The position numbers and the translations under genes are program-made. This document shows, one piece after another, positions 1-64,000 of a stretch of 64,000 bases of DNA. The notes below the pieces were generated by a model. That model ran no database searches and was not told the origin of the DNA. It saw only the letters and a list, made by a program, of their open reading frames with translations. The stretch is taken from positions 171,319 to 235,318 of the IMG/VR virus record IMGVR_UViG_3300028864_000014, one strand, 5' to 3'. Numbering within the stretch: the stretch's first letter is position 1; every line of letters begins with the position of its first letter.

Positions 1-1
1 A

Positions 2-142
2 TATGATGACTGTTCAGAATTTAATAGAATATTATCTGATTATGATGAATATCATAATAGTAATTGGGTAGGAGTGTATTATCCTGAAATTGGAAATAAA
101 AGAAACAAAATGAAAACTTTTGATATAAGTAAAATAAAATAA
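2..142 (+). CDS. hypothetical protein, 3' fragment (start outside window)
   Basis: Open frame YDDCSEF...DISKIK* ending TAA 1 nt before next ATG; read by hand. Confidence 0.6.
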   Translation, partial: YDDCSEFNRILSDYDEYHNSNWVGVYYPEIGNKRNKMKTFDISKIK

Positions 143-143
143 G

Positions 144-530
144 ATGATAGAATTAGAAAAATATGAAAGTTCTCTAAGAGAGTGCTTATTAAATGAAACA
201 GGATTACCTTTTAATCAATGGATTCATGAAACCCGTTCTGAATTAGCTCAAGACTCAATTGATAAAGTTAATAGATTTAATAATGAAATTGAATTACACA
301 AAAACGAATTAGTTATTGACTTATCTAAAGTTGTTAGACTTGTTGATGTTGTTGATGGAGTAGAAGATTATTATTGGGTATATGATGAGTGGGTAGGCAT
401 GATGAATAGTAAAATATATGAAGCATCATGTGTAGGTCATCACACGTATTTAAAAGGATTTTTACCTGATGATAAATATAATGAATTAGTTAGAGTTTGG
501 AATTTAAACCAGTCAGAAAAAGCAGTTTAA
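144..530 (+). CDS. hypothetical phage protein
   Basis: 128 aa ORF, operon spacing, genome-typical codon use. Confidence 0.75.
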   Translation: MIELEKYESSLRECLLNETGLPFNQWIHETRSELAQDSIDKVNRFNNEIELHKNELVIDLSKVVRLVDVVDGVEDYYWVYDEWVGMMNSKIYEASCVGHHTYLKGFLPDDKYNELVRVWNLNQSEKAV

Positions 531-563
531 TATTTTTTATAATCAATTTAAATAACTATTTGT

Positions 564-812
564 ATGGATAAATATATTGCATTAGAAATTCCAGAAAAAG
601 ATAATAGTGGACACCGTATTGCTTGGTGGGTACCTGATATGTGCTTAAAAGTAATTGAAATATTAGAAACAGAAAATCCAGATTATGAATTTTTTCAAAT
701 TGTAACTACAGGTAATATTTCATGCAGTAGCAAATTTGCATTGATGAAAATTAAAGATGAAAAAAAAATTAAAAATAAAGAAGTTCAGTTAATTGAAACT
801 GTAAAAAAATAA
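564..812 (+). CDS. hypothetical phage protein
   Basis: 82 aa ORF in operon. Confidence 0.7.
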   Translation: MDKYIALEIPEKDNSGHRIAWWVPDMCLKVIEILETENPDYEFFQIVTTGNISCSSKFALMKIKDEKKIKNKEVQLIETVKK

Positions 813-818
813 ATAAAT

Positions 819-1250
819 ATGATAGACTTATTATGCCTAATAAAAAAGGCAATGCTCGCAAGAAATACATTTGAATTAGGTGTATTAAGATTGATGAAAA
901 CTGAAATAGTTAATTTTGAAAATTCAGTAAATGCTACTAAACTAACAGATTCAGATGAAACAAAAATTATCATAAAAATGATAAAACAACGTAAAGATTC
1001 AGTTGAAAAATATAATGAAGCAAATCGTAATGATTTAGCTATTAAAGAGCAAGAAGAAATTAATTTTTTGAGTAAATTTTTACCAAAAGAATCATCAAAA
1101 GAAGATATTTTAGCATATGTAATTGAAGTTATTTCTAAGGGAGGTGGCAATATGGGCTCTTATATAAAAGAAGTCAAATTGAAATATCCTACATCTGACG
1201 GTAAATTTGTATCAGAAGAAGTTAAGAAAAATATGATAAAAAATTTATAA
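819..1250 (+). CDS. yqeY: GatB/YqeY domain protein
   Basis: IKKAMLARN..ELGVLRLMK, IIIKMIKQRKDSVEKYNEANRNDLAIKEQEEINFLSKFLP, terminal DGKFVS match the YqeY pattern. Confidence 0.9.
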   Translation: MIDLLCLIKKAMLARNTFELGVLRLMKTEIVNFENSVNATKLTDSDETKIIIKMIKQRKDSVEKYNEANRNDLAIKEQEEINFLSKFLPKESSKEDILAYVIEVISKGGGNMGSYIKEVKLKYPTSDGKFVSEEVKKNMIKNL

Positions 1251-1281
1251 TATATAAGTCGAAAATAATGACTTATATAAA

Positions 1282-1476
1282 ATGGATTTAGAAAAAAAAG
1301 GAATGATTTTAAATCAAAATGAAAAATTAGTAATCTTAATAAGAACCAATTTAGAAAGAAATTTTGGATATTGTACATTTTCTCAACCTGATGTTTCATT
1401 ACATGATACAATATGTCCTTGTAAAAATTTTAGATTATATGATAAGTGCTATTGTAATCTTTATGTAAAAAAATAG
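1282..1476 (+). CDS. ferredoxin-thioredoxin reductase catalytic beta-chain-like protein (one Cys lost)
   Basis: LNQNEKLV..I..NLERNFGYC-TF, ICPCKNFR, KCYCNLYVK follows the short FTR-beta CPC/CPC/CHC layout. Confidence 0.7.
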   Translation: MDLEKKGMILNQNEKLVILIRTNLERNFGYCTFSQPDVSLHDTICPCKNFRLYDKCYCNLYVKK

Positions 1477-1503
1477 AAAGTAATTTAATTACTTTCTTTT
1501 TTT
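1475..1503 (+). terminator. intrinsic terminator
   Basis: AGAAAGTAAT-tta-ATTACTTTCT plus T-run after stop. Confidence 0.75.
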
Positions 1504-1534
1504 GTGTATAATTAAATAAATAGCGTTATCTTTG
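1501..1534 (+). promoter_or_regulatory. Bacteroidota-type sigma70 promoter (-33 TTTG / -7 TAnnTTTG)
   Basis: TTTG 1501-04, TATCTTTG 1527-34, 22 nt spacer, 30 nt before ATG. Confidence 0.7.
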
Positions 1535-1563
1535 TATTTATAATAATTATAAATTTATATGAT

Positions 1564-1815
1564 ATGGAAGCAATTTATAATACAAGCGATTATATTGAAA
1601 TGATATTTATGTTTGTGATGATGGTATTATTACTTATTGTTATTAAATATATACATGGAGACTATTCAGCAGAATCAATTGAAGAAATTAGTAAAGATGA
1701 ATTATCAATCACAAATGATAAAGGTGATGTAATAGGAAAAAAGTATATCAATACATATAAATACACATATAAAAATGGTAGTATTAAATATAAAACAAAA
1801 ACTATTAATTTATGA
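1564..1815 (+). CDS. hypothetical membrane protein
   Basis: N-terminal hydrophobic segment MIFMFVMMVLLLIVI. Confidence 0.7.
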   Translation: MEAIYNTSDYIEMIFMFVMMVLLLIVIKYIHGDYSAESIEEISKDELSITNDKGDVIGKKYINTYKYTYKNGSIKYKTKTINL

Positions 1816-2048
1816 TAACATCTCTAACCAATCTAACTAAATTGGATAATATTGCATATGAATTATATACTGATAATTATATTTCTAAAACATATGATCC
1901 TTTATCATTATTTTCGTTTCATTATATTTATTATAAGAAATGTAGTTGGGGAGGAACATCTTATGACGATGTTAAAAAAATTTATGATAACGCAAAAATT
2001 ACAATAAGAAAATTAAAATTAATTGAAATAGAAAATATTAAATTATGA
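1812..2048 (+). CDS. RKxKL-tagged micro-ORF (LDxIAYxLY subfamily)
   Basis: LDNIAYELY; ends IRKLKLIEI. Confidence 0.75.
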   Translation: MITSLTNLTKLDNIAYELYTDNYISKTYDPLSLFSFHYIYYKKCSWGGTSYDDVKKIYDNAKITIRKLKLIEIENIKL

Positions 2049-2281
2049 TAACATCAAATAAATTAGACGATATTGCATATAAATTATATATGAATAGAAT
2101 TGATTTTGATTGCGTATATAATTCAATGAGTAAAAATGAATTTAAAAATATTCTTTATGATAAAAAATTTGACATTGATTATTATAACAGAGAAAGAACT
2201 GTTATAAAAAGTTTTTATTATAAAGCTAATATTATTTTAAGAAAAGAAAAACTTATAGAAATATCAAAAAATATAAAATGA
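2045..2281 (+). CDS. RKxKL-tagged micro-ORF (LDxIAYxLY subfamily)
   Basis: LDDIAYKLY; ends LRKEKLIEI; tandem paralog of previous. Confidence 0.75.
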   Translation: MITSNKLDDIAYKLYMNRIDFDCVYNSMSKNEFKNILYDKKFDIDYYNRERTVIKSFYYKANIILRKEKLIEISKNIK

Positions 2282-2526
2282 TATATCTTGATGATGTTAT
2301 ACATTATGTCAAACATAATAAAGTTCGTTTAGATATTGTATCTGATTATAAACATATTTATGATTATGATTTTCACATAGAAGAAAATACTGAAGTTTCA
2401 GTGTATTTACATTTAAATAAAAAACAATACGGCGGTGAAGTTTGTTATATTAAAATTATTAAAATTAAATTATCAGATATAATATCTCAAATAAGAAAAG
2501 AAAAACTCAAAAAAATAAAATCATGA
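2278..2526 (+). CDS. RKxKL-tagged micro-ORF
   Basis: ends IRKEKLKKI. Confidence 0.75.
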   Translation: MIYLDDVIHYVKHNKVRLDIVSDYKHIYDYDFHIEENTEVSVYLHLNKKQYGGEVCYIKIIKIKLSDIISQIRKEKLKKIKS

Positions 2527-2717
2527 CAATCTTTAAAGGAATAAAAATAAAAATATCAGAAACCACAAGTTATCCAACTCCTTATGGATATGAGTATAAC
2601 GCAAAGGGTTGTTATGTAAATAAAAAATTCTTAATTGTTGTTGGACATTTAGAACAAGACAACACAATAAGAATTAAATATCCAATGAAAGATATTATAA
2701 ATATAGAAATTATATAG
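2523..2717 (+). CDS. hypothetical protein
   Basis: 64 aa, ATGA overlap with previous. Confidence 0.7.
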   Translation: MTIFKGIKIKISETTSYPTPYGYEYNAKGCYVNKKFLIVVGHLEQDNTIRIKYPMKDIINIEII

Positions 2718-2722
2718 TAATC

Positions 2723-2872
2723 ATGAAAACAAATAAGCAAAACACAGAAACCGTAAATGGTTTATCATTTAGACATGCTGCACAAATTGTCAGACGTAAA
2801 ATGATGACTAAGACTTATACCGAAAAAAATGAATACAACAGGAAAGATAAATCTTGGAAAAATTTACTTTAA
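2723..2872 (+). CDS. small basic protein (49 aa)
   Basis: Hand-read: MKTNKQ...VRRKMMTKTYTEKNEYNRKDKSWKNLL*. Confidence 0.65.
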   Translation: MKTNKQNTETVNGLSFRHAAQIVRRKMMTKTYTEKNEYNRKDKSWKNLL

Positions 2873-2930
2873 TAAATTGTAAAAAAAGTTAAATAGCTGA
2901 TTTATTTATATATAAATCAGCTATTTTTAT

Positions 2931-2938
2931 TACCTTTG
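2931..2938 (+). promoter_or_regulatory. -7 element of Bacteroidota-type promoter
   Basis: TACCTTTG directly after an AATAGCTGATTT/AAATCAGCTATT hairpin. Confidence 0.6.
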
Positions 2939-2965
2939 CACTTGATAATTAAACATTCAAATATT

Positions 2966-3697
2966 ATGGAAGATAACAAAATTTACTGTCCTGTTTGTGG
3001 TTCTGAGTTAAAAGTTACTCATCGTGATAATTATGAAGATATTCAAGATCATGTATCATGTGATGGCGGAACTCCATCTCTAAAAGATGGTTATCAATGT
3101 GTAAATAAAAAATGTTTAGCATCTGAATATGGTTTGACTTGGATTCAAGATGGTGATTTATATACTAACAGAGATTTTTTTCCACCTGATGTTACTTATT
3201 CAATGGTTAATTCAAGAATAAAAGAATTGTGCGAAAATGGTAATACATTTGCAAAAAATTCATGGAATTACTATTACAAAAAAGGCTGTGATGCTGTAAA
3301 AAAGAGAACTATTATAATTAATATTTTTAAATATAAAATTGATATTATTCCAAAAAGATATGGATATAAATATCCAAATAATAAACGTGAAATGCCAAGA
3401 TTAATTGGTTGGAAATTTGAATTTTGGAAGAAAACTGGAGATTATAGCTATAGTTGTATTGTTCCAATACACACAATGGTAAAGCACGATATCAGTACTT
3501 TTAAAAATGCAATAAAAAGATTAAAGAAAAGTGAAAACCCACTTAATATGAAATCTGATATTGATGAAGTTATAAATAAAATTAAAGGTAATAATCATTG
3601 GGGACAACCAGATGAAAGAAATTATGCTAAGATATCATCGTTTATTATAAACATTTTTTATAAGAAAGAAATTAATTTTATTTTAAATTTAAAATAA
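2966..3697 (+). CDS. hypothetical protein with N-terminal CxxC
   Basis: YCPVCGS...CVNKKC; start moved from TTG 2936 (inside promoter) to ATG 2966. Confidence 0.75.
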   Translation: MEDNKIYCPVCGSELKVTHRDNYEDIQDHVSCDGGTPSLKDGYQCVNKKCLASEYGLTWIQDGDLYTNRDFFPPDVTYSMVNSRIKELCENGNTFAKNSWNYYYKKGCDAVKKRTIIINIFKYKIDIIPKRYGYKYPNNKREMPRLIGWKFEFWKKTGDYSYSCIVPIHTMVKHDISTFKNAIKRLKKSENPLNMKSDIDEVINKIKGNNHWGQPDERNYAKISSFIINIFYKKEINFILNLK

Positions 3698-3712
3698 ACT
3701 TCATTGTTATAT

Positions 3713-3722
3713 TTTATATATA
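3713..3722 (+). promoter_or_regulatory. putative late promoter TTWATATATA
   Basis: TTTATATATA 22 nt before ATG 3745; same motif precedes structural genes. Confidence 0.5.
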
Positions 3723-3744
3723 AATCTAAACAAATAAAATATAC

Positions 3745-4233
3745 ATGACAAAATTTGAAAAAAGATTAGACACGTCTTTAACTATATTGAACTCATATGT
3801 GTCATCAGGTAAAATATCAATAAATTCAACGAATGAGGTTATTGATGATTATGTAGTATTTTCAGTTAAACTTGCTGATAGACTTATTAATGAATTGACA
3901 ATATTGAATCCATATAAAGAACCTGTGATAATTAATGATAAATTTGATTATTATGATTTAGGAAATATAGAAGTTGATAGAATAATGGAGCTACCTTATG
4001 TTAATTCAGTGGTTATAAATTTAAAAGAAGAAATATTAAAACCAAATCTTAACATCAAAGAAAAATTTAAAGAAGACTATTATAGTCATTTAAATGCTCT
4101 ATTTTTGAATGTTCTTCTTAATAGATTGAATAGTTATCCAAATTATGAAAGTGCTGAAAATAGAGCATTAGACGCAAGAAAAGCTACTTCTGATATTATA
4201 CAAGATATTAGAGCGAAAATACAAAATAACTAA
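3745..4233 (+). CDS. hypothetical protein
   Basis: 162 aa ORF. Confidence 0.75.
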   Translation: MTKFEKRLDTSLTILNSYVSSGKISINSTNEVIDDYVVFSVKLADRLINELTILNPYKEPVIINDKFDYYDLGNIEVDRIMELPYVNSVVINLKEEILKPNLNIKEKFKEDYYSHLNALFLNVLLNRLNSYPNYESAENRALDARKATSDIIQDIRAKIQNN

Positions 4234-4250
4234 TTTAAATATTATTCTTA

Positions 4251-5033
4251 ATGATAAAAAAATTTGATAAATTTAATGATAATTCATATTTAGATTATTT
4301 TACATATCTATATGAACTTGCTCCAAAAGAATTGAAAGATTTAATTGATGCAACAAAAGGAGTTAATCAAAGTGAATTGTGGCACAGTGAAGGTGACGCA
4401 TACACTCATATCAGATTAGTTGTTAATCGCTTACATGATAAGTATCATGATATAAATTTAGATTTAGCAGGATTATATCATGATTTAGGAAAAGCTAGTA
4501 CTACTGAGTGGAGTGAGGAAAAAAATTCGTGGATTTCACCTGGACATGAATATGTTTCTTGTGAAATGTTAGATGATCAATCAAATTTTGTTAAAGAAAT
4601 GGGAGGAGATTATAAATTAATTTATTATATAGTTGAGAATCATATGAAAATTAAATATTTAGATAACTTTAGAATACAAAATAAAATTGATATTCTAAAT
4701 CATAAATATTTTAATGACTTGATGAAATTTGACACAGCAGATTTTGGCGGAACAGACTTGAATTGTAAGTCTGTTCGAGATTTGTCTAATATCAGAATAG
4801 AAATAAAAGAATATGATGAAATTGAACTTGAGAATAAAGAAATTTCTAAAAAGTTCAATGGAAATATAATAATGAATAACTATCCAGAATTAAAAGGTAA
4901 AGAGTTAGGAAACAAAATGACAAAATTTAAAGAATATATTTCAAATAAATTTAATACTAATCTTAGAATTTTTATTTTAAAAAATCATTCTAGCGATATT
5001 ATGAATGAATTTGATATATTTATGAAAAATTAA
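4251..5033 (+). CDS. HD-domain phosphohydrolase (CCA-enzyme-type HD region, no nucleotidyltransferase domain)
   Basis: QSELWHSEGDAYTH, LAGLYHDLGK, PGHEYVS, IVENHM, KGKELG. Confidence 0.8.
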   Translation: MIKKFDKFNDNSYLDYFTYLYELAPKELKDLIDATKGVNQSELWHSEGDAYTHIRLVVNRLHDKYHDINLDLAGLYHDLGKASTTEWSEEKNSWISPGHEYVSCEMLDDQSNFVKEMGGDYKLIYYIVENHMKIKYLDNFRIQNKIDILNHKYFNDLMKFDTADFGGTDLNCKSVRDLSNIRIEIKEYDEIELENKEISKKFNGNIIMNNYPELKGKELGNKMTKFKEYISNKFNTNLRIFILKNHSSDIMNEFDIFMKN

Positions 5034-5056
5034 AATTGAATATTTAACTATAAAAC

Positions 5057-5089
5057 AAACCAAATGATTGTATAATCATTTGGTTTTTT
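5057..5089 (+). terminator. intrinsic terminator
   Basis: AAACCAAATGATT-gtat-AATCATTTGGTTT plus T-run. Confidence 0.8.
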
Positions 5090-5110
5090 CATTTATTTTT
5101 CATATATTTG
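5079..5110 (+). promoter_or_regulatory. Bacteroidota-type sigma70 promoter
   Basis: TTTG-N20-TATATTTG, exact consensus spacing. Confidence 0.75.
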
Positions 5111-5128
5111 TATAAATATAAAATATAA

Positions 5129-5296
5129 ATGGAGTCACATATAATTATACCAATAAGAGAAATTAAAGATAGAATGGCTCAAATAGAAAGTCAGATAGAG
5201 GTATTTAAACCCGATAGTGTATATTCATATGCATTATCTAAAATGCACTCATTATTGACAGAATTATTAGATACATCAAAAAAAATTGATTTATGA
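5129..5296 (+). CDS. hypothetical protein (55 aa)
   Basis: Hand-read ORF after promoter, ATGA-coupled to next. Confidence 0.65.
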   Translation: MESHIIIPIREIKDRMAQIESQIEVFKPDSVYSYALSKMHSLLTELLDTSKKIDL

Positions 5297-5754
5297 AACT
5301 TACAAAATATACAATTGAATATATGCCATTGTATTGTAATGGTAATGACTTTAATGCTCCTTTATCTTATAGATTAAAGCTTGTGATATCAGGTGATGAA
5401 TTATTTTTAATAAAAGAATATTTTAAGTCTGGATTTAATGATAGTGAATGTTGGGATGATTGGTGGATTTGTAAAGGTTATCATTATATAAATTGGGTTT
5501 CTATTATAACTAGAAATTTTGATGAAAAGTATTTAAAAGAATTAGAAATTAAGATATTTGAAATGTTTTATGATGCATCAGAAAAAATGATAGCTGAAAT
5601 AAATGAAGAACTGTTAAAATCTATTACTACAATGAATAAACAATTATCTAAGCAAAAAGAAATATCAAAGTTTGCTGATACATTCAATAGAAGAAGAAAA
5701 TTAAAAAATATAAATAAAATAGATAAATATGAAAGTGATGCAAGTATCGTTTGA
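5293..5754 (+). CDS. hypothetical protein with RKxKL-like motif near C-terminus
   Basis: NRRRKLKNI. Confidence 0.75.
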   Translation: MKLTKYTIEYMPLYCNGNDFNAPLSYRLKLVISGDELFLIKEYFKSGFNDSECWDDWWICKGYHYINWVSIITRNFDEKYLKELEIKIFEMFYDASEKMIAEINEELLKSITTMNKQLSKQKEISKFADTFNRRRKLKNINKIDKYESDASIV

Positions 5755-5941
5755 TACATCAATAATAACAGTAATTATTGATGACAACGAAAGTTTAATA
5801 AATATATTAAAAGAAGAAGATGACTCATTCAAAGAAATTGGAAATAAAATTTGTTATGAGTATGAAACAGATTACAATGAAGAATGTGTAGTTAATGATG
5901 TAACAAATAAAAGAGGAATTATTCAATTTGAGAGTCATTAA
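5729..5941 (+). CDS. hypothetical acidic protein
   Basis: 70 aa ORF in operon. Confidence 0.7.
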   Translation: MKVMQVSFDTSIITVIIDDNESLINILKEEDDSFKEIGNKICYEYETDYNEECVVNDVTNKRGIIQFESH

Positions 5942-6439
<498 letters not shown>

Positions 6440-6451
6440 TTATATTAAAAG

Positions 6452-6646
6452 ATGAAAACTGTACTACAGATAATATTATTAGTATTAATCATATTATATA
6501 TGATTTTTAGTTCTATAAACTTTTGTGACGGATATTCAAAAGAATCCATATCACAATTCAAATCAGAAAGAAATTCAAAATTAATATCAGCAACAATACT
6601 CATTATTATACTTTACTTTTGTGGTACATTTAGTAATATATTTTAA
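6452..6646 (+). CDS. small two-TM membrane protein
   Basis: two hydrophobic segments. Confidence 0.7.
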   Translation: MKTVLQIILLVLIILYMIFSSINFCDGYSKESISQFKSERNSKLISATILIIILYFCGTFSNIF

Positions 6647-6672
6647 TAAACTTTATAATAATATATCTATAA

Positions 6673-6942
6673 ATGAAGGATGAAAAATTAATTTATAAAG
6701 AAACTGAAATATTAAATTATATTAGAAGTTATTGTAAAATAAAATATTATAGTACTACAAATTCAACGGATGAAAGAATACAGGTAGATTATAATCTCTA
6801 TTATTCAATGTATTATGATATAGAAACTGAAGGATTAATAAGATTCTATTATGGATATAAAGTTGATTTTATTGATTTATCAATAGAATTTAAGAAATAT
6901 CAAAGAAAAACAAAATTAGAAAATTTAAATAAAATATTATGA
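6673..6942 (+). CDS. RKxKL-tagged micro-ORF
   Basis: ends QRKTKLENL. Confidence 0.75.
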   Translation: MKDEKLIYKETEILNYIRSYCKIKYYSTTNSTDERIQVDYNLYYSMYYDIETEGLIRFYYGYKVDFIDLSIEFKKYQRKTKLENLNKIL

Positions 6943-7208
6943 ACAAAGAATTATTGACCAAATTTATAGAAAAAAAGACAGGACTTAATATTAAAGAAAT
7001 ATCAAGTGTAGTATTAAAAGATACAGATGATGAATATGGCTGTATAGGAGAGCATTATGTTGTTGATTGTACAACTCAAAGTGATAACTATTTCATAGGT
7101 AATGATAATGAAATTGAAACTGAAATATATAAAAAAAAATGCTTAATTAGAGTAGATGAATATGATAGATATTTAAGCTCAATTAATTCTATAATTTGGC
7201 TAATCTAA
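6939..7208 (+). CDS. hypothetical protein
   Basis: 89 aa, coupled. Confidence 0.7.
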   Translation: MNKELLTKFIEKKTGLNIKEISSVVLKDTDDEYGCIGEHYVVDCTTQSDNYFIGNDNEIETEIYKKKCLIRVDEYDRYLSSINSIIWLI

Positions 7209-7212
7209 AATA

Positions 7213-7458
7213 ATGGAACATTTAAAAGTTAGTGATAATTTAAAAATAGGTGATAAAATAATCATTTTAAATATAGAAGGAACAAGTTTAATTTATGGTC
7301 AATCTTGTACAATAATTGAGCCTTATCACAGAAGAATTGGATTAATAAGAATAAAAGAATTTCCTGATTTAACTTTATTTATAAGTAGGTTTTCTGATAT
7401 CAAAGTAGTCAGAAAATATAAATTAGAAAAAATAAATAAATATGCCATCAAAAAGTAA
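7213..7458 (+). CDS. RKxKL-tagged micro-ORF (IGDKV, SH3/KOW-like subfamily)
   Basis: LKIGDKIII...SRF..VRKYKLEKI. Confidence 0.75.
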   Translation: MEHLKVSDNLKIGDKIIILNIEGTSLIYGQSCTIIEPYHRRIGLIRIKEFPDLTLFISRFSDIKVVRKYKLEKINKYAIKK

Positions 7459-7621
7459 ATATTTGCCTGATTATTGGAGTAATGGTAATAATAAAGCGAC
7501 TGAAGTATATGAAATAATAAAAAATTCTTCAAATGAAGAAATAGTAGAAGTTTTGAATATGTTTGATATTAAAGATATAGAGAAATTTTTAAGAAATAAA
7601 AAATTAAAAAAATTAAAATGA
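7442..7621 (+). CDS. RKxKL-tagged micro-ORF (DIKDIEK subfamily)
   Basis: Hand-read 59 aa, ends FDIKDIEKFLRNKKLKKLK. Confidence 0.7.
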   Translation: MPSKSKYLPDYWSNGNNKATEVYEIIKNSSNEEIVEVLNMFDIKDIEKFLRNKKLKKLK

Positions 7622-7836
7622 GAGAAATATCAAGAGTTTCTATGTCAGAATCAGAATTATATTCAACTATATCAAGAGCCATTAATTATGACATTGTTGG
7701 AGAAATACCAATTAGAATTGATAATCTTATTAAATATGCATCAAAAGAAGATATAAATGATTCTTTAGAAAAATTTGAAATTAAAGATATTGAGAAATTT
7801 TTAAGAACTAAGAAATTGAAAAATTTAAATAAATAA
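7618..7836 (+). CDS. RKxKL-tagged micro-ORF (DIKDIEK subfamily)
   Basis: FEIKDIEKFLRTKKLKNL. Confidence 0.75.
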   Translation: MREISRVSMSESELYSTISRAINYDIVGEIPIRIDNLIKYASKEDINDSLEKFEIKDIEKFLRTKKLKNLNK

Positions 7837-7838
7837 TT

Positions 7839-8045
7839 ATGTCATTTATGTCATTTGGAATTACAAATTCAATTAGAGATTCAATTAGAGATTATCTGAA
7901 TGTTCATGAAGTCTCAGATAAAATTGGAGTACTTATTGAAAATTTATCAAAAGAAGAAATTAATAATTCTTTAGATAAATTTGATATTAAGGACATTGAA
8001 AAATATTTAAGAAACAAGAAGTTAAATAAATTATTAAATGACTAA
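7839..8045 (+). CDS. RKxKL-tagged micro-ORF (DIKDIEK subfamily)
   Basis: FDIKDIEKYLRNKKLNKL. Confidence 0.75.
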   Translation: MSFMSFGITNSIRDSIRDYLNVHEVSDKIGVLIENLSKEEINNSLDKFDIKDIEKYLRNKKLNKLLND

Positions 8046-8304
8046 TTATAAAGGATATAAAGGTTATGGAAATTATGACTATACTATAGGAGTATGGAAT
8101 TTAGAAGATAATGATTTATATAATATATCATATCAGCTATATTTATTTTCTGACGGAAATGAGAATTATGTGAATATATCTTATGATCAAAATATATTTA
8201 TTAACATGATTGAAATTGGTGATCCTTATTGTAATAAATTTTTAAAAATCGCAAAATCATTAATAAGAAAAGAAAAATTAAATATTATAAATAACTTAAT
8301 ATGA
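8038..8304 (+). CDS. RKxKL-tagged micro-ORF
   Basis: ends IRKEKLNII. Confidence 0.75.
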   Translation: MTNYKGYKGYGNYDYTIGVWNLEDNDLYNISYQLYLFSDGNENYVNISYDQNIFINMIEIGDPYCNKFLKIAKSLIRKEKLNIINNLI

Positions 8305-8540
8305 CAATTCAATTAGAATATGATATTGATAAAATTGCATATGGATTATATTTGATATATTGTAAAAAAAACCAAAATTGGGGTCCAACATTTATATTTG
8401 AGGATTATGTATATATCAAATCACAGATGAAAAATTATACTTCTGAATATGATAAAAAAATAATAGTCGATAACTATAATAAAGCTAATATAATTTTAAG
8501 AAAAATGAAATTAGAAAAATTAGAAAATGATAATAGATAA
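8301..8540 (+). CDS. RKxKL-tagged micro-ORF (DxIAYxLY subfamily)
   Basis: IDKIAYGLY; LRKMKLEKL. Confidence 0.75.
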   Translation: MTIQLEYDIDKIAYGLYLIYCKKNQNWGPTFIFEDYVYIKSQMKNYTSEYDKKIIVDNYNKANIILRKMKLEKLENDNR

Positions 8541-8775
8541 GACAAAAGGTAATTGGTGCAAAGAAGGTGAATCTGATTATATAGATGACATAGCTTTTCA
8601 ATTATATCTAAATTATTATTATAAAGAATATGGAGATTTTAATGATGATTCTCCTCAGAATAATTTTAAAACAGTAAGATATACTCATAATAGCCCGTGG
8701 TATTCATTTTATATTAAATCATTTAAAAATTTAAGAATTGAAAAATTAAAAAAATTAGAAAATGTTAATAGATAA
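8527..8775 (+). CDS. RKxKL-tagged micro-ORF (IDKxxGxW / DDIAFQLY subfamily)
   Basis: IDKTKGNW, DDIAFQLY, LRIEKLKKL. Confidence 0.75.
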   Translation: MIIDKTKGNWCKEGESDYIDDIAFQLYLNYYYKEYGDFNDDSPQNNFKTVRYTHNSPWYSFYIKSFKNLRIEKLKKLENVNR

Positions 8776-9025
8776 AACAATAGGATATTGGTGTCAAAAC
8801 AATGAGTCTGATTGTGTAGATGATATTGCTTTTCAATTATATCTAAATTGTCATTTTGATATATATGGTTCAGTCTCTACTTCTGACCAAAATGACTTTA
8901 TGTGTTTAAGATATTATCATTCTATTTACTATTTATCTGGTTTTTATGAAAAAGCATTTAAAATTTCAAAAAATTTAATAAGAAAAGAAAAATTGAAAAA
9001 GTTGAAATATGAAATCAGTGCATGA
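8762..9025 (+). CDS. RKxKL-tagged micro-ORF (IDKxxGxW / DDIAFQLY subfamily)
   Basis: IDKTIGYW, DDIAFQLY, IRKEKLKKL. Confidence 0.75.
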   Translation: MLIDKTIGYWCQNNESDCVDDIAFQLYLNCHFDIYGSVSTSDQNDFMCLRYYHSIYYLSGFYEKAFKISKNLIRKEKLKKLKYEISA

Positions 9026-9311
9026 AATTGAATATTCAAATATTCACATAGATAAATCAATAGGAAGATGGTCTAAAGATATTCTTTATTCTGAACTTGA
9101 AGATGTGTTTTATCAGATATACGTTCATTGGTATTATAATGAATATATTATTGAAAATGATTCTGAAAATCCTTTATTGTCTCAAACATATTTCATGTCT
9201 TATATGAATACTATTAAAGAAACTAAGAATCACCATTCTTATGATGATTATTATAATAAAGCAACTCACATATTACGAAAAATAAAATTAGAAAAATTGA
9301 AAAATGAATAG
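9009..9311 (+). CDS. RKxKL-tagged micro-ORF (IDKxxGxW subfamily)
   Basis: IDKSIGRW, EDVFYQIY, LRKIKLEKL. Confidence 0.75.
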   Translation: MKSVHEIEYSNIHIDKSIGRWSKDILYSELEDVFYQIYVHWYYNEYIIENDSENPLLSQTYFMSYMNTIKETKNHHSYDDYYNKATHILRKIKLEKLKNE

Positions 9312-9555
9312 TGATTTTAAAATAGGAGATAAGGTATTTTTATGTGATGCAAGAAATTGTTTTACTGCAGAGTTGAATAAACAATATACTATCATTAGCA
9401 TAAAATATGATGATTATAACAAATATACAAAAATAGCATTTAATGAAAATATATCTGAATCAGAAGAATTGTGTTATTTGGATTCCAGAAGATTTAAAAA
9501 AGATATAAAATATGAAAGAAAAATAAAATTAAAAGAAATATTAAATAATGATTAA
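9304..9555 (+). CDS. RKxKL-tagged micro-ORF (IGDKV subfamily)
   Basis: FKIGDKVF...RRFKKDIKYERKIKLKEI. Confidence 0.75.
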   Translation: MNSDFKIGDKVFLCDARNCFTAELNKQYTIISIKYDDYNKYTKIAFNENISESEELCYLDSRRFKKDIKYERKIKLKEILNND

Positions 9556-9775
9556 TAAATTTAAATCAGGAGATAAAGTTATATGTATAGATAATACAAA
9601 TGCTTTTGAATTAATACCTTATATAAAATCATACACAATATCTCATATAAAAACTATTTTTATTTTTTTAGTTGATGAAGAATCCAAATTTCCTTATGTT
9701 TATACTAGATTTGAATTCGATATTAAAACAATGAGAAAGGATAAATTGAAAAAAATACCTAATCATGAAAATTGA
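9548..9775 (+). CDS. RKxKL-tagged micro-ORF (IGDKV subfamily)
   Basis: FKSGDKVI...RFEFDIKTMRKDKLKKI. Confidence 0.75.
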   Translation: MINKFKSGDKVICIDNTNAFELIPYIKSYTISHIKTIFIFLVDEESKFPYVYTRFEFDIKTMRKDKLKKIPNHEN

Positions 9776-10004
9776 AAAAATTAAATGTAATTTAAAAATA
9801 GGAGAACAAATTGTTATAATTAAAGATACTATTGGTAATTCGGAATTAAAAATGAATAAAATTTACATAGTTGAATATATTCATGAATATGTTAATCATA
9901 TTAAGTTAGTAGGATTTGAAGAACGTATATATCAAAGTAAATTATTTAGCAATGATATTAGATTAATAAGAAAAATTAAAATAGAAGAATTAAATGAACA
10001 ATGA
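9765..10004 (+). CDS. RKxKL-tagged micro-ORF (IGDKV subfamily)
   Basis: LKIGEQIV...DIRLIRKIKIEEL. Confidence 0.75.
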   Translation: MKIEKIKCNLKIGEQIVIIKDTIGNSELKMNKIYIVEYIHEYVNHIKLVGFEERIYQSKLFSNDIRLIRKIKIEELNEQ

Positions 10005-10185
10005 TATTGAGAATTACGATATGTTAGTTGAATATTTTAATCAAAAATTAAGTTTAGCGTCTGGTATTCCAAAAAAATATTTATATCCAGATCCACTTGA
10101 TTCAATTGATTTTGATGTCATATTAAAATATTTAAGAAAAAAGAAATTAGAATACATAAAAAATAACAATTTAAATAATGATTAA
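9994..10185 (+). CDS. RKxKL-tagged micro-ORF
   Basis: DSIDFDVILKYLRKKKLEYI. Confidence 0.75.
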   Translation: MNNDIENYDMLVEYFNQKLSLASGIPKKYLYPDPLDSIDFDVILKYLRKKKLEYIKNNNLNND

Positions 10186-10339
10186 TGAAAATGAAGAATT
10201 AGAAATTATTAAATCAGAACTATCTGAACTGAAAATAAAATATGAACAATTGAAAAATGATTATGATTTTATAAAATCTCAAAATAATAATCTTAGAAAT
10301 GATATTACAGTAAATTATTGTATGGATAATCAACGTTAA
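10178..10339 (+). CDS. small coiled-coil protein (53 aa)
   Basis: Hand-read heptad pattern ELEIIKSELSELKIKYEQLK. Confidence 0.6.
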   Translation: MINENEELEIIKSELSELKIKYEQLKNDYDFIKSQNNNLRNDITVNYCMDNQR

Positions 10340-10354
10340 ATAACTATAATTTGT

Positions 10355-10385
10355 TTTGATAGTTATTTATAATTTATTACTTTTG
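10355..10385 (+). promoter_or_regulatory. Bacteroidota-type sigma70 promoter
   Basis: TTTG-N19-TACTTTTG. Confidence 0.75.
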
Positions 10386-10419
10386 TGAGTTAAATATAAA
10401 CAATTTAAAAAATAAATTT

Positions 10420-10884
10420 ATGAAAAAATTTTTGTTCTCTATTCTTATTATTCTACCATTTATGCTATCTGCAAGAGGTGGCGTGTCATGCTCTTCCCAT
10501 TCATCAATTTCTACCTCACATGTAAGTTCATCACATGTAAGTCCATCACATTCATTTACATCTGAATCACATTCATATCATCCAAGTTCAACAAGTAGGA
10601 ATAATAGTGAAGGTAACAGAGCAGTAAGAACATTCACTCATATAAATTCAGTTAGTCCATTTCATTCATCTGAACCTATTAATAAGATGACACCAAATAC
10701 TATTAAATTCTACAGTAATAACCCAAGTTATATTAGGTACAAAAATAATTATATTCCTTTCTATCAGCACAATTCATTTTTTTGGCATTACGTAATTCTT
10801 AATAATCGTAGACATCGAAATGATACAATCAGAGCAAAAAATAAAACTGACTTAATTCAAAAAGTTAATAATCATAAACAGTAA
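10420..10884 (+). CDS. exported Ser/His-rich protein
   Basis: signal peptide MKKFLFSILIILPFMLSA, SHSS low-complexity tract, aromatic C-terminal patch. Confidence 0.75.
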   Translation: MKKFLFSILIILPFMLSARGGVSCSSHSSISTSHVSSSHVSPSHSFTSESHSYHPSSTSRNNSEGNRAVRTFTHINSVSPFHSSEPINKMTPNTIKFYSNNPSYIRYKNNYIPFYQHNSFFWHYVILNNRRHRNDTIRAKNKTDLIQKVNNHKQ

Positions 10885-10890
10885 TTTAAT

Positions 10891-11133
10891 ATGAATGATA
10901 AAAAACTATCATTAATATATGATAAAAGACAAAAAGATTTTGTAGTTAAATATCCACTACGTTGTGATGGTGCATTAATATTAAATCATATTTGTGGTGA
11001 TGTTCTTAAATATAATATCAGCAAAGATTATCCTTATAATTTTGATAATTTTAATTTAAAAGAAGAATTAGAAAAAAGAGGATATGATTTATCAACTTTA
11101 AAATTTAGCATTGAACTAAAAAAAGATGCTTAA
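10891..11133 (+). CDS. hypothetical phage protein
   Basis: 80 aa ORF in operon. Confidence 0.7.
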   Translation: MNDKKLSLIYDKRQKDFVVKYPLRCDGALILNHICGDVLKYNISKDYPYNFDNFNLKEELEKRGYDLSTLKFSIELKKDA

Positions 11134-11146
11134 AATTCATAATAAA

Positions 11147-11178
11147 TTTGGTTTGTATTTAAAATTATATTATCTTTG
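11147..11178 (+). promoter_or_regulatory. Bacteroidota-type sigma70 promoter
   Basis: TTTG-N20-TATCTTTG. Confidence 0.75.
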
Positions 11179-11205
11179 TGAATAATAATAAAACAACAAA
11201 TATTT

Positions 11206-11412
11206 ATGGATTGGTTAATAATGATATTAAGTTTATCTTCGTATTACTTGATTTGTGTTAAAAAGAAAATTGGGTTTATAGTTGGCTTAATAGGAAGTAT
11301 AATAGGAATAATATATTTTTTAAATTCTAGTGTTTCTCTTGTTATTATGTATTTCTCTTTTGCTGTATTAAATATAATAGGACACTTAAAATGGAATAAA
11401 TCTAAAATCTAA
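11206..11412 (+). CDS. PnuC-like (half-size, 3-TM) membrane protein
   Basis: MDW..ILSL..YL..KKKIGFIVG...GHLKWNK resembles short phage PnuC-like proteins. Confidence 0.55.
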   Translation: MDWLIMILSLSSYYLICVKKKIGFIVGLIGSIIGIIYFLNSSVSLVIMYFSFAVLNIIGHLKWNKSKI

Positions 11413-11417
11413 ATATA

Positions 11418-11630
11418 ATGAAAATAGGAGATAAAATAACAATGTTTTTTCATGCTGCAGGTGTTACTTCAGAAGAAGTTTGTGAAGTTGTAGAATTCAC
11501 AGAAAATAGGGTATCTATTGATGATTATAATAGTGACAATGAATGTAGAGTTTTTAGTAGATTATCAGGAGTGTGCATAAATGATAATAATTCATTTGGT
11601 GCATCAAGGACGATTGACAGATGTGTATAA
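11418..11630 (+). CDS. hypothetical protein (IGDK start)
   Basis: 70 aa ORF. Confidence 0.7.
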   Translation: MKIGDKITMFFHAAGVTSEEVCEVVEFTENRVSIDDYNSDNECRVFSRLSGVCINDNNSFGASRTIDRCV

Positions 11631-11639
11631 ATTTAAAGA

Positions 11640-11825
11640 GGCTAGTCTTAGTTATTCAAATGAAAAATTCAATCTAATCAATTAGATGAAGTAATTTGAA
11701 TAGATACTAATAAATTAATTGTTAGGTCCTGGTTTACATAATAGCTAAGAATAATAGATGAAGAACACACCGACAAAGTATCAGGTGATTCTGAGATGAT
11801 AAAGGTGTGTTTGAATCTATGAATA
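11640..11825 (+). ncRNA. candidate structured RNA / cis-regulatory leader
   Basis: Intergenic; stems 11646-56/11740-50 (G-U on + strand), 11652-61/11694-703, 11764-71/11804-11, 11754-59/11815-20. Confidence 0.45.
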
Positions 11826-11839
11826 ATTAAAAAATTAAT

Positions 11840-12028
11840 ATGATAAAAGTTAAAGCAACTCAAGACGAAAACGGACATTGGTATGTGTTACCAAATGAAG
11901 TAGTAGAAGATTTTGATAAAGATGGACAGAATGAAGATTTTGTAGATTCTGGTAAATTTGACAATAAATACAACAAATATAGAACTGGCGGAGATTTAAA
12001 TAACATACAATTATATGCTAACATCTAA
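11840..12028 (+). CDS. hypothetical phage protein
   Basis: 62 aa ORF. Confidence 0.7.
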   Translation: MIKVKATQDENGHWYVLPNEVVEDFDKDGQNEDFVDSGKFDNKYNKYRTGGDLNNIQLYANI

Positions 12029-12086
12029 TTATGTTATTCTATACATAAAAATTATGATATATTTTAAAAATTAAAAATTAAAATAA

Positions 12087-12692
12087 ATGGGAAAAATAAA
12101 GTTAGTTAATAGTTATGAACCATCTAATTCAGATATGGTAATTGATGTTGAATATATCTTAGATAAAGGAAATTCTTTGATGGCAATTTTAAGTATTGTT
12201 TTTTCCGATGTTAGTAGAATTTGTGGTATGAAAGATAATAGTTATCAAATCAAATTTGAGTTTGAATCATATAAAGAATCAATATCAAAAGGAATATCAA
12301 TGGATTCAGATTATTTTGATAAGAAAAAATTAAGAACAATTGATTGTAATGACTTTCAGGATCCAGAATATTTGATGAGTATTAATTTAAAAAATGTATC
12401 TTGCTCTATTAATGCAGTAAAAACATTAAGCTCGATTTTAAATAGATATAAGCAAATTTCAAATAAGGATGAATTTAAAATTGTTCTAATTGCATCAGAT
12501 TTTGAAATAAATACATATATTGATATTTATGAATTGTGTAATAAATATCTACGTCTTATAGATGGAATAGATATTGTTATTGTTGGCAATGAAAAAATAT
12601 TTTCAATCGCTCTTGATTCATATTTAACATATAAAAATGGTTTCAAAAATGACGGATTAGGTTCTAGTTTAGTATCTAAATTGATTAGATAA
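12087..12692 (+). CDS. hypothetical alpha/beta protein
   Basis: 201 aa; hydrophobic strands KIVLIASD, IDIVIVGN; no complete catalytic motif. Confidence 0.75.
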   Translation: MGKIKLVNSYEPSNSDMVIDVEYILDKGNSLMAILSIVFSDVSRICGMKDNSYQIKFEFESYKESISKGISMDSDYFDKKKLRTIDCNDFQDPEYLMSINLKNVSCSINAVKTLSSILNRYKQISNKDEFKIVLIASDFEINTYIDIYELCNKYLRLIDGIDIVIVGNEKIFSIALDSYLTYKNGFKNDGLGSSLVSKLIR

Positions 12693-12711
12693 ATTTTTTC
12701 AATATAAAAAT

Positions 12712-13003
12712 AAATGGTTAGTGAAACTACAGTAAAGATTGTAATTATTAGATTAATTTTTGATGTTATGATTTGTAGATATAATCAGTGAATGGAGAGT
12801 CCATTGTGGCAAGTAAAGTTGGGGGGATGATATTAATACATAAGAAAGGATGTATTTTTAAACAAGCCCGCTACTGACAGCGGTGGAGGCATGGGTGAAA
12901 ATCCAGAACCAACCTAAAACGAGGCGTTGAATATCTAGTTTATTGAGCAGTTGCAAATGTTTAAGAAAACAAAATTTAGCTACGCCTATCCTTCATACCA
13001 TTT
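12712..13003 (+). ncRNA. candidate large structured ncRNA (about 290 nt)
   Basis: GC-rich ORF-free block; ends pair (AAATGGT..TGAA / TTCA.ACCATTT) then T-run; at least five internal helices. Confidence 0.6.
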
Positions 13004-13039
13004 GTTTTTTATTTTTTTTAACTTATAATTTAAAAAGTC

Positions 13040-13384
13040 ATGGACAAAAAAACTTTATTATTATTCTCATTTTGTATTCTTCCAGGATTAGGAATGTTGT
13101 GGACACTAATTGATCCTCAATTTAGTAATGTTCAATCTACTGAATGGTTCACAACAGTTACAGCACGTATTATATTTACTATTTTTTGTATTGCAGTTTC
13201 AATAATATCAATAGTATTAATATTACTCAAAAAATATAGCACAGTTGATTCACTTCAAGATAGTAGAGATAAAGTTGAGATTGATAAAATAACAAGTTTT
13301 ATTGACAACTACTTATCAGAATCACATACGTTATCAGATAAAGAATCTATTAATGAATGGGTAACAAAGAACTTCAAAAAATAA
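13040..13384 (+). CDS. two-TM membrane protein
   Basis: two hydrophobic segments in N-half. Confidence 0.75.
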   Translation: MDKKTLLLFSFCILPGLGMLWTLIDPQFSNVQSTEWFTTVTARIIFTIFCIAVSIISIVLILLKKYSTVDSLQDSRDKVEIDKITSFIDNYLSESHTLSDKESINEWVTKNFKK

Positions 13385-13390
13385 TAATTT

Positions 13391-13843
13391 ATGGCTGTTA
13401 ATAAATATATAATAAGTGGTAAAGGTTTTTTAGAAGATGTAAAAGGGGATAAAAATTCTGAATGCGTTTGGACTAAAAGCATAAGAACTGCAAAATCATT
13501 CACTTTTAATCAAGCTAACTCTTTTATTGAATTCATAAAAAATAATACTACTTTTCATGATGATTGTTTTATATGGTCACCGTTTGAAGAAAACTATGTA
13601 AAGGGTTTGTATGAAGTTGTTAGAAGAAGTACATATTATAGTATTTTGGATGATAATGAATGTGATGTATTAGAATGGTATGCTAAAAAAGTATCATCAG
13701 CAGATAGTGATTTTATATTCCTTAATAGTTCAAAAGAAATCAAAAAAGAGTCAAAATATTATTCTTATGAAGAAGCTACTGAAATTGCTAAATCAAAAAA
13801 CATTAGAATATTAAAGGCTATATCAAAAATTGTAAATAATTAA
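13391..13843 (+). CDS. hypothetical protein
   Basis: 150 aa ORF. Confidence 0.75.
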   Translation: MAVNKYIISGKGFLEDVKGDKNSECVWTKSIRTAKSFTFNQANSFIEFIKNNTTFHDDCFIWSPFEENYVKGLYEVVRRSTYYSILDDNECDVLEWYAKKVSSADSDFIFLNSSKEIKKESKYYSYEEATEIAKSKNIRILKAISKIVNN

Positions 13844-13853
13844 AAATTACAAA

Positions 13854-14102
13854 ATGAAAAATAATAATCCTAATAATATAAACATCAATGATTATATCAG
13901 TCAGATTAGCAATGATGATTTGTTGTTATGCGTTGAAGATTATTTATATTGGCAAAAAACAGGAGAAAGAAAATTTGATCACACAGAATTAGATGTTATT
14001 TATGATATGTATTTTGCTTGGCTTGAAGAAAATAGAATGTTTGGTACATATGATGTTATTACAAGAGAAATTTCTAAAAGATTATTTAATAAACAAATTT
14101 AA
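13854..14102 (+). CDS. hypothetical protein
   Basis: 82 aa ORF. Confidence 0.7.
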   Translation: MKNNNPNNININDYISQISNDDLLLCVEDYLYWQKTGERKFDHTELDVIYDMYFAWLEENRMFGTYDVITREISKRLFNKQI

Positions 14103-14116
14103 ATATATTTAACCAC

Positions 14117-14155
14117 AAAAAATTCTACTTATGTAGAATTTTTTTTGTATCTTTG
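14117..14155 (+). promoter_or_regulatory. terminator hairpin followed by -7 promoter element
   Basis: AAAAAATTCTAC-ttat-GTAGAATTTTTT then TATCTTTG 14148-55. Confidence 0.65.
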
Positions 14156-14173
14156 TATAAATAAAATATTGAA

Positions 14174-14371
14174 ATGTGGGAGGTAGGAAATAAAATAATT
14201 AGTGATGATAAATATTCAAAAGAACAAATAGGTATTATTTGGAAAATTACTGATGAAGCTGTTCATGTTAAATTTGGTACTAATATAGAAAATATCACAT
14301 TTCAAAAATTCTTTTTTTATCCAAAACATCATATGCAATCAAACATATTAGATATAAAACCATATAATTAA
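14174..14371 (+). CDS. hypothetical SH3/KOW-like protein
   Basis: WEVGNKII...IGIIWKITDEAVHVKF. Confidence 0.7.
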   Translation: MWEVGNKIISDDKYSKEQIGIIWKITDEAVHVKFGTNIENITFQKFFFYPKHHMQSNILDIKPYN

Positions 14372-14372
14372 T

Positions 14373-14564
14373 ATGAAAAAAGAAAATCAATATGGTCCAG
14401 CAAATTGTATGATATGCGGAAATCCATGTGATATAACAGAAATACTAAATATAAATACAGATGAAGAAGAAGGCTGGTGTTATTGTAAAAAATGTAAAAT
14501 AGATACTTTTATTAGGCCACTTACAGAAGAAGAAATTGAAGAATTAGAAAATAAAATAAAATAA
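14373..14564 (+). CDS. small zinc-ribbon protein
   Basis: CMICGNPC...CYCKKC. Confidence 0.7.
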   Translation: MKKENQYGPANCMICGNPCDITEILNINTDEEEGWCYCKKCKIDTFIRPLTEEEIEELENKIK

Positions 14565-14573
14565 AATAATAAT

Positions 14574-14741
14574 ATGACATCATCCGTACATTTAAAATCA
14601 CAATCACAACCTATCAAATTTATAGATGTTATAAATACATATACAAAAGATGGTTTATATTGTGTATATACAATTGATGAATTAGTGTATAAATTTCCTA
14701 TTTTAGATATTTTTCAAATAGTAGAATCTTATAAAAAATAA
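14574..14741 (+). CDS. hypothetical protein (55 aa)
   Basis: Hand-read ORF filling gap. Confidence 0.65.
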   Translation: MTSSVHLKSQSQPIKFIDVINTYTKDGLYCVYTIDELVYKFPILDIFQIVESYKK

Positions 14742-14748
14742 TAATGTT

Positions 14749-15660
14749 ATGAATATTCAAAGTTTAAGTATTGTAGTACCAACGAATAACAAGTGTGTAA
14801 ATCATTGTCAATTTTGTGTGAGTAGAACTCACACCAATCCGTATGTTGATAAGATAAATTATGTTGTCAATGAGTACATTGAAGGAAGTGACATCATTGA
14901 AAATTCAATTGAATATAAAGATTATTTCAATCGTTTACAGTTTGCCAGAGACAATGGATGTAATGTTGTAGTTCTTACTGGAACAGGTGAGCCAGTTCAA
15001 AATAGAGATTTCTTAGACTTTTTTTCAGAGATGAATTCTAAACTTCATACTCCTTTTAAAAGTATAGAAGTTCAAACAACTGGTGTTCTATTGACAGATG
15101 AATATCTTGGACATTTGAGAGAAATTGGAATTACAACTATTTCCTTTTCAATCTCTAATATTTTTGATAATGATAAAAATTTGAAAATTATAGGTTGTAA
15201 TGAAAAATTAAAATTTGATGTTTTTGATACTATTAAATTAGTTAAAAATCATGACTTCAATTTGAGATTATCATTAAATATGGTTAATGATTATGATGAA
15301 CACACAGTAGATGAGGTTCTATTGAGATGTAAAGAACTTGGTGCAGATCAAATAACTTTCAGAAAATTGTACAAATCTGAATTAAATAATGGTATTGATA
15401 AATGGATAGAAAATAATGCAAGTAAGATTTTTTATGATAGATTGATTTCATATATGAATGTATATGAAAATCGTAACGCTAATAAATTTTTAGGCACTCT
15501 TCCTTTTGGTCCTAAAATTTATGATGTTAATGATATGTCTGTTTCTATTGATTCTGATTGTATGAATTTAATGAAAAAAGATACATACAAATATCTCATT
15601 TTAAGAGAGAATGCAAAACTGTATTTTCTTTGGAATACACCATCCAGTTTGATATTTTGA
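14749..15660 (+). CDS. radical SAM superfamily protein
   Basis: CVNHCQFC (CxxxCxxC), LTGTGEP, VQTTG, TISFSIS. Confidence 0.9.
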   Translation: MNIQSLSIVVPTNNKCVNHCQFCVSRTHTNPYVDKINYVVNEYIEGSDIIENSIEYKDYFNRLQFARDNGCNVVVLTGTGEPVQNRDFLDFFSEMNSKLHTPFKSIEVQTTGVLLTDEYLGHLREIGITTISFSISNIFDNDKNLKIIGCNEKLKFDVFDTIKLVKNHDFNLRLSLNMVNDYDEHTVDEVLLRCKELGADQITFRKLYKSELNNGIDKWIENNASKIFYDRLISYMNVYENRNANKFLGTLPFGPKIYDVNDMSVSIDSDCMNLMKKDTYKYLILRENAKLYFLWNTPSSLIF

Positions 15661-15685
15661 AAAAATTAAAAATAAATTTAAAAAT

Positions 15686-16522
15686 ATGAATGAACAAGAA
15701 ATTACATTACAGCATGAAATTGCAGAACAAAATAAAATTGTATTACAAATTCATGAAGCCATAGACACCGCTCAAGATAGATTATTAGAAAGAGCAAGAA
15801 CTATATTAAGTGAGAATAGTATAAAAACTTCACTTTTAGATAAAGTACTGAGGCTTAAAAGATTAGGCTTCGTCAATACTACTGAAGTTGTTGAAACTGA
15901 TAAAAAAATTGCATTTATTGATATGACTGAAAAAGAAGCAAAAATTATTCAGCATTATAAACAAACTTATATAGATCTAAAATTCTTACCAATTGAAGAA
16001 TTTGATAAAATTTGTGATAAATATAATTTGATTTATGCACCAGTTTCAAATTATAAAAATGATGTTCCAGAACAGAATTTAATTGAAATTGAATCAGCAA
16101 AATCATTAAAGAAATCTGATTCATATGAAAATTATTATAAGTATGTCATATCATCATATTGGCGTGGAGTACCTGAAGAAGCAAAAAATTGGATAAATAA
16201 TAATATGTTTGATAGTCCAGATTATAGTGAATTTGATATCGCAAAAATGTGTCCGATAAAAATAAAATCATATGTATATGATACAGGAGGGTTAAAAATA
16301 GTTAAAATTGGTAGTAATGAACTATTTATTGCTGCTCCTAAATCTCATTTCATTCTTGAAAATTTGGTTTTTGATAATACTAAAGGATATTATGACTCAA
16401 GAAATGCAGTAGAACCAAAGGATCCTATTGTTTTTAGATACGTTGTTGGAGGAATACAAATTTTATCTAAATGGGGAATTGAATCTTTGGATCAAAGATT
16501 GAATATATCTAATATTAATTAA
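15686..16522 (+). CDS. conserved phage hypothetical protein
   Basis: 278 aa; IAAPKSHF, PKDPIVF, ILSKWG. Confidence 0.75.
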   Translation: MNEQEITLQHEIAEQNKIVLQIHEAIDTAQDRLLERARTILSENSIKTSLLDKVLRLKRLGFVNTTEVVETDKKIAFIDMTEKEAKIIQHYKQTYIDLKFLPIEEFDKICDKYNLIYAPVSNYKNDVPEQNLIEIESAKSLKKSDSYENYYKYVISSYWRGVPEEAKNWINNNMFDSPDYSEFDIAKMCPIKIKSYVYDTGGLKIVKIGSNELFIAAPKSHFILENLVFDNTKGYYDSRNAVEPKDPIVFRYVVGGIQILSKWGIESLDQRLNISNIN

Positions 16523-16523
16523 T

Positions 16524-16859
16524 ATGAATATAGTTAGACATAGCATAGGAGATAAAGTTGTTGCATTAACAAATCCATTAAATAATTTGTGTCAAAATAG
16601 AGTGAAAGGAACAGTGTATACTGTTCTTGATTATACATATTGTTCTAAGTGTGGAATTCAATCAATTAATATTGGAGTATTTACAACTCTTGAAAAATCT
16701 GAATGTAGTTGTGGAAATATTTCATTGAGTAAAGGTAAATATTGGACAGATTCTTTTCATTTTGCGAACGTTGATAATATTAAAGAAGCACTATCAGAAT
16801 CAATAAAAACAGAAAATTACGAATTATCATCATTATTAAGAGACATTAATATAATTTAA
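16524..16859 (+). CDS. SH3-like + Zn-binding + UVR (UvrB/C motif) protein
   Basis: IGDKVV, CSKC..CSC, C-terminal ESIKTENYELSSLLRD. Confidence 0.7.
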   Translation: MNIVRHSIGDKVVALTNPLNNLCQNRVKGTVYTVLDYTYCSKCGIQSINIGVFTTLEKSECSCGNISLSKGKYWTDSFHFANVDNIKEALSESIKTENYELSSLLRDINII

Positions 16860-16873
16860 AAAAAATTTAAAAT

Positions 16874-17215
16874 ATGAAAAAAGAATTTAACATTGGTGAT
16901 GAAGTAGTATCTTTATCAAATACAACTAACATTAAAAGTCAATTACGGATTGAAGGTAAAAAATACATTGTTATGGATGCTATGTATTGTCCAACATGTG
17001 GAGCACAGTGTATTAATATTGGAGGTGTTGCAAAATATCGTCAGGTAAAATGTGGATGTGGAGATGTTCAAGATAGTCGTGGTAAATCTTGGACTAATTC
17101 TACTGAGTTCTCTAAAGTTAATCACATTGAGAAAGAAATGTTAGATGCAGTTAAAATTGAAAATTACGAAGAAGCTGCAGTATTAAGAGATATTATGAAA
17201 GTTATGAATGCTTAA
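16874..17215 (+). CDS. SH3-like + Zn-binding + UVR (UvrB/C motif) protein, tandem paralog
   Basis: IGDEVV, CPTC..CGC, C-terminal DAVKIENYEEAAVLRD. Confidence 0.75.
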   Translation: MKKEFNIGDEVVSLSNTTNIKSQLRIEGKKYIVMDAMYCPTCGAQCINIGGVAKYRQVKCGCGDVQDSRGKSWTNSTEFSKVNHIEKEMLDAVKIENYEEAAVLRDIMKVMNA

Positions 17216-17218
17216 TTT

Positions 17219-17371
17219 ATGACAATATTTCATCTTTGTACTATTTTTTCTGTAATAGGTTCTGGTATAATGATTCTTTTTTTTATTGTTGCTATATTGT
17301 CTGCCTTAACTAATCCATCTAAATTTGTATTAGGTGATATGTTATATGATAATAATTTATCTGAAAAATGA
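17219..17371 (+). CDS. small membrane protein (50 aa)
   Basis: Hand-read; hydrophobic; ends TGA followed by in-frame open sequence. Confidence 0.55.
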   Translation: MTIFHLCTIFSVIGSGIMILFFIVAILSALTNPSKFVLGDMLYDNNLSEK

Positions 17372-17578
17372 ATTTTTATATTTCTTATTTTTAATATAAT
17401 ATGTTTTTTGTTTTATAAAAAAATAAAAACATTAAGACGTATAGATTTATATAAGAATAAAATATCTTATTATAAAGATTTATTATATAAAGATTATATT
17501 ACTCTACGTGAGAAAAAAGAATACAATAAAGAAATTAGTAAATATTCAAGATTATTAAAATTGAAATTGTTAAAATAA
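17372..17578 (+). pseudogene. start-less frame encoding TM segment + basic C-terminus
   Basis: IFIFLIFNIICFLFYKK...SRLLKLKLLK*; nearest ATG (17368) is out of frame. Confidence 0.35.
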
Positions 17579-17583
17579 AAATT

Positions 17584-17970
17584 ATGAAAATCAAAAAAGA
17601 AGATTTAAAGATGTATTTAAAAGTTATTGAAACTTTTCAATTGATGTCATTGTTTGCGATTATTGTCACATATATTCTTGATTTTAAACATATTCAATTA
17701 AATTCAATGAATTATATCACAGATTCAATTATTATTCAATTGTCAATGCTTATTATTCCTGTATTATCTTGTTTGGTTTTTTATTTTTTAAAACATCATT
17801 ATGATAATAAATATGAAGAATTCAGAAAAAATATTCCTGAATATGTTTATAAAAATGAATATTATTCAACAGAGCCTTTATCAGATAAGTCTGAAAAAAT
17901 AAAAATAACCAACATAAAGGAAAAATGTAATATAAATGGTTATGGATATTATGATCCTAATAACTCTTAA
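17584..17970 (+). CDS. membrane protein with IPEYVY/INGYG C-domain
   Basis: two TM segments then domain shared with next ORF. Confidence 0.75.
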   Translation: MKIKKEDLKMYLKVIETFQLMSLFAIIVTYILDFKHIQLNSMNYITDSIIIQLSMLIIPVLSCLVFYFLKHHYDNKYEEFRKNIPEYVYKNEYYSTEPLSDKSEKIKITNIKEKCNINGYGYYDPNNS

Positions 17971-17973
17971 TAT

Positions 17974-18183
17974 ATGATAACAACTAATAGTTTAAATATT
18001 CCTGAATATGTTTATATGCACAGTGTTGTACATAATAAAGAAACAATTTCATCAGCATCATCATTTGATGACGGCTTAATTATAATATCAATTAAGCCTT
18101 TAAATGATGATGCAATAAAGGTAAAATTAACAACTATTAAAAAGAAGTGTTATATTAATGGTTATGGTATTTATGAACCATAA
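17974..18183 (+). CDS. soluble paralog of previous C-domain
   Basis: IPEYVY...KKCYINGYGIYEP. Confidence 0.75.
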   Translation: MITTNSLNIPEYVYMHSVVHNKETISSASSFDDGLIIISIKPLNDDAIKVKLTTIKKKCYINGYGIYEP

Positions 18184-18197
18184 AAAATATTAAAAAT

Positions 18198-18569
18198 ATG
18201 AATTATTGTTGGATTAGATTTGAACTTGATTTATTTAATCATAAGCAAAAAATTTTAAAATCATTAGGCACTGATGATATAGAATATGAATTGAAAAAAC
18301 GCAAAGAATCTGATATTTACGTTAAAGATAGAAGTATTTTATATACAGAAATAGATTTAGAATTGAGTGATTATGATTCAGAGATATTATATGACTTGAC
18401 TGATGATGAAATGTTAAATGAATTGAAAATAAGGGGTTATAAGGTATTTAACAAAAATGAATATCCATCATTAGATTTGGCTACAAAAGAAGATATTTGC
18501 ACTATTTTAGGATTGAAAAAATGGGCAACAAAAGAGCAAATTTTATCTGAACTAAATATAATATTATGA
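18198..18569 (+). CDS. hypothetical protein
   Basis: 123 aa with internal repeat (TDDIEYELKKR / TDDEMLNELKIRG). Confidence 0.75.
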   Translation: MNYCWIRFELDLFNHKQKILKSLGTDDIEYELKKRKESDIYVKDRSILYTEIDLELSDYDSEILYDLTDDEMLNELKIRGYKVFNKNEYPSLDLATKEDICTILGLKKWATKEQILSELNIIL

Positions 18570-18703
18570 TTATAAACTATAATAAACCATATGTTCATAT
18601 TAGGCAACTATCTAAATCTACAGAATCTGAAATAAAATTTAAGATTAATATGATGTTAAGAAAACAGAAGCTTTTAAATATTAAAAACTGTAATGAAAAC
18701 TGA
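18566..18703 (+). CDS. RKxKL-tagged micro-ORF (45 aa)
   Basis: Hand-read; LRKQKLLNI. Confidence 0.65.
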   Translation: MIINYNKPYVHIRQLSKSTESEIKFKINMMLRKQKLLNIKNCNEN

Positions 18704-18818
18704 AAGTAAAATTGTTCTGAATGCAGTACAGACTTTAAAATATTACTGTTTAATGCTGAAGAATAAAAAAAGAAAACAGAAACTTAAAAAACTGAGTAAT
18801 GTTCAATTTAGGAGATAA
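18693..18818 (+). CDS. RKxKL-tagged micro-ORF (41 aa)
   Basis: Hand-read; KRKQKLKKL. Confidence 0.65.
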   Translation: MKTESKIVLNAVQTLKYYCLMLKNKKRKQKLKKLSNVQFRR

Positions 18819-18986
18819 AATTATTGATAAGTCATTTAGCAATGAAGTTTTTACATTTAAAAAATATAGTGCTAATAATATATTATCCCATTATTTTTTT
18901 ATATATGAAGATGAATATTTTCATTATGTAGATAATTGCATTACATTATCAGAATTTAGAAAACAGAAACTTAAAAAACTGAGTAA
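18771..18986. repeat. exact 29-bp direct repeat encoding the RKQKLKKLS tag
   Basis: AGAAAACAGAAACTTAAAAAACTGAGTAA at 18771-99 and 18958-86. Confidence 0.9.
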
Positions 18987-18993
18987 ATGTTAA
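18799..18993 (+). CDS. RKxKL-tagged micro-ORF (IGDKV subfamily)
   Basis: FNLGDKII; FRKQKLKKL. Confidence 0.75.
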   Translation: MFNLGDKIIDKSFSNEVFTFKKYSANNILSHYFFIYEDEYFHYVDNCITLSEFRKQKLKKLSKC

Positions 18994-19175
18994 GAAAAGG
19001 AGATGTATTAAGGTACAGATATGACGATAATAAGATTGTTACATTTGATTCTTATGTACTTGATGATCCTAATTTCTTTTTCACTCAAGAAATTCCAGGT
19101 ATGTTTAATTATATTCCTAATTTTATAACAGCATCTGAAATTAGAAAGCATAAATTAGAAAAACTAAATAAATGA
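18987..19175 (+). CDS. RKxKL-tagged micro-ORF (IGDKV subfamily)
   Basis: LRKGDVL; IRKHKLEKL. Confidence 0.75.
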   Translation: MLRKGDVLRYRYDDNKIVTFDSYVLDDPNFFFTQEIPGMFNYIPNFITASEIRKHKLEKLNK

Positions 19176-19417
19176 TACAAAATATAGACATTAAAAATAT
19201 TCATATTAATGATACTGTTATTGCAGTTAATATAGGTAACACTAGTTTAGAATTAAATAAAAAATATTATATTAAAGAAATTGATTATTTTCATAGTATA
19301 GAGCAATACTATTTTAAATTATATCATATGGGAGATGAAGGATTTTTAATTAGTAGATTTGATATTGATTTGAATGATATTAGAAAAAATAAATTAGAAA
19401 AAATAAATAAATGCTAA
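19172..19417 (+). CDS. RKxKL-tagged micro-ORF (IGDKV subfamily)
   Basis: INDTVIAV; RFDIDLNDIRKNKLEKI. Confidence 0.75.
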   Translation: MIQNIDIKNIHINDTVIAVNIGNTSLELNKKYYIKEIDYFHSIEQYYFKLYHMGDEGFLISRFDIDLNDIRKNKLEKINKC

Positions 19418-19659
19418 AACCAATTGATATTAAAAATATACAAGTCAATTCTGAAGTTGTTGCAGTTTCTACTGATATGAGCAATTTAGAAATTGGTAAA
19501 ATATATAAAATCAAAGAAATTGTTCACATAGAAGAATTTAATGTATATCAATTTAAACTTTTCAAAATGAGAGATACTAGATATTTAATAGATAGATTTA
19601 ATTCTGATATTAAATCAATCAGGATGGAAAAATTAAATAAAATATCAAATCATGATTGA
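19411..19659 (+). CDS. RKxKL-tagged micro-ORF (IGDKV subfamily)
   Basis: RFNSDIKSIRMEKLNKI. Confidence 0.75.
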   Translation: MLKPIDIKNIQVNSEVVAVSTDMSNLEIGKIYKIKEIVHIEEFNVYQFKLFKMRDTRYLIDRFNSDIKSIRMEKLNKISNHD

Positions 19660-19888
19660 CATTAAAAAATTAAAAATAGGAAATAAAGTAATTGCAGTCA
19701 ATGTTAATTTTTCTGAATTAATATTAAATAAAAAATACACAATTAGTTATATTGATGTTTGTGATAATTCATGTAATGACCGAATTAGATTGATTGAGAC
19801 TGGTAATAAGTTATATTATGATTTTAGATTTGATATTGATTTAAACTACATCCGAAAGGAAAAATTAAATAAAATATCAAATGATTAA
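19652..19888 (+). CDS. RKxKL-tagged micro-ORF (IGDKV subfamily)
   Basis: KIGNKVIAV; RFDIDLNYIRKEKLNKI. Confidence 0.75.
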   Translation: MIDIKKLKIGNKVIAVNVNFSELILNKKYTISYIDVCDNSCNDRIRLIETGNKLYYDFRFDIDLNYIRKEKLNKISND

Positions 19889-20126
19889 CCTCAAAACATC
19901 AAAAATTGGTGATAAAGTAATTGCTACTGATGTCACTCATTCTTTATTGACATTAAATAAAAAATATACAATTAGTGAAATTATTTATAATAACTCTGAT
20001 TTTGATGACTATAATTTTTGTGTAAGACTTAAAGAAACTGCATTAATTATATATTTTCCGTATAGATTTAAATATGATTTGAAAACATCAAGAAATAAAA
20101 AACTTAAACAACTATGCAAAAAATAA
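19881..20126 (+). CDS. RKxKL-tagged micro-ORF (IGDKV subfamily)
   Basis: KIGDKVIA; RFKYDLKTSRNKKLKQL. Confidence 0.75.
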   Translation: MINLKTSKIGDKVIATDVTHSLLTLNKKYTISEIIYNNSDFDDYNFCVRLKETALIIYFPYRFKYDLKTSRNKKLKQLCKK

Positions 20127-20365
20127 AATCTTTTAAAATTGGAGATAAAGTTATTGTTATTGATGATAGTAATAACAATTTAATTCTGACTAAAAAATAT
20201 ACAATTAGTGGAGTTTTTCATAGAGAATCATTAGATAATATTCCTGAACATAATCATTATTTAACATTCATAGAGTCTGGTGAACAAAAATATTTCAGTT
20301 ATAGATTTGATTTTGATTTAAAAACATCAAGAAAGAAAAAAATTGAAATCTTATGTCAAAAATAA
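20114..20365 (+). CDS. RKxKL-tagged micro-ORF (IGDKV subfamily)
   Basis: KIGDKVIV; RFDFDLKTSRKKKIEIL. Confidence 0.75.
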   Translation: MQKIKSFKIGDKVIVIDDSNNNLILTKKYTISGVFHRESLDNIPEHNHYLTFIESGEQKYFSYRFDFDLKTSRKKKIEILCQK

Positions 20366-20604
20366 AAATTGAATATTTGAAAATTGGTGATGATGTAGTT
20401 GTAATTAATAATAACAATACAATATTAGAATTTGGTAAAAAATATAAAATTAAACAAATTCATTTCAGTGTAAAATTTAATAAATATTACTTATCATTAG
20501 TAGGAAATTCCGATTTGAGATATAAAATTAAACGATTCAAATTAGATATTAAAACTGAAAGAAAACAAAAAATAGATAAACTTAAAGAATATGAAAGTAT
20601 ATAA
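20353..20604 (+). CDS. RKxKL-tagged micro-ORF (IGDKV subfamily)
   Basis: KIGDDVVV; RFKLDIKTERKQKIDKL. Confidence 0.75.
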   Translation: MSKIKIEYLKIGDDVVVINNNNTILEFGKKYKIKQIHFSVKFNKYYLSLVGNSDLRYKIKRFKLDIKTERKQKIDKLKEYESI

Positions 20605-20887
20605 AATTTACGAAATATCATATAGATATGGAGATGAACAAACCCCAGATGAAACGATCTTCACAACACCAGAAGTTAGAGATGAGTATTTTAAAGAACT
20701 TCTTAAAATTAGCAAAGAAAATGATCGTCTAACTGAAAGATTAGATTCAACAACAGAAAATGAATTTGTATTTGATGATGGCGGTAAATGGTCATATGAA
20801 ACTAAAAAATCAGATGAAGATATGAAAATAATTGAATCATTTACCATTAATGAAAAAGGATTGTTTAGGTTTTCATATATGAAATAA
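20591..20887 (+). CDS. hypothetical acidic protein
   Basis: 98 aa coupled ORF. Confidence 0.7.
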   Translation: MKVYKIYEISYRYGDEQTPDETIFTTPEVRDEYFKELLKISKENDRLTERLDSTTENEFVFDDGGKWSYETKKSDEDMKIIESFTINEKGLFRFSYMK

Positions 20888-20888
20888 T

Positions 20889-21137
20889 ATGGTAATTGAT
20901 AAACAATTTGGAATATGGGATTATAATGTTTCAACTTTATTAGATGATTTAGCATATTTCTTCTGTATTCAAGATTTTCATTCTGAAAATTATTATGAAG
21001 AGAAAATACCAACACAAAATCAATTTATTAAATGGTATAAGAGAAGTGATTATGGAATTAAAATGTATAAAAAAGCAAATAAATATCATTATAGAGAATT
21101 AATAAAACAAAAAATAGAAACTTTGAATAACATATAA
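20889..21137 (+). CDS. micro-ORF of IDKxxGxW subfamily (degenerate tag)
   Basis: IDKQFGIW, LLDDLAYFF, LIKQKIETL. Confidence 0.75.
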   Translation: MVIDKQFGIWDYNVSTLLDDLAYFFCIQDFHSENYYEEKIPTQNQFIKWYKRSDYGIKMYKKANKYHYRELIKQKIETLNNI

Positions 21138-21139
21138 TA

Positions 21140-21259
21140 ATGTCAGAAACTACAGATCAAATAAAATTATTAAGAGAATTGGCAATTAAACTTCACAAGA
21201 AATTTGTCAATAATATCAGAAAAAATAAATTACAAAAACTAAATGATAAGTTATGCTGA
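21140..21259 (+). CDS. RKxKL-tagged micro-ORF (39 aa)
   Basis: Hand-read; IRKNKLQKL. Confidence 0.65.
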   Translation: MSETTDQIKLLRELAIKLHKKFVNNIRKNKLQKLNDKLC

Positions 21260-21390
21260 TTAGTAAAAAAATAAATGGAGTTCCAGATATTGATAAAAAA
21301 ATCTTAGAAGAATTTACAAGGAAAATGAATAAACATTTCCGTAATAAAGATAGGAAAGAAAAATTAAATAAATTAAATGAAAAAAGATAA
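21253..21390 (+). CDS. RKxKL-tagged micro-ORF (45 aa)
   Basis: Hand-read; DRKEKLNKL. Confidence 0.65.
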   Translation: MLISKKINGVPDIDKKILEEFTRKMNKHFRNKDRKEKLNKLNEKR

Positions 21391-21559
21391 AACATTTGCA
21401 TGGTTTCCATTATTGACAGAAGATAATGAATTGATTTGGCTAAAACATCTAAACGTAGAAGATAAACATTTTGAGCACAATTTTGAATTTTGGTGGTTTG
21501 GCGAATATATGAATTTATGTATTGGTTATAATAGAAATGTGTTTTCTAAAATAAAATAA
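21377..21559 (+). CDS. hypothetical phage protein
   Basis: FAWFP..T.DNELIWLK pattern. Confidence 0.7.
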   Translation: MKKDKTFAWFPLLTEDNELIWLKHLNVEDKHFEHNFEFWWFGEYMNLCIGYNRNVFSKIK

Positions 21560-21561
21560 TA

Positions 21562-21759
21562 ATGGCAGCATCAAAAACAAAAGTTAAAATAGACGATGGT
21601 ATTTATAATGCTATTTGGATATCAGATAATTTAACTATATTATCTAATGATAATAAAGAATTAGTTACAATTAAATCTATTATGAGAATAATTGGTGATA
21701 ATCTTCAAAAAGAAAAAGTTGAGATAATAAAAGGTATTGTGAGTTTTTACTATAAATAA
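21562..21759 (+). CDS. hypothetical protein (tandem pair, copy 1)
   Basis: IDDGIYNAIW...LTILS. Confidence 0.75.
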   Translation: MAASKTKVKIDDGIYNAIWISDNLTILSNDNKELVTIKSIMRIIGDNLQKEKVEIIKGIVSFYYK

Positions 21760-21768
21760 AAAATAAAT

Positions 21769-21972
21769 ATGAAAAACAGTTTATCAAAAAGAAATGTAGA
21801 TATTAAAAATGGAGAGTACAATGCTCTTTGGAGTGGATATGAGTTAGAAATATTATCAAATGAAGATGTGTCAGATGATATATTAGCAATCATTCCAACT
21901 ATCAATGGAGTGAGAGGGATGAACTGTAAGGTTCGAGTTGAGGTTATTGATGGATTAGTTTATGAGTTATAA
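21769..21972 (+). CDS. hypothetical protein (tandem pair, copy 2)
   Basis: IKNGEYNALW...LEILS. Confidence 0.75.
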   Translation: MKNSLSKRNVDIKNGEYNALWSGYELEILSNEDVSDDILAIIPTINGVRGMNCKVRVEVIDGLVYEL

Positions 21973-22100
21973 AAATATTAAATAAATAGATAAATAGAAA
22001 TATTTAACTATTTATTTTTCTTTATATGATAACTATTTACTATCTTCGTAATATATCAAAATCGTTTTTTATCTAGTATAAATTATCAAATCTTTATAAT

Positions 22101-22349
22101 ATGAAAGCAAAAAAAGTAAATTCTGTTTTCCCTATAAATTTCAATTATAAAAAATCAGTTGATGCATTTGATAATTATATTAAATCTAATAGTGATTGGA
22201 TTAAATTCAAAAACAAATATAAAATTCCAGATAAATATATCACAGATGAAAATAAAGATTTATTTATTTTCATGAAAAATTCTGGATTGAACGCTGAACA
22301 AGCATTTTTAAGTAAAATTAAAGAAATAGAAAATATATGCAAAAAATAA
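22101..22349 (+). CDS. hypothetical protein
   Basis: 82 aa after variant -7 element TATCTTCG (22041-48). Confidence 0.7.
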   Translation: MKAKKVNSVFPINFNYKKSVDAFDNYIKSNSDWIKFKNKYKIPDKYITDENKDLFIFMKNSGLNAEQAFLSKIKEIENICKK

Positions 22350-22504
22350 CAAGTTTGTTAGACATCAATTATATTATTAATAATAAAGTTGATTTAAAAG
22401 ACGATAGAGGTTATGTGATACCTTTTATGAGATTTATGAGTTATTCATTAATTCAAGTTGTTAGATTAATTAATTCTGGAAATCATACATACAATTTAAA
22501 ATAA
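22337..22504 (+). CDS. hypothetical protein (55 aa)
   Basis: Hand-read coupled ORF. Confidence 0.6.
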   Translation: MQKITSLLDINYIINNKVDLKDDRGYVIPFMRFMSYSLIQVVRLINSGNHTYNLK

Positions 22505-22506
22505 AT

Positions 22507-22737
22507 ATGCGGAAAGGAAAAATTTTTACATCTGAAATGGTTAAAAATGGAGTTTTTGAAAAAGTAAAAAATAGACTTGATATCATAACTGTCAATTATC
22601 ACATCAAAAATAATATAATATATTTTGATGAAAAAGAATTGATAAAATTACCTACTTATGAAAAAGAATATTATATTCCATATGATGATGAAACTGGATA
22701 TAGTATATATACAATACACGAAAAAGATTTAATATAA
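22507..22737 (+). CDS. hypothetical protein
   Basis: 76 aa. Confidence 0.7.
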   Translation: MRKGKIFTSEMVKNGVFEKVKNRLDIITVNYHIKNNIIYFDEKELIKLPTYEKEYYIPYDDETGYSIYTIHEKDLI

Positions 22738-22742
22738 AAATA

Positions 22743-23159
22743 ATGGAAAAAGAAGAATTAATAACATTTGAGACCGCAAATTTAGCAAAGAAAAAAGGCT
22801 ATAACATACCAAGTAAATATTATTTCGAAGACCTTACTGATTGCATTTTCAGCGAAGAAAACAAAGAAGACTCAATATTTGAAAGTAGATTTGAACATCC
22901 AAATATATATGCAAGACCTACACAATCAGAACTACAATCTTGGCTAAGAAAACAAAAACAGATTTTTTTAGAGATTGATACTGATTGTACAACAGCTCCT
23001 AAATTTTGCTTTAGTATCGATAAATTTATTGGTAATCCATTGGACTTAACTGAAAAAGAATGGTGCTGGTATCATCACAAAGATTTTGAATTTTCACTTT
23101 ATAGAAAATATGAAGAAGCCTTTGAATATGGACTTAAAGAAGCACTTAAAATTATATAA
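22743..23159 (+). CDS. conserved hypothetical protein typical of Bacteroidota phages
   Basis: ITFETANLAKKKG, RPTQSELQSWLR, YEEAFEYGLKEALK (pattern recalled, not searched). Confidence 0.7.
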   Translation: MEKEELITFETANLAKKKGYNIPSKYYFEDLTDCIFSEENKEDSIFESRFEHPNIYARPTQSELQSWLRKQKQIFLEIDTDCTTAPKFCFSIDKFIGNPLDLTEKEWCWYHHKDFEFSLYRKYEEAFEYGLKEALKII

Positions 23160-23162
23160 ATT

Positions 23163-23681
23163 ATGAATGAAAACGATTGTGTTTTAATAAAAAACAAAGA
23201 TTTAGAAGCACTAAAAGAACCTTATTATGTTGCTAAAAAAGAATTTGATTTATCACTAAAAGAACAAAAAAAATTATATCAGGAGGAAGAAACAAAACTA
23301 CGTAATGAAATTTACGAGTTAAAAATGAAAATAAAAAATAATCCTCCTTCTATTGATCCAATGAAAATTAAAATTATTTTTGAGGATTATAATCGTGAAC
23401 GTAATTATAATGATCGTACTACTCCTTATAATTATATTGACCCAGTTAATATAAAATTAGATCAACCTTTACATAGACAAATCAATAGAATACTTTCTAG
23501 TTTTTCTGAAAAATTGTTTAATAAATCAATTGAAAAATCAGAAGAAATAAAGAAAATTAATATTAAAACATTAACAGAAGAAGTACAAAAGAAATGTTAC
23601 ACTGAAGTTTCAAACATGGAGTACTTTGAAAGAAGAAACTTTTTAAAGAAATTTAAAATTAAACGAACAGAAAAAGTATGA
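23163..23681 (+). CDS. coiled-coil hypothetical protein
   Basis: 172 aa, E/K-rich heptads. Confidence 0.75.
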   Translation: MNENDCVLIKNKDLEALKEPYYVAKKEFDLSLKEQKKLYQEEETKLRNEIYELKMKIKNNPPSIDPMKIKIIFEDYNRERNYNDRTTPYNYIDPVNIKLDQPLHRQINRILSSFSEKLFNKSIEKSEEIKKINIKTLTEEVQKKCYTEVSNMEYFERRNFLKKFKIKRTEKV

Positions 23682-23977
23682 AAAAACTAAAAATATATTG
23701 TGGAGTAACAATCGAAGATTTGTGTGATAAACAACGTCATCCTTTAACTGAAGTAATAAATGCTGAATTTTTAGTTAGAAATTTGAAAGATAAATCAGAT
23801 GGTATTGCATATTCAAATAGTCCAGACTTTGTATCAACTGTTAAACATTTATCTTATAAGTATAATATTGAAACTGAGTTCTTCCTTGATGGAATTTCAA
23901 CTGGTGAAGACATAGATGATATATTTGAAGACTTTAATAAATCATATGAATTAATGGATAAACTAATAGAACAATAA
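23678..23977 (+). CDS. hypothetical protein
   Basis: 99 aa coupled ORF. Confidence 0.75.
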   Translation: MKKLKIYCGVTIEDLCDKQRHPLTEVINAEFLVRNLKDKSDGIAYSNSPDFVSTVKHLSYKYNIETEFFLDGISTGEDIDDIFEDFNKSYELMDKLIEQ

Positions 23978-23978
23978 A

Positions 23979-24110
23979 ATGAACAATGAATTTAATTTAA
24001 AAAAATTACAAGAAGTAAGTAGTATTGTAATGTTTATTTATTTGTGGTCCCTTACAAAAGAGGATCACAATAATAAAAATAATCATAATGAAGAAGAAGA
24101 AGGATATTGA
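23979..24110 (+). CDS. small hypothetical protein (43 aa)
   Basis: Hand-read, last ORF before terminator. Confidence 0.5.
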   Translation: MNNEFNLKKLQEVSSIVMFIYLWSLTKEDHNNKNNHNEEEEGY

Positions 24111-24134
24111 CTTTTTTTCGAAATAAAAATGATT

Positions 24135-24170
24135 AAAAAAAGAGAGCAAATTAATTTGCTCTCTTTTTTT
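24135..24170. terminator. bidirectional terminator / perfect 36-bp palindrome (GAGAGC class)
   Basis: AAAAAAAGAGAGCAAATT|AATTTGCTCTCTTTTTTT between convergent genes. Confidence 0.85.
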
Positions 24171-24173
24171 TTG

Positions 24174-26069
<1,896 letters not shown>

Positions 26070-26121
26070 TTATTATTATTTTTATTGTATATATTAAATA
26101 ATAAAATTGAAAAAATGAATA

Positions 26122-26154
26122 AAAAAAGAGAGCAAATTATTTGCTCTCTTTTTT
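26122..26154. terminator. palindrome nearly identical to 24135-24170
   Basis: AAAAAAGAGAGCAAAT-t-ATTTGCTCTCTTTTTT. Confidence 0.85.
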
Positions 26155-26584
26155 ATCTAATTGAATAATCAATTATTTTTAATTCTTTGAATGATTTTAA
26201 TAATAGAATTTTATTCATCTCATGATCATAATAACCAAAATAATTATAATCATTAAATTCCTTCTTATTGATTAATATTTTCTCAATTAATATATTTATC
26301 TTATACTCATTTTCATTATAATTCGATTCTAAAAAATTCCAAATATATTTATGATCACACCAAATGAATTTATTGTCTGTATCTTGAATGAATAAACATT
26401 CTCCATTTATTTTATGATTTAATAAATCATCATTAGAAATATTATTCAATTTTAATAATTTATTTTTCCTTATATAAGATTCATCATAATACCAATAAAT
26501 TTGATGATATAAATTTTCACTAACCACTGGATAACATGACAACAATTTGTCTAATAACCAATTTCTTAAATCATCTGTTGACAT
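26153..26584 (-). CDS. Family X paralog (dispersed copy)
   Basis: NWLLDKLLSCYPV..YWYYDESYIRKNKLLKLNN..CLFIQD..WNFLESNY. Confidence 0.8.
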   Translation of the reverse strand: MSTDDLRNWLLDKLLSCYPVVSENLYHQIYWYYDESYIRKNKLLKLNNISNDDLLNHKINGECLFIQDTDNKFIWCDHKYIWNFLESNYNENEYKINILIEKILINKKEFNDYNYFGYYDHEMNKILLLKSFKELKIIDYSIR

Positions 26585-26585
26585 A

Positions 26586-27197
26586 TCAAATATTATTGTC
26601 AGTTTTAAATTTACTTAAATATTCTACTTGCTTGTAATGAGATGAATTAATCAAATCTTTTATGATATAATATACATCAGTAGTAGAATATTTAAGAATA
26701 TTATTTTCAGATTCGATATCAATATTTTTATTTGAAATTTTTATGTCAATTTCTTTTTTTATTTTTTCTTCTTCTTTCTTCTTATTTTCTTTAATACTTA
26801 AAAAATAAACAGACATAAATAAATGATTTAATTCAACTATACTATTTTTAGTTATAATATTTTTATCACTACTACCAATAATTTTACTTGAATCATCTTT
26901 ACCCCAATAAAACTCTTTACCTCTAATATCTACTATATATTCGACATGATTTCCTATTATATCTAATCTTAGAACCTTTGCTATTATATTGGCTGTGCTT
27001 GGATAATATGAATAAATCCAATCACCTGGTACTACATCAGATTCATCATCTAAAACATACATATTAAAATTATTATTTTTAACATCAAGATATCTCTTTG
27101 ATGCAAAATAATTATTATTTATGTCAGTATGCACATAAGACTTACCAATAGTAGGTAATATAACTATATCAGTATATTCTTCAATTTGTTTCATCAT
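26586..27197 (-). CDS. hypothetical protein
   Basis: 203 aa. Confidence 0.75.
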   Translation of the reverse strand: MMKQIEEYTDIVILPTIGKSYVHTDINNNYFASKRYLDVKNNNFNMYVLDDESDVVPGDWIYSYYPSTANIIAKVLRLDIIGNHVEYIVDIRGKEFYWGKDDSSKIIGSSDKNIITKNSIVELNHLFMSVYFLSIKENKKKEEEKIKKEIDIKISNKNIDIESENNILKYSTTDVYYIIKDLINSSHYKQVEYLSKFKTDNNI

Positions 27198-27547
27198 TTA
27201 ATTTTTTTATTAGAAAACTTAACTTTTATTCTCTGAAGTAAATTTAACTTATTATTATATTCTGATTTATATTTATTCATATCTCCAATATTATATATAT
27301 TAAGAGTGTTTTCTTCACTCATTATGTCCCTGTCAAATTTATAAACTTTCAACTGAATCAATATAAAAGAAAACTGAATAATGATAAATAGCCATGCAAT
27401 TAATCTTATTGTATTATTATTTGTGAATGTTGCAATTATATTTAATATAATTGATATTAAACAACAAACCCAAGTCATTAAAACATAAACTGGTTGCTTC
27501 TTAACAAATACTAAAATTTTCTTCATAACTAATAAAAAATTCTTCAT
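27194..27547 (-). CDS. two-TM membrane protein
   Basis: start moved to ATG 27547; TATATTTG -7 element at 27563-70 (minus). Confidence 0.7.
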   Translation of the reverse strand: MKNFLLVMKKILVFVKKQPVYVLMTWVCCLISIILNIIATFTNNNTIRLIAWLFIIIQFSFILIQLKVYKFDRDIMSEENTLNIYNIGDMNKYKSEYNNKLNLLQRIKVKFSNKKIK

Positions 27548-27607
27548 AATATATATTTTGTGCAAATATACTAATTAAATTTCAAATATGAAAACATATT
27601 TATAAAA

Positions 27608-27635
27608 AAAGAGAGATAAATTATTATCTCTCTTT
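27608..27635. terminator. GAGAG-class terminator
   Basis: AAAGAGAGATAA-atta-TTATCTCTCTTT. Confidence 0.75.
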
Positions 27636-27752
27636 AATTTGTTGTTTCTTATGAACAACTATGCTTTCTTGGCTTTGTCAAAGTTCGTGATGTTTTATAT
27701 CATCACAAATTAACTACATTAATTTATATCTCTATTTTATTTAAAAGTTTAA

Positions 27753-28085
27753 TTAAATGTTGAATTTGTTAGTATCAAATATATTCTTTAATTCTTCTTT
27801 GTTCTTGGACCAATTGATTATTTCAAATCTTGAAAATGGTATTGTATTTGAATATTTATAATCTCTAACATTTTTATATTTTCTTAAAGAATCTGGAACG
27901 TTAATGAAATGTACTTGATAAGGTTCTACTCTATTATCTTCATTATCAATTCCTATTATTTTTCCTATTTGATTACTAAGATATAAATTCAAATCAGGAC
28001 TATATTTGGTATTACAAATTACATAATCACCAACTTCTGGTTCTCCTTCATTAAAAGATTCGTATAGTTTAAATCCTGTTATCAT
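27753..28085 (-). CDS. late SH3/KOW-like protein with KxxE N-terminus and NKFNI C-terminus (copy 3)
   Basis: MITGFKLYESFNEGEPEVGDYVI...DTNKFNI. Confidence 0.8.
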   Translation of the reverse strand: MITGFKLYESFNEGEPEVGDYVICNTKYSPDLNLYLSNQIGKIIGIDNEDNRVEPYQVHFINVPDSLRKYKNVRDYKYSNTIPFSRFEIINWSKNKEELKNIFDTNKFNI

Positions 28086-28408
28086 ATATTAAATTTATTT
28101 GCATTTATTAAATATTCTAAATCTTCTTTTTTTTCAGAATAACCAACCATTTGAGAATGATAAAATGGTTTTATATATCCACTATCAATCTTTGTGAAAA
28201 ACTGAACTAATTCTTCTGGTACATTATCATATCTTATAACTAAGTTTTTTTTATCGTATTCTTCACCATATAAAACTCCTATTGTGCTATCAATAAATCC
28301 TTTCAAATTATATAGTATATCATTTCCACTATTCCAATTATATTCAATTACTATATAATCTCCAACTTTATATTTAGATAACCTTTCAAATTGTTTTATG
28401 TATTTCAT
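28082..28408 (-). CDS. late SH3/KOW-like protein, same family (copy 2)
   Basis: MKYIKQFE..KYKVGDYIV...NANKFNI. Confidence 0.8.
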   Translation of the reverse strand: MKYIKQFERLSKYKVGDYIVIEYNWNSGNDILYNLKGFIDSTIGVLYGEEYDKKNLVIRYDNVPEELVQFFTKIDSGYIKPFYHSQMVGYSEKKEDLEYLINANKFNI

Positions 28409-28692
28409 ATATTAAATTTGTTTGATTGTAGTAAAGGTTCTAATTCTTTTGAATTTTTTGCCCAATATATTATATTTTTTCTATTTACGAACCAAGTACC
28501 TGAAAAATCAATAACATATGAAGTAGAGTTAGCTTCATATAGTATATCAATTAATCTATGAATACCATTATTCACTAAGTCAATTGTTCCTTTTTGATAA
28601 TATGTATCATCTTCGATATCAACAATTACAAAGTCACCTTTCTCTGGCTCTCCTTCATTTATTGATTCATATATTTTAAATTTTGTAATCAT
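28405..28692 (-). CDS. late SH3/KOW-like protein, same family (copy 1)
   Basis: MITKFKIYESINEGEPEKGDFVI...QSNKFNI; TTAATATATA upstream. Confidence 0.8.
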   Translation of the reverse strand: MITKFKIYESINEGEPEKGDFVIVDIEDDTYYQKGTIDLVNNGIHRLIDILYEANSTSYVIDFSGTWFVNRKNIIYWAKNSKELEPLLQSNKFNI

Positions 28693-28726
28693 ATATTATA
28701 TATATTAATTTTTTATATTAAAAATA

Positions 28727-28757
28727 AAAAAGAGTAGATTTTAAATCTACTCTTTTT
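28727..28757 (-). terminator. terminator closing the structural operon
   Basis: AAAAAGAGTAGATTT-t-AAATCTACTCTTTTT. Confidence 0.8.
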
Positions 28758-28760
28758 ATG

Positions 28761-28967
28761 TTAATTGAATTGATATTCTATTACACTCTGTTCTGCATTA
28801 GTTAATCCAATTCCTAATATATTAATTCTTCCTCTATAAAAATTCTTAGGTGGTATAACACCATAATCTAACTTAATACTCATCGTATGTAATTTACCAA
28901 CTACTTTATTTAATGGTTGAATAACACCCATGTCTAACGATATATTCAAATTGTTTATTTTAGTCAT
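28761..28967 (-). CDS. module C peptide (ends VIEYQFN)
   Basis: 68 aa; internal repeat ISLDMGVI/IKLDYGVI. Confidence 0.75.
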   Translation of the reverse strand: MTKINNLNISLDMGVIQPLNKVVGKLHTMSIKLDYGVIPPKNFYRGRINILGIGLTNAEQSVIEYQFN

Positions 28968-28990
28968 TATTTTATTTTATTTTATTTTTA

Positions 28991-30703
28991 TTAAGCGTAA
29001 TCTTCATCAAAATGAGCATTTAGTTCAATTCTAAAAAATTTAATAGCTGGAATTTTATAATAATAATTAACAGAATCAGCAGATAAAATAACAAATTCAT
29101 TGTCTGCAGTTGTAATTGCATAATCACTATAATACGATATTTTATCACTTGTTATTTCACTAAATAACACAGGTAAATCTATTCTATCTCCTATTTTATG
29201 AAATAACATTAACACAATTCCGAAAAAAGGACAGCTAAATTTAGGAAAGCTAACAGAAGGAGTATTAATGTCGTCATAAGGTATAATTTCTTCTGATTCA
29301 AATGGAATGCTCAACACTTTACGTACTATTGTACCAGATCCTTCATTTAACAATGAATAGTTTAGAACATCAGTTCCTGTTTTGAAAAAATAATCTGGTA
29401 AATATTGAGTACCATTATATAATACTGCTGAAAATACGTCCTTAATTGTATTACACACTTTGTATAATGTATCGGCTTCTAAAGTACTTCCAGTTGTTAA
29501 TATAGTAATATCCAATAGATTTTGTTTTTTACCGAAGTAATAACCAAATGCACTACCATCATCTTCCATTGATTGACTACCTTTAAATTTAACACCGTTA
29601 GGTATAGATATTGTGGTATGACTTCTCATTCTATTCCATATTTGATCAGATGCTGTATTAAAATCAAAAGTATTATCAACATTACCTCTGAGTAAAGTAG
29701 CTGCATTAACTACATCATCAGAACCATCAGAATTAACATTAATTTGAACATCTAAATCTGTAGGTAATATAGGATTAGCAGGACCAAAACATCCTACATA
29801 TCCACCTAAGTCAGATGCATATAACGCTTCATTATTCGACTGCGGATTTAAAGAATAATCTAATATACTACCATCAGTATTATACATATTGAAAATGTTG
29901 CCTGATGTTCCGCCATTTCTTGATTCTTTTATAATTCTACAAGTTTCATTTCCAAAAGAATCTATCATAAAAAGAGAATCTAAGTTTTGCTGGCTCATTC
30001 CAGATTCTAAATATAGATTTCTAATTATCTGTATATTTGTTTTTGAATCATTAGTCCATTCAGGCTGTATTAATGGAATATTATTATATTTAAATATACA
30101 AGTTGATGGGAATACAACATATTTATTTGTTCCATTACTTGTATTAATCCAATTATATTCAGATACTTGAATACAATTTTTTATTGTACAACTACCTATT
30201 TCGTTTCCTAAAAAAGTAGATTGTAATATATTCCTGTCTCTTCTACCATCATTAGAAGAACCACGAGCGATATTCTCAACTAATAAATAACTAAAATTAT
30301 TTAATGATGAAACATTATATGATTTTATTATTGAATGAGACCAAGCTCTACTATTAACTGATCCACTCACGGAATCTACTGTCATATTATTGCAAAATGG
30401 TCCTTCATATATAACTGGATTATAATTTAAGAATAATAATTGTTGATTAATATCATCTCCAATTAAATTTTTATTATTTAATTGAAAATATTCATTTATT
30501 ACACCTCTAAAAATTATATATGTTACTCCAATTTTTTGATTAGCCTTAAATATAGATTTATATGGATATTCACGAGTACCATCTCCTGAAAAATCATCTC
30601 CAATATAAGTATGTACAAATACAGTATTTATATTAGTTATTTGTGTGACTGAATCTGTACCATCATCATTTGGAACGAAACGTGTTTTAAATAAATTTGT
30701 CAT
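28991..30703 (-). CDS. module B beta-helix-type virion protein
   Basis: GDDFSGDGTREYPYKSIFKA cap; GGYVGCF, NVNSDGSDD, EIIPYD, RIELN shared with two paralogs. Confidence 0.75.
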   Translation of the reverse strand: MTNLFKTRFVPNDDGTDSVTQITNINTVFVHTYIGDDFSGDGTREYPYKSIFKANQKIGVTYIIFRGVINEYFQLNNKNLIGDDINQQLLFLNYNPVIYEGPFCNNMTVDSVSGSVNSRAWSHSIIKSYNVSSLNNFSYLLVENIARGSSNDGRRDRNILQSTFLGNEIGSCTIKNCIQVSEYNWINTSNGTNKYVVFPSTCIFKYNNIPLIQPEWTNDSKTNIQIIRNLYLESGMSQQNLDSLFMIDSFGNETCRIIKESRNGGTSGNIFNMYNTDGSILDYSLNPQSNNEALYASDLGGYVGCFGPANPILPTDLDVQINVNSDGSDDVVNAATLLRGNVDNTFDFNTASDQIWNRMRSHTTISIPNGVKFKGSQSMEDDGSAFGYYFGKKQNLLDITILTTGSTLEADTLYKVCNTIKDVFSAVLYNGTQYLPDYFFKTGTDVLNYSLLNEGSGTIVRKVLSIPFESEEIIPYDDINTPSVSFPKFSCPFFGIVLMLFHKIGDRIDLPVLFSEITSDKISYYSDYAITTADNEFVILSADSVNYYYKIPAIKFFRIELNAHFDEDYA

Positions 30704-30705
30704 AA

Positions 30706-30972
30706 TTAATTAATTTTTATTTTTATTTGTAAATCTGAGCAAGCCCAACTACTTTGATCACTATAAATATATTGAGGATAAATTGTTATTGTAAATTTAT
30801 CAAATATAACGGTATAAGAAATTGGTCTATTAAATATATCTAAAGAATCTGGAATTAGTTTATCATTAATTAAAATATTAACATTCTTATTATACCATTC
30901 TTTAAATTCTGAACTTTGCATAGATAGTAGTTTGGTTTCATCAAACTCTGTTGTGCCTGTTATTTGTATCAT
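30706..30972 (-). CDS. module A small protein (MIQITxTxEFDE)
   Basis: paralog of 34482-34748. Confidence 0.75.
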   Translation of the reverse strand: MIQITGTTEFDETKLLSMQSSEFKEWYNKNVNILINDKLIPDSLDIFNRPISYTVIFDKFTITIYPQYIYSDQSSWACSDLQIKIKIN

Positions 30973-30989
30973 TTTTTTTTATATTTTTT

Positions 30990-31211
30990 TTAATTAAATT
31001 GATATTCTATTATACTTGGTGGAGCCACATCACAACTAGGTCCAAATGTACTAAGAGTACAAATAATAGGTTTATCTACACTTATACCTAAAAACATCAT
31101 TTCAGGTTTATGTATAATACTAGTTGATAATCCTAAAAAACCCAATTCATGATCATGTGCAGCATTAGTTGATAATCCTAAAAAATTCAATGAAAGGTTA
31201 TTATTCCGCAT
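30990..31211 (-). CDS. module C peptide (ends IIEYQFN)
   Basis: 73 aa; 15-aa repeats FLGLST/FLGLST/FLGISV/FGPSC. Confidence 0.75.
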   Translation of the reverse strand: MRNNNLSLNFLGLSTNAAHDHELGFLGLSTSIIHKPEMMFLGISVDKPIICTLSTFGPSCDVAPPSIIEYQFN

Positions 31212-32712
31212 AATTTAAATTTAATTCTATTTTAATATAAACTATAACTTGGGGTCTTAATGTAACTCCTGTTATAAAATTTAAATCAAATGATTCATTA
31301 TCAGCATTTGTTACTGCCCAATTTCCATATTCAGTTAAATTTATATCTGAAATTACACCTAATTCAGACAATTCATTAAATAGAACAGGAACATTCGCAT
31401 CTATGTGATACCAAATTTGACAGATATCATTAAATGGTGTTGAATATCTTGGATAAGAACTAATTTGTGTTAAAGAATCATAAGGTATAATTTCAACACT
31501 TTCACAAGGAACTGATGATGTTGTAAATGTTCTATTCTTTCCAAAATAAAATCTATCTATTAACCCACTTTTTAGTTGAGCTTGACCACCTCCAGGTTTC
31601 ATACCTCTTGCATATGATAATACGTTACTTCTTGTTCTATTTCTAGTTTGAATAGAATCTTGTGAAGCGTAGAATCCAACTTTTCCGTTGCTAATCAATA
31701 AATCTGGTGTTGTTACTAAATCGTCACTACCATCTGAATTAACATTGTTTATATCACCAAACACTAATGGATTACTACTAAACTCACCAGATATATTAGG
31801 TTTGTAACAACCAACATACTGATGATCAAGTAATGTAGGATTAGCCATATAAAGAGCAATATTATTTCCATTAACATTAAGAGTATAATCAGATATAGAT
31901 CCATCAACATTATACCTATTAAATATTGGATATATAGAATCATCTACAATCTTATTAGTTTGTCCTATAGATATATCTGAATAAAATGATGTGTCTATTA
32001 ATAACCTCATATAAGTTTGAGATGTGCCAGATAATGTATTAGTAGCATAATTAGTTAATGATGATAACAACTCAGGTATTGAATTTATATTATCAGTATC
32101 TGGAATTATTTCTCCATTCCATTTCCAAACAGTTGTTTTTCTAAATAAACAATATTTGAATATTGGATAACAACTTAATGCTACTCTTGGAAATAAATCA
32201 ATCATTGATACATATATATTAGAATCCTGTATCATACCAGTTGAATCTGTCCAATTATCAAAATTTAAAAATGTTGTATTAGAATCACCATTAGAATAAG
32301 ATGCAGCTCGTGATGATGATTCTACAAAATTAAAACTATTTTGTCCATATGAACCTAATCCTTTTCTAGTAACGAAACAATTTTTTACTTCTCCATAATT
32401 GCCTGTAACTTCTAATACTCTAAGATTATATAAATTTGCGGTATAACTTCCATTACATATTCCATTAATATCAGCAGATACATTATCACCTATTATATCA
32501 ACATATGATGATATATTTTCTATTGTAGGACCGCTTAAAACAATTGATGATGCTGTACCCATAGCGGATATAGCCTTGGTTAAAGTGGCATATGGCAACT
32601 CTCTTGTTCCTGGATTAGTGTTTAATCCAACTATTGTACTAACAAATTTAGTGTTTGTATTTGTTAGTACAATGTTACTTTTTGGATGATAGTATATTCT
32701 AAATATTCCCAT
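31201..32712 (-). CDS. module B beta-helix-type virion protein
   Basis: NPGTRELPYATLTKA; EYGNWAVTNAD; IKIELNLNY. Confidence 0.75.
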   Translation of the reverse strand: MGIFRIYYHPKSNIVLTNTNTKFVSTIVGLNTNPGTRELPYATLTKAISAMGTASSIVLSGPTIENISSYVDIIGDNVSADINGICNGSYTANLYNLRVLEVTGNYGEVKNCFVTRKGLGSYGQNSFNFVESSSRAASYSNGDSNTTFLNFDNWTDSTGMIQDSNIYVSMIDLFPRVALSCYPIFKYCLFRKTTVWKWNGEIIPDTDNINSIPELLSSLTNYATNTLSGTSQTYMRLLIDTSFYSDISIGQTNKIVDDSIYPIFNRYNVDGSISDYTLNVNGNNIALYMANPTLLDHQYVGCYKPNISGEFSSNPLVFGDINNVNSDGSDDLVTTPDLLISNGKVGFYASQDSIQTRNRTRSNVLSYARGMKPGGGQAQLKSGLIDRFYFGKNRTFTTSSVPCESVEIIPYDSLTQISSYPRYSTPFNDICQIWYHIDANVPVLFNELSELGVISDINLTEYGNWAVTNADNESFDLNFITGVTLRPQVIVYIKIELNLNYAE

Positions 32713-32735
32713 AAATTATATATTTTTTATTATTT

Positions 32736-32918
32736 TTAATTAAATTGATATTCTATTATACTTGGTAATGCAGGATCTGTACTTATACCAAAAAATGTTA
32801 TATCACCTGGTACTAATGTTTCAACTGTTATGTTGATAAGTGATATTTCTGCAGGCATACCGCTAACAAATTGAGTGCAAGAAATAAAATCTATTGATAT
32901 GTTATTAATACGTTCCAT
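32736..32918 (-). CDS. module C peptide (ends IIEYQFN)
   Basis: 60 aa; FFGIST..PSIIEYQFN. Confidence 0.75.
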   Translation of the reverse strand: MERINNISIDFISCTQFVSGMPAEISLINITVETLVPGDITFFGISTDPALPSIIEYQFN

Positions 32919-34495
32919 TATAAATAATAATTAAGATTTATTTCTACTTTAGCATAATAGATTTTTATGTTATTTAGTTTTATACCAGGTAATGAGCTTA
33001 ATAAAAAACTTTCATAATCAGCATTTGTAACAGCCCAATTTCCGTACTCAGTTAAATTTTTATCAGTCACTATTCCAAATGATAAAAGATCATTAAATAA
33101 AATAGGTAAATTTGTTGTTGAGTTATACCACATTTGACACACACCATTAAACATAACTGAAAATCTCGGAAATGATGAAGGTTCTGTCATACTGTCATAT
33201 GGAATAATCTCTAATGATTCTTGAGGTAAAGATGGAGAATCTGTCACATTATATGCTTGAAATTTACCAAAAGAGAATCTACTTTCTAATCCAGATTTAA
33301 CTTGTCCTTGCATTCCAGCTAAAGAAAAACCACGTTTAAAAGTAAATACATTAGAACGAATTCTATTTCTTATCTGAACTGAATCAGCGGAACTAACAGT
33401 AAAATTACTATTGCCATTAAAAACTAGCATATCAGGAATTGTAACTAAGTCGTCAGAACCATCAGAATTCACATTTAATACATTGTTAAATGTTATCACA
33501 TCAGCATTTGCTTTGTAACATCCAACATAGTTTTTTTGATCGCTCATAGTTAAAGCAATGTTTTCAGAATTCAAAAACAAAGAATAATCAATAGGATTGT
33601 CATTTGTGTATCTATTAAATATTTTTTTGCTTCCTTCAATAGATGGTCTATCCTCAACTACCTTACATGTTTGTCCATTAATATCTATGTAAAATAAAGG
33701 AGACGTAATTTCATTTGGAAACATAGTCTGACAGTATGCTTTTTCCGTTGCATCTACAATGGTATTAGAAAAAATATACCATGCTGAAATTACATCTGTC
33801 ATATAATCATTCAATATATTACCATAAGTACCATAGTTAATAGGAACTATAATACCTTTCCATTTCCAAATTATTGTTTTTCTAAATAAACAATATTTGA
33901 AAATTTGAAAATTTGATATATTTGATACTGATGTATAATTATATAAATCTACTTCAATAACAAATATGAAATTTAATAAATTGACACCTGATATTTTACA
34001 ATAATTTTTAAAATTTAATACTGTATTATTTTTAATATTCAATCCATTACTTATTCCATTATTTGAACCTCCTTCTACTAAGCTATTGTAATTGTTAATA
34101 AAGTTACTCTCAACTATTGATGAACTCATTAACATTGTGTTTATACTTGAATTTATTATACCTCCAAGTCCAGTGAATTGTAATATTTTTATACCATAAA
34201 AAATGCTTGATCCATAATAATTACATGTCCAACTACCATTTAAATATGCATCTTCTCCATCTCCTATTAAATATCCATGAAAAAATGATGCTGGATTTTC
34301 AATAGTTTCTCCTCTATATAATATATTACGAGCATTATCATCATATAATGATGTAAATTTTGTCAATGTCGCAATTGGAAATTCTCTTGTTCCTGGATTA
34401 TTGTTGTTGCCAGTTATTGAACATACAAATGTGGTGTTTGCATCAGTGAGAACAGTATTTGTAACTGGATTATAGTATCTTTTAAATATTCCCAT
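32918..34495 (-). CDS. module B beta-helix-type virion protein
   Basis: NPGTREFPIATLTK; EYGNWAVTNAD; AKVEINLNY. Confidence 0.75.
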   Translation of the reverse strand: MGIFKRYYNPVTNTVLTDANTTFVCSITGNNNNPGTREFPIATLTKFTSLYDDNARNILYRGETIENPASFFHGYLIGDGEDAYLNGSWTCNYYGSSIFYGIKILQFTGLGGIINSSINTMLMSSSIVESNFINNYNSLVEGGSNNGISNGLNIKNNTVLNFKNYCKISGVNLLNFIFVIEVDLYNYTSVSNISNFQIFKYCLFRKTIIWKWKGIIVPINYGTYGNILNDYMTDVISAWYIFSNTIVDATEKAYCQTMFPNEITSPLFYIDINGQTCKVVEDRPSIEGSKKIFNRYTNDNPIDYSLFLNSENIALTMSDQKNYVGCYKANADVITFNNVLNVNSDGSDDLVTIPDMLVFNGNSNFTVSSADSVQIRNRIRSNVFTFKRGFSLAGMQGQVKSGLESRFSFGKFQAYNVTDSPSLPQESLEIIPYDSMTEPSSFPRFSVMFNGVCQMWYNSTTNLPILFNDLLSFGIVTDKNLTEYGNWAVTNADYESFLLSSLPGIKLNNIKIYYAKVEINLNYYL

Positions 34496-34748
34496 AAACT
34501 AGATATTTTTTAAAATTAAAATCTTGATTTCCAACAATTGGATAATATTCAGCCTCTACTGTTATATTACCAAATATCCAAGTCGATGGTCTTCCAAATT
34601 TATCAAATGTTGAACAAGTTTTTGATTCATCATTCTTAAAATTTATTTTACTTAAGCATTCAGTTTGAAACCATATCGTAAATCCAGATGATTGAAATTC
34701 TAAATCTTTAGATTCATCAAACTCTATTGTGTCTGTTATTTGTATCAT
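34482..34748 (-). CDS. module A small protein (MIQITxTxEFDE)
   Basis: paralog of 30706-30972. Confidence 0.75.
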   Translation of the reverse strand: MIQITDTIEFDESKDLEFQSSGFTIWFQTECLSKINFKNDESKTCSTFDKFGRPSTWIFGNITVEAEYYPIVGNQDFNFKKYLVYGNI

Positions 34749-34762
34749 ATTTTATTTGTTTT

Positions 34763-37700
34763 TTAGAAAATTATAATCGCATTAGCATTGTCATATCCAG
34801 TTTGTATTGCAATATCTAAAATAACTAAGTCAGTTAAAGCAGGTAAAGTTACTCCAACTAATGTTATTTCATCGTAAGTAATATCACTAATTGAAACAGT
34901 TACTCCTGAACAGTTAGTTGTTAATAATACTCTTGATATTGTTTTATCTGTTATCCATTGAAATCTTTGAGGACTTGGTGTGCTATTTGCTCCAATTTTA
35001 CTTAAAGATAAACTTTGAGGTATAATTGATGAATCAACAGTAATTCCATTTCCGTCAATACAAAGATGAATTTCACCACCATTAATAGGAGTAGGGTAAG
35101 AACCATCATTTTTCTTACAATAATATAATTTTCCTCCTGATATTTCAACAAACTGTCCTACACAATTATTATAAGTACCTCCATTTATCGTAGTAAATGA
35201 AGAAGATAATCCTTCACAATTAGTAAAAGTACCAGAGCAAATTCCATTAAAACTACCGTTATTCCCTTTACAATTTAAAAATGTACCAGTTAAATTATTT
35301 ACTTGAAAAATTAATACAGAATTTACATCTGTAAATGTTCCAGATAATGTATCAATTGAACTTGAAAATAATGGCAAATTATTAGAACTGAATATGTTTT
35401 TGAAAATACCTGAGCAATTAAAAATACCTGAAAACCCAGATCCCATTGTAATATTTATATTCTTAAATGTTCCAGATGCAGTAACATCACCATTAGTAGT
35501 ATCAGCTTGAATTTGTCCAGAGCAATTTTCAATATATAATTCTGGAAAATTTCCTGTTAGTTTTAAGCCACCGTCAATAAAGTTAATACCATTTATTTTT
35601 ATTTTATTATTAGTAATTATAACACCAGAACCACCAATATTTACATCGATATTTCCAGTAGATGAAACTAAATTTATATTTTGAGTATCTAAATTAAGAC
35701 TATCAGTTAGAAAACTATAATATCCAGGATATATAATAATATTAACTGGACTATCTGGTGCTGGTACTATAGCTTTCGCTATATTATACACATTTTGCAA
35801 TTCATTTCCATTTATTCCAGGATTACTATTTCCACCTTTTACTGTTAAAAATTGAGTTCCTATTGTTGGAGCAAAATCACCTCCCCCAATTATTTTTCCA
35901 TAACCGTCAATACATAATATAATTGTACCTCCACTTGAAGGTATTTCAAATGTACCTGGAGTAGTCAATCTACAATTATATAAACTTCCTGTTAATGCTC
36001 CACCTCGTGTAGAGTCACCAAAAGATTTACTTTTTGCTGTACAATTTATAAATGTTCCAGATGCAATACCATCAATTCCAAATGAAGTATTTCCAGCAGT
36101 ACAATTTATAAATGTTCCAGATACATTTGCTCCAACTTCATTTGTTCCAAATGAGAAATCTCCAGAATTACAATTAATAAATGTACCAGATAAAGATGTT
36201 GAAGAAAATCCAGTTTCAGCAGTACAATTTATAAATCTTCCAGATAAATCTCCATTCTCTCCATTAAACAACGCACCGTCTGATGTTATATTTTCAAAAT
36301 GACCAGGAAAGTCAGAAACACCTGATCCAAATGTGTTATTTGTTAATTTTAAATTTTTAAATGTTCCAGATAAAATAGTACTATTATCAATTGTGCTACC
36401 TTTAATTTGTCCTGAACAATTTTCAATCCTTAATCCAGGAAAATTTCCTCTTATTTCTAATCCCATACCTGTAAAATTTATACCAATTAATTTAATATTA
36501 TCTGTGATAATTAATATACCACTATAACCAATTTCAATATCTAATTCCCCTGTTGAAGAAATTAAATTTATATAAGGAGTATCTAAACTAATTAATGATG
36601 TCATTCCATAATAACCAGGATAAATAATTATATTAATTGGACTAATTATTGTTGGATTTAAAGCCTTAGCTATATTATAAACATTCTGTAACTCAGCTCC
36701 ATTTGTTCCAGGATCACTACTGATTCCTTTAACTGTTAAATATTGATTTCCATCTGATGGAGCAAAATCTCCTGCTCCTATTACTGCTCCATAACCGTCA
36801 ATACATAACAGAATAGTACCTCCACTTGAAGGAAGTCCAAATGTACCTGGCGTAGTCAATCTACAATTATATAAACTACCTGTTAATGTTCCACCTTGTT
36901 TAGAATCACCAAAAGATCCAGTATTACCTTTTGCTGTACAATTCACAAATGTTCCAGATGTCATACAATGAGCACCAAATGAAGAATTTCCAGCATTACA
37001 ATTAATAAATGTACCAGACACTTCTATTCCACTATTACCAAATGAATTATCACCAGAATTGCAATTAATAAAAGTAGTTCCAGATGATATAATACAACCT
37101 CCTCCTCCTCCAAATCCAGCATCATCACATGTACAATTTTCAAATGTCGCACCAGATGATATGACAGCTCCTCCTACACCAAATCCGTTTGCAGCATTAC
37201 AATTTTTGAATATACCAGATATAATTTTAGTATCATAAAATAAATTTCCACCTTTATGATATATATTTTCAAAATATCCAGATGCTTCTTGTATATAACC
37301 AAATCCATTACCATTAACTAAATTTATATCTTTAAAAGTTCCAGATAAATTAGTATCTGGATACGTTAAAATATTACCCCCATCTATCATTCCTGAACAA
37401 TTTTCAATCCATAACCCTGGAAAATTTCCAGTGAGTTTTAATCCACTACCTCCAAAAAATATACCTGTCAATTTAATATTATCTGAAATAACAATAGCGC
37501 CAGCAAATTCAATTTTAACATCTAATTCTCCTGTTGCTGATATTAAATTTATATAAGGAGTATCTAAACTAAGTCCATTAGACATTCCGTAATATCCAGG
37601 ATATATAATTATGTTTATAGGATTATTTGAACTCGGATTTATAGATTTTGCTAAATCATATACAGTTTGTAATTCCTCTCCATTTATTCCAGAATCAACA

Positions 37701-38770
37701 TTTTTTCCTTCAACAGTTAAATATTGAGCACCATCAGATGGAGCATAATTAGTTGGAATTCCAACTACATTAGTTGCTGATATATTTGTTATTTTTGATC
37801 CATCTCCACTCATTGTACCACCACTTACAACTAAATTACAATCTACTATTACATATCCAGTACTATTAATAGGTTTTATTGCTTCATAATCTGCATGTCT
37901 TATTGACTTTAATGCATCGCCAACATTATCTATTGTTATATTTGGATTGACACTTATCATATAAGACGTCATTGTTTCAAAATCAGAATTTAAAGGTACT
38001 CTCCAACCATCTGGATTATTTTGTATTAATGTGTTAGCTGCAAATAAGCAATATATTCTACCGTATATAACATTTATATCATTTTGAGTATATCCACTAG
38101 GCATGGTAAAAGGTAAATTAAATATTGCATAATCTTCTATAATATTTTCAATTGGATATTCAGCATAAGCAGGATATTGAGTACTAGTATTATACCACCA
38201 ATCATGATCATCCAAAGTTACTAATGAAGTTGTTGCAGATGATGCATAATCATATCCATTTATAACTCTTAAATTTTCTCTAGTCCAAATTTGAGTACCA
38301 ATTTTAACACAACTATATACATTTCCGTCTATATCTGTGAATCCAGATGAAATTATTTCTCCATCAGATAATAATGTTTCACCTGAAGTCGCTTCACGAG
38401 TTAGTCTTATTGAAAATCCATTATATCCAGACCATTCATTATATGAAATAGTAGATAATTGATTATCTAAAAGTGCAGCATAAAATTTAGTAGATGTACT
38501 ACCTGGTGTTGAAGTTCCAAAATAAGTTGAAAATCCGTTATTAAAATAAACTCCTTGGTTTCCTCTAATACCTGCTGTTACAGCGTCAAAATTATAATAA
38601 TCTTTTCCATATATATTATAATCCCCACTATACCACCAAAGAGGAAATTCAGTTGTAGTTCCAATAGTTGGTGGTACTTTTTCCCAATAACTTGCAGAAC
38701 TACTTCCAGTTAATCCGCTTTCAAATCCTCTAACCCATTCCTGACTAGCTAAATATATTATTTCACTCAT
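34763..38770 (-). CDS. large mosaic fibre/adhesin: LASxEWV tag, Fib_succ_major (FISUMP)-like region, three repeated beta-helix modules
   Basis: YLASQEWV; FTDIDGNVYSCVKIGTQIWTRENL..YGRIY..GWRVP; AP(S/T)xGxQYLTV..NGxELQxVY..IIIYPGYY x3; FINCxAG repeats. Confidence 0.8.
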   Translation of the reverse strand: MSEIIYLASQEWVRGFESGLTGSSSASYWEKVPPTIGTTTEFPLWWYSGDYNIYGKDYYNFDAVTAGIRGNQGVYFNNGFSTYFGTSTPGSTSTKFYAALLDNQLSTISYNEWSGYNGFSIRLTREATSGETLLSDGEIISSGFTDIDGNVYSCVKIGTQIWTRENLRVINGYDYASSATTSLVTLDDHDWWYNTSTQYPAYAEYPIENIIEDYAIFNLPFTMPSGYTQNDINVIYGRIYCLFAANTLIQNNPDGWRVPLNSDFETMTSYMISVNPNITIDNVGDALKSIRHADYEAIKPINSTGYVIVDCNLVVSGGTMSGDGSKITNISATNVVGIPTNYAPSDGAQYLTVEGKNVDSGINGEELQTVYDLAKSINPSSNNPINIIIYPGYYGMSNGLSLDTPYINLISATGELDVKIEFAGAIVISDNIKLTGIFFGGSGLKLTGNFPGLWIENCSGMIDGGNILTYPDTNLSGTFKDINLVNGNGFGYIQEASGYFENIYHKGGNLFYDTKIISGIFKNCNAANGFGVGGAVISSGATFENCTCDDAGFGGGGGCIISSGTTFINCNSGDNSFGNSGIEVSGTFINCNAGNSSFGAHCMTSGTFVNCTAKGNTGSFGDSKQGGTLTGSLYNCRLTTPGTFGLPSSGGTILLCIDGYGAVIGAGDFAPSDGNQYLTVKGISSDPGTNGAELQNVYNIAKALNPTIISPINIIIYPGYYGMTSLISLDTPYINLISSTGELDIEIGYSGILIITDNIKLIGINFTGMGLEIRGNFPGLRIENCSGQIKGSTIDNSTILSGTFKNLKLTNNTFGSGVSDFPGHFENITSDGALFNGENGDLSGRFINCTAETGFSSTSLSGTFINCNSGDFSFGTNEVGANVSGTFINCTAGNTSFGIDGIASGTFINCTAKSKSFGDSTRGGALTGSLYNCRLTTPGTFEIPSSGGTIILCIDGYGKIIGGGDFAPTIGTQFLTVKGGNSNPGINGNELQNVYNIAKAIVPAPDSPVNIIIYPGYYSFLTDSLNLDTQNINLVSSTGNIDVNIGGSGVIITNNKIKINGINFIDGGLKLTGNFPELYIENCSGQIQADTTNGDVTASGTFKNINITMGSGFSGIFNCSGIFKNIFSSNNLPLFSSSIDTLSGTFTDVNSVLIFQVNNLTGTFLNCKGNNGSFNGICSGTFTNCEGLSSSFTTINGGTYNNCVGQFVEISGGKLYYCKKNDGSYPTPINGGEIHLCIDGNGITVDSSIIPQSLSLSKIGANSTPSPQRFQWITDKTISRVLLTTNCSGVTVSISDITYDEITLVGVTLPALTDLVILDIAIQTGYDNANAIIIF

Positions 38771-38812
38771 AATTAATATTTTTTTTTATTTTCTTTATTT
38801 TTGAATATAAAT

Positions 38813-39172
38813 TTATTCAGTAACATAAGGAAATTCAAGATCTATTTTATTTATTTCAGAAAGCCATAAATCTTTTGATTGATTAGCTTTATCTATATTA
38901 TTAAGAGCCAGATATTTTTGATATGCCATATAATATGAATCACTTCTATCTTTATACGCCATACTTCTTTTAAATTTTATCTCATCATTATTATCAATGT
39001 GAGTTGGCATTCCAACAAAAACATTTAAATCATCTTCATAAACAGTTGTTGTTCCTGTTACATATATAACTTCTTTATATCCGTTTTCAATTGAATATGT
39101 TGTTGAATCTCCTAACAGCCAATTTGGTTGTGTAAAAAATTCTATTTTTCCTTCTATTAATTTTGCTTTCAT
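38813..39172 (-). CDS. tail-fibre assembly/chaperone-like protein
   Basis: RSMAYKDRSDSYY...WLSEINKIDLEFPY; position between fibre genes. Confidence 0.55.
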   Translation of the reverse strand: MKAKLIEGKIEFFTQPNWLLGDSTTYSIENGYKEVIYVTGTTTVYEDDLNVFVGMPTHIDNNDEIKFKRSMAYKDRSDSYYMAYQKYLALNNIDKANQSKDLWLSEINKIDLEFPYVTE

Positions 39173-39192
39173 ATTATCAATTAATTTTTATA

Positions 39193-39936
39193 TTATATTC
39201 CAAATCTGGATCTTATAGCAGTAAAATTATTCATAATTTCACTATCATTTAATGCTCTATTATATCTTCTTTGAGTTGCAATATACCCAGAAAAATGCTC
39301 TTGCATTGAATTGTATGCTCCAACATAATGTCCAGATGTATCTGAAAATGGTGTTGCTGGATTATATGGAACAGAATTTGAATTTACTAATTCACCATTT
39401 ATATAAATTCTGAATCCAGTATCACTTAATACTGCTGCTACATATGTCCAGGTATTTAAATATATATGACCACCAGACATCTCTCCATTATTTGTACAAT
39501 AAATCCATAAACTTCCATTATTCTGTACTCTGAATCTATATTGATATCCAAACCCTTTTGAACATATTTGTCTATTATCATTTAAATTATCACAATAAAT
39601 AACAGAATCTAATGTTATGTTGGTATTTAATGAACTAAAATCTGGTGAGACACCAACACCCATTCCTTGTGTTCCGTCAAACCTCATGCTACCTCCTCCT
39701 ATTGTTTGAAATTCATTTCCAGTATTTAGATACGCATTATTTTCTCTTCCTGTTAAATCATACCAAATATTTCCAGATTTAGGATAAGATGCTAGATTTC
39801 CTGCATCCAAATCTAAAACTGTTATTCCAGTTGTAGTGATACCAGTTATAATATCTGCTGATGCCCATAAATTATCTACACCTTTAAATGGTATAATTTC
39901 TTCTGGGTTAAATAATTCTCCGCTATAATATTTCAT
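39193..39936 (-). CDS. LamG/concanavalin A-like jelly-roll virion protein
   Basis: LDLDAGNLASYPKSGNIWYDLTG, WTYVAAV, RIYINGELV, RYNRAL, RSRFGI. Confidence 0.85.
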   Translation of the reverse strand: MKYYSGELFNPEEIIPFKGVDNLWASADIITGITTTGITVLDLDAGNLASYPKSGNIWYDLTGRENNAYLNTGNEFQTIGGGSMRFDGTQGMGVGVSPDFSSLNTNITLDSVIYCDNLNDNRQICSKGFGYQYRFRVQNNGSLWIYCTNNGEMSGGHIYLNTWTYVAAVLSDTGFRIYINGELVNSNSVPYNPATPFSDTSGHYVGAYNSMQEHFSGYIATQRRYNRALNDSEIMNNFTAIRSRFGI

Positions 39937-39937
39937 A

Positions 39938-40354
39938 TTAAATGTTTTTAATTGCTACTGCATAAATTTCAAAAGCAGTTTCTGTAAATACCTGTTCATA
40001 AACAATTGTCCAAGTAGAATTGATTCCTAAAATAGGAATATTTCCACGCCAAACAACTCCAGTCGGTTGATAAATTGTAGGTACTGAGCTTCCTGTTTTG
40101 AATATTAAAATTGATTCATTAACTAACCCATTTGCTGGAGTAGGAAGAATAACAGTTATTGTGTTTCCACTCGATATTGTTCCAATATATGTTTCAGTCC
40201 AATTATCTAAATTTAAATTTCCAGTAGGAGAATTTATTTTTTTATATTTATATACAGTATTGATTGTGACTCCACTACCAATTGCAACAGTTAATCCACT
40301 GAAAATATCACTAACCCATTCTTCACTTGCTAAATGTATTATATCTGAAGCCAT
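39938..40354 (-). CDS. short fibre-associated protein with LASEEWV tag
   Basis: IHLASEEWV; GVVWRGNIP..WTIVY. Confidence 0.7.
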   Translation of the reverse strand: MASDIIHLASEEWVSDIFSGLTVAIGSGVTINTVYKYKKINSPTGNLNLDNWTETYIGTISSGNTITVILPTPANGLVNESILIFKTGSSVPTIYQPTGVVWRGNIPILGINSTWTIVYEQVFTETAFEIYAVAIKNI

Positions 40355-40357
40355 AGA

Positions 40358-40687
40358 TTAAAATGTTATTTTATTTATAACGCCATTCATCATATAATTT
40401 ATAAATCCAGTTACTGTATCACCTTCGATCGTTACTGCAGATGCGATAAATTTATACACATCAGTTGGATTTACTAATGCTGGTTTTTTCAAATTATATG
40501 CTAATATTGCTTTGCTTACATCAGAAGGATTTGCAGTGTTTCCAGATGCGATTAATGCTAATATATCATTTTTAGCTGCAGTATCTCCAGAATTTGTACT
40601 TGATAATATTTTTTTCTGATCTTCTGTTGGAAATACTCGATCTTTTGGCATCCAAACTCCTTCACTTAGGGATATTAAATTTGTCAT
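40358..40687 (-). CDS. hypothetical late protein
   Basis: 109 aa; TTTATATATA upstream (40718-27). Confidence 0.7.
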   Translation of the reverse strand: MTNLISLSEGVWMPKDRVFPTEDQKKILSSTNSGDTAAKNDILALIASGNTANPSDVSKAILAYNLKKPALVNPTDVYKFIASAVTIEGDTVTGFINYMMNGVINKITF

Positions 40688-40763
40688 TTTTGTTATATTT
40701 TTTTTTGTTTATAATAGTATATATAAAAAACTCAAAGCAAAATAAGTCTATAATGATAAAAAA

Positions 40764-40793
40764 AAACTCAATTAACTATTATTAACTGAGTTT
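40764..40793 (-). terminator. ACTCAGTTAA-class palindrome (copy 1)
   Basis: Single mismatch is G-U only in minus-strand RNA, matching gene direction. Confidence 0.75.
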
Positions 40794-40811
40794 CTTATCT
40801 ATTTTTATATT

Positions 40812-43469
40812 TTATAAATTTGCATCTACAATAACCATTTTATCATAAATTAATTTTTGCTCTCCGTTTGAATTAACAAATAATTCTTTTGTGTAAGTAT
40901 TATAAATATACGTTGATGATGTTAAATCTAAATTAAAATAATTAAAATTGTCACATACAGTATTCATATTAAAATTACTACCAATTATAATATTTTGAAA
41001 ACTACTACCAATTGTGTTATTATTAAAACTATCACCAATAGTATTCTCAGAAAAATTACTACCAACAATATTATTCTTAAAATCTTCTCCAACTGTATTA
41101 GATTGAGAATAATTATTAATAGTATTATTTTTAAAATTATTTCCTACTGTAAATTCACAGCCACTACCGAATGTATTATATTGAAAATTGTCTAATGTTG
41201 TTAAATTACATTGACTTCCAATTGTATTATTTTGAAAATTACTACCGATTGTAAAATTGCATTGTCCAACAAATGTATTATTATAACAATTATCAGAAAT
41301 AGAACCGTTAATCTGACTACCAAAATTATTATTTGAAAATTGACTTCCTATTGTCAAATTACATTGATTTCCAAATACATTATCATAACAATTATCTCCA
41401 ATTGACAAATTACATTGACTACCAAATATATTATTAGAAAATCCTGATCCTCCTAATGACAAATTACATGAACTATTAAAAATATTATTGGAATAATTAT
41501 CACCTAGATTACATTTAGCCTGACTACCAAATGTATTATAACTAAAATAATTACCTAAAATACTATCTACAATAATTCCACCAAATATATTATACTGACA
41601 ATAATTTCCAATTTTGTTACGCACAAAATTGTTTTCAATTGTATTATTCCAAAAATCAGTACCAATTGTATCAAATTGACAATAATTTTTAAATGTATTA
41701 TATTTACTATTATTGCCTATATTAATCGTATTACATTGAATACCAAATATATTACCTTGTCCATTTAATATAGTAATATTTGAAGAGTTGCTTCCAATTG
41801 AATTATTAAAGCAACTACCAGAAAATATATTAAAGCTACATTGATATTCAATAACATTATTACTACAATTACCATCAAATGTATTATTCATACTATAACT
41901 TTCAATCGTATTATTAACATTATTAATACCAAATGTGTTACGAGAACATGAGTTTTTAATGATATTACTATTATTACCATTTCCAAATATATTATTACTG
42001 CACATGTTGCCTATTATATTATCATGAAAACTATTTCCTATTGTATTATATTGACAATCATGATCAATAATATTATCTTTACTATCATTACCAATTATAT
42101 TATAACTAAACTGGTGATTAATATTATTTTGATAAAAAGTAGTTCCAATTGTATTATTATAAAATGAATCTCCAATTGTATTATTATTAAAATTAGTATC
42201 TGTGGTATTATTACGATACTCATTTTTTATATTATTATATTGAAAATAATCTCTGTTTTTATTACTACCAAAATTATTTCCAATTATATTATCTGAAAAA
42301 TAGCTTTTGATATTATTATCTCCAAAATAATTTCCAGTTGTATTTGATACAAAATAATATCCAATACTATTATTTTGAAAACTTTTTCCAATATTATTAA
42401 AAATAAAATTATAGCTAATACTATTCTGATTGAAACTATTTTCTATTGTATTATTTTGAAAATCCATACCAATATTATTATTATAATATTGATTTATAAT
42501 ATTATTAAAAATAAAATTATTTCCAATAATATTATCAAAAATATAATCACCAATATTATTATTTTGAAAAAAATCACCAACACTATTATTATTAAAATAA
42601 TTTCCAATTATATTATTTTGAAAATAACCACCTATGCTATTATTAATAAAATTATTTCCAATAATTTTATTATATTGAAAATAACTTCCAAAAATTATAG
42701 TATTTTTATTGCTTATAATATCACCATTATTGGTATTACTATTATGTTGTTCTATCTTATTAGAATGAGAATAATTATAATTATTAATATCAGACCACAT
42801 ATTATAGTCAGTGTAACCTGTACTACATGAAATGTTTGAATTCCCAATGCTCCATACATTTTCAGTTGGACTCACATAAGACAAGTTATTCCATTTAAAT
42901 TGATTCCAATTATATGAAAAATTATTATCTCCAATAGTATTATTATATAAACAAATATAAATTGATCCATTGTATAAAACAACATCATTTTTTTGATATG
43001 TTGTTCCTGAATTCCAAACATTATTTACAATTATCTGCCATCTTCTAAATTTAACTTGTCTAAAATCAAATGATATATCATTATCTTGAATCGTATCTAT
43101 TCTTCTATAAATATATCCATATTGACAGCCAGGTACCATATTAGAATCATTTCTATAATTATAATATATTATATCCTGAGGATATAAACTTGAATGAGCC
43201 TCAACATTTAATGTATTAAAACTACTTGATATTACCAATAACGGTTCATTTATACCGTAATTAATATCACTTGTGTTTGTTATCTGATGTACTGTTTGAT
43301 AATCAGTAATCAAATATGCTTGGTTAGGAATTAAACTATTCGAGTTAATTAAATTTAGTAAATCATTATAAGTTAAATCTATAACTGATGTTCCGCCAGA
43401 ACCTCCACCTGTGGATCCAGTCAATTGACTATTAACCCACTCTTCACTAGCTAATTGAATATTTATCAT
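40812..43469 (-). CDS. Family F beta-solenoid fibre/adhesin (F5, 885 aa)
   Basis: MINIQLASEEWV; [43 protein letters not shown]; dozens of 9-11 aa NxIGxxF repeats; YTKELFV..YDKMVIVDANL. Confidence 0.8.
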   Translation of the reverse strand: MINIQLASEEWVNSQLTGSTGGGSGGTSVIDLTYNDLLNLINSNSLIPNQAYLITDYQTVHQITNTSDINYGINEPLLVISSSFNTLNVEAHSSLYPQDIIYYNYRNDSNMVPGCQYGYIYRRIDTIQDNDISFDFRQVKFRRWQIIVNNVWNSGTTYQKNDVVLYNGSIYICLYNNTIGDNNFSYNWNQFKWNNLSYVSPTENVWSIGNSNISCSTGYTDYNMWSDINNYNYSHSNKIEQHNSNTNNGDIISNKNTIIFGSYFQYNKIIGNNFINNSIGGYFQNNIIGNYFNNNSVGDFFQNNNIGDYIFDNIIGNNFIFNNIINQYYNNNIGMDFQNNTIENSFNQNSISYNFIFNNIGKSFQNNSIGYYFVSNTTGNYFGDNNIKSYFSDNIIGNNFGSNKNRDYFQYNNIKNEYRNNTTDTNFNNNTIGDSFYNNTIGTTFYQNNINHQFSYNIIGNDSKDNIIDHDCQYNTIGNSFHDNIIGNMCSNNIFGNGNNSNIIKNSCSRNTFGINNVNNTIESYSMNNTFDGNCSNNVIEYQCSFNIFSGSCFNNSIGSNSSNITILNGQGNIFGIQCNTINIGNNSKYNTFKNYCQFDTIGTDFWNNTIENNFVRNKIGNYCQYNIFGGIIVDSILGNYFSYNTFGSQAKCNLGDNYSNNIFNSSCNLSLGGSGFSNNIFGSQCNLSIGDNCYDNVFGNQCNLTIGSQFSNNNFGSQINGSISDNCYNNTFVGQCNFTIGSNFQNNTIGSQCNLTTLDNFQYNTFGSGCEFTVGNNFKNNTINNYSQSNTVGEDFKNNIVGSNFSENTIGDSFNNNTIGSSFQNIIIGSNFNMNTVCDNFNYFNLDLTSSTYIYNTYTKELFVNSNGEQKLIYDKMVIVDANL

Positions 43470-43594
43470 ATATTAAAAAATTATTTATTCTATATATTAA
43501 AAATTAGAAATAAAAATAATTTTTTAAGAAGATTTAACTATTGATAATTGTCAATTTTTTAAAAGGAGTTTATGGTATAAATATATATACTTAT

Positions 43595-43897
43595 ATGAAT
43601 GGAATATATAAAAACCCAAGAGTAGGGGTCAATCAGTATGGTAACAATGTTGCTCCTATTAAACAGACAGATGAATTTAATTATTTAATTAATCTAAATG
43701 TAAATAGCATTATAAATTTTGATAACGGTACTGATGAGTTGAAAGATAGCGGAGAAATAATACTTCCTAGAAAATATCATATATTTGTAGGTACTAAGGA
43801 CGATGAATTGAAATTTAAACCTTATGAATATGATCAATATAGAATTGTAGTTACCACTTATAAAGATATTATAATTAGTATAGATTCATTAGGATAA
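43595..43897 (+). CDS. hypothetical protein
   Basis: track ORF 43541 (TTG); ATG 43595 after TATATATA preferred; start uncertain. Confidence 0.6.
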   Translation: MNGIYKNPRVGVNQYGNNVAPIKQTDEFNYLINLNVNSIINFDNGTDELKDSGEIILPRKYHIFVGTKDDELKFKPYEYDQYRIVVTTYKDIIISIDSLG

Positions 43898-43974
43898 TTT
43901 TAAATTGTTTTACAAAAAAATGGTATGCATTATATCCCTATAAAAGGTATTTATTGCATACCATTTTATAATTA

Positions 43975-44235
43975 TTATAATTTAAAACTTTCATCATCAT
44001 CAAAATCAAATTCATCACATGGTTCATCATCAAATAAATCCAAATTAAAATCCAAATTATCTAACTTAATTTTATTAGGTAGATTAAGTGGTATAGTTGT
44101 AGATGCTGAATTAATAATAACAGAATTTGAATTATTTATTTCTTCAAGTTTTCTTCTACGAATATATTGTTCAAGATCCTTTACATCAATTGAATTCAAT
44201 ATATCATCTATGTCAATGTTTACATTTAAGTTCAT
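43975..44235 (-). CDS. DIKDIEK-subfamily protein with RKxKL motif and acidic tail
   Basis: LNSIDVKDLEQYIRRRKLEEI...DDEPCDEFDFDDDE. Confidence 0.75.
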   Translation of the reverse strand: MNLNVNIDIDDILNSIDVKDLEQYIRRRKLEEINNSNSVIINSASTTIPLNLPNKIKLDNLDFNLDLFDDEPCDEFDFDDDESFKL

Positions 44236-44239
44236 TTTA

Positions 44240-44458
44240 TTATATATTAACGTATGTGTTTTGATATGAGTTTAAAGGAAAATCTATATTATAATCATCT
44301 GTACAAAATATAGGGTTTAATTCAAGTGGAGGTAGTTCAGTAGGATTTAAACAGTTTTCTAATTTTTTATTGCGAAGATACCTTTCAATAAGTCTTGGAT
44401 CAATTGAATTAAGTACCTGATCAACGTCTTCTAAATCAATTTCAAATTTTAATTTCAT
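44240..44458 (-). CDS. DIKDIEK-subfamily protein with RKxKL motif
   Basis: LNSIDPRLIERYLRNKKLENC. Confidence 0.75.
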   Translation of the reverse strand: MKLKFEIDLEDVDQVLNSIDPRLIERYLRNKKLENCLNPTELPPLELNPIFCTDDYNIDFPLNSYQNTYVNI

Positions 44459-44483
44459 GTTTTTTAGTTTTAATAAATGCCTA

Positions 44484-44557
44484 AAAAGCTATCACTTTTA
44501 CATGATAGCTTTTGTCCCTGGCGAGGAAGTCACATGATTATCGAGGTTTCATGTAAC
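44484..44557 (-). ncRNA. two-hairpin intergenic element (terminator plus upstream stem)
   Basis: 9-bp stem 44529-57 with G-U on minus strand; 11-bp stem 44484-513. Confidence 0.4.
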
Positions 44558-44568
44558 CGTGAATATTT

Positions 44569-44784
44569 TTAATTAGATACGCAAGATCTTAAATTGTTCT
44601 CTTTAATATCATCAATTGAATTTTGATAATCTTTTAATTTATAATCAAATTCATTATACAATTCTCTGAGATGATCATCTTCTATATTATCTCTTTTCAA
44701 AACATTAAATGCTTTTCCAATTCCATCTCTGGCTTCAGTTAATAACTTAATCTCTTTCTCTAATAATTCAATTGTTTTTGTCAT
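44569..44784 (-). CDS. small coiled-coil protein
   Basis: 71 aa heptad pattern. Confidence 0.7.
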   Translation of the reverse strand: MTKTIELLEKEIKLLTEARDGIGKAFNVLKRDNIEDDHLRELYNEFDYKLKDYQNSIDDIKENNLRSCVSN

Positions 44785-44838
44785 ATTTATTATATGAGAT
44801 GTTTATAAAAAAGTTTTTCAATTATTAGTTAATAATAT

Positions 44839-45342
<504 letters not shown>

Positions 45343-45466
45343 TCACAACCACTTCTCTTCAACTAATTTTTTAATATGATTTAAAAATTAAACACAGAAA
45401 ACGAACTATGCTCAAAATATTGTATGATTATATTATAAAAAAGTTTATTAATCAGATTTATTTTTG

Positions 45467-45474
45467 TATCTTTG
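45467..45474 (+). promoter_or_regulatory. -7 element of Bacteroidota-type promoter driving the Family X array
   Basis: TATCTTTG 18 nt before ATG 45493. Confidence 0.65.
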
Positions 45475-45492
45475 TAAATTAAATATTATCAT

Positions 45493-46266
<774 letters not shown>

Positions 46267-46267
<1 letters not shown>

Positions 46268-46677
46268 TGACAAAAGAAGAATTAAGTGATTTTATATTGG
46301 AGACATTAAAAAAATGCTATAAAGTTAAACATGAGGATTATCCAAGTATAATTTTTTGGATATATGATGAACAATTCATTAGAAAAATTAAATTAGGCAA
46401 AATAAATAATCAAGACATAAAAATTACAAATGAAATTAACGGAACTTGTATATTTCAACAAGATTTTAAAAAATTAAAATTTCGTTGTAATGATGATATT
46501 TGGACTTTTTTATTCAGATACTATTCCGATGATTACTATGATAATCAGAAATTCATGAAAGATATACTAAAAAATATTACTAATTTAAATATGTATTTAC
46601 CAACAATGAATTCATCAACAGCTAATATATCATTGAAAAATTACAAGAAAATAAGTTTATATTTAAATGATGTATAA
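46267..46677 (+). CDS. Family X paralog, array 3/13
   Basis: same motif set. Confidence 0.85.
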
Positions 46678-47065
46678 AAAAGATTTATATGATTGGTTCT
46701 GGAATAAATATAATTCCTGCTATCAAGTTAAAGTAGAATTATATCCAGATAGTGTATTCTTAGTTTATGACGAAAAATATATAAGAAAACTTAAATTGTT
46801 TAAATTAAATAATACAGAAGAGTTAATTTCAATTAATAATGTTGAAGGAACATTTTTATTTAATCAGGATAATAAATTTAGAATTTTATGGCTGAGTGAA
46901 GAATTGTGGAAGTTCTTTGAAAAAAACTATTCATATGACTACTATGATATTCAAAAACTAATAAAAAAACTACTAAAAGATCATCCAATTTTATTCGATT
47001 ATAATCCTTTACCTGGTATGATTAAAAATATATATGAAAATAGTATTATAAAATCAAGATTATAA
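46667..47065 (+). CDS. Family X paralog, array 4/13
   Basis: same motif set. Confidence 0.85.
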   Translation: MMYKKDLYDWFWNKYNSCYQVKVELYPDSVFLVYDEKYIRKLKLFKLNNTEELISINNVEGTFLFNQDNKFRILWLSEELWKFFEKNYSYDYYDIQKLIKKLLKDHPILFDYNPLPGMIKNIYENSIIKSRL

Positions 47066-47985
<920 letters not shown>

Positions 47986-47989
47986 TAAT

Positions 47990-50626
<2,637 letters not shown>

Positions 50627-50634
<8 letters not shown>

Positions 50635-51091
50635 AGAAGAATTATCAAATTGGTTGATTAGCAAAATTTTATATTGCTATCCAGTAGTAGATAAAGAATG
50701 GAATGATTACGTTTTTTATTTCTATGACGAACAATATATTAGAAAACTTAAATTGTTTAAGTTATATAATATAAAAATAACATCGCCAAATCAAGTTAAT
50801 GGAATATGCTTATTTAGTTTAAATATTAAATATAAAATTATTTACTTTCATTATGAATATGTTTGGAAATTCTTTGAAAATAATTATATAAATAATTATA
50901 TACAAATTGAAAAATTTATAACTGAAATTATAAATGATTATAAACAACTAAATAAGTATTCACCAAAAAAAAATTCACAAGGATTTAGATATCCTGAACT
51001 AATAAGAAGTAAGAAAAATTTAGAAATTAGAGAAGCTGATTGGTCATCTCTACTTCCAAGTTCATATAAAAAATTAATAGTATTGAAATAA
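50627..51091 (+). CDS. Family X paralog, array 13/13
   Basis: same motif set. Confidence 0.85.
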
Positions 51092-51121
51092 AAAAACTCA
51101 GTTAAATTAACTGAGTTTTTT
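51091..51121. terminator. ACTCAGTTAA-class palindrome (copy 2), bidirectional
   Basis: AAAAAACTCAGTTAA-a-TTAACTGAGTTTTTT between convergent genes. Confidence 0.85.
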
Positions 51122-51124
51122 ATT

Positions 51125-52870
51125 TTATGCATTTGCATTAACAATAGTATTTCTATCGTATGCTAACTTTTGAATCACAGATGAATCAACATATAAATCT
51201 TTTGTGTAACTATTATAAATATATGTAGATGCTGTAAAATCTGATAAATGATAATTGTTAATACCAACATCATAATTACCAATATTGAAATTATCACAAA
51301 CATTATTCATCTTAAAATTGCTACCAATTACATTACGATTAAACGCGTTACCAATAGTATTATAGCTAAAAACATTTCCAATGTTATTGATGTCAAATCC
51401 ATTTCCAATAGTATTAAATTGAAAATAATTCCCAATAATATTACCATTAAAATATCCACCAAAAGAATTTCCTGTATTATTATTTTGAAAATTAGAACCA
51501 ATCCTATTATTTTGCGAGCCATTTCCAATAGTATTACATAGAGCAGCATATCCAATACTATTATAACTAAAATATGATTCAATAGTATTACGAGAAAACG
51601 CTTCACCAATATAATTATGAATAAAATATTCTCCAATACTATTATAAAAAAACACATCTGAAATAGTATTATATTGAAACATGCTTCTTATTGTATTATT
51701 ATAAAAACTAGCTCCAATACTATTATTCATAATATTACTTTCAATTGTATTAAATGTAAAATTAACTCCGATACTATTGTGTTCAAAATTTCCTCCTATT
51801 GTATTATTAAAAAAACTAGCTCCAATACTATTATAACTAAAATATGATTCAATTGTATTGCAGTTAATATTATTTCCAAAAAATACAGTATTATTACAAT
51901 TAAGTATATCTCCATCTCCAATGTAATCTTGTTTTATTCTATTAGAATAAATTGTACTATCATATGTATTAAACATCAGATAATCAGTATATAAAGTGGA
52001 TGTTGGAATACTAAAATAAAGATACCAATTTGTTATATTTGGACTAGAATAACTTAAATTAGCCCATTCAAAACGTTTCCAAATAATTTGATTTGTTTGT
52101 GTTGATGGATTCACACCAATTACATTATCAATTAAACATATATAAATTTGTGTTGTCCCACTGATTAAAACAACATCACTTCTCATATATGTTGATCCTG
52201 AATTCCAAATGTTTGTAACATTCAATTGCCATCTTCTAAATTTTACTTGTCTGAAGTCAAATGGAATATCATTATTTTTTAATGTATCAACTCTTCTATA
52301 AATATATCCTTTTGCACATCCAGGCATCATACTTTGATTATTATTGAAATCATAATATATTATATCATTCGGATATAATCTTGAATACGTCTCAGGCTTT
52401 AATGTATTAACACTACTTGCAGTTACTAATAAAGGTTCTGTTGTTCCTGAATTTATAATAGTTGTTTCAGGTATTCTATGTATAGTTTGATAATCAGTAA
52501 TTAAATATGCTTGATTAGTAGTTAATCCACTATTATTAATTAATGTTACTAATCCACTATATGTGACATTTGTAACTGAATTTGTACCTCCACTAGAACT
52601 TATACTAATACCTGATGTTCCTGATGTACCATTTTGTCCAGAACTTCCATATCCAACTGAACCATTCTGTCCTGAAGTTCCTGACGTTCCTGAATTACCG
52701 GAACTTCCTGTGTTTCCAGTTGATCCATTCTGTCCAGATGTTCCAGATTTACCTGCTGTTCCACTAGTCCCATTTTGACCTGATGTACCAGAGGTGCCTG
52801 TTGATCCACCTGTTGTTCCAGATAATCTTCCTTCAACCCATTCTTCACTCGCTAACTGTATATTTACCAT
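51125..52870 (-). CDS. Family F beta-solenoid fibre/adhesin (F4)
   Basis: MVNIQLASEEWV, GTSG linker, core domain, NxIG repeats, conserved C-terminus. Confidence 0.8.
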   Translation of the reverse strand: MVNIQLASEEWVEGRLSGTTGGSTGTSGTSGQNGTSGTAGKSGTSGQNGSTGNTGSSGNSGTSGTSGQNGSVGYGSSGQNGTSGTSGISISSSGGTNSVTNVTYSGLVTLINNSGLTTNQAYLITDYQTIHRIPETTIINSGTTEPLLVTASSVNTLKPETYSRLYPNDIIYYDFNNNQSMMPGCAKGYIYRRVDTLKNNDIPFDFRQVKFRRWQLNVTNIWNSGSTYMRSDVVLISGTTQIYICLIDNVIGVNPSTQTNQIIWKRFEWANLSYSSPNITNWYLYFSIPTSTLYTDYLMFNTYDSTIYSNRIKQDYIGDGDILNCNNTVFFGNNINCNTIESYFSYNSIGASFFNNTIGGNFEHNSIGVNFTFNTIESNIMNNSIGASFYNNTIRSMFQYNTISDVFFYNSIGEYFIHNYIGEAFSRNTIESYFSYNSIGYAALCNTIGNGSQNNRIGSNFQNNNTGNSFGGYFNGNIIGNYFQFNTIGNGFDINNIGNVFSYNTIGNAFNRNVIGSNFKMNNVCDNFNIGNYDVGINNYHLSDFTASTYIYNSYTKDLYVDSSVIQKLAYDRNTIVNANA

Positions 52871-52908
52871 TAATTTTTTTTATTTGTATATATTAAAAAA
52901 CAATAAAT

Positions 52909-52939
52909 AAAAAACTCAGTTAAATTAACTGAGTTTTTT
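52909..52939. terminator. ACTCAGTTAA-class palindrome (copy 3)
   Basis: identical to copy 2. Confidence 0.85.
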
Positions 52940-52941
52940 TA

Positions 52942-53334
52942 TTAATTTCCTATGATTTTAAGTTTTATACTTTTTTTACATATCTCACAAAATACATTAA
53001 ATTGATTAAAAATTGCTTCATCTATTCCAGCTAATTTTTTTCGTTGAATTGCTAATTGCTGATCATATGTATATTCAGAATTAATAAGTCCTGATACTTG
53101 TGATTCATATGATAAAGAATCATATTCATATAATCCTTCTTGAATATAATCACCCATATCAGTGTAAATTTTCCAACCAGTACTTCCAGATGAAAATCTC
53201 AATTCTTTGTAACCATTTTCAATACATAAATCAGAATTGTTATTAAATCCAACTATTCCATCTTTACTTTTTGGTGCTTTTTCGATAGTAACTTTATCTA
53301 TCATTTTTACATACGTTCTTTTAAATATATTCAT
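52942..53334 (-). CDS. fibre-associated small protein / chaperone-like
   Basis: VSGLINSEYTYDQQLAIQR..FNQFNVFCEICK, pattern typical of tail-region proteins in Bacteroidota phages. Confidence 0.55.
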   Translation of the reverse strand: MNIFKRTYVKMIDKVTIEKAPKSKDGIVGFNNNSDLCIENGYKELRFSSGSTGWKIYTDMGDYIQEGLYEYDSLSYESQVSGLINSEYTYDQQLAIQRKKLAGIDEAIFNQFNVFCEICKKSIKLKIIGN

Positions 53335-53343
53335 AATTATTAT

Positions 53344-55305
53344 TTATTTTTGAAATTCATAAGCTCCAATATCAATAGTAGTTCCACTAATTCTATTATT
53401 TGATTTTACATCAAAAACAGATCCATAACCAGAAGTATTATCGCTATTTATTCCGTTGTCTATTAAAAAAGATTGTTCTGAAATATTAAGATTACAAACT
53501 AATACATCATCTACTACTCCTGAATTTAAAGATATTATATCAAAATAAGGACTATTAGTATCTCCACTATTATTAGTAGAAATTGATATATTTCCAATAC
53601 CTGGTCGTTCGTCATTTTCAAATGCAGAATATTCTTCAATACTTGAATTTGTATTAACTACATTATTTTGAGTTCCAGCTATTGATTTATTTCCCCAAAC
53701 TACAGTATTCTTTAATACACAGTTATTTGTACCACCTCCTGAATTTCTGACAACTGAACAATTTATAAGATTAGCAGATTCTGCTCCTCCAACTAGACTT
53801 GCTCCGTAGTTGTTAAAAATTGAGCATGATATTAATGTTCCACCACTTACTCCTCCTACATTACCATTTGAATAATTATTATATACAATTGAACTGATCA
53901 AATTTGAATTATATGATCCTGCTGAGTAACTTAAATAGTTAAGAGATTCATTAGAGTTAATAGAGCAATTTACTAAATTCGAAATAAAAAGTGTTGTTCC
54001 TTTAGCAGCAGTGCTAATGTTTTTATTTATATCAGAATTTGAAAATGATGATAAAAAACCTGCTGAAACACTTCCAACTGTAGAATTATTACTTATAAAG
54101 CAGTTCGTTAGTGATGAATTTATTGCTCCTGCTGATCCACTATATCCATATCGGTCTCCCATATCAGAATTAACTGTTCCAGTATTAACATTACTTGAAA
54201 TTATAGAATTACTAATTGATGAATTTATAACTCCTACTCCACCATTTATATTTCCAATTGATGAATTAAAAGATACTAAGCAGTTATTAAGATTTGCTCC
54301 ATAAACACCACTCCATGATGAATACCAGTAATCGTAAGATTCAATATTATTAATTATTTGACAATTTGATAATATTAATGTACCTGAAGAATGAATTCCT
54401 GCACATAAATATGGTATTGAGTCATTGAAAGAATCCGATATTTGAAATCCGTTTACAACTGATTTTATACCTGAACTACAATAAAGAGTAGTATATGAAG
54501 AAGTTATCTGAGAACCTAATAAATTACCAGACATTATACTTTTATTTTTTGGTACAGGAACAAATAAATCTATATTTCCAGATGGTAATCTTAATATTTC
54601 TTTGTAAGATACCATATCACGCTCATATAGAGAACTTTCAGTACCAATAAATCCTCCGAATATATTTATTCCAGTCTTAAGAAGAAATGATGCAGATCTG
54701 GCATCTCCAATTGTTCTTAATGTAGTAGGTAAATAAGTAATTCCACTTTCAGATCCTTTAACAAAAATTGCATCACCAGAATTTGACAAATCAATAGCTG
54801 TTTGAATATTCTTATACGAATTTGTCCATGATAATCCATCATTAGTATCTAATCCATTATCTCCATCAACATATCTTATAACTGAACCTATTATCTCAAA
54901 TCCATTTTCATCAATTCCAACAGTAGCGATATTTTTATAAATAAGTCCTAGCCTCCAAGTAATGCCATTATCTGATGATGACATTGTATACATATATTCA
55001 CCTACTTCTGTTGGATATTCTAAATTGTCAAATAAAAAATTATTTGGAAAACTTAATGACACATAATCGTTAAGTTTAATTTTTAAATATAATTGAACAT
55101 ATTTACTCATATCAACATTTCCTGTATTTACAGTTACTGTTAATCCTGACGCTGTTGATATATCATATACTTTAATATTCTTGTCTAATATAATAGAACC
55201 TGATACAACTTGTTCAGTGTTATATTGAATTGTGTTACCATCTGTTAAATTTCCTACTATATCAGTTACCCAGTTTTGATTAGCTAAATATATTATTTCA
55301 TCCAT
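53344..55305 (-). CDS. right-handed parallel beta-helix (pectin-lyase-like) tail spike/adhesin
   Basis: IYLANQNWV tag; YVDGDNGLDTNDGLSWTNSYKNIQTAID; GINIFGGFIGTE; terminal RISGTTIDIGAYEF (choice-of-anchor Q-like). Confidence 0.8.
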   Translation of the reverse strand: MDEIIYLANQNWVTDIVGNLTDGNTIQYNTEQVVSGSIILDKNIKVYDISTASGLTVTVNTGNVDMSKYVQLYLKIKLNDYVSLSFPNNFLFDNLEYPTEVGEYMYTMSSSDNGITWRLGLIYKNIATVGIDENGFEIIGSVIRYVDGDNGLDTNDGLSWTNSYKNIQTAIDLSNSGDAIFVKGSESGITYLPTTLRTIGDARSASFLLKTGINIFGGFIGTESSLYERDMVSYKEILRLPSGNIDLFVPVPKNKSIMSGNLLGSQITSSYTTLYCSSGIKSVVNGFQISDSFNDSIPYLCAGIHSSGTLILSNCQIINNIESYDYWYSSWSGVYGANLNNCLVSFNSSIGNINGGVGVINSSISNSIISSNVNTGTVNSDMGDRYGYSGSAGAINSSLTNCFISNNSTVGSVSAGFLSSFSNSDINKNISTAAKGTTLFISNLVNCSINSNESLNYLSYSAGSYNSNLISSIVYNNYSNGNVGGVSGGTLISCSIFNNYGASLVGGAESANLINCSVVRNSGGGTNNCVLKNTVVWGNKSIAGTQNNVVNTNSSIEEYSAFENDERPGIGNISISTNNSGDTNSPYFDIISLNSGVVDDVLVCNLNISEQSFLIDNGINSDNTSGYGSVFDVKSNNRISGTTIDIGAYEFQK

Positions 55306-55355
55306 TTATATTTTTATTTCTATATATAAATTAAATAAAATTAACAATTGAAAAT

Positions 55356-55391
55356 AAAAAACTCAGTTAAAATATTTTAACTGAGTTTTTT
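55356..55391. terminator. ACTCAGTTAA-class palindrome (copy 4), perfect 36 bp
   Basis: AAAAAACTCAGTTAAAAT|ATTTTAACTGAGTTTTTT. Confidence 0.85.
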
Positions 55392-55406
55392 TAGGTATTT
55401 TATGAG

Positions 55407-57197
55407 TTAAGCATTTGCACTCACAATAACAGTCTTATCATATATTAACTTTAACTGTGATGAAGAATTACTAAATATTTCTTTTGTATATGAATTATAA
55501 ACATAAGTAGATGATAAAAAATTTGTTCCAGTAACACCACATTGAATAAAATTGTGAGCAAAATTACTTCCTATTGTATTACCACTAAATGTCTCTATTA
55601 TTGAATTATTTGTAAAATAATTTCCTACTGTATTAATACCAAAATAATTTGATATTGAATTATGTCCAAAATCAGTTCCTATTATATTAGTACCAAATCC
55701 ACTTTTTATTGTATTATACATAAAATTAGTTCCTATTGTATTAGCACCAAAATTACTTCCTATTGAATTATATCCAAAATTAGTTCCTATTTTATTATTA
55801 CCAAAATTTCCTCCTATTACATTCAAAGAAGAATTGTTTCCTATCGTGTTAGTACCAAAATTTCCTCCTACCACATTTAAAGTGAAAGCGTTTCCTATTA
55901 TATTATATCCAAAATTGATATCTATAATATTATTAGTGAGTCCATATCCTATAAAATTAAATTGACAATTACGTTCAATTGAATTATAAGTAAAACTATC
56001 ACCTATTACATTAAAATTAAAACTATTTCCTATTGTATTATCAGAAAAACTTCCTCCTATTGAATTAATAGCGAAACTGTTTCCTAATTTATTTTTATTA
56101 AATGCATATGAAATAGAATTATTATAAAAACTATCTCCTATTGTATTAGTATTAAAACTATTTCCTATTGTGTTCTCATAAAAATTGTTTCCTATAGTAT
56201 TATTATAAAAACCAGATCCAAGTGTGACTGAATTATTGTTTGATATTATATTTGTTGATGACTGTTCAATTGAAATATTGAAACTCGATGAATAATCCCA
56301 AAACATATTATAATCTGTATATCCAGTCGAACATGGAATATTAACACTGAACAAAGCCCAACTATTTTTATATGGACTTGTGTAACTTAAATTACCCCAT
56401 TCAAATAATTTCCAAATTGAATCAATGGATGGATCAATTCCAGTCACAAGATTATTCATACAAATATAAATCTTAGTTGTTCCACCACTTAAAACAACAT
56501 CATTCTTATTGTATGTCGTACTATTATTCCAAATGTTAGTAACATTCAATTGAAATCTTCTGAACTTTACCTTTCTAAAATCAAAAGGTATGTCATTAAC
56601 CTGAATTGTGTCTATCCTTCTATAAATATATCCTTTAGTACAACCAGATACCATACTTTGATTATTAGTATAATTATAATAAATAATATCCTGAGGATAT
56701 AATGCTGAATATGCTTCTGGTTTTAATGAATTAATACCACTTGCTGTAACTAATAAAGGTTCTGTTGTTCCTGAACTTAACTCAGTTGTTTTAGGAATTA
56801 CATATACTGTCTGATAATCTGTTATTAAATATTGATTACCTATTGTTAATCCATTTGAAGATATTAAATTAGATAAACTATTATATGTCAAATTTGTAAC
56901 TGTACTTGTACTTCCACTAGGAGAATTACCAGATGTTCCAGATGTTCCTGAACCTGATGTACCAGAAGTTCCTGAATTTCCAGCAGATCCATTCTGTCCT
57001 GAAGTTCCTGACGTTCCTGAATTACCAGAACTTCCTGTGTTTCCAGTTGATCCATTCTGTCCAGATGTGCCTGATCTACCTGCTGTTCCACTAGTTCCAT
57101 TTTGACCTGATGTACCAGACGTACCTGTTGATCCACCTGTTGTTCCAGATAACCTTCCTTCAACCCATTCTTCACTCACCAATTGAATATTTATCAT
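55407..57197 (-). CDS. Family F beta-solenoid fibre/adhesin (F3)
   Basis: MINIQLVSEEWV; first ~190 bp nearly identical to F4. Confidence 0.8.
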   Translation of the reverse strand: MINIQLVSEEWVEGRLSGTTGGSTGTSGTSGQNGTSGTAGRSGTSGQNGSTGNTGSSGNSGTSGTSGQNGSAGNSGTSGTSGSGTSGTSGNSPSGSTSTVTNLTYNSLSNLISSNGLTIGNQYLITDYQTVYVIPKTTELSSGTTEPLLVTASGINSLKPEAYSALYPQDIIYYNYTNNQSMVSGCTKGYIYRRIDTIQVNDIPFDFRKVKFRRFQLNVTNIWNNSTTYNKNDVVLSGGTTKIYICMNNLVTGIDPSIDSIWKLFEWGNLSYTSPYKNSWALFSVNIPCSTGYTDYNMFWDYSSSFNISIEQSSTNIISNNNSVTLGSGFYNNTIGNNFYENTIGNSFNTNTIGDSFYNNSISYAFNKNKLGNSFAINSIGGSFSDNTIGNSFNFNVIGDSFTYNSIERNCQFNFIGYGLTNNIIDINFGYNIIGNAFTLNVVGGNFGTNTIGNNSSLNVIGGNFGNNKIGTNFGYNSIGSNFGANTIGTNFMYNTIKSGFGTNIIGTDFGHNSISNYFGINTVGNYFTNNSIIETFSGNTIGSNFAHNFIQCGVTGTNFLSSTYVYNSYTKEIFSNSSSQLKLIYDKTVIVSANA

Positions 57198-57249
57198 AGT
57201 TAATTTTATTTCTATATATAAATTAAACTAACTGATTAAACAATAAATA

Positions 57250-57278
57250 AAAAACTCAGTTAAATTAACTGAGTTTTT
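57250..57278. terminator. ACTCAGTTAA-class palindrome (copy 5)
   Basis: with flank CAATAAAT, 38 bp identical to copy 3 region. Confidence 0.85.
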
Positions 57279-57296
57279 AATTTTTTATAAATCTAA

Positions 57297-58874
57297 TTAT
57301 TCAATGACATCTACTATTGTTGTCACATCATATACTAACTTGTTAAGCCCTGTTGAATCAACATATAAGTTTTTAGTATAGGCTAAATAGATATATGTTG
57401 ATGATGATAAATCTAATCCAGATCCAAAATTATCACATATATTGTTCATAGTAAAATTACTTCCAATTGTATTAGTATTAAAGTTACTTCCAATTGAATT
57501 ATTTTGAAAGTTACTTCCAATTGAATTATAATTAAAATCACTTACAATTGTATTACCACTAAAAATACTTTCAATAGAATTATTATTAAAATTACTTCCA
57601 ATTGCATTTCTTTCAAATCCATATCCAATTGAAGTATTAGTATTAAAATCACTTCCAATTGAATTTTTTTGAAAGTTACTTAATATAGTATTATATTGAA
57701 AGTTGCTTCCTATATTATTATATTGATAATAATTATCCACACTATTAAAATTGAAATTATTTGAAATTGTATTATAGTTGAAATTTGCGCCAATTGTATC
57801 ATTATTGGAAAATAGACTTCCAATTGAATTATTATTAAAATTATTTCCAATATTAGAGTTGGAACTAAAATCTGCTCCAATTAAATTATTATAAAAACTA
57901 CTTGCAATATTATTACTAGTAAAATTACCTCCAATTATATTATTGTAAAAATTATTTGAAATTGTATTATAGTTGAAATTATTTGAAATTGTATTACCAC
58001 TAAAATTAATATCAATATTATTATTTTGAAAATATGATTCAATATTATTAGAGTTAAAATTATCTCCTATGTTGTCATTTTTATTAAAATCACTTCCAAT
58101 TATATTATTGTAAAAATTATTTGAAATTGTATTATGGTAAAAATTATTTGAAATTGTATTACCACTAAAAAATTTTCCAATTGAATTATACATAAAGTAA
58201 TTTTCAATACTATTATCATTAAAATTGTCTCCTATTGTATTACCTGAAAAACCAGTTCCTATTTTATTATTCTTAAAATTGCTTCCTATTGTATTACTAT
58301 TAAAACCATCTCCTATTGTATTATCACGAAAATTACTTCCTAAAATTATAGAATTATTTTGATCTATTCTATAATTTAGTGCTCCTATTTTATTATTAAA
58401 AGCAGTTGAATAATCAACAAAAAAATTATAAACTGTAACTCCACTACTTATATAATTATTTACAATCTTAAAATTTCTAAAATCAAAAGGCATATCATTA
58501 TTCTGTATTGTATCTATCCTTCTATAAATATATCCTTTAGTAGAACCATGTATAACATTAGTATTATTATTGAAATCATAATATATAATATCCTTAGGAT
58601 ATAATGCTGAATATGCTTCTGGTTTTAATGTATTAACTCCACTAGCTGTTACTAATAAAGGTTCAATTATACCAGTGAAAGTATTTCCATAATATGCATC
58701 AATATAAATAGTCTGATAATCTGTAATCAAATACTGACTTCCAATTGTTAATACACTATTATTAATCAAATCGCCCAATTCATTATATGTAACATTAGTT
58801 ACTGAAGAACCACCAGTACCTCCGCCTAATTGTCCTTCAACCCACTCTTCACTTGCTAATTGTATATTTATCAT
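57297..58874 (-). CDS. Family F beta-solenoid fibre/adhesin (F2)
   Basis: MINIQLASEEWV; core lacks the RRWQ insert; very regular 9-aa repeats. Confidence 0.8.
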   Translation of the reverse strand: MINIQLASEEWVEGQLGGGTGGSSVTNVTYNELGDLINNSVLTIGSQYLITDYQTIYIDAYYGNTFTGIIEPLLVTASGVNTLKPEAYSALYPKDIIYYDFNNNTNVIHGSTKGYIYRRIDTIQNNDMPFDFRNFKIVNNYISSGVTVYNFFVDYSTAFNNKIGALNYRIDQNNSIILGSNFRDNTIGDGFNSNTIGSNFKNNKIGTGFSGNTIGDNFNDNSIENYFMYNSIGKFFSGNTISNNFYHNTISNNFYNNIIGSDFNKNDNIGDNFNSNNIESYFQNNNIDINFSGNTISNNFNYNTISNNFYNNIIGGNFTSNNIASSFYNNLIGADFSSNSNIGNNFNNNSIGSLFSNNDTIGANFNYNTISNNFNFNSVDNYYQYNNIGSNFQYNTILSNFQKNSIGSDFNTNTSIGYGFERNAIGSNFNNNSIESIFSGNTIVSDFNYNSIGSNFQNNSIGSNFNTNTIGSNFTMNNICDNFGSGLDLSSSTYIYLAYTKNLYVDSTGLNKLVYDVTTIVDVIE

Positions 58875-58910
58875 TTATCATTTTATTTCTATATATAAAT
58901 TAACAAACTA

Positions 58911-58944
58911 AAAAACTCAGTTAAATTATTTTAACTGAGTTTTT
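58911..58944. terminator. ACTCAGTTAA-class palindrome (copy 6)
   Basis: AAAAACTCAGTTAA-attatt-TTAACTGAGTTTTT. Confidence 0.85.
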
Positions 58945-58946
58945 GT

Positions 58947-59561
58947 TTAATTAATATCAGATGTTATATTTAACGATTGATCAAATATTCCCTCACAATA
59001 CATATACTTATTGTCCAATTTTATAATATATAAAATACTATCAATATTTAAATCAGATGATGCAAAATCCTTTATACATTTAAAAGATTCTTTATGAATA
59101 GCATAACTATGAGTGAATAATTTACCTGGAATTTTTTCAATTCCTTTATGTACTTTATCTCTGAATATTCCTTTAATGATATTATTCTCCTTCCTGAATT
59201 GTATCATATTATCAAAATAAAATAAATTCCAATTATTGTTCTTTAAAAAATTAAAACAAATATCTAAATGATAATCTAATTTTTTTTCAATCTCTATGTT
59301 ATCCTGATTAAAACAAACATCATCCTCAAATATAAATATCTTATCATAATCATTTTCTATAGCATCATCTATACAACTAATATGAGATGATTTACAAGAT
59401 TTAGTAGAACTAATATCATCAGTGATAGGAACAATTTTCTTATATTTAGTTATATTTAATATTCTAAACATATTCATTATGTTATCATATCTATCAGTCC
59501 TAATTGGTAAATTTATAAAATATACCATATCAAAATATTCAAAATAATTATGCAGTAGCAT
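58947..59561 (-). CDS. glycosyltransferase family 25
   Basis: VYFINLPIRTDR, SCKSSH, IFIFEDD, WNLFY, THSYAI, IFDQ..SDI. Confidence 0.85.
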   Translation of the reverse strand: MLLHNYFEYFDMVYFINLPIRTDRYDNIMNMFRILNITKYKKIVPITDDISSTKSCKSSHISCIDDAIENDYDKIFIFEDDVCFNQDNIEIEKKLDYHLDICFNFLKNNNWNLFYFDNMIQFRKENNIIKGIFRDKVHKGIEKIPGKLFTHSYAIHKESFKCIKDFASSDLNIDSILYIIKLDNKYMYCEGIFDQSLNITSDIN

Positions 59562-61074
59562 CTACTATTGTTACTTTATCATAAATTAATTTTCTTTGAC
59601 CTGATGAATTAACAAATAAATCTTTAGAATATTGATTATAAACATGAGTGGATGATGTGAAATTTAATCCACTATGATCAAAATTAAAATAATCACAAAC
59701 ATTATTCATTGTAAAATTGCTTCCAATTGTATTACTATTAAAATAACTTCCAATTGTATTATATTGAAAATTACTTCCAATTGTATTACTATTAAAATAA
59801 CTTTCTATACTATTATTTTGAAAATACATTATAATATTATTAAATGTAAATACATTTTCAATCGTATTATTTTGAAAATTACTTCCGATAGTATTATAAT
59901 AAAAATTACCAAAAATAGTATTATTATTAAATAAACTTCCTATACTATTATTTTGAAAAGCATTTCCAATTGTATTATACTGAAAATTATTCAAAATTGT
60001 ATTCCAATTAATCATACCTCCAATTGTATTAAATCTAAAATTTATTCCAATAATATTACTGTCAAAATAATCATCTATTGAATTATTTTGAAAAAAATCA
60101 TCTAATAAATTATCAGAAAAATTGTTTTTTATTGAATTATTATTAAATCCAAAACCAATCAAATTATTGAAAAAATATGAACCTATTTTATTAAAACTAA
60201 ATGAATTAAAAATAGTATTGTTGAAAAAATATGAACCTATTTTATTGTTATTAAATTGATAACCAAATATTACATTATTTGAATATGTAATCATATCTGA
60301 TCCATATATATTTGACATAGGAATTAAAAATTGTTTATCTATAATATTATTAAAACTAGTATTATAATCATTCCAATTACTCCACATATTATAATCTGTA
60401 TAACCAGTAGAACAAGGTAAATATAAAGCATTAAACTGATATCCTACACTTGTCGTACTTACATATGATTTGTTACTTATCATATAAAATGTATTCCAAT
60501 AATTAGTATTACTTAACTGATTACCTGTATTTCCACTTACTATACTAACATACAGAATATTATTTGTATTACCGCTTAAAACAACATTATTACGATTATA
60601 TGTTGTTCCAGAATTCCAAACTTCACTAACATTTATTTGCCATCTTCTAAACTTAACATTCCTAAAATCAAAAGGAATATCATTGTTCTGTGCAGTATCT
60701 ATCCTTCTATAAATGTAACCTTTAGTACATCCAATTACCATAGTCTGATCACTATAGTAATTATAGTAAATTATATCCTGAGGAAATAAACTTGAATATG
60801 CCTCAGGCTTTAATTTATTAACTCCACTTGCTGTAACTAATAAAGGTTCTGTCATTCCACTATTTATATCAGTTGTATTAGGTATCTTATGTACTGTTTG
60901 ATAATCAGTAATTAAATATTGTCCACCAATAGTTAAATTATTAGTATTAATTAATGATGTTAATTCATTATATGTAACATCAGTTACTGAATTTGTGTTG
61001 CCTGTTGATCCACCAGTACCTCCGCCAAACTGTTCCTCAACCCATTCTTCACTTGCTAATTGTATATTTATCAT
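59548..61074 (-). CDS. Family F beta-solenoid fibre/adhesin (F1)
   Basis: MINIQLASEEWV; core, repeats and C-terminus as other F genes. Confidence 0.8.
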   Translation of the reverse strand: MINIQLASEEWVEEQFGGGTGGSTGNTNSVTDVTYNELTSLINTNNLTIGGQYLITDYQTVHKIPNTTDINSGMTEPLLVTASGVNKLKPEAYSSLFPQDIIYYNYYSDQTMVIGCTKGYIYRRIDTAQNNDIPFDFRNVKFRRWQINVSEVWNSGTTYNRNNVVLSGNTNNILYVSIVSGNTGNQLSNTNYWNTFYMISNKSYVSTTSVGYQFNALYLPCSTGYTDYNMWSNWNDYNTSFNNIIDKQFLIPMSNIYGSDMITYSNNVIFGYQFNNNKIGSYFFNNTIFNSFSFNKIGSYFFNNLIGFGFNNNSIKNNFSDNLLDDFFQNNSIDDYFDSNIIGINFRFNTIGGMINWNTILNNFQYNTIGNAFQNNSIGSLFNNNTIFGNFYYNTIGSNFQNNTIENVFTFNNIIMYFQNNSIESYFNSNTIGSNFQYNTIGSYFNSNTIGSNFTMNNVCDYFNFDHSGLNFTSSTHVYNQYSKDLFVNSSGQRKLIYDKVTIVDATA

Positions 61075-61088
61075 TTATTATTTTTATT

Positions 61089-61100
61089 TCTATATATAAA
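61089..61100 (-). promoter_or_regulatory. putative late promoter TTWATATATA(G/C) (representative copy)
   Basis: TATATA core also at 26088, ~28697, 40718, 43491, 52887, 55321, 57213, 58890, 61405, each shortly upstream of a minus-strand ATG. Confidence 0.7.
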
Positions 61101-61118
61101 ATCTTATATTTGAAGAAC

Positions 61119-61198
61119 AGCCTAATCAATTAGAGACGCGTTCCCCAAAAGTCATCAATTACACTCAAGCCTAATCAATTAGAGACGCGTTCCCCAAA
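61119..61198. repeat. exact 31-bp direct repeat x2, 18-bp spacer
   Basis: AGCCTAATCAATTAGAGACGCGTTCCCCAAA at 61119-49 and 61168-98. Confidence 0.95.
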
Positions 61199-61307
61199 CT
61201 ACCAACTCTGAACACTTGAAATAACCTCACCTTATGACTAACACAACACGCAAAATAAACCCACCATGAAATATATGATGAGCAACTTCAATAGCTTAAA
61301 AATGTTT

Positions 61308-61391
61308 TTAACCTACTACAATAGGATCATCTCCAGGTGAAGTTCCCTTAAATGCCTTAGTAGTCGTACTGGTTGTGATAATGTCTTCCAT
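61308..61391 (-). CDS. 27-aa peptide behind late promoter
   Basis: MEDIITTSTTTKAFKGTSPGDDPIVVG*; TTTATATATAGA ~14 nt upstream. Confidence 0.45.
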   Translation of the reverse strand: MEDIITTSTTTKAFKGTSPGDDPIVVG

Positions 61392-61490
61392 ATTACTTTT
61401 CTTCTATATATAAAAAAACCTTCTATTATACTTCAGATAATTTTTTTATTCCAAAATTTTTTATTACCTTTATAACTTAAATATAATTGT

Positions 61491-62683
<1,193 letters not shown>

Positions 62684-62692
62684 CACTGAGAA

Positions 62693-63035
62693 TAATACCT
62701 CAAATTTTTTTCCCAAAAAAATTTTTTGATTCCTAAATATAACTCTTTATTGTACAAAATTACTTAACATAAAAAAACTCTGAGAAATAACTCTAAAATT
62801 TTTCCCCAAAAAAAAATTTTGAATTTAACATATAGTAACAATTTAACTGGGTAAAATAACTCTAAATTTTTACCAAAAAAAATTTTTTGAATTTCAATAT
62901 CCAACTTAATTTATTTAAAAAATACTCTGATACAAAATACTCAAAAAATTTCCAAAAAAAAAAAATTGATTTCTCATATTTCAATATTTTAACTGGGTAA
63001 AATACCTCTAAAATTTTTCCAAAAAAAAAATTCAA
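62693..63035. repeat. about five degenerate A/T-tract repeats (AATAxCTCTAAAATTTTTCCAAAAAAA)
   Basis: Visible at ~62693, 62788, 62855, 62935, 63001; TTTAACTGGGTAAAATA exact at 62842 and 62988. Confidence 0.75.
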
Positions 63036-63101
63036 ATATTGATATAAAAAACACATGGGGAATTTTTCAAATATTAACATACTCAAATATTAACAATTTT
63101 T

Positions 63102-63307
63102 CGCCATGGCTGCCCTATACCTGCATACACACTCTACACGCGCAAGTCGCTCAACACCATCACCAAGTCTAGTAGGCAAGTGTTCATGAACATCCGACTC
63201 AAGTGCGAATTCGTATTAACACTTAGTAAGTCACGGCCGACTTTCGCGCGTCGTCATCTCCGACAAATGTTCATGAACTTCTTCGCTCCCTCTCTTGATG
63301 GACAACC
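63102..63307 (-). ncRNA. candidate GC-rich structured RNA (or ssDNA hairpin), about 205 nt
   Basis: 12-bp helix 63138-49/63238-51, nested hairpin 63196-232, terminal stem with two G-U on minus strand, two GTTCATGAAC palindromes. Confidence 0.55.
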
Positions 63308-63564
63308 TTGTGAAGAACTCTTTAAAAATTTCTAAGATTTCTATCATGGTACTTAGATACCTTAGCAGCAGTATTGATATGTTGATACCAGATACCACCC
63401 AGTGGATAGCACCCCAGTAGTACCCAAGTATTACACACAACCTGTGTATATCATTCATCCACCATGACAACATAGTTATAACTATGCATAGTATTATAAT
63501 CAATGACATCAGTATAGTTATATGTATAAGCATACAAGTATGATAGACTACTGTATATTATATT

Positions 63565-63830
63565 TATATACATATAAAGATATACTGTGTAGTGTATAGA
63601 AAACAATAAACTTTTTATTAATGTAGATACATATGTATAATAAATTAAACTTATTAATAAAATGTATCTATACATTTTATATAGGGTTGAGTTCACCCGA
63701 ATTAACGCATCAGGAGAGTAAGTTCATTAGACCCTCGTTGAATGATGAAAGAAAAGTATATCACATGATGTGGTGTTACGGAACTATATACATATAAAGA
63801 TATACTGTGTAGTGTATAGAAAACAATAAA
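63565..63830. repeat. exact 46-bp direct repeat x2
   Basis: TATATACATATAAAGATATACTGTGTAGTGTATAGAAAACAATAAA at 63565-610 and 63785-830. Confidence 0.95.
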
Positions 63831-63914
63831 TGCTCTCAACAAATAAAATGTTAAGAGCATTTATTGTGTAGATAATGTTCAGGACATTTATATGTACGTG
63901 TTGTCCTTATGATA

Positions 63915-63983
63915 TGTTAAGGTATATGTCTATGGCATTTGTGTGGTCACGTGTGAATAATGTTAAGGTATGTGTTAAGGTAT
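63915..63983. repeat. TGTTAAGGTAT x3
   Basis: 63915-25, 63961-71, 63973-83. Confidence 0.85.
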
Positions 63984-64000
63984 GTACATATGTAATGGTA

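What the first reader, a model, noticed from the sequence alone, without database searches (positions are those of the whole stretch)
6673..10185. A shared C-terminal R-K-x-K-L-x-x-L peptide on dozens of unrelated micro-proteins
Seen: 13 consecutive coupled ORFs (7213-10185) and about 33 ORFs window-wide (1812-2526, 5293, 6673, 18566-21390, 43975-44458) carry R-K-x-K-[LI]-x-x-[LI], mostly at the very C-terminus. The bodies belong to at least three unrelated subfamilies (SH3/KOW-like IGDKV; helical DDIAxxLY; DIKDIEK) plus singletons. They lie mostly in operons behind host-type promoters. Inference: a portable basic amphipathic helix that addresses diverse effectors to one partner or compartment (common hub protein, membrane, nucleoid, phage compartment, secretion or degradation route), i.e. 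a plug-in effector system. I know no characterised description of it.
Basis: partly seen in the sequence, partly recalled or inferred. Interest (0 to 1): 0.85.

Follow-up and report, generated by a model that had tools for sequence, protein, structure and literature searches.

The report
Shared basic helix tag on phage micro-proteins
About fifty small genes in this stretch of an uncultured giant phage, and thousands more in related phages, end in (or contain) the same 8-residue R-K-x-K-L-x-K-L helix although the rest of each protein is unrelated, which points to an undescribed common docking or address element whose partner is still unknown.

Summary
RK.K[LI]..[LI] occurs 36 times in about 135 window genes against 0.16 expected in shuffles. 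There are 29-30 micro-proteins with the motif 1-13 residues from the stop.

Selection acts on the protein. Leu and Arg codons vary as in the bodies, and core tail residues differ between sister phages in 15% of positions against 47% in the bodies.

With tails removed, the bodies form at least seven profile-unrelated types: an SH3-like barrel, a helical DDIAY type and others. In related phages the tail also sits on a gp32-type SSB, a ResIII fragment and DUF6794.

Arrays of tagged ORFs occur in more than 20 AT-rich viral contigs, mostly jumbo. No Pfam, PHROG, NCBIfam, cultured-phage or literature match was found.

AlphaFold predicts the tail as a helix. It is strongly basic but not amphipathic.

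Most likely it is a portable docking helix for one acidic partner, either nucleic acid or a hub protein. The partner, the timing and the localisation are untested.

The parts
1812..2526 (+). Three coupled micro-ORFs (1812-2048, 2045-2281, 2278-2526), helical DDIAY-type or single bodies, with a C-terminal tag
   Evidence: Motif at 2007-2030, 2240-2263 and 2494-2517, 2-5 residues from the stop. Sister-phage orthologues keep the tag.
5293..5754 (+). 153-aa protein with a variant tag (R-R-R-K-L-K-N-I) 13 residues from the stop
   Evidence: Motif at 5689-5712. The L005 orthologue, 146 aa, has it 4 residues from the stop. No Pfam or NCBIfam family.
5942..6439 (+). Class B paralogue (165 aa) with the motif internal at residues 39-46
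   Evidence: Motif at 6056-6079. Member of alignment A1.
6673..6942 (+). 89-aa micro-ORF with a single-type body and a C-terminal tag
   Evidence: Motif at 6904-6927, 4 residues from the stop. The L005 orthologue keeps the tag.
7213..10185 (+). Thirteen translationally coupled micro-ORFs (59-100 aa), every one tagged. Starts and body types: SH3-like at 7213, 9304, 9548 and 9765; DIKDIEK at 7442, 7618 and 7839; helical DDIAY at 8301, 8527, 8762 and 9009; singles at 8038 and 9994.
   Evidence: ORF list and tails; body clustering. AlphaFold of 9304-9555 gives an SH3-like barrel plus helix 68-81, pLDDT 85.7.
18566..20604 (+). Ten coupled micro-ORFs (41-83 aa), all tagged. Four short single-type bodies (18566, 18693, 18799, 18987) are followed by six SH3-like paralogues (19172 to 20353).
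   Evidence: L005 orthologues keep the tag.
20889..21137 (+). Helical DDLAY-type micro-ORF with a decayed tail (I-K-Q-K-I-E-T-L, Arg lost)
   Evidence: Translation; aligned in A7.
21140..21390 (+). Two very short tagged ORFs (39 and 45 aa)
   Evidence: motif 5 and 4 residues from the stop. Sequences.
26153..26584 (-). Class B paralogue (143 aa) with an internal motif
   Evidence: Motif at 26447-26470. Member of A1.
43975..44458 (-). Two small ORFs (86 and 72 aa) with DIKDIEK-type heads. The motif is internal (about residues 26-34) and followed by a 40-50 aa extension.
   Evidence: Translations; weak profile matches.
44839..45291 (-). Class B paralogue (150 aa, R-R-A-K-L variant)
   Evidence: Motif at 45154-45177. 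Member of A1.
45493..51091 (+). Tandem block of fourteen class B paralogues (116-168 aa), each with W[FY]YDExFIRKxKLCKLNN at residues 33-48
   Evidence: AlphaFold of 47990-48397: pLDDT 85.4, motif is helix 35-46 in the best-modelled part. No PDB fold match.
61491..62683 (+). Two further class B paralogues (218 and 179 aa)
   Evidence: Motif at 61605-61628 and 62258-62281. Members of A1.

Best explanation
The R-K-x-K-L-x-K-[LI] element is a short basic alpha-helix of about 14 residues. It behaves as a portable module, appended to or occasionally embedded in many unrelated small proteins of an uncultured clade of AT-rich, mostly jumbo phages with Shine-Dalgarno-less translation signals. Shown: it is real, it is selected as a peptide, it is predicted helical, and it occurs on at least seven unrelated body types. 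Its conserved residues (hydrophobic at -4, R0, K1, K3, L4, hydrophobic at 7, N8) cover one broad face, while positions 2 and 5 vary. Inferred: this face docks on one conserved acidic partner, so that variable heads are brought to the same place. The heads include SH3/KOW/Tudor-like barrels, helical bundles, a gp32-type SSB core, a ResIII-like fragment and DUF6794. My best guess for the partner is nucleic acid or an acidic hub protein of the replication or transcription apparatus, because the recognisable heads are nucleic-acid-handling folds and the tail carries about +3.6 net charge. Which partner it is, and whether it belongs to phage or host, is not shown.
For: Enrichment is more than 200-fold over shuffles, concentrated at C-termini. 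Leu and Arg codons vary synonymously, and codon usage at K1, K3, L4 and K6 equals that of the bodies. Between sister phages, core tail residues differ in 16/110 positions against 632/1337 in bodies, while synonymous differences are 16/94 against 180/705. Bodies without tails form 93 BLAST clusters and at least 7 profile-unrelated groups. In an exhaustive profile search with the SH3-like family, 87 of 88 small representatives carry the tag, whereas 54 long proteins with tandem copies of the same barrel almost all lack it, so the barrel does not need the helix. Of 24 database relatives of the helical family, 22 are tagged and 2 have a near variant. R0 and K3 have zero column entropy in 147 SH3-type sequences. 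The tag works in internal positions: class B, fused two-module proteins P0048 and P0074, and 43975-44458. Larger tagged proteins are a gp32-type SSB, a ResIII fragment and DUF6794. Flanking tail positions have lineage-specific flavours shared by unrelated bodies of one phage, as expected for co-evolution with one partner.
Against: No partner was identified and no binding, localisation or timing data exist. In class B the motif helix is the best-packed part of a compact domain. In gp32 a similar native helix (S-K-D-K-F-K-S-F) sits at the same place. The helix may therefore be partly structural. The lineage-specific flavour could also come from intragenomic duplication or gene conversion. 81% of tagged ORFs are coupled to a downstream ORF, so a translational role is not excluded.
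Confidence: 0.45

Rival explanations
1. A structural capping helix with no common partner. The tail is simply a favourable C-terminal helix that packs on small barrels and bundles. It spread because arrays grow by tandem duplication and by recombination at gene junctions, so new bodies inherit the junction-proximal tail.
For: In class B the motif helix is integral to the fold, pLDDT 93-95. Native gp32 has a similar helix at the same position. Arrays differ between sister phages by copy number. Every body family has conserved acidic residues that could pair with R and K.
Against: The same barrel occurs widely without the helix. Near-invariance of R0, K1 and K3 across unrelated folds is not expected for solvent-facing or generic packing residues. 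No covariation was seen between helix positions 0 to +8 and the body, although that test is weak.
Confidence: 0.2
2. A translation-level role. The tail region is the A-rich, G-poor initiation region of the next overlapping ORF in a Shine-Dalgarno-less system, or the nascent basic peptide pauses the ribosome at the stop codon to favour re-initiation.
For: 0 of 130 genes have an SD core at -20 to -4, and A reaches 65-75% at -14 to -10. The motif lies about 25-43 nt upstream of the next start. 152 of 188 tagged ORFs are coupled to a downstream ORF.
Against: The motif is conserved in the upstream reading frame while the distance and phase to the next ATG vary. Leu uses TTA, CTT, TTG, CTA and CTG as in the bodies. 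23 tagged ORFs have no downstream gene within 60 nt, and 180 untagged ORFs are coupled without it. Internal copies exist in class B and in fusions. Spacing to the stop varies from 0 to 10 residues, which a peptidyl-transferase-centred arrest would not tolerate.
Confidence: 0.1
3. A capsid-targeting signal like the T4 internal-protein CTS. The basic tail docks diverse small proteins onto the prohead core so they are packaged and injected as anti-defence cargo.
For: T-even internal proteins are highly diverse with only the targeting sequence conserved (PMC3012670). Related contigs carry a T4-type gp32. The small size and diversity of the proteins fit.
Against: The tag is C-terminal or internal, not N-terminal. 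A protease-type L/I-x-E site before it is not consistent, with E at -2 in only 32%. The arrays lie on the strand opposite the tail-fibre-like genes. About 50 carriers in 64 kb is a lot of cargo.
Confidence: 0.1
4. A shared degron that hands early proteins to a host protease (ClpXP, Lon or FtsH) for timed removal.
For: It is mostly near the C-terminus, and the basic-then-hydrophobic pattern loosely recalls the MuA-type ClpX signal (my own recollection, not tested here).
Against: 0-10 variable residues follow the motif, and internal copies are conserved. Terminal degrons need a defined C-terminal end.
Confidence: 0.05
5. A membrane-targeting in-plane amphipathic helix of the MinD or FtsA type.
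For: The tail contains basic and Leu residues and is mostly C-terminal.
Against: The hydrophobic moment is 0.19, below shuffled tails at 0.32. Mean hydrophobicity is -0.46, and Arg sits in the middle of the Leu stripe.
Confidence: 0.03

Closest known systems
T4 capsid targeting sequence (CTS) on internal proteins
   Same: One short conserved peptide on otherwise highly diverse small phage proteins in plastic loci of T4-type phages (PMC3012670).
   Different: The CTS is N-terminal, cleaved by the prohead protease, and on late proteins. Here the element is a C-terminal or internal basic helix without a consistent cleavage site, in arrays opposite the structural genes.
Encapsulin cargo-loading peptides and microcompartment encapsulation peptides
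   Same: Portable terminal peptides that address unrelated proteins to one shell (PMC8346489 for encapsulins).
   Different: The sequence motifs differ. Microcompartment peptides are amphipathic, and this tail is not. No shell gene is linked in the window.
Hub-binding short linear motifs (sliding-clamp-binding motif, SSB C-terminal tip)
   Same: A short motif at protein ends, shared by unrelated proteins, that docks on one hub (PMC11139829 for the clamp).
   Different: Those motifs are hydrophobic or acidic. This one is a Lys/Arg-rich helix, and its hub is unknown.
PeSL mobile regulatory cassettes of T4-type phages
   Same: A conserved short element at the boundaries of small variable genes in plastic regions (PMC2839356, PMC4122927).
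   Different: PeSLs are intergenic DNA elements (promoter plus stem-loop). Here conservation is in the peptide, with background codon usage.
Small SH3-like barrels with a C-terminal helix (KOW, Tudor, chromo-barrel, PWWP, YorP)
   Same: The fold predicted for the largest body family.
   Different: Similarity is at fold level only (PDB E above 0.03), with no Pfam membership. The tag also occurs on non-barrel bodies.

Membership tests
T4-type capsid targeting sequence | N-terminal position of about 10 residues | tested here: not met
   The motif lies 0-13 residues from the C-terminus or is internal.
T4-type capsid targeting sequence | Prohead-protease site (L/I-x-E) between signal and cargo | tested here: inconclusive
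   E at -2 in 32% and L/I at -4 in 44% of 199 tails. It is common in the L009 and L022 lineages and rare in the window lineage.
T4-type capsid targeting sequence | Carrier proteins present in the virion | not testable with these tools
   Needs virion proteomics of an isolated phage.
Amphipathic targeting helices (microcompartment encapsulation peptide, MinD/FtsA membrane anchor) | High helical hydrophobic moment with a clean apolar face | tested here: not met
   Moment 0.19 against 0.32 for shuffled tails, with R0 inside the Leu stripe.
Encapsulin cargo-loading peptide | C-terminal peptide on cargo encoded next to an HK97-fold shell gene | tested here: not met
   The position fits, but no shell gene was found next to the arrays among the annotated ORFs and the motif is unlike known loading peptides.
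C-terminal protease degron (ssrA or MuA type) | Signal at the extreme C-terminus | tested here: not met
   0-10 variable residues follow the motif, and conserved internal copies exist.
PeSL-type DNA cassette boundary | Conservation at the DNA level, independent of reading frame | tested here: not met
   Codon usage at K1, K3, L4 and K6 equals that of the bodies, and six Leu codons are used.
SH3-like small beta-barrel fold (body of the largest family) | Five-strand barrel recognised by structure comparison | tested here: met
   AlphaFold pLDDT 85.7. Best PDB matches are NusG KOW, YorP and Tudor at probability 0.98-0.99 but E 0.04-0.1. BFVD matches reach E 2e-4.
T4 gp32 single-stranded DNA-binding protein (only for L022:5514-6095, outside the window) | Match to the Pfam gp32 model above the gathering score and to solved gp32 cores | tested here: met
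   30.5 bits against a cutoff of 26.8. PDB 2a1k, 1gpc and 8gme at E 4e-6 to 1e-5. 872 phage records match by tblastn.

The most novel reading that the evidence does not exclude
An address code in an uncultured clade of jumbo phages. One 8-residue basic helix routes well over fifty different accessory proteins per genome, including an SSB and a helicase-like protein, to a single site such as the phage DNA or replication factory, a phage-built compartment or the prohead core. This would be the phage counterpart of a nuclear localisation or cargo-loading signal, and a ready-made handle for finding that site.
Probability: 0.3. Interest if true: 0.9.

Novelty: new variant of a known kind. Interest (0 to 1): 0.72.

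Why it matters
Small phage ORFs are the largest pool of proteins with unknown function. A single conserved handle on thousands of them offers one experimental entry point: pull down with the peptide, or mutate three residues. That could reveal where they all act. If the partner is a hub or a compartment, it would define a new organising principle of infection in a phage clade that has no cultured member. It would also supply a natural portable tag. Even if the helix proves to be structural, it defines several large unannotated protein families that deserve profile models.

Tried and rejected
- **Cultured phages.** Megablast and tblastn with a 12-kb stretch, a class B protein, the 1335-aa protein and a two-module tagged protein found nothing useful.
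- **Family libraries.** Pfam, PHROGs and NCBIfam on tagged proteins found no family.
- **Reference genomes.** A DNA-pattern scan of 185,579 species genomes gave 18 single chance matches and no arrays. The pattern was narrow, so absence is weak evidence.
- **Shine-Dalgarno idea.** I first thought the post-motif residues encoded SD sites. The count rejected this: 0 of 130 genes have one.
- **Promoters.** The Bacteroidota promoter pattern is not enriched.
- **Frameshifting.** I considered programmed frameshifting through the A-rich tail into the next ORF. I dropped it after reading one junction by eye (7442), where a stop lies just upstream in the downstream frame. This was not tested systematically.
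- **Covariation.** Mutual-information analysis between tail and barrel gave no signal for helix positions 0 to +8, but with 147 sequences this is inconclusive.
- **Literature.** Searches for the motif and for shared C-terminal motifs on phage small proteins found nothing relevant.
- **Protein atlas.** It gave only unnamed viral clusters.
Full report
**What the window is.** It is the last 64 kb of a 235,318-bp IMG/VR contig. Identical copies occur in four samples. GC content is 20-30%, there are no tRNAs, and nothing similar exists among 50,697 cultured-phage records. The large genes on the - strand look like tail fibres, with collagen repeats and carbohydrate-binding modules. None of 130 genes has a Shine-Dalgarno core at -20 to -4, where 7.7 are expected. 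G is depleted there and A reaches 65-75% at -14 to -10. The Bacteroidota promoter pattern is not enriched, however.

- The 13 ORFs from 7213 to 10185 are coupled, and all carry the motif 1-8 residues from the stop.
- In a set of 135 genes the strict pattern occurs 36 times against 0.16 in shuffles, and 21 times against 0.016 in the last 18 residues.
- There are 29-30 C-terminal carriers of 39-153 aa.
Fourteen of them lie in tandem at 45493-51091.
- Two - strand ORFs at 43975-44458 carry an internal copy followed by an extension.

**The element is a peptide, not a DNA signal.**
- Leu is encoded by TTA, CTT, TTG, CTA, CTC and CTG, and Arg by AGA, AGG, CGA and CGT.
- Over 199 non-redundant tails, codon usage at K1, K3, L4 and K6 is indistinguishable from that of the bodies. 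There are modest shifts at R0 and position 7.
- I matched window ORFs to two sister phages (L005, L118) by body only. Core tail residues differ in 16 of 110 positions against 632 of 1337 in bodies. Synonymous differences are 16/94 against 180/705.
- The distance from the motif to the next start codon varies from about 25 to 43 nt, in different phases. 23 tagged ORFs have no downstream neighbour, and 180 untagged ORFs are coupled without the motif.

**The bodies are unrelated.**
- With tails removed, window proteins fall into class B, an SH3-like group, a DIKDIEK group, a helical DDIAY group and 13 singletons.
- Across all fetched loci, 193 bodies give 93 BLAST clusters.
- Profile-profile comparison merges these into an SH3-like superfamily and a helical superfamily. 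At least five further types remain unlinked.
- AlphaFold models 9304-9555 as a small barrel plus a C-terminal helix at residues 68-81, pLDDT 85.7. Foldseek finds KOW, YorP, Tudor and chromo-barrel folds at weak E-values, and uncharacterised phage proteins in BFVD.
- Class B models as a compact alpha/beta domain, pLDDT 85.4. The motif is helix 35-46 in its best-modelled part, and there is no PDB match.

**The tag is widespread.**
- A DNA pattern for the tail retrieved many IMG/VR contigs. Scanning them shows arrays of tagged ORFs in more than 20 distinct AT-rich contigs, mostly 113-330 kb.
- One 39.8-kb lake contig (L009) has about 30 consecutive tagged ORFs.
- An exhaustive profile search with the SH3-type family finds 5,950 cluster representatives at E of 0.001 or better. 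Of the 88 small ones among the best 150, 87 carry the tag. 54 long proteins with tandem copies of the barrel almost all lack it.
- Fused two-module proteins exist with internal tags or with the first tag lost.
- Of 24 database relatives of the helical family, 22 are tagged and 2 have a near variant.
- In related phages the tail also ends a gp32-type SSB, a ResIII-like fragment and a DUF6794 protein.
- In the SSB the tail aligns with the native gp32 helix S-K-D-K-F-K-S-F, and the protein stops there. The acidic C-terminal domain is missing.

**Anatomy of the helix.** The logo is [LI] at -4, K at -3, R0 (defining), K1 (87%), x, K3 (defining), L4 (88%), x, K6 (63%), [LI]7, N8 (40%). It is followed by 0-10 variable residues, most often 3-4. 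In an alignment of 147 SH3-type sequences that was not selected by the pattern, R0 and K3 have zero entropy, like the core Phe. On a helical wheel, positions -4, 0, 4 and 7 form one stripe flanked by K1, K3 and N8, while positions 2 and 5 vary. That wheel reading is my own, taken from the logo. Net charge is about +3.6. The hydrophobic moment is low, 0.19 against 0.32 for shuffled tails, so this is not an amphipathic membrane or shell-binding helix. Positions -2 and -1 have lineage-specific flavours shared by unrelated bodies of the same phage.

**Interpretation.** The best reading is a portable docking helix whose conserved face binds one acidic partner. The recognisable heads (SSB, helicase-like fragment, KOW/Tudor-like barrels) and the charge point to nucleic acid or a replication or transcription hub. 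That step is inference. The main rival is a structural capping helix spread by array duplication. It is supported by the buried helix in class B and by the native gp32 helix. It is weakened because the barrel exists widely without the helix and because exposed basic residues are invariant. Translation-level, cargo-loading, degron and membrane readings are less likely, for the reasons given under the rivals.

**Novelty.** No Pfam, PHROG or NCBIfam model covers these proteins, no cultured phage carries them, and the literature searches found nothing. The concept of a shared short peptide on diverse proteins is known, from the T4 capsid targeting sequence (PMC3012670), encapsulin loading peptides (PMC8346489) and clamp-binding motifs (PMC11139829). 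This is therefore a new variant of a known kind, with an unknown partner.

Noticed in passing
window 45493-51091 (+), also 5942, 26153 (-), 44839 (-), 61491, 62144: An expanded family of 18 paralogues (116-218 aa) with invariant C17, Y33, R39, K42, F63 and W79. The confident AlphaFold model has no match among solved structures. The tandem block sits between tail-fibre-like genes of the opposite strand.
   Followed up: partly
whole window, gene starts: No Shine-Dalgarno sequences at all. Upstream regions are G-depleted with an A peak at -14 to -10, consistent with a Bacteroidota-type host. A weak Por_Secre_tail hit in the sister phage (L005:789-1742) points the same way.
   Followed up: partly
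L022:5514-6095 and L110:200-775: A T4 gp32-type single-stranded DNA-binding protein that ends in the basic tag exactly where T4 and RB69 gp32 have S-K-D-K-F-K-S-F. It lacks the acidic C-terminal interaction domain.
   Followed up: partly
L112:9115-10986: A full-length Hsp70/DnaK homologue (Pfam E 1.7e-192) encoded just downstream of a tag array on a 141-kb viral contig. Related jumbo contigs also encode IF3, RtcB, thymidylate synthase, Dam methylases, an NAD-dependent ligase and a Tad3-like Thoeris inhibitor.
   Followed up: no
window 24174-43469 and 51125-61074 (-): Two families of paralogous large genes: six with collagen-like or tail-fibre features, and three of 503-570 aa. These are interleaved with repeated small ORFs (28761/30990/32736 and 30706/34482), suggesting duplicated receptor-binding modules.
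   Followed up: no
window 16524-17200 (+): Two adjacent paralogues (111 and 113 aa). The sister-phage counterpart has a weak UVR-domain hit. They lie just after a 303-aa ORF whose same-sized syntenic counterpart in the sister phage (L005) carries a radical-SAM hit.
   Followed up: no
P0048, P0074, P0053, P0054, P0058 (database proteins): Natural fusions of two neighbouring array members. Some keep both tags, one internal. Others have lost the first tag, which shows that arrays evolve by fusion as well as by duplication.
   Followed up: partly
L096 (contig positions 65169-74503 of the same 235-kb contig): Three more tagged ORFs far outside the window, so the tag is used genome-wide and the total per genome is well above the roughly 50 seen here.
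   Followed up: no

What the first reader, a model, noticed from the sequence alone, without database searches (positions are those of the whole stretch)
12712..13003. About 290-nt multi-helix ncRNA candidate with RNase P-like submotifs but no canonical P4
Seen: GC-rich island with paired ends and a T-run. Helices: AATGG/CCATT (12791-805), AATACAT/ATGTATT, CCGCT/AGCGG (12868-83), GTTGG/CCAAC (12818/12909), AGGCGT/ACGCCT (12922/12982). In order it contains GGAGAGTCC, GGGTGAAA, GAGCAG and AACAAAA..GCTA, echoing RNase P conserved regions I, III, IV and V. I could not form the P4 pseudoknot. Inference: a divergent phage RNase P RNA or a new large RNA class.
Basis: partly seen in the sequence, partly recalled or inferred. 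Interest (0 to 1): 0.7.

Follow-up and report, generated by a model that had tools for sequence, protein, structure and literature searches.

The report
New structured RNA in giant phage
The GC-rich gap at 12704-13011 encodes a conserved, roughly 300-nt folded non-coding RNA of a family absent from Rfam. It is not RNase P, its one distant relative sits inside another phage's tRNA gene array, and its function is unknown.

Summary
The 347-nt gap between two ORFs is a 40-42% GC island in a 24% GC huge-phage genome from peat. It has base-paired ends and a T-run.

It is not RNase P. No Rfam family matches, no P4 can form, and two of the four "RNase P-like" strings are not conserved in relatives.

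It is nevertheless a genuine conserved structured RNA on the + strand.
- Three variants about 88% identical exist in related peat phages.
- One distant homolog (110 bits, E about 1e-29 with a covariance model) lies in a 43-46% GC phage contig. There it exactly fills the spacer between tRNA-Pro and tRNA-Leu in an array of about 30 tRNAs.
- Helices covary: 13 pairs changed on both sides, against 4.5 in shuffles and 0-2 in slid controls.
- Single-stranded junctions are nearly invariant, including a 23-nt identical block.
They are replaced by long-range helices P3 and P4.

Close relatives in both lineages lack the RNA, so it is accessory.

Best reading: a stand-alone, trans-acting stable RNA of a new family. 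By context it resembles ROOL, GOLLD and T4 rnaC/rnaD. Function is unknown, and no transcript data could be found.

The parts
12704..12718 (+). P1, 5' strand of the closing helix. It pairs with 12997-13011.
   Evidence: RNAalifold and MFE. In L063 a wholly different sequence pairs at the same place: AAGUCAGUUGAUU with AAUCAACUGAUUU.
12719..12726 (+). J1/2, containing the conserved GUGAAAC. This is a first GUGAA copy that could pair with 12992-12996 in place of P3.
   Evidence: Invariant in the window, L030, L038, L036 remnant and L063. The L030 MFE uses this alternative pairing.
12727..12778 (+). P2, a long AU-rich hairpin of variable length.
   Evidence: A-U to G-C and A-U to U-A swaps plus many wobble changes keep it paired. 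It is shortened in run X18 and reduced to CUU-GAAA-AAG in L063.
12779..12787 (+). J2/3, the invariant AUAUAAUCA.
   Evidence: Identical in all lineages including L063.
12788..12796 (+). P3 5' strand (GUGAA.GGA). It pairs with 12989-12996 and closes the four-way junction.
   Evidence: U-A to C-G swap in L063 and G-U to G-C in L030.
12800..12807 (+). P4 5' strand.
   Evidence: Three pairs changed on both sides: UCCAUUGU/GCGGUGGA against CCUACA/UGUAGG in L063.
12808..12820 (+). Conserved strand GGCAAGUAAAGUU. It includes P5 (12812-12814 with 12873-12875) and the 5' side of a possible pseudoknot (12818-12822 with 12909-12913).
   Evidence: Invariant in all lineages. The pseudoknot pairs are kept in 4/4 lineages, with G-C, G-U and A-U at one position.
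12821..12872 (+). P6 (12821-12826 with 12867-12872), carrying the extension hairpin P6a (12831-12860).
   Evidence: Four of six P6 pairs changed on both sides. P6a has a C-G to U-A swap in L038 and is replaced by a 7-nt loop in L063.
12888..12910 (+). P7 hairpin with the loop GGUGAAA(A)UCC (UGAAA, T-loop-like). The outer pair 12888-12910 covaries.
   Evidence: G-C, G-C, A-U, A-U at 12888-12910. The loop sequence is conserved.
12911..12921 (+). J7/8, AACCUAAAACG. It is the core of a 23-nt block identical between L030/L038 and L063.
   Evidence: This motif retrieved L063 from the metagenome contigs.
12922..12987 (+). P8 (AGGCGU/ACGCCU, invariant) enclosing P9 (12944-12949 with 12958-12963). P9 carries the invariant 8-nt loop GUUGCAAA (12950-12957).
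   Evidence: P9 has three pairs changed on both sides. The loop is identical in all lineages.
12989..13011 (+). 3' strands of P3 and P1.
13005..13020 (+). U-run overlapping and following the 3' strand of P1. It is a possible transcript end. L063 has UUUU at the same place.
   Evidence: Sequence. The terminator scan did not call it, because the 'loop' is the whole RNA.

Best explanation
Positions 12704-13011 on the + strand are a gene for a roughly 300-nt structured non-coding RNA of a family that is not in Rfam.

The fold is as follows.
- A long terminal helix, P1, brings the two ends together.
- A variable-length hairpin, P2, branches off.
- Helix P3 closes a four-way junction. From that junction emerge a P4-P5-P6 arm, a hairpin P7 with a UGAAA (T-loop-like) loop, and a P8-P9 arm ending in an invariant GUUGCAAA loop.
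- A 5-bp pseudoknot (12818-12822 with 12909-12913) may tie the two most conserved single strands together.

Shown: the fold is conserved and covaries. It is specific to the + strand, because it has many G-U pairs. The unpaired junction strands are under strong purifying selection. The RNA exists in two unrelated phage lineages. In one of them it is a unit of a tRNA array.

Inferred: it works in trans as a stable RNA, not as a leader of a particular mRNA. In the array homolog its ends would be made by the tRNA-processing enzymes that cut the flanking tRNAs. In the window, the P1 stem plus the U-run would end the transcript. Its job is most likely to bind a partner through the invariant junction and loop nucleotides. 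The partner could be a protein, a tRNA-type RNA or copies of itself. The RNA would serve as an accessory factor that some tRNA-rich phages carry and close relatives have lost.

It is not an RNase P RNA.

On confidence: about 0.9 that it is a conserved structured RNA of an uncatalogued family, and about 0.55 for the whole statement including trans action.
For: - GC island and intergenic position.
- Strand asymmetry of folding: z -2.1 against -0.85 in the window, and -2.83 against -1.18 in L063.
- Variants in L030, L038/L039/L054/L062 and in runs X17 and X18 keep the helices through compensatory and wobble changes.
- Covariance model R1 finds L063/L072/L074 at 110 bits, E about 1e-29.
- 95.4% of cells are paired. 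Thirteen pairs changed on both sides, against 4.5 +/- 1.5 in shuffles (0/500) and 0-2 when the partners are slid.
- P1 pairs with unrelated sequences in the two lineages.
- In L063 the RNA lies at 2202-2433, between tRNA-Pro (ends 2201) and tRNA-Leu (starts 2434), on the tRNA strand.
- The small ORF that starts at GUG 12806 varies between 23, 31, 9 and 0 codons, so the stretch is not coding (my own reading of the aligned sequences; no tool was run on these ORFs).
- The RNA is single copy in the 235-kb record.
Against: - No transcript evidence exists. No RNA run was listed.
- Only four distinct sequences in two deep lineages are available, and the alignment used for the pair counts was fitted to the model.
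- In the window the RNA is not near the phage's own tRNA arrays. It is 46 kb from the nearer one.
- P1 followed by a U-run just upstream of the next gene, or the next tRNA, would also suit a cis-acting attenuator.
- Presence or absence between close relatives (L036, L077) shows the RNA is dispensable, and this would also fit a selfish element.
- No partner has been identified.
Confidence: 0.55

Rival explanations
1. Divergent phage RNase P RNA that matures the phage's tRNA precursors.
For: Both carrier phages are rich in tRNAs, and one copy lies in a tRNA array. Strings resembling CR-I (GGAGAGUC) and a T-loop-like GGUGAAA are conserved.
Against: No RNase P model of Rfam matches, either at E<=10 on the window or at E<=1 on the homolog. 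No P4 pseudoknot is possible, because GGAGAG pairs locally within P3. The CR-IV-like and CR-V-like strings are not conserved. The order of helices is that of a four-way junction, not the P1-P2-P3-P4 core. Close relatives with the same tRNAs lack the RNA.
Confidence: 0.02
2. Cis-acting riboswitch or attenuator. A ligand or factor stabilises P1/P3, and with the U-run this stops transcription before the next gene (P0002/P0003 in the window, tRNA-Leu in L063). The duplicated GUGAA strands would provide the alternative pairing.
For: In both lineages P1 is directly followed by a U-run and then the next gene on the same strand. Two conserved GUGAA copies compete for one UUCAY strand. The junctions are invariant, as in ligand-binding aptamers. 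Two mutually exclusive pairings of 12910 both fit the variation.
Against: The downstream genes are unrelated in the two lineages, and one of them is a tRNA. In L030 the first downstream gene is deleted but the RNA is kept. No separate expression platform is present. No riboswitch model matches.
Confidence: 0.15
3. Selfish or mobile non-coding insert (MITE-like, or an element carrying a ribozyme) bounded by inverted ends.
For: The ends are inverted repeats. In L072 against L077 the insert is exactly the spacer content bounded by P1. The distribution is patchy, with presence in two unrelated phages.
Against: The end sequences differ completely between lineages, which does not fit transposase recognition. 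Pairing relies on G-U pairs of one strand only. The element is single copy per genome. There is no target duplication. The peat clade pattern is explained by vertical descent with one deletion (L036 remnant).
Confidence: 0.08
4. A Y-RNA-like partner of a phage Ro60 (Rsr) protein.
For: L072 and L077 encode a 542-aa TROVE/vWA_Ro60 protein in the same tRNA-rich region. Y RNAs also have paired termini.
Against: The gene is 5.4 kb away, and tRNA-like pieces that better fit a YrlA-type RNA lie right behind it. L077 has Ro60 but no RNA. The 235-kb record of the window has no TROVE match. The terminal helix is not conserved in sequence. There is no YrlA match on the RNA.
Confidence: 0.05

Closest known systems
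ROOL and GOLLD RNAs (Rfam; cryo-EM in PMC12286853)
   Same: Both are structured RNAs of unknown function encoded by phages and prophages, often near tRNA islands, and both lack a known protein partner (PMC12286853). The present RNA is phage-borne, lies in a tRNA array in one lineage, and is accessory. It also has an invariant loop with a self-complementary UUGCAA, which could support self-association. That last point is inference only.
   Different: There is no sequence or structure match. The present RNA is much smaller, at 230-310 nt against roughly 580 nt for ROOL (figure from memory) and more than 800 nt for many GOLLD RNAs (PMC12286853). It has a different architecture. Oligomerisation was not tested.
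Phage T4 rnaC and rnaD (species 1 and 2 stable RNAs)
   Same: These are small stable RNAs of unknown function encoded as units of a phage tRNA cluster, on the tRNA strand, directly beside a tRNA (T4 record annotation).
   Different: They are 139 and 119 nt long. Model R1 shows no similarity to them (best score under 10 bits). rnaC carries a tRNA-like T-arm sequence, and the present RNA does not.
Bacterial RNase P RNA (types A and B; archaeal type T)
   Same: Size range of the smallest forms, association with tRNA genes, a GGAGAGUC string resembling CR-I, and a UGAAA T-loop-like hairpin.
   Different: No covariance-model match, no P4, no conserved CR-IV/CR-V equivalents, and a different helix topology.
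Y RNAs (YrlA/YrlB) of Ro60/Rsr systems
   Same: Paired termini. One carrier phage has a Ro60-like gene in the same tRNA-rich region.
   Different: The RNA is not adjacent to that gene. It has no conserved Ro-binding stem and no tRNA-like module. It is absent from a Ro60-carrying relative, and no TROVE gene is present in the window's record.
Cobalamin and FMN riboswitches
   Same: They share the short GGUGAAA(A)UCC hairpin motif.
   Different: The order of motifs is reversed relative to cobalamin (from memory), no model matches, and one copy sits between tRNAs rather than in a 5' UTR.

Membership tests
RNase P RNA | Significant match to an RNase P covariance model (Rfam bacterial A/B, archaeal, type T) | tested here: not met
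   There were no matches at gathering score in the window. No RNase P hit appeared at E<=10 on 12600-13100 or at E<=1 on the homolog L063.
RNase P RNA | P4 long-range helix between the CR-I and CR-V strands | tested here: not met
   GGAGAG pairs with UCC as part of the nested helix P3. I found no complementarity between the CR-I-like and CR-V-like strings by inspection.
RNase P RNA | Conservation of CR-I to CR-V among homologs | tested here: not met
   GAGCAG becomes GGACAG (L030) and ACCUGG (L063). AACAAAAUUUAGCUA becomes GAAAGAAAGUGCCA in L063.
RNase P RNA | Cleaves pre-tRNA 5' leaders | not testable with these tools
   This needs an in vitro assay.
ROOL / GOLLD | Match to the Rfam model | tested here: not met
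ROOL / GOLLD | Phage or prophage origin near tRNA islands | tested here: met
   In L063/L072 the RNA lies between tRNA-Pro and tRNA-Leu. In the window it is phage-borne but 46 kb from the nearest tRNA array.
ROOL / GOLLD | Homo-oligomeric RNA-only assembly | not testable with these tools
   The complex predictor refuses RNA-only jobs.
T4 rnaC/rnaD | Sequence or structure homology | tested here: not met
   R1 with filters off on the T4 locus gave a best score of 8.2 bits, and that hit lies outside both genes.
Y RNA (YrlA type) | Adjacent rsr/TROVE gene | tested here: inconclusive
   A TROVE gene lies 5.4 kb upstream in L072. None is found in the 235-kb record of the window, which is about 33% complete. 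L077 has the gene but no RNA.
Y RNA (YrlA type) | Match to the YrlA model, or a tRNA-like module | tested here: not met
   YrlA hits in L063 fall on true tRNAs, not on 2202-2433. ARAGORN finds nothing there.
Group I intron | Interrupts a gene; match to the intron model | tested here: not met
   The RNA lies between complete ORFs or between tRNAs. There is no Intron_gpI hit.
MITE-like element | Conserved terminal inverted repeats, several copies, target duplication | tested here: not met
   The end sequences are unrelated between lineages. The element is single copy. No duplication is seen at the L072/L077 junction.

The most novel reading that the evidence does not exclude
This is a new class of catalytic or self-assembling phage RNA tied to tRNA biology. 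Examples would be a ribozyme or RNA-only assembly that acts on tRNAs or protects them from host anticodon nucleases. Its invariant junctions and pseudoknot would form the active or binding site, and the palindromic GUUGCAAA loop would mediate dimerisation.
Probability: 0.12. Interest if true: 0.85.

Novelty: new variant of a known kind. Interest (0 to 1): 0.55.

Why it matters
Phage tRNA islands have long been known to harbour stable RNAs whose roles remain unsolved, such as T4 species 1 and 2, ROOL and GOLLD. This is a further, much smaller family, unrelated to those in sequence, and it shares the same context in one lineage. It also occurs in huge phages estimated at about 700 kb.

Its small size makes it a tractable object for probing, structure determination and partner pull-down. 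So do its sharply conserved junctions, its likely pseudoknot and the natural presence/absence pairs of phages. These approaches could show what such RNAs do for tRNA-rich phages.

The case is also a worked example that short RNase P-like strings in an AT-rich genome do not indicate RNase P.

Tried and rejected
- Rfam at gathering score over the whole 235-kb record gave only tRNAs.
- Rfam at E<=10 on the region gave four chance hits only.
- ARAGORN found no tRNA or tmRNA in the window.
- BLASTN against 50,697 phage records, with the window RNA and with the L063 RNA, gave nothing relevant.
- Motif scans of the virus contigs returned only the phage itself, its close relatives, or chance hits. The chance hits included L013-L028 and L034. 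The scans used GGGTGAAAATCCNGAACC, ATTGTGGCAAGTAAAGTT, ACCAACCTAAAACGAGGCG and two gapped patterns.
- The genome-contig scan gave one chance hit, inside a coding region of a Chitinophagaceae MAG.
- RNA-seq runs: none was listed.
- Neighbouring proteins P0001-P0003 have no family. P0001 has only two homolog clusters.
- No R1 hit was found in the more distant relatives G001 (501 kb) and G002-G004, or in LR756501.1 (735 kb).
- No proteins are shared between the L072/L077 loci and the window's genome.
- The alternative genetic code idea was rejected. Table 11 already gives dense ORFs, with TAA the dominant stop.
- The other strong GC island of the genome (G000 151.4 kb) is a coding Gly/Gln-rich repeat, not an RNA.
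- Resemblances I considered by eye were not supported by position or by the homolog. These were the group I S element, the 11-nt tetraloop receptor, a CsrA-binding hairpin, and C/D boxes.

Full report
**Setting.** The window is bases 171319-235318 of a 235-kb IMG/VR virus record.
- The record has 24.4% GC and 16 tRNA genes in two arrays.
- CheckV estimates it as 33% complete, which implies a genome of roughly 700 kb.
- DNA runs that hold it are peat metagenomes.
- The only relative in GenBank phage records, found through a radical-SAM gene, is the 735-kb uncultured phage LR756501.1, at 37% amino-acid identity.
- Table 11 reads the genome well.

**The observation.** The finding lies in the 347-nt gap between ORF 12087-12692 (P0001, 201 aa, no family) and ORF 13040-13384 (P0002, 114 aa, membrane-like).
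- GC rises to 0.40-0.42 at 12775-12999, about three standard deviations above the genome mean.
- The + strand folds to -75.2 kcal/mol (z -2.1). The - strand has z -0.85.
- The ends pair (12704-12718 with 12997-13011), and a U-run follows.
- The island, the paired ends and the T-run are therefore all real.

**Known families.**
- cmscan against 4227 Rfam models found nothing in the window at gathering score.
- It found only four chance-level hits at E 5-9 in 12600-13100. None is RNase P, cobalamin, GOLLD or ROOL.
- ARAGORN found no tRNA or tmRNA.
- The rest of the genome yields only tRNAs.

**Close relatives.** A neighbouring radical-SAM gene and P0001 led to related peat phage contigs.
- Full-length variants, each about 88% identical to the window, exist in L030/L033. 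A second type is in L038/L039/L054/L062.
- Logan contigs of runs X17 and X18 show the L038 type and a further type with a shortened P2.
- The gene context varies. L038 lacks P0001, and an 11-nt direct repeat AAAATAAATGG at 12080-12090 and 12707-12717 marks the difference. L030 lacks P0002.
- L036/L037/L040 keep only a decayed 5' remnant. L029 has no island at all.
- The RNA is therefore independent of either neighbour, and it is dispensable.
- Between the window and L030 the RNA differs at 12.4% of positions. Third codon positions of P0001 differ at only 4.5%. The locus is thus a recombination mosaic, and raw identity says little about constraint.
- The pattern of changes does say something. 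RNAalifold on three sequences gave 93 pairs, with five credible double changes and many wobble-mediated ones.

**The distant homolog.** A metagenome scan with the invariant junction AACCTAAAACGAGGCGTT found L063. This is a 3.2-kb contig of 46% GC, identical in this region to the 40-kb ENA contig L072.
- A covariance model of the core (R1, window 12779-12999) scores it at 110 bits, E about 1e-29.
- The RNA occupies L063 2202-2433. That is exactly the space between tRNA-Pro(UGG), ending at 2201, and tRNA-Leu(UAG), starting at 2434.
- It lies on the tRNA strand, within an array of about 30 tRNAs.
- L072 has PHROG matches and HNH endonucleases, so it is probably a phage.
- Its relative L077 has the same two tRNAs 12 nt apart and no RNA.

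**The fold.** On the model-guided alignment A6 (five distinct sequences), 95.4% of cells are standard pairs.
- Thirteen pairs changed on both sides. Column shuffles give 4.5 +/- 1.5 (0 of 500 reach 13), and slid partners give 0-2.
- The caveat is that the alignment was fitted to the model.
- P1, which lies outside the model, pairs in both lineages with unrelated sequences.
- P3 shows U-A to C-G. P4 shows three double changes, P6 four and P9 three.
- Many pairs are G-U on the + strand, so the fold belongs to a + strand transcript. This agrees with the folding asymmetry in both lineages.
- Unpaired strands are nearly invariant: AUAUAAUCA, GGCAAGUAAAGUU, GGUGAAA(A)UCC, a 23-nt block around AACCUAAAACGAGGCGUU, and the loop GUUGCAAA.
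- P2 and P6a are variable insertions.

- AAUGG/CCAUU and CCGCU/AGCGG fail.
- AAUACAU/AUGUAUU holds within the peat clade.
- AGGCGU/ACGCCU is invariant.
- GUUGG/CCAAC is kept in all four lineages (G-C, G-U, A-U at 12821-12910), but it would be a pseudoknot competing with the outer pairs of P6 and P7.
- Position 12910 also covaries perfectly with 12888. Both pairings may matter, but that is inference.

**Not coding.** The small ORF that starts at GUG 12806 would be 23, 31 and 9 codons in the three peat variants, and it has no start codon in L063. This is my own reading of the aligned sequences; I did not run the ORF or translation tools on them.

**What it is not.**
- RNase P: there is no model match and no P4. 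GGAGAG pairs locally. GAGCAG and the CR-V-like stretch are not conserved. The topology is a four-way junction.
- Riboswitch for a given gene: the downstream genes differ, and in L063 the downstream gene is a tRNA.
- MITE: the ends differ between lineages, the element is single copy, and the pairing is strand-specific.
- Y RNA: a Ro60-like gene lies 5.4 kb upstream in L072 and L077. tRNA-like pieces directly behind that gene are better Y RNA candidates. L077 has the gene without the RNA. The window's record has no TROVE match.
- T4 rnaC/rnaD share the context but show no similarity.

**Best explanation.** This is a stand-alone, trans-acting, accessory structured RNA of a new family. By context it belongs with the phage RNAs of unknown function found near tRNA islands, such as ROOL and GOLLD (PMC12286853) and T4 rnaC/rnaD.
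- In the array homolog, its maturation by the enzymes that cut the flanking tRNAs is an inference from position.
- In the window, termination at P1 plus the U-run is also an inference.
- The invariant loop GUUGCAAA contains the self-complementary UUGCAA. It could alternatively pair with GCAA of the invariant GGCAAGU strand. Either contact is speculation, and it cannot be tested by covariation because both partners never vary.

**Limits.**
- There is no expression evidence.
- Only two deep lineages are known.
- The function is unknown.

Noticed in passing
L072 551-2700 and L077 438-2420: A 542-aa TROVE/vWA_Ro60 (Ro60/Rsr-like) protein in a tRNA-rich phage contig. It is followed within a few hundred bases by partial tRNA-like matches with a T-arm sequence (L072 about 2330-2400 and 2620-2687; L077 2350-2413). 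These are probably YrlA-type Y RNA modules.
   Followed up: partly
window 12080-12090 and 12707-12717: An 11-nt direct repeat, AAAATAAATGG, lies at the start of ORF P0001 and at the 5' end of the RNA. Relative L038 lacks exactly the stretch between the two copies. P0001 was therefore gained or lost by recombination between them.
   Followed up: partly
L036 5435-5500 (also L037, L040): A decayed remnant of the RNA: the 5' strand of P1, a mini P2, and a piece of the GGCAAGUA strand. It joins directly to sequence homologous to window 14172 onwards. This is a deletion of about 1.4 kb that removed the RNA core, P0002 and P0003.
   Followed up: partly
window 12000-13057 versus L030 4866-5920: The P0001 gene is 97% identical, with 4.5% divergence at third codon positions. 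The adjacent RNA differs at 12.4%, and the next gene is only 68% identical. A sharp recombination boundary therefore lies at the stop codon of P0001.
   Followed up: partly
window 45493-51091: A run of about 13 tightly packed same-strand ORFs of 114-168 aa, many overlapping by a few bases. It looks like a tandem array of small paralogous genes.
   Followed up: no
window 24174-26066, 51125-52870, 55407-57197; G000 151.4 kb (L011 12930-13100): Most other GC-rich islands of this AT-rich genome lie in large proteins with collagen-like or Gly/Gln/Pro repeats (probable fibres). They are coding repeats, not RNAs.
   Followed up: partly
G000 2118-3597 and 137519-137971 (outside the window): Sixteen tRNA genes in two arrays, among them five tRNA-Leu in a row. 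Several tRNAs for Thr, Gly, Pro and Arg are unusually long, at 84-94 nt, which suggests introns or long extra arms.
   Followed up: no
L063 2517-2712: A 196-nt gap in the tRNA array. It contains a T-arm-like GGGTTCGAATCCC, but no tRNA was called there by ARAGORN or Rfam. It may be a degenerate tRNA or another small RNA.
   Followed up: no
window 14749-15660: A radical-SAM protein, with MoaA/SPASM-type weak matches only. It is conserved across this phage clade at 65-85% identity. Its only GenBank phage relative is the 735-kb phage LR756501.1 (37% identity).
   Followed up: partly

What the first reader, a model, noticed from the sequence alone, without database searches (positions are those of the whole stretch)
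18566..21390. Tag-coding DNA may double as a recombination joint for gene-cassette shuffling
Seen: a second run of 10 consecutive tagged ORFs (18566-20604), each stop overlapping the next start. An exact 29-bp repeat (18771-99, 18958-86) encodes RKQKLKKLS at the ends of two genes with unrelated bodies. Established: T4-type phages shuffle early genes through repeated regulatory cassettes (PeSL elements of RB49-type phages). Inference: here the repeated unit is the translated 3' end plus coupled start, so recombination between tags would insert, delete or reorder whole micro-genes in frame, like an integrase-free integron.
Basis: partly seen in the sequence, partly recalled or inferred. Interest (0 to 1): 0.75.

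Follow-up and report, generated by a model that had tools for sequence, protein, structure and literature searches.

The report
Shared C-terminal tag on megaphage micro-genes
About 65 tiny genes of an uncultured peat megaphage, with unrelated protein bodies, all end in the same eight-residue helix motif just before the next gene's start; this motif is kept for the protein's sake, and its DNA is also one of the places where whole genes get duplicated, deleted or overwritten.

Summary
Window 18566-20604 carries ten head-to-tail overlapping ORFs that each end in R-K-x-K-[LI]-x-K-[LI] plus a 1-13 residue tail. The 29-bp exact repeat (18771/18958) is real.

The motif is genome-wide: about 65 ORFs in the 235-kb contig, 43 regex hits against 0.1 in shuffles. 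It is selected at the amino-acid level: codon use equals genome codon use, L/I/M interchange, and AlphaFold puts it in a C-terminal helix. It sits on at least two unrelated folds: an all-helical family A (336 clusters in metagenomes) and an SH3-like family B. Eight of the ten ORFs here are tandem paralogs of family B.

Five relatives carry from about three to six units in place of these ten. Three indel junctions map inside the tag core and two map just beside it. Others lie in a stop/start microhomology or inside a body, and untagged genes come and go about as often. Tag-to-tag identity is mostly 9-10 nt.

So the recombination idea is partly supported, as opportunistic unequal crossover and gene conversion in a paralog array. 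It is not supported as a dedicated integron-like or PeSL-like system. What the tag does in the protein remains unknown and is the more interesting question.

The parts
18566..18703 (+). Unit 1: 45-aa tagged ORF with a short non-barrel body. Tag core at 18659-18682 (RKQKLLNI).
   Evidence: Its ortholog is the 44-aa ORF in L021.
18693..18818 (+). Unit 2: 41-aa tagged orphan ORF. Tag core at 18771-18794. It carries copy 1 of the 29-bp repeat (18771-18799).
   Evidence: A decayed homolog is present in L025 and it is absent from L021.
18799..18993 (+). Unit 3: 64-aa short family B member (MFxxGDKI...). Tag core at 18958-18981. It carries copy 2 of the 29-bp repeat (18958-18986). The two repeat copies bracket this gene's body.
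   Evidence: Homologs are present in L025, L028 and L030.
18987..19175 (+). Unit 4: 62-aa short family B member (MLRKGD...). Tag core at 19143-19166.
   Evidence: Its ortholog is the 66-aa ORF in L021.
19172..19659 (+). Units 5 and 6: 81-aa and 82-aa family B paralogs, a duplicate pair. Tag cores at 19381-19404 and 19621-19644.
   Evidence: L021, L028 and L030 each carry one counterpart.
19652..20365 (+). Units 7-9: 78-aa, 81-aa and 83-aa family B paralogs (KYTIS type). Tag cores at 19853-19876, 20091-20114 and 20330-20353. Relatives carry one or two of these.
   Evidence: The single L021 unit of this type is a chimera of unit 7's body with the unit 8/9 pre-tag and tag.
20353..20604 (+). Unit 10: 83-aa family B member, the best conserved unit. 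Tag core at 20560-20583. Its tail KEYESI overlaps the start of the next gene.
   Evidence: dN/dS is 0.16-0.59 against its orthologs. AlphaFold model with mean pLDDT 87.5.
20591..20887 (+). Untagged 98-aa anchor gene, conserved in all relatives.
20889..21137 (+). Family A member (82 aa) with a decayed tag (RELIKQKIETL). The tag is intact in L021, the gene is absent from L025, and it is truncated in L030 and L032.
21140..21390 (+). Two tagged micro-genes of 39 and 45 aa. Tag cores at 21218-21241 and 21352-21375. L021 has a single hybrid whose crossover lies inside the tag core.
2045..10185 (+). Earlier runs of tagged ORFs in the window: 2045-2526, 5293-5754, 6673-6942 and 7411-10185. They mix family A, family B, a three-member family and singletons.

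Best explanation
The window is part of a 235-kb fragment of an uncultured megaphage from peat, 24% G+C, with relatives on contigs up to 711 kb.

Its + strand blocks of micro-genes encode several unrelated small-protein families and many orphans. All end in the same C-terminal helix motif, R-K-x-K-[LI]-x-K-[LI].

Shown: the motif is maintained by selection on the protein. It is part of a confidently predicted terminal alpha-helix on two different folds.

Inferred: the helix gives these proteins a common property, such as docking to one shared partner, oligomerisation, or recognition by a phage-encoded machine.

Shown: the next gene's ATG almost always lies 0-19 nt after the motif. So motif, short tail and overlapped start form one conserved joint.

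Shown: the run at 18566-20604 is mainly a tandem array of family B paralogs. It expands, contracts and homogenises by duplication, unequal crossover, microhomology deletion and gene conversion.

Inferred: the joint is the most alike DNA between units, and only in-register events leave intact genes. That is why many surviving junctions fall in or beside the tag. The recombination role is a by-product of homology plus selection, carried out by ordinary recombination (a RecA-like protein and an SbcCD-like protein are encoded). It is not a dedicated cassette system.
For: Protein-level selection:
- Codon use at tag positions is indistinguishable from genome use (p = 0.09-0.8).
- Orthologous tags vary at all three codon positions yet keep R, K and aliphatic residues.
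- All 54 + strand nucleotide-matrix hits are in frame at ORF C-termini and none is non-coding.
- Longer proteins carry the motif internally.

Structure:
- Family A is all-helical, with the tag in a long terminal helix at pLDDT 84-92.
- Family B is a small beta-barrel plus terminal helix 66-81, mean pLDDT 87.5.
- The two family profiles align only over their last 25 columns.

These are real genes: dN/dS is 0.16-0.63, and family A has 336 representative clusters, 145 of the top 150 carrying the tag.

The joint: the core ends -1 to +19 nt from the next ATG in 48 of 52 cases. 92% of tagged genes overlap the next gene, against 33% of untagged small genes (p = 4e-13).

Array dynamics:
- Ten units here against six in L021, six in L028, five in L030 and about three in L025.
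- Junctions inside the tag core.
- A chimeric unit and a 5' switch.
- Non-tag junctions.
- Untagged gene indels.

Recombination genes: RecA-like and SbcCD-like.
Against: - The function of the tag is not shown. No library (Pfam, PHROGs, PADLOC, PDB sequences, Foldseek, ESM Atlas) gives a lead.
- The very tight link between the tag and the next start could mean a role in translation rather than in the finished protein.
- Only about ten rearrangement events were mapped, in one region. Enrichment of junctions in the tag could not be tested against a proper null.
- The concerted-evolution signal is not significant (p = 0.13-0.20).
- Population-level evidence (split reads, circles) was unobtainable.
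Confidence: 0.6

Rival explanations
1. The tag-coding DNA is kept in part as a recombination joint. Tag-to-tag exchange, possibly through excised circles, inserts, deletes and reorders micro-genes in frame, like an integron without an integrase or a coding version of PeSL.
For: - Three junctions lie inside the tag core.
- The 29-bp perfect direct repeat brackets exactly one cassette, as a single crossover with a circle would leave.
- Some tag variants sit on different bodies in close relatives.
- Derived tag variants are shared by neighbouring units in L028 and L030.
- Unrelated folds share only the tag.
- Other loci in the metagenome share 31-mers or longer with tags.
Against: - There is no extra nucleotide-level constraint on tag codons.
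- Neighbouring tags are not significantly more alike at synonymous sites than distant tags.
- The median shared run is 9-10 nt.
- Several junctions lie outside tags and untagged genes also turn over.
- No recombinase, hairpin or promoter-terminator element was found.
- Most units here are plain tandem paralogs.
Confidence: 0.15
2. The tag acts in cis during translation. As a nascent basic peptide, or as A-rich mRNA just upstream of the overlapped stop/start, it slows or holds the ribosome so that it re-initiates on the next micro-gene. The finished helix would then be secondary.
For: - The tag core ends within 0-19 nt of the next ATG in 48 of 52 cases.
- 92% of tagged genes overlap the next gene, against 33% of untagged small genes.
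- The tag is confined to long polycistronic + strand blocks without internal promoter or terminator signals.
- It does not depend on the protein body.
Against: - Codon choice is free, so mRNA sequence is not conserved.
- The conserved aliphatic positions and the confident helix fit a folded element.
- The tail length varies from 1 to 13 residues.
- The motif also occurs inside longer proteins with no start behind it.
- A few tagged genes have no adjacent downstream gene.
Confidence: 0.1
3. The tag is a nucleotide signal that merely happens to be translated, such as a promoter, a translation-initiation region or a binding site for a regulator.
For: - It lies just upstream of start codons.
- It is A-rich, like initiation regions in hosts that do not use Shine-Dalgarno pairing (my own knowledge, not tested here).
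Against: - No copy occurs in non-coding DNA, and - strand genes have one in all.
- Synonymous sites vary freely and L/I/M interchange.
- There is no excess of promoter-like sites.
Confidence: 0.04
4. All tagged proteins are one very old superfamily whose only surviving common element is the C-terminal helix. On this reading no tag was ever transferred between bodies.
For: - The bodies evolve fast (dN/dS up to 0.63).
- Short forms grade into the barrel family.
- The tag is the best conserved part in every family.
Against: - Family A is predicted all-helical and family B a beta-barrel.
- The profiles align only in the tag.
- At least five body groups and about fifteen orphans carry the tag.
Confidence: 0.1

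Closest known systems
PeSL (promoter-early stem-loop) cassettes of RB49/phi1-type T4-like phages (PMC2839356, PMC4122927)
   Same: A short repeated element flanks small non-essential genes in variable regions. Differences between relatives have junctions in the repeated element. Whole small genes are gained, lost and replaced.
   Different: PeSLs are intergenic, non-coding promoter plus terminator units, and mini-circles have been shown for them. Here the repeat is translated. There are no intergenic spaces, no promoter-like excess and no stem-loops. Identity is mostly 9-10 nt, circles are untested, and the phage is not shown to be T4-type.
Tandem paralog arrays that evolve by unequal crossover and gene conversion, for example poxvirus 'gene accordions' (from my own knowledge)
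   Same: Same-orientation paralogs with 229-245 nt spacing, copy number differing between relatives, chimeric units and local homogenisation.
   Different: The units are whole overlapping genes of about 80 codons. The shared element extends to genes of other folds and to orphans.
Integron gene cassettes
   Same: Promoterless small ORFs in one orientation, each ending in a repeated element, with cassette content differing between relatives.
   Different: There is no IntI-type recombinase in the 235 kb. There is no attC-like hairpin. The repeated element is coding. Most 'cassettes' are paralogs of each other.
Conserved peptide motifs that mark swap points in polymorphic toxins: VENN in CdiA and PxxxxDPxGL in Rhs (from my own knowledge)
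   Same: DNA that encodes a conserved peptide motif also serves as the homology where variable modules are exchanged in frame.
   Different: Those motifs precede a variable C-terminal toxin domain within one large protein, with orphan modules downstream. Here the motif ends each of many separate micro-genes, and nothing indicates toxin or immunity function.
Terminal address or degradation peptides: the T4 capsid-targeting sequence, ClpX C-terminal signals of the ssrA and MuA type, and encapsulin or microcompartment cargo peptides (from my own knowledge)
   Same: A short terminal, often helical peptide is shared by otherwise unrelated proteins. The genome encodes ClpP and a ClpC-like unfoldase with a ClpP-docking-type GIGFG loop.
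   Different: The tag is followed by 1-13 variable residues, so it is not strictly terminal. No link to the Clp proteins or to the virion was tested.

Membership tests
PeSL-type regulatory cassette (T4-like phages) | Strong sigma-70-like early promoter in an intergenic element | tested here: not met
   64 promoter-like sites were found in 16500-24200, against 76.7 expected. The units overlap, so there is no intergenic DNA.
PeSL-type regulatory cassette (T4-like phages) | Stem-loop terminator next to the promoter | tested here: not met
   The only terminator-like site is at 24135-24170, outside the array. There are no local inverted repeats at tags.
PeSL-type regulatory cassette (T4-like phages) | Insertion, deletion and replacement junctions between relatives fall in the repeated element | tested here: inconclusive
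   Three junctions lie in the tag core and two beside it. Others lie elsewhere, and untagged genes also turn over.
PeSL-type regulatory cassette (T4-like phages) | Excised mini-circles joined at the repeat | not testable with these tools
   The runs are held only as Logan contigs. The listed joints have 22-29 nt sides and come from other tag-bearing loci.
Integron | IntI tyrosine recombinase next to the array | tested here: not met
   PF00589 has no match in the 235-kb contig, while the control rang in 14 of 14 genomes. The contig is only about a third of the genome.
Integron | attC-type imperfect inverted repeat at each cassette end | tested here: not met
   No hairpin-forming repeats at tags.
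Tandem paralog array with unequal crossover and gene conversion | Same-orientation paralogous units with regular spacing | tested here: met
   Eight of the ten ORFs align as one family. Direct repeat families have 229-245 nt spacing.
Tandem paralog array with unequal crossover and gene conversion | Copy-number differences and chimeric units between relatives | tested here: met
   Ten units here against six, six, five and about three in relatives. L021 unit 4 is a chimera and L028 unit 6 switches in its 5' end.
Tandem paralog array with unequal crossover and gene conversion | Concerted evolution of the repeated segment within a genome | tested here: inconclusive
   The 29-bp identity is specific to this genome. 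L028 and L030 have shared derived tags. Nearest neighbour in the same genome: 7 of 21 tags against 2 of 21 bodies, p = 0.13.
Terminal targeting or degradation peptide | Short terminal peptide shared by proteins with unrelated folds | tested here: met
Terminal targeting or degradation peptide | A cognate receptor or protease that recognises the peptide | not tested
   ClpP and a ClpC-like ATPase are encoded, but no interaction was tested.

The most novel reading that the evidence does not exclude
The motif is a portable C-terminal address that this megaphage lineage puts on dozens of unrelated micro-proteins. It could be a docking or degradation signal for a phage machine, such as its own ClpC-ClpP pair, or a peptide that couples translation of consecutive genes. 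Tag-to-tag exchange would then be the route by which new bodies acquire the address. On this reading one 24-nt coding segment serves as protein signal, gene junction and recombination joint together.
Probability: 0.2. Interest if true: 0.85.

Novelty: new variant of a known kind. Interest (0 to 1): 0.6.

Why it matters
Megaphage genomes are full of tiny genes of unknown function. Here about one in seven + strand ORFs of a 235-kb fragment carries the same C-terminal helix on different folds, and the same holds in more distant relatives (20 of 33 genes in one 10-kb stretch).

That points to one shared partner or process for a large part of the phage's accessory proteome. It can be reached with a single bait peptide.

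It is also a clean natural case where a conserved coding motif, an overlapped stop/start and recombination junctions coincide. This makes it useful for asking how micro-gene arrays grow and how new small proteins are recruited.

Tried and rejected
- Family and structure libraries gave nothing significant for tagged proteins: Pfam, PHROGs and PADLOC scans, PDB sequence search with both family profiles, and ESM Atlas (scores 0.57 or less).
- Foldseek on the family B model gave only weak SH3, Tudor and KOW-like matches, none at E of 0.001 or better.
- Close relatives in IMG/VR were 99.9% identical and so uninformative.
- A profile search of IMG/VR with the nine-sequence alignment failed because no block was conserved enough.
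- Megablast against GenBank phages found no match.
- Family A is absent from GenBank phages by tblastn.
- The 735-kb phage LR756501 is the only GenBank phage in the collection matching the radical SAM gene (37% identity). Family A found no match in the whole record, and no tags occur in the 40 kb examined.
- Laying public runs on the region yielded only short contigs. The 'joints' were other tag-bearing loci, so circles and rare deletions cannot be judged.
- The relative's full record could not be searched.
- Rfam found nothing in the window.
- The Gp23, sheath and NCLDV capsid family searches were negative or uninformative.
- I rejected a nucleotide-level signal and chance.


Full report
WHAT THE SEQUENCE IS. 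The window is bases 171319-235318 of a 235,318-bp IMG/VR viral contig with 24% G+C, rated 33% complete. Proteins of the region recur on contigs up to 711 kb, and the DNA is found in many peat metagenome runs. The contig encodes:
- a ribonucleotide reductase, an NAD-dependent ligase and a fused SbcCD-like nuclease-ATPase;
- a baseplate spike with an M23 peptidase, and collagen-like fibre proteins;
- a RecA-like protein, ClpP and a ClpC-like unfoldase.

The only GenBank phage in the collection that matches the radical SAM gene is the 735-kb uncultured phage LR756501, at 37% identity. No T4-type hallmark was found, but the control for that search did not ring either. I treat it as a fragment of a megaphage.

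THE OBSERVATION. Ten + strand ORFs of 41-83 codons run from 18566 to 20604. Each next ATG lies upstream of the previous stop, giving overlaps of 4-20 nt. Each ends in R-K-x-K-[LI]-x-K-[LI] followed by 1-13 residues. The 29-bp exact repeat at 18771 and 18958 is there. No repeated 29-mer arose in 100 Markov simulations.

The tag is a genome-wide feature.
- A simple pattern finds 43 C-terminal copies in 469 + strand ORFs, against 0.115 in residue shuffles.
- A profile finds 45 of its 48 strong hits within 13 residues of a C-terminus.
- A nucleotide matrix built from the cores finds 54 sites on the + strand and one on the - strand. All 54 are in frame near an ORF's end, and 13 were new tagged ORFs.
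- That gives about 65 tagged ORFs in 235 kb.

PROTEIN OR DNA? The evidence points to protein.
- Codon choice at the conserved R, K and L positions cannot be told from genome-wide use (p = 0.09-0.8).
- Among orthologs of one unit, position 5 of the core reads ATA, TTA, CTT or CTG, and position 8 reads CTT, TTA, ATT or ATG. R and K stay fixed.
- No copy of the nucleotide motif lies in non-coding DNA.
- AlphaFold models place the tag in a long terminal helix in family A (pLDDT 84-92). In family B it is helix 66-81 behind a small SH3-like barrel (mean pLDDT 87.5).
- The two family profiles align only over their last 25 columns.
- Ortholog pairs give dN/dS of 0.16-0.63, so these are real, fast-evolving genes.

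The tagged set splits into family A (16 members here), family B (15 members), three small groups and about 15 orphans. Family A has 336 representative clusters in a 1.8-billion-protein library, and 145 of the top 150 carry the tag. In a more distant 27% G+C relative, 20 of 33 genes in 10 kb are tagged. No library names any of these proteins. I found no paper on the motif.

THE JOINT. The tag core ends -1 to +19 nt before the next ATG in 48 of 52 cases. Of tagged genes, 92% overlap the next gene, against 33% of untagged small genes (p = 4e-13). The variable tail is therefore largely the upstream frame running into the next gene's start. There is no excess of promoter-like sites in the block. 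Its only terminator-like hairpin is at 24135-24170, where the strands converge.

THE RUN ITSELF. Eight of the ten ORFs (18799-20604) are diverged tandem paralogs of family B. Direct repeat families have 229-245 nt spacing. The first ORF is a short non-barrel form. The second is an orphan with a decayed homolog in L025.

COMPARISON WITH RELATIVES. Five relatives at roughly 60-85% identity were recovered. Between the same two anchor genes, the window has ten units, L021 six, L028 six and L030 five. L025 has about three, including a decayed unit and a fused pair. L032 is partial. The junctions map as follows.
1. Units 2 and 3 of the window are missing in L021. The left flank of the L021 tag matches unit 1, its right flank matches unit 3, and the switch is at the core.
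2. L021 has one hybrid in place of the 39-aa and 45-aa genes. The first 14 nt of its core are of the 39-aa type and the last 10 nt are of the 45-aa type.
3. An extra unit lies after unit 10 in L021 and L032 but not in four other genomes. In those four, the left flank is unit 10 (37-42 of 45 nt) and the right flank is that of the extra unit in L021 (34-38 of 42 nt). The switch is in the first half of the core. Its distribution among close and distant relatives implies more than one event.
4. The single KYTIS-type unit of L021 has unit 7's body but the pre-tag, tag and tail of units 8 and 9. The switch is 5-8 codons before the core.
5. The last unit of L028 has a unit-7-like 5' end and switches in the KxGD motif.
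6. The family A gene is missing in L025, with the junction in a TAATATG stop/start microhomology. The gene on its left has no tag.
7. L025 has an in-body deletion at an ATTTGA microhomology, plus what looks like a 1-nt loss in the purine run of a tag. This fuses two units. L030 fuses the 45-aa gene to the next gene.
8. At least six untagged genes differ between the window and L021 over 15 kb, one with plainly tag-free junctions.

IS THE TAG DNA A GOOD RECOMBINATION SUBSTRATE? Across 1326 tag pairs the longest shared exact run has a median of 9 nt, or 10 nt for neighbours. Only five pairs share 23 nt or more. Synonymous identity is 0.81 for neighbours, 0.76 for distant pairs and 0.67 expected from codon bias. 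Neighbours against distant pairs gives p = 0.20.

There are still signs of local exchange.
- The 29-bp identity between units 2 and 3 uses rare codons (CAG, CTT, CTG). It is absent from the closest relative L025, so it is recent.
- Three adjacent L028 units share RKNKLSK with the same TCT codon. Two adjacent L030 units share R[LI]RKLEKL.
- The nearest neighbour lies in the same genome for 7 of 21 tags against 2 of 21 bodies (p = 0.13).

No integrase, hairpin or promoter-terminator element accompanies the tags. Public runs are held only as contigs. The 'joints' they show have 22-29 nt sides and are other tag-bearing loci, so circles remain untested.

VERDICT. The tag is first of all a protein motif. 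Its DNA, together with the overlapped start, is where a good share of surviving crossovers fall. That is what homology plus selection for intact genes would give in a tandem paralog array, in a phage that encodes RecA-like and SbcCD-like proteins. The stronger claim of a dedicated joint in the manner of integrons or PeSLs (PMC2839356) is not supported by codon statistics, by repeat length or by the non-tag events. It is also not excluded.

The open and more interesting question is what a shared C-terminal helix on about 65 unrelated micro-proteins does, and why it always abuts the next start. Candidates are a common docking, address or degradation signal, or a role in coupling translation. The contig's own ClpC-like ATPase and ClpP are an obvious thing to test for the first of these.

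Noticed in passing
window 11630-11840 and 12700-13040: Two non-coding stretches are conserved with relative L021 (about 3090-3305 and 3495-3880 there). The second is richer in G+C than its surroundings. They are candidates for structured RNAs. Rfam finds nothing at gathering or E of 1 or less.
   Followed up: partly
G000:C1:130390-131145 and 94277-96811 (outside the window; L015:17390-18142 and L014:277-2808): The phage encodes a full-length ClpP (E = 3.7e-55). It also encodes a ClpC/ClpA-like double-ring AAA+ unfoldase with a short middle domain and a GIGFG loop at the position where ClpC has its ClpP-docking loop.
   Followed up: partly
L028:8233-9329: In one relative the conserved 98-aa anchor gene is cut short at 52 codons. 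It is followed by a 202-aa protein with MerR and Resolvase domains (a serine recombinase, IS607-like in my reading) and a further ORF. This looks like a mobile element inserted next to the array.
   Followed up: no
window 45854-46267 (+), 47990-48397 (+), 26153-26584 (-); G000:C1:117644-118225: Longer proteins carry the same motif internally. In three it is near the N-terminal third (…[14 protein letters not shown]…). In one it lies between a family B body and a Cys-rich C-terminal extension, as if two ORFs had fused.
   Followed up: partly
window 21354-21387, 19310-19430 and 18947-19067: Contig depth rises two- to four-fold at tags in peat runs. Contigs with unrelated flanks share the tag plus ATG stretch, so near-identical tag DNA exists at other loci in this or co-occurring phages.
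   Followed up: no
L025:5714-6097: In one close relative the 123-aa anchor gene is replaced by a 127-aa protein with a lipoprotein or secretion-type signal peptide ending …LSLNAQ. This is a hint of a Bacteroidota-like host (my own knowledge, not tested).
   Followed up: no
window 24135-24170: A 16-bp-stem hairpin with T-runs on both sides lies where the + strand micro-gene block meets the - strand structural block. It looks like a two-way terminator.
   Followed up: no
window 24174-26066, 51125-52870 and 55407-57197 (- strand): Large proteins match collagen-like tail fibre families, with long perfect short-period repeats (for example 25261-25350).
   Followed up: no
L035 (LR756501.1:678232-719074): The 735-kb uncultured phage is the only GenBank phage in the collection matching this region's radical SAM gene (37% identity). 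A family A search of the whole record found nothing, and no tagged ORF occurs in the 40 kb examined. The tag therefore appears confined to the 24-27% G+C lineage.
   Followed up: partly

What the first reader, a model, noticed from the sequence alone, without database searches (positions are those of the whole stretch)
28761..34748. Thrice-repeated A-B-C module: small A protein, beta-helix B protein, IEYQFN peptide
Seen: order on minus strand A-B-C, B-C, A-B-C. B (503-570 aa) has a GxxxxxGTRExPY beta-helix cap, a variable N-half and a conserved C-half (YVGCY/F, NVNSDGSDD, EIIPYD, AxTxAD, ELN). Every B is immediately followed by a 60-73 aa C ending (I/V)IEYQFN. A starts MIQITxTxEFDE. Inference: an undescribed three-component appendage or adhesin unit with cognate pairs, in which C completes or anchors B and A acts as chaperone or adaptor.
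Basis: partly seen in the sequence, partly recalled or inferred. Interest (0 to 1): 0.75.

Follow-up and report, generated by a model that had tools for sequence, protein, structure and literature searches.

The report
Triplicated phage tailspike cassette with helpers
A giant peat-soil phage carries three diverged copies of a host-recognition cassette (a small adaptor-like protein, a beta-helix tailspike-like protein and a tiny beta-strand-repeat protein) that also occurs, always in this order, in unrelated uncultured phages and has no match in the family and phage-genome libraries searched.

Summary
On the minus strand, one transcription unit encodes a 1335-aa fibre, then A-B-C, B-C, A-B-C, and ends in a strong terminator.

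B is a right-handed parallel beta-helix protein of the tailspike or polysaccharide-lyase fold (AF2 pLDDT 91.5; VIA Z 12-13). A is a confidently folded 88-aa alpha+beta domain (pLDDT 93.7) with no structural neighbour. C is 60-73 aa, built from 3-4 amphipathic beta-strand repeats and a conserved C-terminal strand.

The unit is not local to this genome. Of 25 non-redundant B homologues with full flanks, 22 have A directly upstream and 24 have C directly downstream. They come from crAss-like, temperate and megaphage contigs. The gene before A is almost always a variable fibre ending in a conserved ~90-aa domain (CTD).

None of A, B or C has a Pfam or PHROG family, a PDB relative by sequence, or a homologue in 50,697 GenBank phage records.

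Best reading: this is a mobile, plug-in receptor-binding cassette, triplicated here, probably to widen receptor range. The roles of A (adaptor between CTD and B) and C (B-specific assembly partner or cap) are inferred, not shown. I rate it a new variant of a known kind, of moderate to high interest.

The parts
34763..38770 (-). Fibre protein, 1335 aa. It has an N-terminal Fib_succ_major domain, three internal ~310-aa repeats and a conserved C-terminal docking domain (CTD). It is the first gene of the unit.
   Evidence: ORF; Pfam PF09603, E 6.6e-11; internal repeats 46-61% identical; CTD HMM hit E 1.9e-37 on residues 1246-1340 of the open frame.
34766..35035 (-). CTD: the last ~90 aa of the fibre. 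This domain is shared by the gene that precedes A in almost all related loci.
   Evidence: Alignment of 19 upstream-protein C-termini; a CTD-bearing ORF lies upstream of B in 24 of 28 loci.
34482..34748 (-). A (type I), 88 aa. It overlaps the start of the following B by 14 nt.
   Evidence: A HMM E 9.6e-28; A family of 61 clusters, all unnamed.
32918..34495 (-). B (type I), 525 aa, beta-helix tailspike-like protein.
   Evidence: B HMM E 1.5e-210.
32736..32918 (-). C (type I), 60 aa, three beta-strand repeats, ends PSIIEYQFN. Its start shares one base with the stop of B.
   Evidence: C HMM E 1.3e-16.
31201..32712 (-). B (type I), 503 aa. It is the only B without its own A: only 23 nt separate it from the preceding C. 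This copy was modelled by AF2.
   Evidence: AF2 pLDDT 91.5, pTM 0.89; VIA Z 12-13.4 to pectin methylesterases, Pel9A and phage tailspikes over residues ~14-260; its 78%-identical orthologue in L014 does have an A.
30990..31211 (-). C (type I), 73 aa, four h-F-x-G-L-S repeats, ends PSIIEYQFN. It overlaps the end of B by 11 nt.
   Evidence: C HMM E 7.6e-17.
30706..30972 (-). A (type II), 88 aa. This copy was modelled by AF2.
   Evidence: A HMM E 1.3e-36; AF2 pLDDT 93.7, pTM 0.80; no structural neighbour, best VIA Z 4.2.
28991..30703 (-). B (type II), 570 aa, with a ~70-aa insertion in the C-half relative to type I.
   Evidence: B HMM E 1.1e-120; 54-69% identical to the B of many single-module loci.
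28761..28967 (-). C (type II), 68 aa, three repeats with a 22-aa period (I-G-I-x-L-D-x-G-V-I-P-P), ends SVIEYQFN.
   Evidence: C HMM E 3.5e-30.
28727..28757 (-). Intrinsic-terminator-like hairpin (14-bp stem followed by a T run), 4 nt after the last C. It marks the end of the transcription unit.
   Evidence: No comparable hairpin lies between 28967 and 38770.

Best explanation
This is a receptor-binding (host-recognition) cassette of a tailed phage, present here in three diverged copies behind one fibre gene.

Shown:
- B is a right-handed parallel beta-helix protein of the tailspike or polysaccharide-lyase fold. It lacks the separate N-terminal anchor domain of classical tailspikes.
- B is flanked almost universally by a small, independently folding alpha+beta protein (A) and by a tiny protein of 3-4 amphipathic beta-strand repeats with a conserved C-terminal strand (C).
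- The gene before A is a variable, often collagen-like fibre that ends in a conserved ~90-aa domain (CTD).
- The genes overlap or abut, and here they form one transcription unit.
- The cassette moves between unrelated phages.
- The beta-helix body of B (residues ~61-285) diverges independently of A, C and the two ends of B.

Inferred:
- The trimeric fibre carries the CTD at its distal end as a common socket.
- A is the adaptor. Its N-half, conserved across types, binds the CTD. Its type-specific C-half holds B, replacing the anchor domain that B lacks.
- The variable beta-helix of B binds, and perhaps cleaves, a surface polysaccharide.
- C binds the conserved C-terminal half of its cognate B by beta-strand addition, as an assembly factor that may stay on as a cap.
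- The triplication gives one fibre up to three receptor specificities, that is, a wider or switchable host range. The middle B shares the type-I A of the first module.
For: Fold of B:
- AF2 gives pLDDT 91.5 and pTM 0.89.
- VIA Z is 12-13.4 to pectin methylesterases, Pel9A, the phage 7-7-1 long tail fibre and the Fri1, CBA120 and Dettilon tailspikes.
- Foldseek PDB, BFVD and AFDB hits are all beta-helix, DUF1565 or tail-fibre proteins.

Tail-fibre context:
- Neighbouring genes are collagen-like tail-fibre PHROGs, a Laminin_G_3 protein and a CBM_5_12 protein.
- Upstream CTD proteins hit tail-fibre and minor-tail PHROGs.
- In small phages the cassette sits just before the lysis genes.

Synteny and coding:
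- A is upstream in 22 of 25 loci, C downstream in 24 of 25, and a CTD fibre upstream in 24 of 28. This includes the divergent type III.
- Genes overlap by 1-16 nt, and the only strong terminator follows the last C.
- A and C are real genes, with dN/dS 0.17-0.53.
- A folds on its own.

Adaptor idea:
- Between types, A residues 1-45 are 34% identical against 17% for residues 46-88, and the CTD is 34% identical.
- A chimeric ORF made of the A N-half plus the CTD sits between a CTD fibre and a normal A in two contigs.
- In the model, B residues 1-20 are conserved but lack regular structure.

Modularity:
- Within type II, A and C identity track the ends of B (rho 0.65-0.90) but not its middle (0.32-0.36).
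- CTD identity is uncorrelated with A, B and C.
- Only the cassette is shared between otherwise unrelated genomes.

Expansion:
- Relatives carry one module (L022, L030, L036) or two (L014).
Against: - No physical or predicted interface was obtained: no multimer modelling was possible, and there are no virion proteomics and no isolate.
- B models confidently without C, so C is not needed to complete the fold in silico.
- One locus (L039) has the CTD fibre directly followed by B, with neither A nor a separate C. The partners are therefore dispensable in at least one lineage.
- The co-variation figures are confounded by shared ancestry. In type I (n=7-8) they are weak.
- Type-I C proteins have 3 or 4 repeats, which argues against a strict one-repeat-per-subunit model.
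- No catalytic residues are conserved in the beta-helix body, so an enzymatic activity is unsupported.
- The host is unknown. The single genome-collection hit was a 3-kb scaffold of doubtful binning.
Confidence: 0.55

Rival explanations
1. A and C are both dedicated folding or assembly chaperones that are not part of the virion, like lambda/Mu Tfa, T4 gp57A/gp38 or Alteromonas V22 gp27. B would attach to the fibre directly through its own N-terminal peptide.
For: - C lies immediately downstream of the receptor-binding gene, the classical position of tail-fibre chaperones, and co-varies with it.
- Chaperone-dependent fibres with weakly or transiently bound chaperones are documented (PMC10579305).
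- L039 lacks both A and C yet keeps the CTD fibre next to B.
- The middle B here has no A of its own.
- GH136 beta-helix enzymes appear among the weak hits to the B cap. From my own knowledge, not checked here, these enzymes need a dedicated chaperone.
Against: - Neither A nor C shows sequence or fold similarity to any known chaperone family.
- C (60-75 aa, all beta-strand repeats) is far smaller than known Tfa-type or IMC-type chaperones.
- B lacks an anchor domain, so something must hold it.
- The A(N-half)-CTD chimera is easier to explain if A is a structural connector.
Confidence: 0.27
2. C is the true distal adhesin. It would be a small tip protein sitting on the end of B that contacts the receptor through its variable inter-repeat loops, as gp38 does on gp37 in T2/S16-type phages. 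B would be mainly a stalk.
For: - C has conserved repeat cores separated by variable linkers, and it is the most divergent of the three proteins (mean identity 0.26-0.50).
- Its C-terminal strand is nearly invariant, as expected of an attachment element.
Against: - The most variable, independently exchanged part of the cassette is the beta-helix body of B, not C.
- C has no glycine-rich polyglycine-II motifs and no match to gp38-type adhesins.
- 60 aa offers very little surface for specific receptor binding.
Confidence: 0.08
3. The cassette is not a tail receptor-binding device. It would be a capsid (head) fibre decoration, or a free, non-virion depolymerase with its secretion or folding helpers.
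For: - In the crAss-like loci B lies only two genes upstream of the major capsid protein.
- crAss001 carries head fibres (PMC10172136).
- No direct evidence places B on a tail.
Against: - The upstream partner proteins match tail-fibre, minor-tail and tail-collar PHROGs.
- The window neighbourhood is rich in tail-fibre-like genes.
- In the small phages the cassette closes the tail operon, before holin-like and endolysin genes.
- The crAss001 head-fibre proteins are small (gp29 has ~118 residues), and the phage collection returned no match to B.
Confidence: 0.07
4. A and C are chance ORFs, or leftovers of frameshifted B ends, with no function of their own.
For: They are short (60-90 aa), the genome is 23% GC so open frames are not rare, and gene callers often miss C (only 13 clusters were found).
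Against: - They are conserved at protein level at 20-40% identity across unrelated phages.
- dN/dS is 0.17-0.53.
- A gives a confident AF2 fold.
- Position, own start codon and length are constant.
Confidence: 0.02

Closest known systems
Multi-tailspike, branched receptor-binding systems of phages such as CBA120 (TSP1-4), G7C and the Klebsiella jumbo phages
   Same: Several diverged beta-helix receptor-binding proteins are encoded in tandem and presumably mounted together on one scaffold to widen host range. The beta-helix fold matches CBA120 TSP1/TSP2 and other tailspikes.
   Different: In those systems the attachment modules are N-terminal domains of the tailspikes themselves. Here B starts with the helix cap at about residue 20, and an 88-aa protein of a different, unmatched fold is encoded separately. 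No small C-like partner is known to me there. There is no sequence homology.
Tail fibre plus downstream assembly chaperone pairs (lambda/Mu/P2 Tfa, T4 gp37-gp38/gp57A, Alteromonas V22 gp26-gp27 and A5 gp8-gp9, PMC10579305)
   Same: A small gene lies directly downstream of the receptor-binding gene, is inherited with it and moves with it between unrelated phages. Beta-strand pairing with the fibre head has been proposed for the Alteromonas chaperones.
   Different: C is 60-75 aa, purely beta-strand repeats, and has no helical body. It has no match to DUF4376, Caudo_TAP or any Pfam or PHROG family. A second small partner (A) lies upstream. The partner protein is a beta-helix, not a fibre knob.
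Agrobacterium phage 7-7-1 long tail fibre gp015 (PDB 9rkv; PMC12796354)
   Same: It is the best Foldseek PDB hit and reaches VIA Z 12.1 over the beta-helix. It is a trimeric tail fibre with a central beta-helix followed by a C-terminal beta domain.
   Different: gp015 carries its own 120-residue N-terminal baseplate anchor and a triple jelly-roll C-terminus. No A-like or C-like partners are described. Identity is 11-15%.
DUF1565 / pectin-lyase-fold beta-helix proteins (PF07602, NosD, Pel9A)
   Same: The N-terminal cap motif (G..G.R..P) and the overall solenoid are shared. The best AFDB cluster model is a DUF1565 protein aligned over B residues 1-502 (TM 0.45/0.53).
   Different: B scores below the Pfam threshold (16.4 against 20.3 bits, and only 6 of 76 members reach E<0.01). 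The conserved C-half motifs of B are family-specific.
PAAR / T4 gp5.4 caps on trimeric beta-helical spikes
   Same: This is an analogy only: a single small chain with three internal repeats that could sit on a three-fold axis (type-II C has three repeats with a 22-aa period).
   Different: There is no PAAR motif and no Pfam hit. Type-I C has 3 or 4 repeats. The oligomeric state of B is unknown. B is a right-handed single-chain solenoid, not an intertwined triple beta-helix.
Tail fibres of Crassvirales (crAss001 gp22 and partners, PMC10172136)
   Same: B homologues with A and C occur in crAss-like contigs next to Crass_capsid and CrAss_Ring_1 genes. The distal fibres of crAss001 are multi-protein and unresolved.
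   Different: No B homologue was returned from the GenBank phage collection, which I expected to hold cultured crassviruses but did not check. The cassette also occurs in non-crAss phages.

Membership tests
Phage tailspike / beta-helix receptor-binding proteins | Right-handed parallel beta-helix (pectin-lyase fold) as the central domain | tested here: met
   AF2 pLDDT 91.5; VIA Z 12-13.4 to many beta-helix enzymes and tailspikes over residues ~14-260.
Phage tailspike / beta-helix receptor-binding proteins | Own N-terminal particle-binding (anchor) domain before the helix | tested here: not met
   The helix cap motif is at residues ~29-45 and the first rung at 21-25. Residues 1-20 have no regular structure.
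Phage tailspike / beta-helix receptor-binding proteins | Homotrimer in the virion | not testable with these tools
   Only single-chain prediction was available. There is no isolate and no proteomics.
Phage tailspike / beta-helix receptor-binding proteins | Encoded within the tail-fibre or baseplate gene cluster | tested here: met
   Neighbours and upstream partners hit tail-fibre PHROGs. The cassette closes the structural operon before the lysis genes in small phages.
Phage tailspike / beta-helix receptor-binding proteins | Polysaccharide-degrading active site (for depolymerase-type spikes) | tested here: inconclusive
   No acidic or basic residue is conserved in the helix body across 76 members. 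Lineage-specific sites cannot be excluded.
Pfam DUF1565 (PF07602) | HMM score at or above the gathering threshold (20.3 bits) | tested here: not met
   16.4 bits for the 503-aa B; 6 of 76 family members reach E<0.01, best E 0.0015. There is structural resemblance only.
Tail fibre assembly chaperones (Tfa/Caudo_TAP, DUF4376, T4 gp38, gp57A) | Sequence or profile similarity to a chaperone family | tested here: not met
   No Pfam, PHROG or PDB match for A or C, as single sequences or as alignments.
Tail fibre assembly chaperones (Tfa/Caudo_TAP, DUF4376, T4 gp38, gp57A) | Gene directly downstream of, and inherited with, the receptor-binding gene | tested here: met
   C lies downstream of B in 24 of 25 loci. 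Within type II, C identity tracks the B C-half (rho 0.81).
Tail fibre assembly chaperones (Tfa/Caudo_TAP, DUF4376, T4 gp38, gp57A) | Required for folding or oligomerisation of the partner | not testable with these tools
   This needs co-expression experiments.
Intramolecular chaperone domain (Peptidase_S74) of endosialidase/T5-type fibres | C-terminal S74 domain with a Ser-Lys autocleavage dyad | tested here: not met
   No Pfam hit in B or C. C is a separate ORF with its own start codon.
PAAR-like single-chain caps | PAAR motif or Pfam PAAR domain | tested here: not met
   No Pfam hit for any C.
PAAR-like single-chain caps | Three internal repeats giving pseudo-three-fold symmetry | tested here: inconclusive
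   Type-II C has three repeats at residues 8, 30 and 52. Type-I C has 3 or 4 repeats with a 15-18-aa period.

The most novel reading that the evidence does not exclude
The four genes encode a natural plug-and-socket system for exchanging receptor-binding heads between unrelated phages. The CTD would be a universal socket, and A a free-standing plug that replaces the anchor domain of classical tailspikes. C would be a new kind of stoichiometric subunit: a single chain of beta-strand repeats that staples or caps the conserved end of B through its invariant C-terminal strand. In this megaphage one fibre would display three different heads.
Probability: 0.25. Interest if true: 0.75.

Novelty: new variant of a known kind. 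Interest (0 to 1): 0.62.

Why it matters
Receptor-binding modules decide phage host range, and they are the parts most often engineered.

This cassette is conserved across crAss-like, temperate and megaphage genomes from environmental metagenomes, yet it has no match in Pfam, in PHROGs or in 50,697 GenBank phage records. It therefore marks a blind spot in current annotation of receptor-binding proteins.

If A proves to be a detachable adaptor and the CTD a common socket, the system would explain how whole recognition heads move between unrelated phages. It would also offer a compact scaffold for swapping specificities.

The two small proteins are new families (61 and at least 13 clusters). One of them has a confident fold without structural neighbours.

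The triplication in a ~0.7-Mb peat megaphage is a clear example of host-range hardware being expanded by tandem duplication.

Tried and rejected
- **Natural B-C fusion.** By eye, the C-terminal extension of P0098 (the L039 ORF) looked like one C repeat plus the terminal strand. The C HMM does not detect it even with filters off, so I dropped it as evidence. L039 is reported only as a locus without A and without a separate C.
- **Host identification through prophages.** The genome-collection scan gave one 3-kb scaffold binned to a Negativicutes MAG, which is too short to trust.
- **Cultured relatives.** blastn and tblastn against the GenBank phage collection found nothing.
- **Family assignment.** Pfam and PHROG scans of single proteins and of whole alignments gave only a sub-threshold DUF1565 cap hit for B.
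- **PDB by sequence profile.** B gave only weak cap hits (E 0.028). A and C gave nothing.
- **ESM Atlas.** The B model there is poor (pLDDT 0.43) and there are no models for A or C.
- **Fold of A.** There is no significant neighbour in the PDB (VIA Z at most 4.2, Foldseek E above 1) or in the Atlas. The roadblock-like and RelE-like top rows are at noise level.
- **Crass_capsid in the window's own genome.** It was not found, but the control genomes did not ring either, so this is uninformative.
- **RNA evidence.** No RNA run was listed.
- **Gene conversion as the cause of the shared IEYQFN ending.** The last 27 nt of two of the C genes are identical. With 23% GC and preferred AT-rich codons this cannot be told apart from selection on the peptide.

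Full report
**1. Source and setting**

The window is the last 64 kb of a 235-kb IMG/VR virus record that CheckV rates 33% complete. GC content is about 23%. Close relatives of one of the small genes lie on contigs of up to 711 kb, so the virus is probably a megaphage of roughly 0.7 Mb. Near-identical DNA occurs in at least 15 peat metagenome runs.

The region around the finding is rich in fibre-like genes:
- collagen-repeat proteins that hit tail-fibre PHROGs,
- a Laminin_G_3 protein,
- a CBM_5_12 protein,
- a 1335-aa protein with a Fib_succ_major domain.

**2.

All eight ORFs are present on the minus strand at the stated coordinates, in the order A-B-C, B-C, A-B-C.
- The three B proteins (525, 503 and 570 aa) are paralogues. 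The 503-aa and 525-aa copies are 48% identical, and both are 32-33% identical to the 570-aa copy. The N-half is variable and the C-half conserved.
- The three C proteins share only 29-33% identity, but all end in S(I/V)IEYQFN.
- The two A proteins are 36% identical and share the first 12 residues almost exactly.

The genes overlap or abut. A overlaps B by 14 nt, and B and C overlap by 1 or 11 nt. The only strong terminator-like hairpin lies 4 nt after the last C. The 1335-aa fibre gene and the three modules therefore form one transcription unit.

The arrangement is not an assembly artefact. Three IMG/VR contigs from different metagenomes are colinear with it over 8.8-10 kb at 99.99-100% identity. 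Logan contigs of two further runs cover it without joints.

**3. The unit is conserved far beyond this genome**

A word-index search with the 503-aa B found 37 clusters of unnamed metagenomic proteins. A profile search of 1.84 billion representatives found 275 hits at E<=0.001, 78 of them at E<=1e-30; most of these cover the whole profile.

I fetched loci from IMG/VR, ENA, JGI and Logan, built HMMs of A, C and the upstream C-terminal domain, and scored every open frame.
- Of 25 non-redundant B genes with enough flank on both sides, 22 have an A directly upstream, 24 have a C directly downstream, and 22 have both.
- The exceptions are the middle B of this window (no A of its own), locus L039 (neither A nor C), and L034, where B is split into two frames.
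- In 24 of 28 cases the gene before A is a fibre-like protein of very variable length (98 to 1335 aa) and content. It ends in a conserved ~90-aa C-terminal domain, here called CTD.

The carriers are unrelated:
- crAss-like contigs, with Crass_capsid two genes away and CrAss_Ring_1 nearby,
- a temperate phage with integrase and an S24 repressor,
- this megaphage lineage.

Outside the cassette these genomes share almost nothing with the window's genome.

Three sequence types of the A-B-C set can be told apart. The window has two type-I modules and one type-II module. Relatives of this phage carry one module (L022, L030, L036) or two (L014). In L014 the orthologue of the A-less middle B does have its own A. 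The triple array is therefore a recent, lineage-specific expansion.

**4. What the proteins are**

*B.* AlphaFold2 with a 76-sequence alignment gives a confident model of the 503-aa B (pLDDT 91.5, pTM 0.89).
- Residues ~14-260 form a right-handed parallel beta-helix. VIA-align Z is 12-13.4 to pectin methylesterases, pectate lyase Pel9A, the long tail fibre of Agrobacterium phage 7-7-1, and several phage tailspikes. Foldseek hits in the PDB, BFVD and AFDB agree.
- The best AFDB cluster model, a DUF1565 protein, aligns over residues 1-502. The conserved C-half may therefore continue the solenoid with long excursions. I could not settle this.
- B has no separate N-terminal anchor domain. The helix cap starts at about residue 20, and the conserved first 20 residues have no regular structure in the model.
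- No Pfam or PHROG family reaches threshold. No GenBank phage record matches.

*A.* A folds confidently on its own (pLDDT 93.7, pTM 0.80). The fold is two short strands, a helix at residues 21-34 and a three-stranded antiparallel sheet. It has no significant structural neighbour.

*C.* C consists of 3-4 amphipathic beta-strand repeats. The period is 22 aa in type II and 15-18 aa in type I.
- A terminal strand follows, with a nearly invariant Y-Q two residues (three in one 120-aa member) before the C-terminus.
- IEYQFN is the local version of this strand, not a family signature.

A and C are under purifying selection, with dN/dS 0.17-0.53. The A family has 61 clusters and the C family at least 13, none with an informative name.

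**5. How it most likely works**

Shown: the fold of B, the four-part synteny, the tight gene spacing, the mobility of the cassette, and the pattern of divergence.

On divergence within type II:
- The identities of A and C track the first 60 residues of B (rho 0.74 and 0.65) and its C-half (0.90 and 0.81).
- They track the beta-helix body, residues 61-285, only weakly (0.36 and 0.32).
- CTD identity is uncorrelated with A, B or C.

So the helix body is exchanged on its own, as expected of a specificity determinant. The A-B-C set is exchanged as a block relative to the fibre.

Between types, the A N-half (34% identity) and the CTD (34%) are conserved, while the A C-half is not (17%). In two contigs a chimeric ORF joins an A-like N-half to a CTD. 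It sits between a CTD-bearing fibre and a normal A.

From this I infer a chain:
1. a trimeric fibre, often with a collagen stalk directly before the CTD;
2. the CTD acting as a socket;
3. A acting as an adaptor that replaces the missing anchor domain of B;
4. B acting as the glycan-binding head;
5. C acting as a B-specific assembly factor or cap that binds the conserved C-half through strand addition.

The triplication would put up to three specificities on one fibre. The roles of A and C are inference only, because no interface could be computed.

**6. Rivals**

- The main rival is that A and C are assembly-only chaperones in the manner of Tfa, gp38/gp57A or V22 gp27. This fits the position of C and the existence of L039, which has neither. 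It does not explain what holds an anchor-less B, nor the A-CTD chimera.
- C as the true adhesin is unlikely, because the variable, independently exchanged part is the helix body of B.
- A capsid-fibre or free-enzyme reading is unlikely given the tail-fibre matches of the partners and the position of the cassette before the lysis genes.
- Chance ORFs are excluded.

**7. Comparison with known systems, and novelty**

In function this resembles multi-tailspike branched systems and fibre-chaperone pairs. It fails the membership tests that could be run:
- B has no anchor domain.
- No chaperone family matches A or C.
- B is below threshold for DUF1565.
- There is no S74 domain and no PAAR motif.

Literature searches found no description of such a cassette. 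The distal tail fibres of crAss001 are reported as multi-protein and unresolved.

I rate the finding a new variant of a known kind: a receptor-binding module built around a familiar fold, but with two new small-protein families and a conserved socket domain.

**8. Limits**

- No multimer modelling, no virion data and no host assignment were possible.
- The co-variation statistics rest on 7-11 sequences per type and are confounded by ancestry.
- The folds of C, the CTD and the isolated B C-half were not predicted, because only two structure jobs were allowed.

Noticed in passing
whole window; G000:C1 (235,318 bases): The record is probably a third of a ~0.7-Mb megaphage with 23% GC from peat. 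CheckV completeness is 33%. A 76%-identical homologue of the 68-aa C (cluster P0239) lies on contigs of up to 711 kb, and the DNA is present in at least 15 peat metagenome runs.
   Followed up: partly
window 45493-51091 (+) and 26153-26584 (-): There is a tandem array of 13 paralogous genes of 116-168 aa, most of them overlapping or abutting the next. All begin M..EEL..WF..K.NSCY. A further member lies next to the cassette on the other strand. The function is unknown.
   Followed up: partly
window 27753-28692 (-): Three tandem paralogues of 95-110 aa, all ending in NKFNI, lie directly downstream of the cassette's terminator. The same genes follow the cassette in the single-module relatives L022 and L030.
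   Followed up: partly
window 34763-38770 (-): The 1335-aa fibre contains three tandem ~310-aa repeats (46-61% identical). Each opens with a beta-helix-cap-like motif, so the fibre may itself carry three solenoid domains. The N-terminus has a Fib_succ_major domain, which from my own knowledge is typical of Fibrobacter and Bacteroidota.
   Followed up: partly
window 52942-55305 (-); L005 10010-12628: A second gene pair (653 aa plus 130 aa) is shared at 41-44% identity with the crAss-like contig L005. There it directly follows the A-B-C cassette. It may be another mobile fibre module.
   Followed up: no
L016 5452-5748; L035 586-930: A conserved ~98-aa chimeric ORF combines an A-like N-half with the C-terminal part of the CTD. 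It is inserted between a CTD fibre and a normal A, and may be a chain-extending connector.
   Followed up: partly
window 24135-24170, 26122-26154, 27608-27635, 28727-28757: Four long hairpins (12-16 bp), three of them called on both strands, share the core AAAAAGAG...CTCTTTTT and sit between gene blocks. Twelve terminator-like sites were found against 2.4 expected.
   Followed up: no
window 4251-5033 (+): A 260-aa ORF matches the PHROG for tRNA nucleotidyltransferase (E 2.9e-9), although no tRNA gene lies in the window.
   Followed up: no
L039 2976-5521: This is a higher-GC, divergent locus in which the CTD fibre overlaps the start of B directly. There is no A and no separate C, and B carries a ~35-aa C-terminal extension of unclear origin. 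A HEPN/nucleotidyltransferase pair follows.
   Followed up: partly
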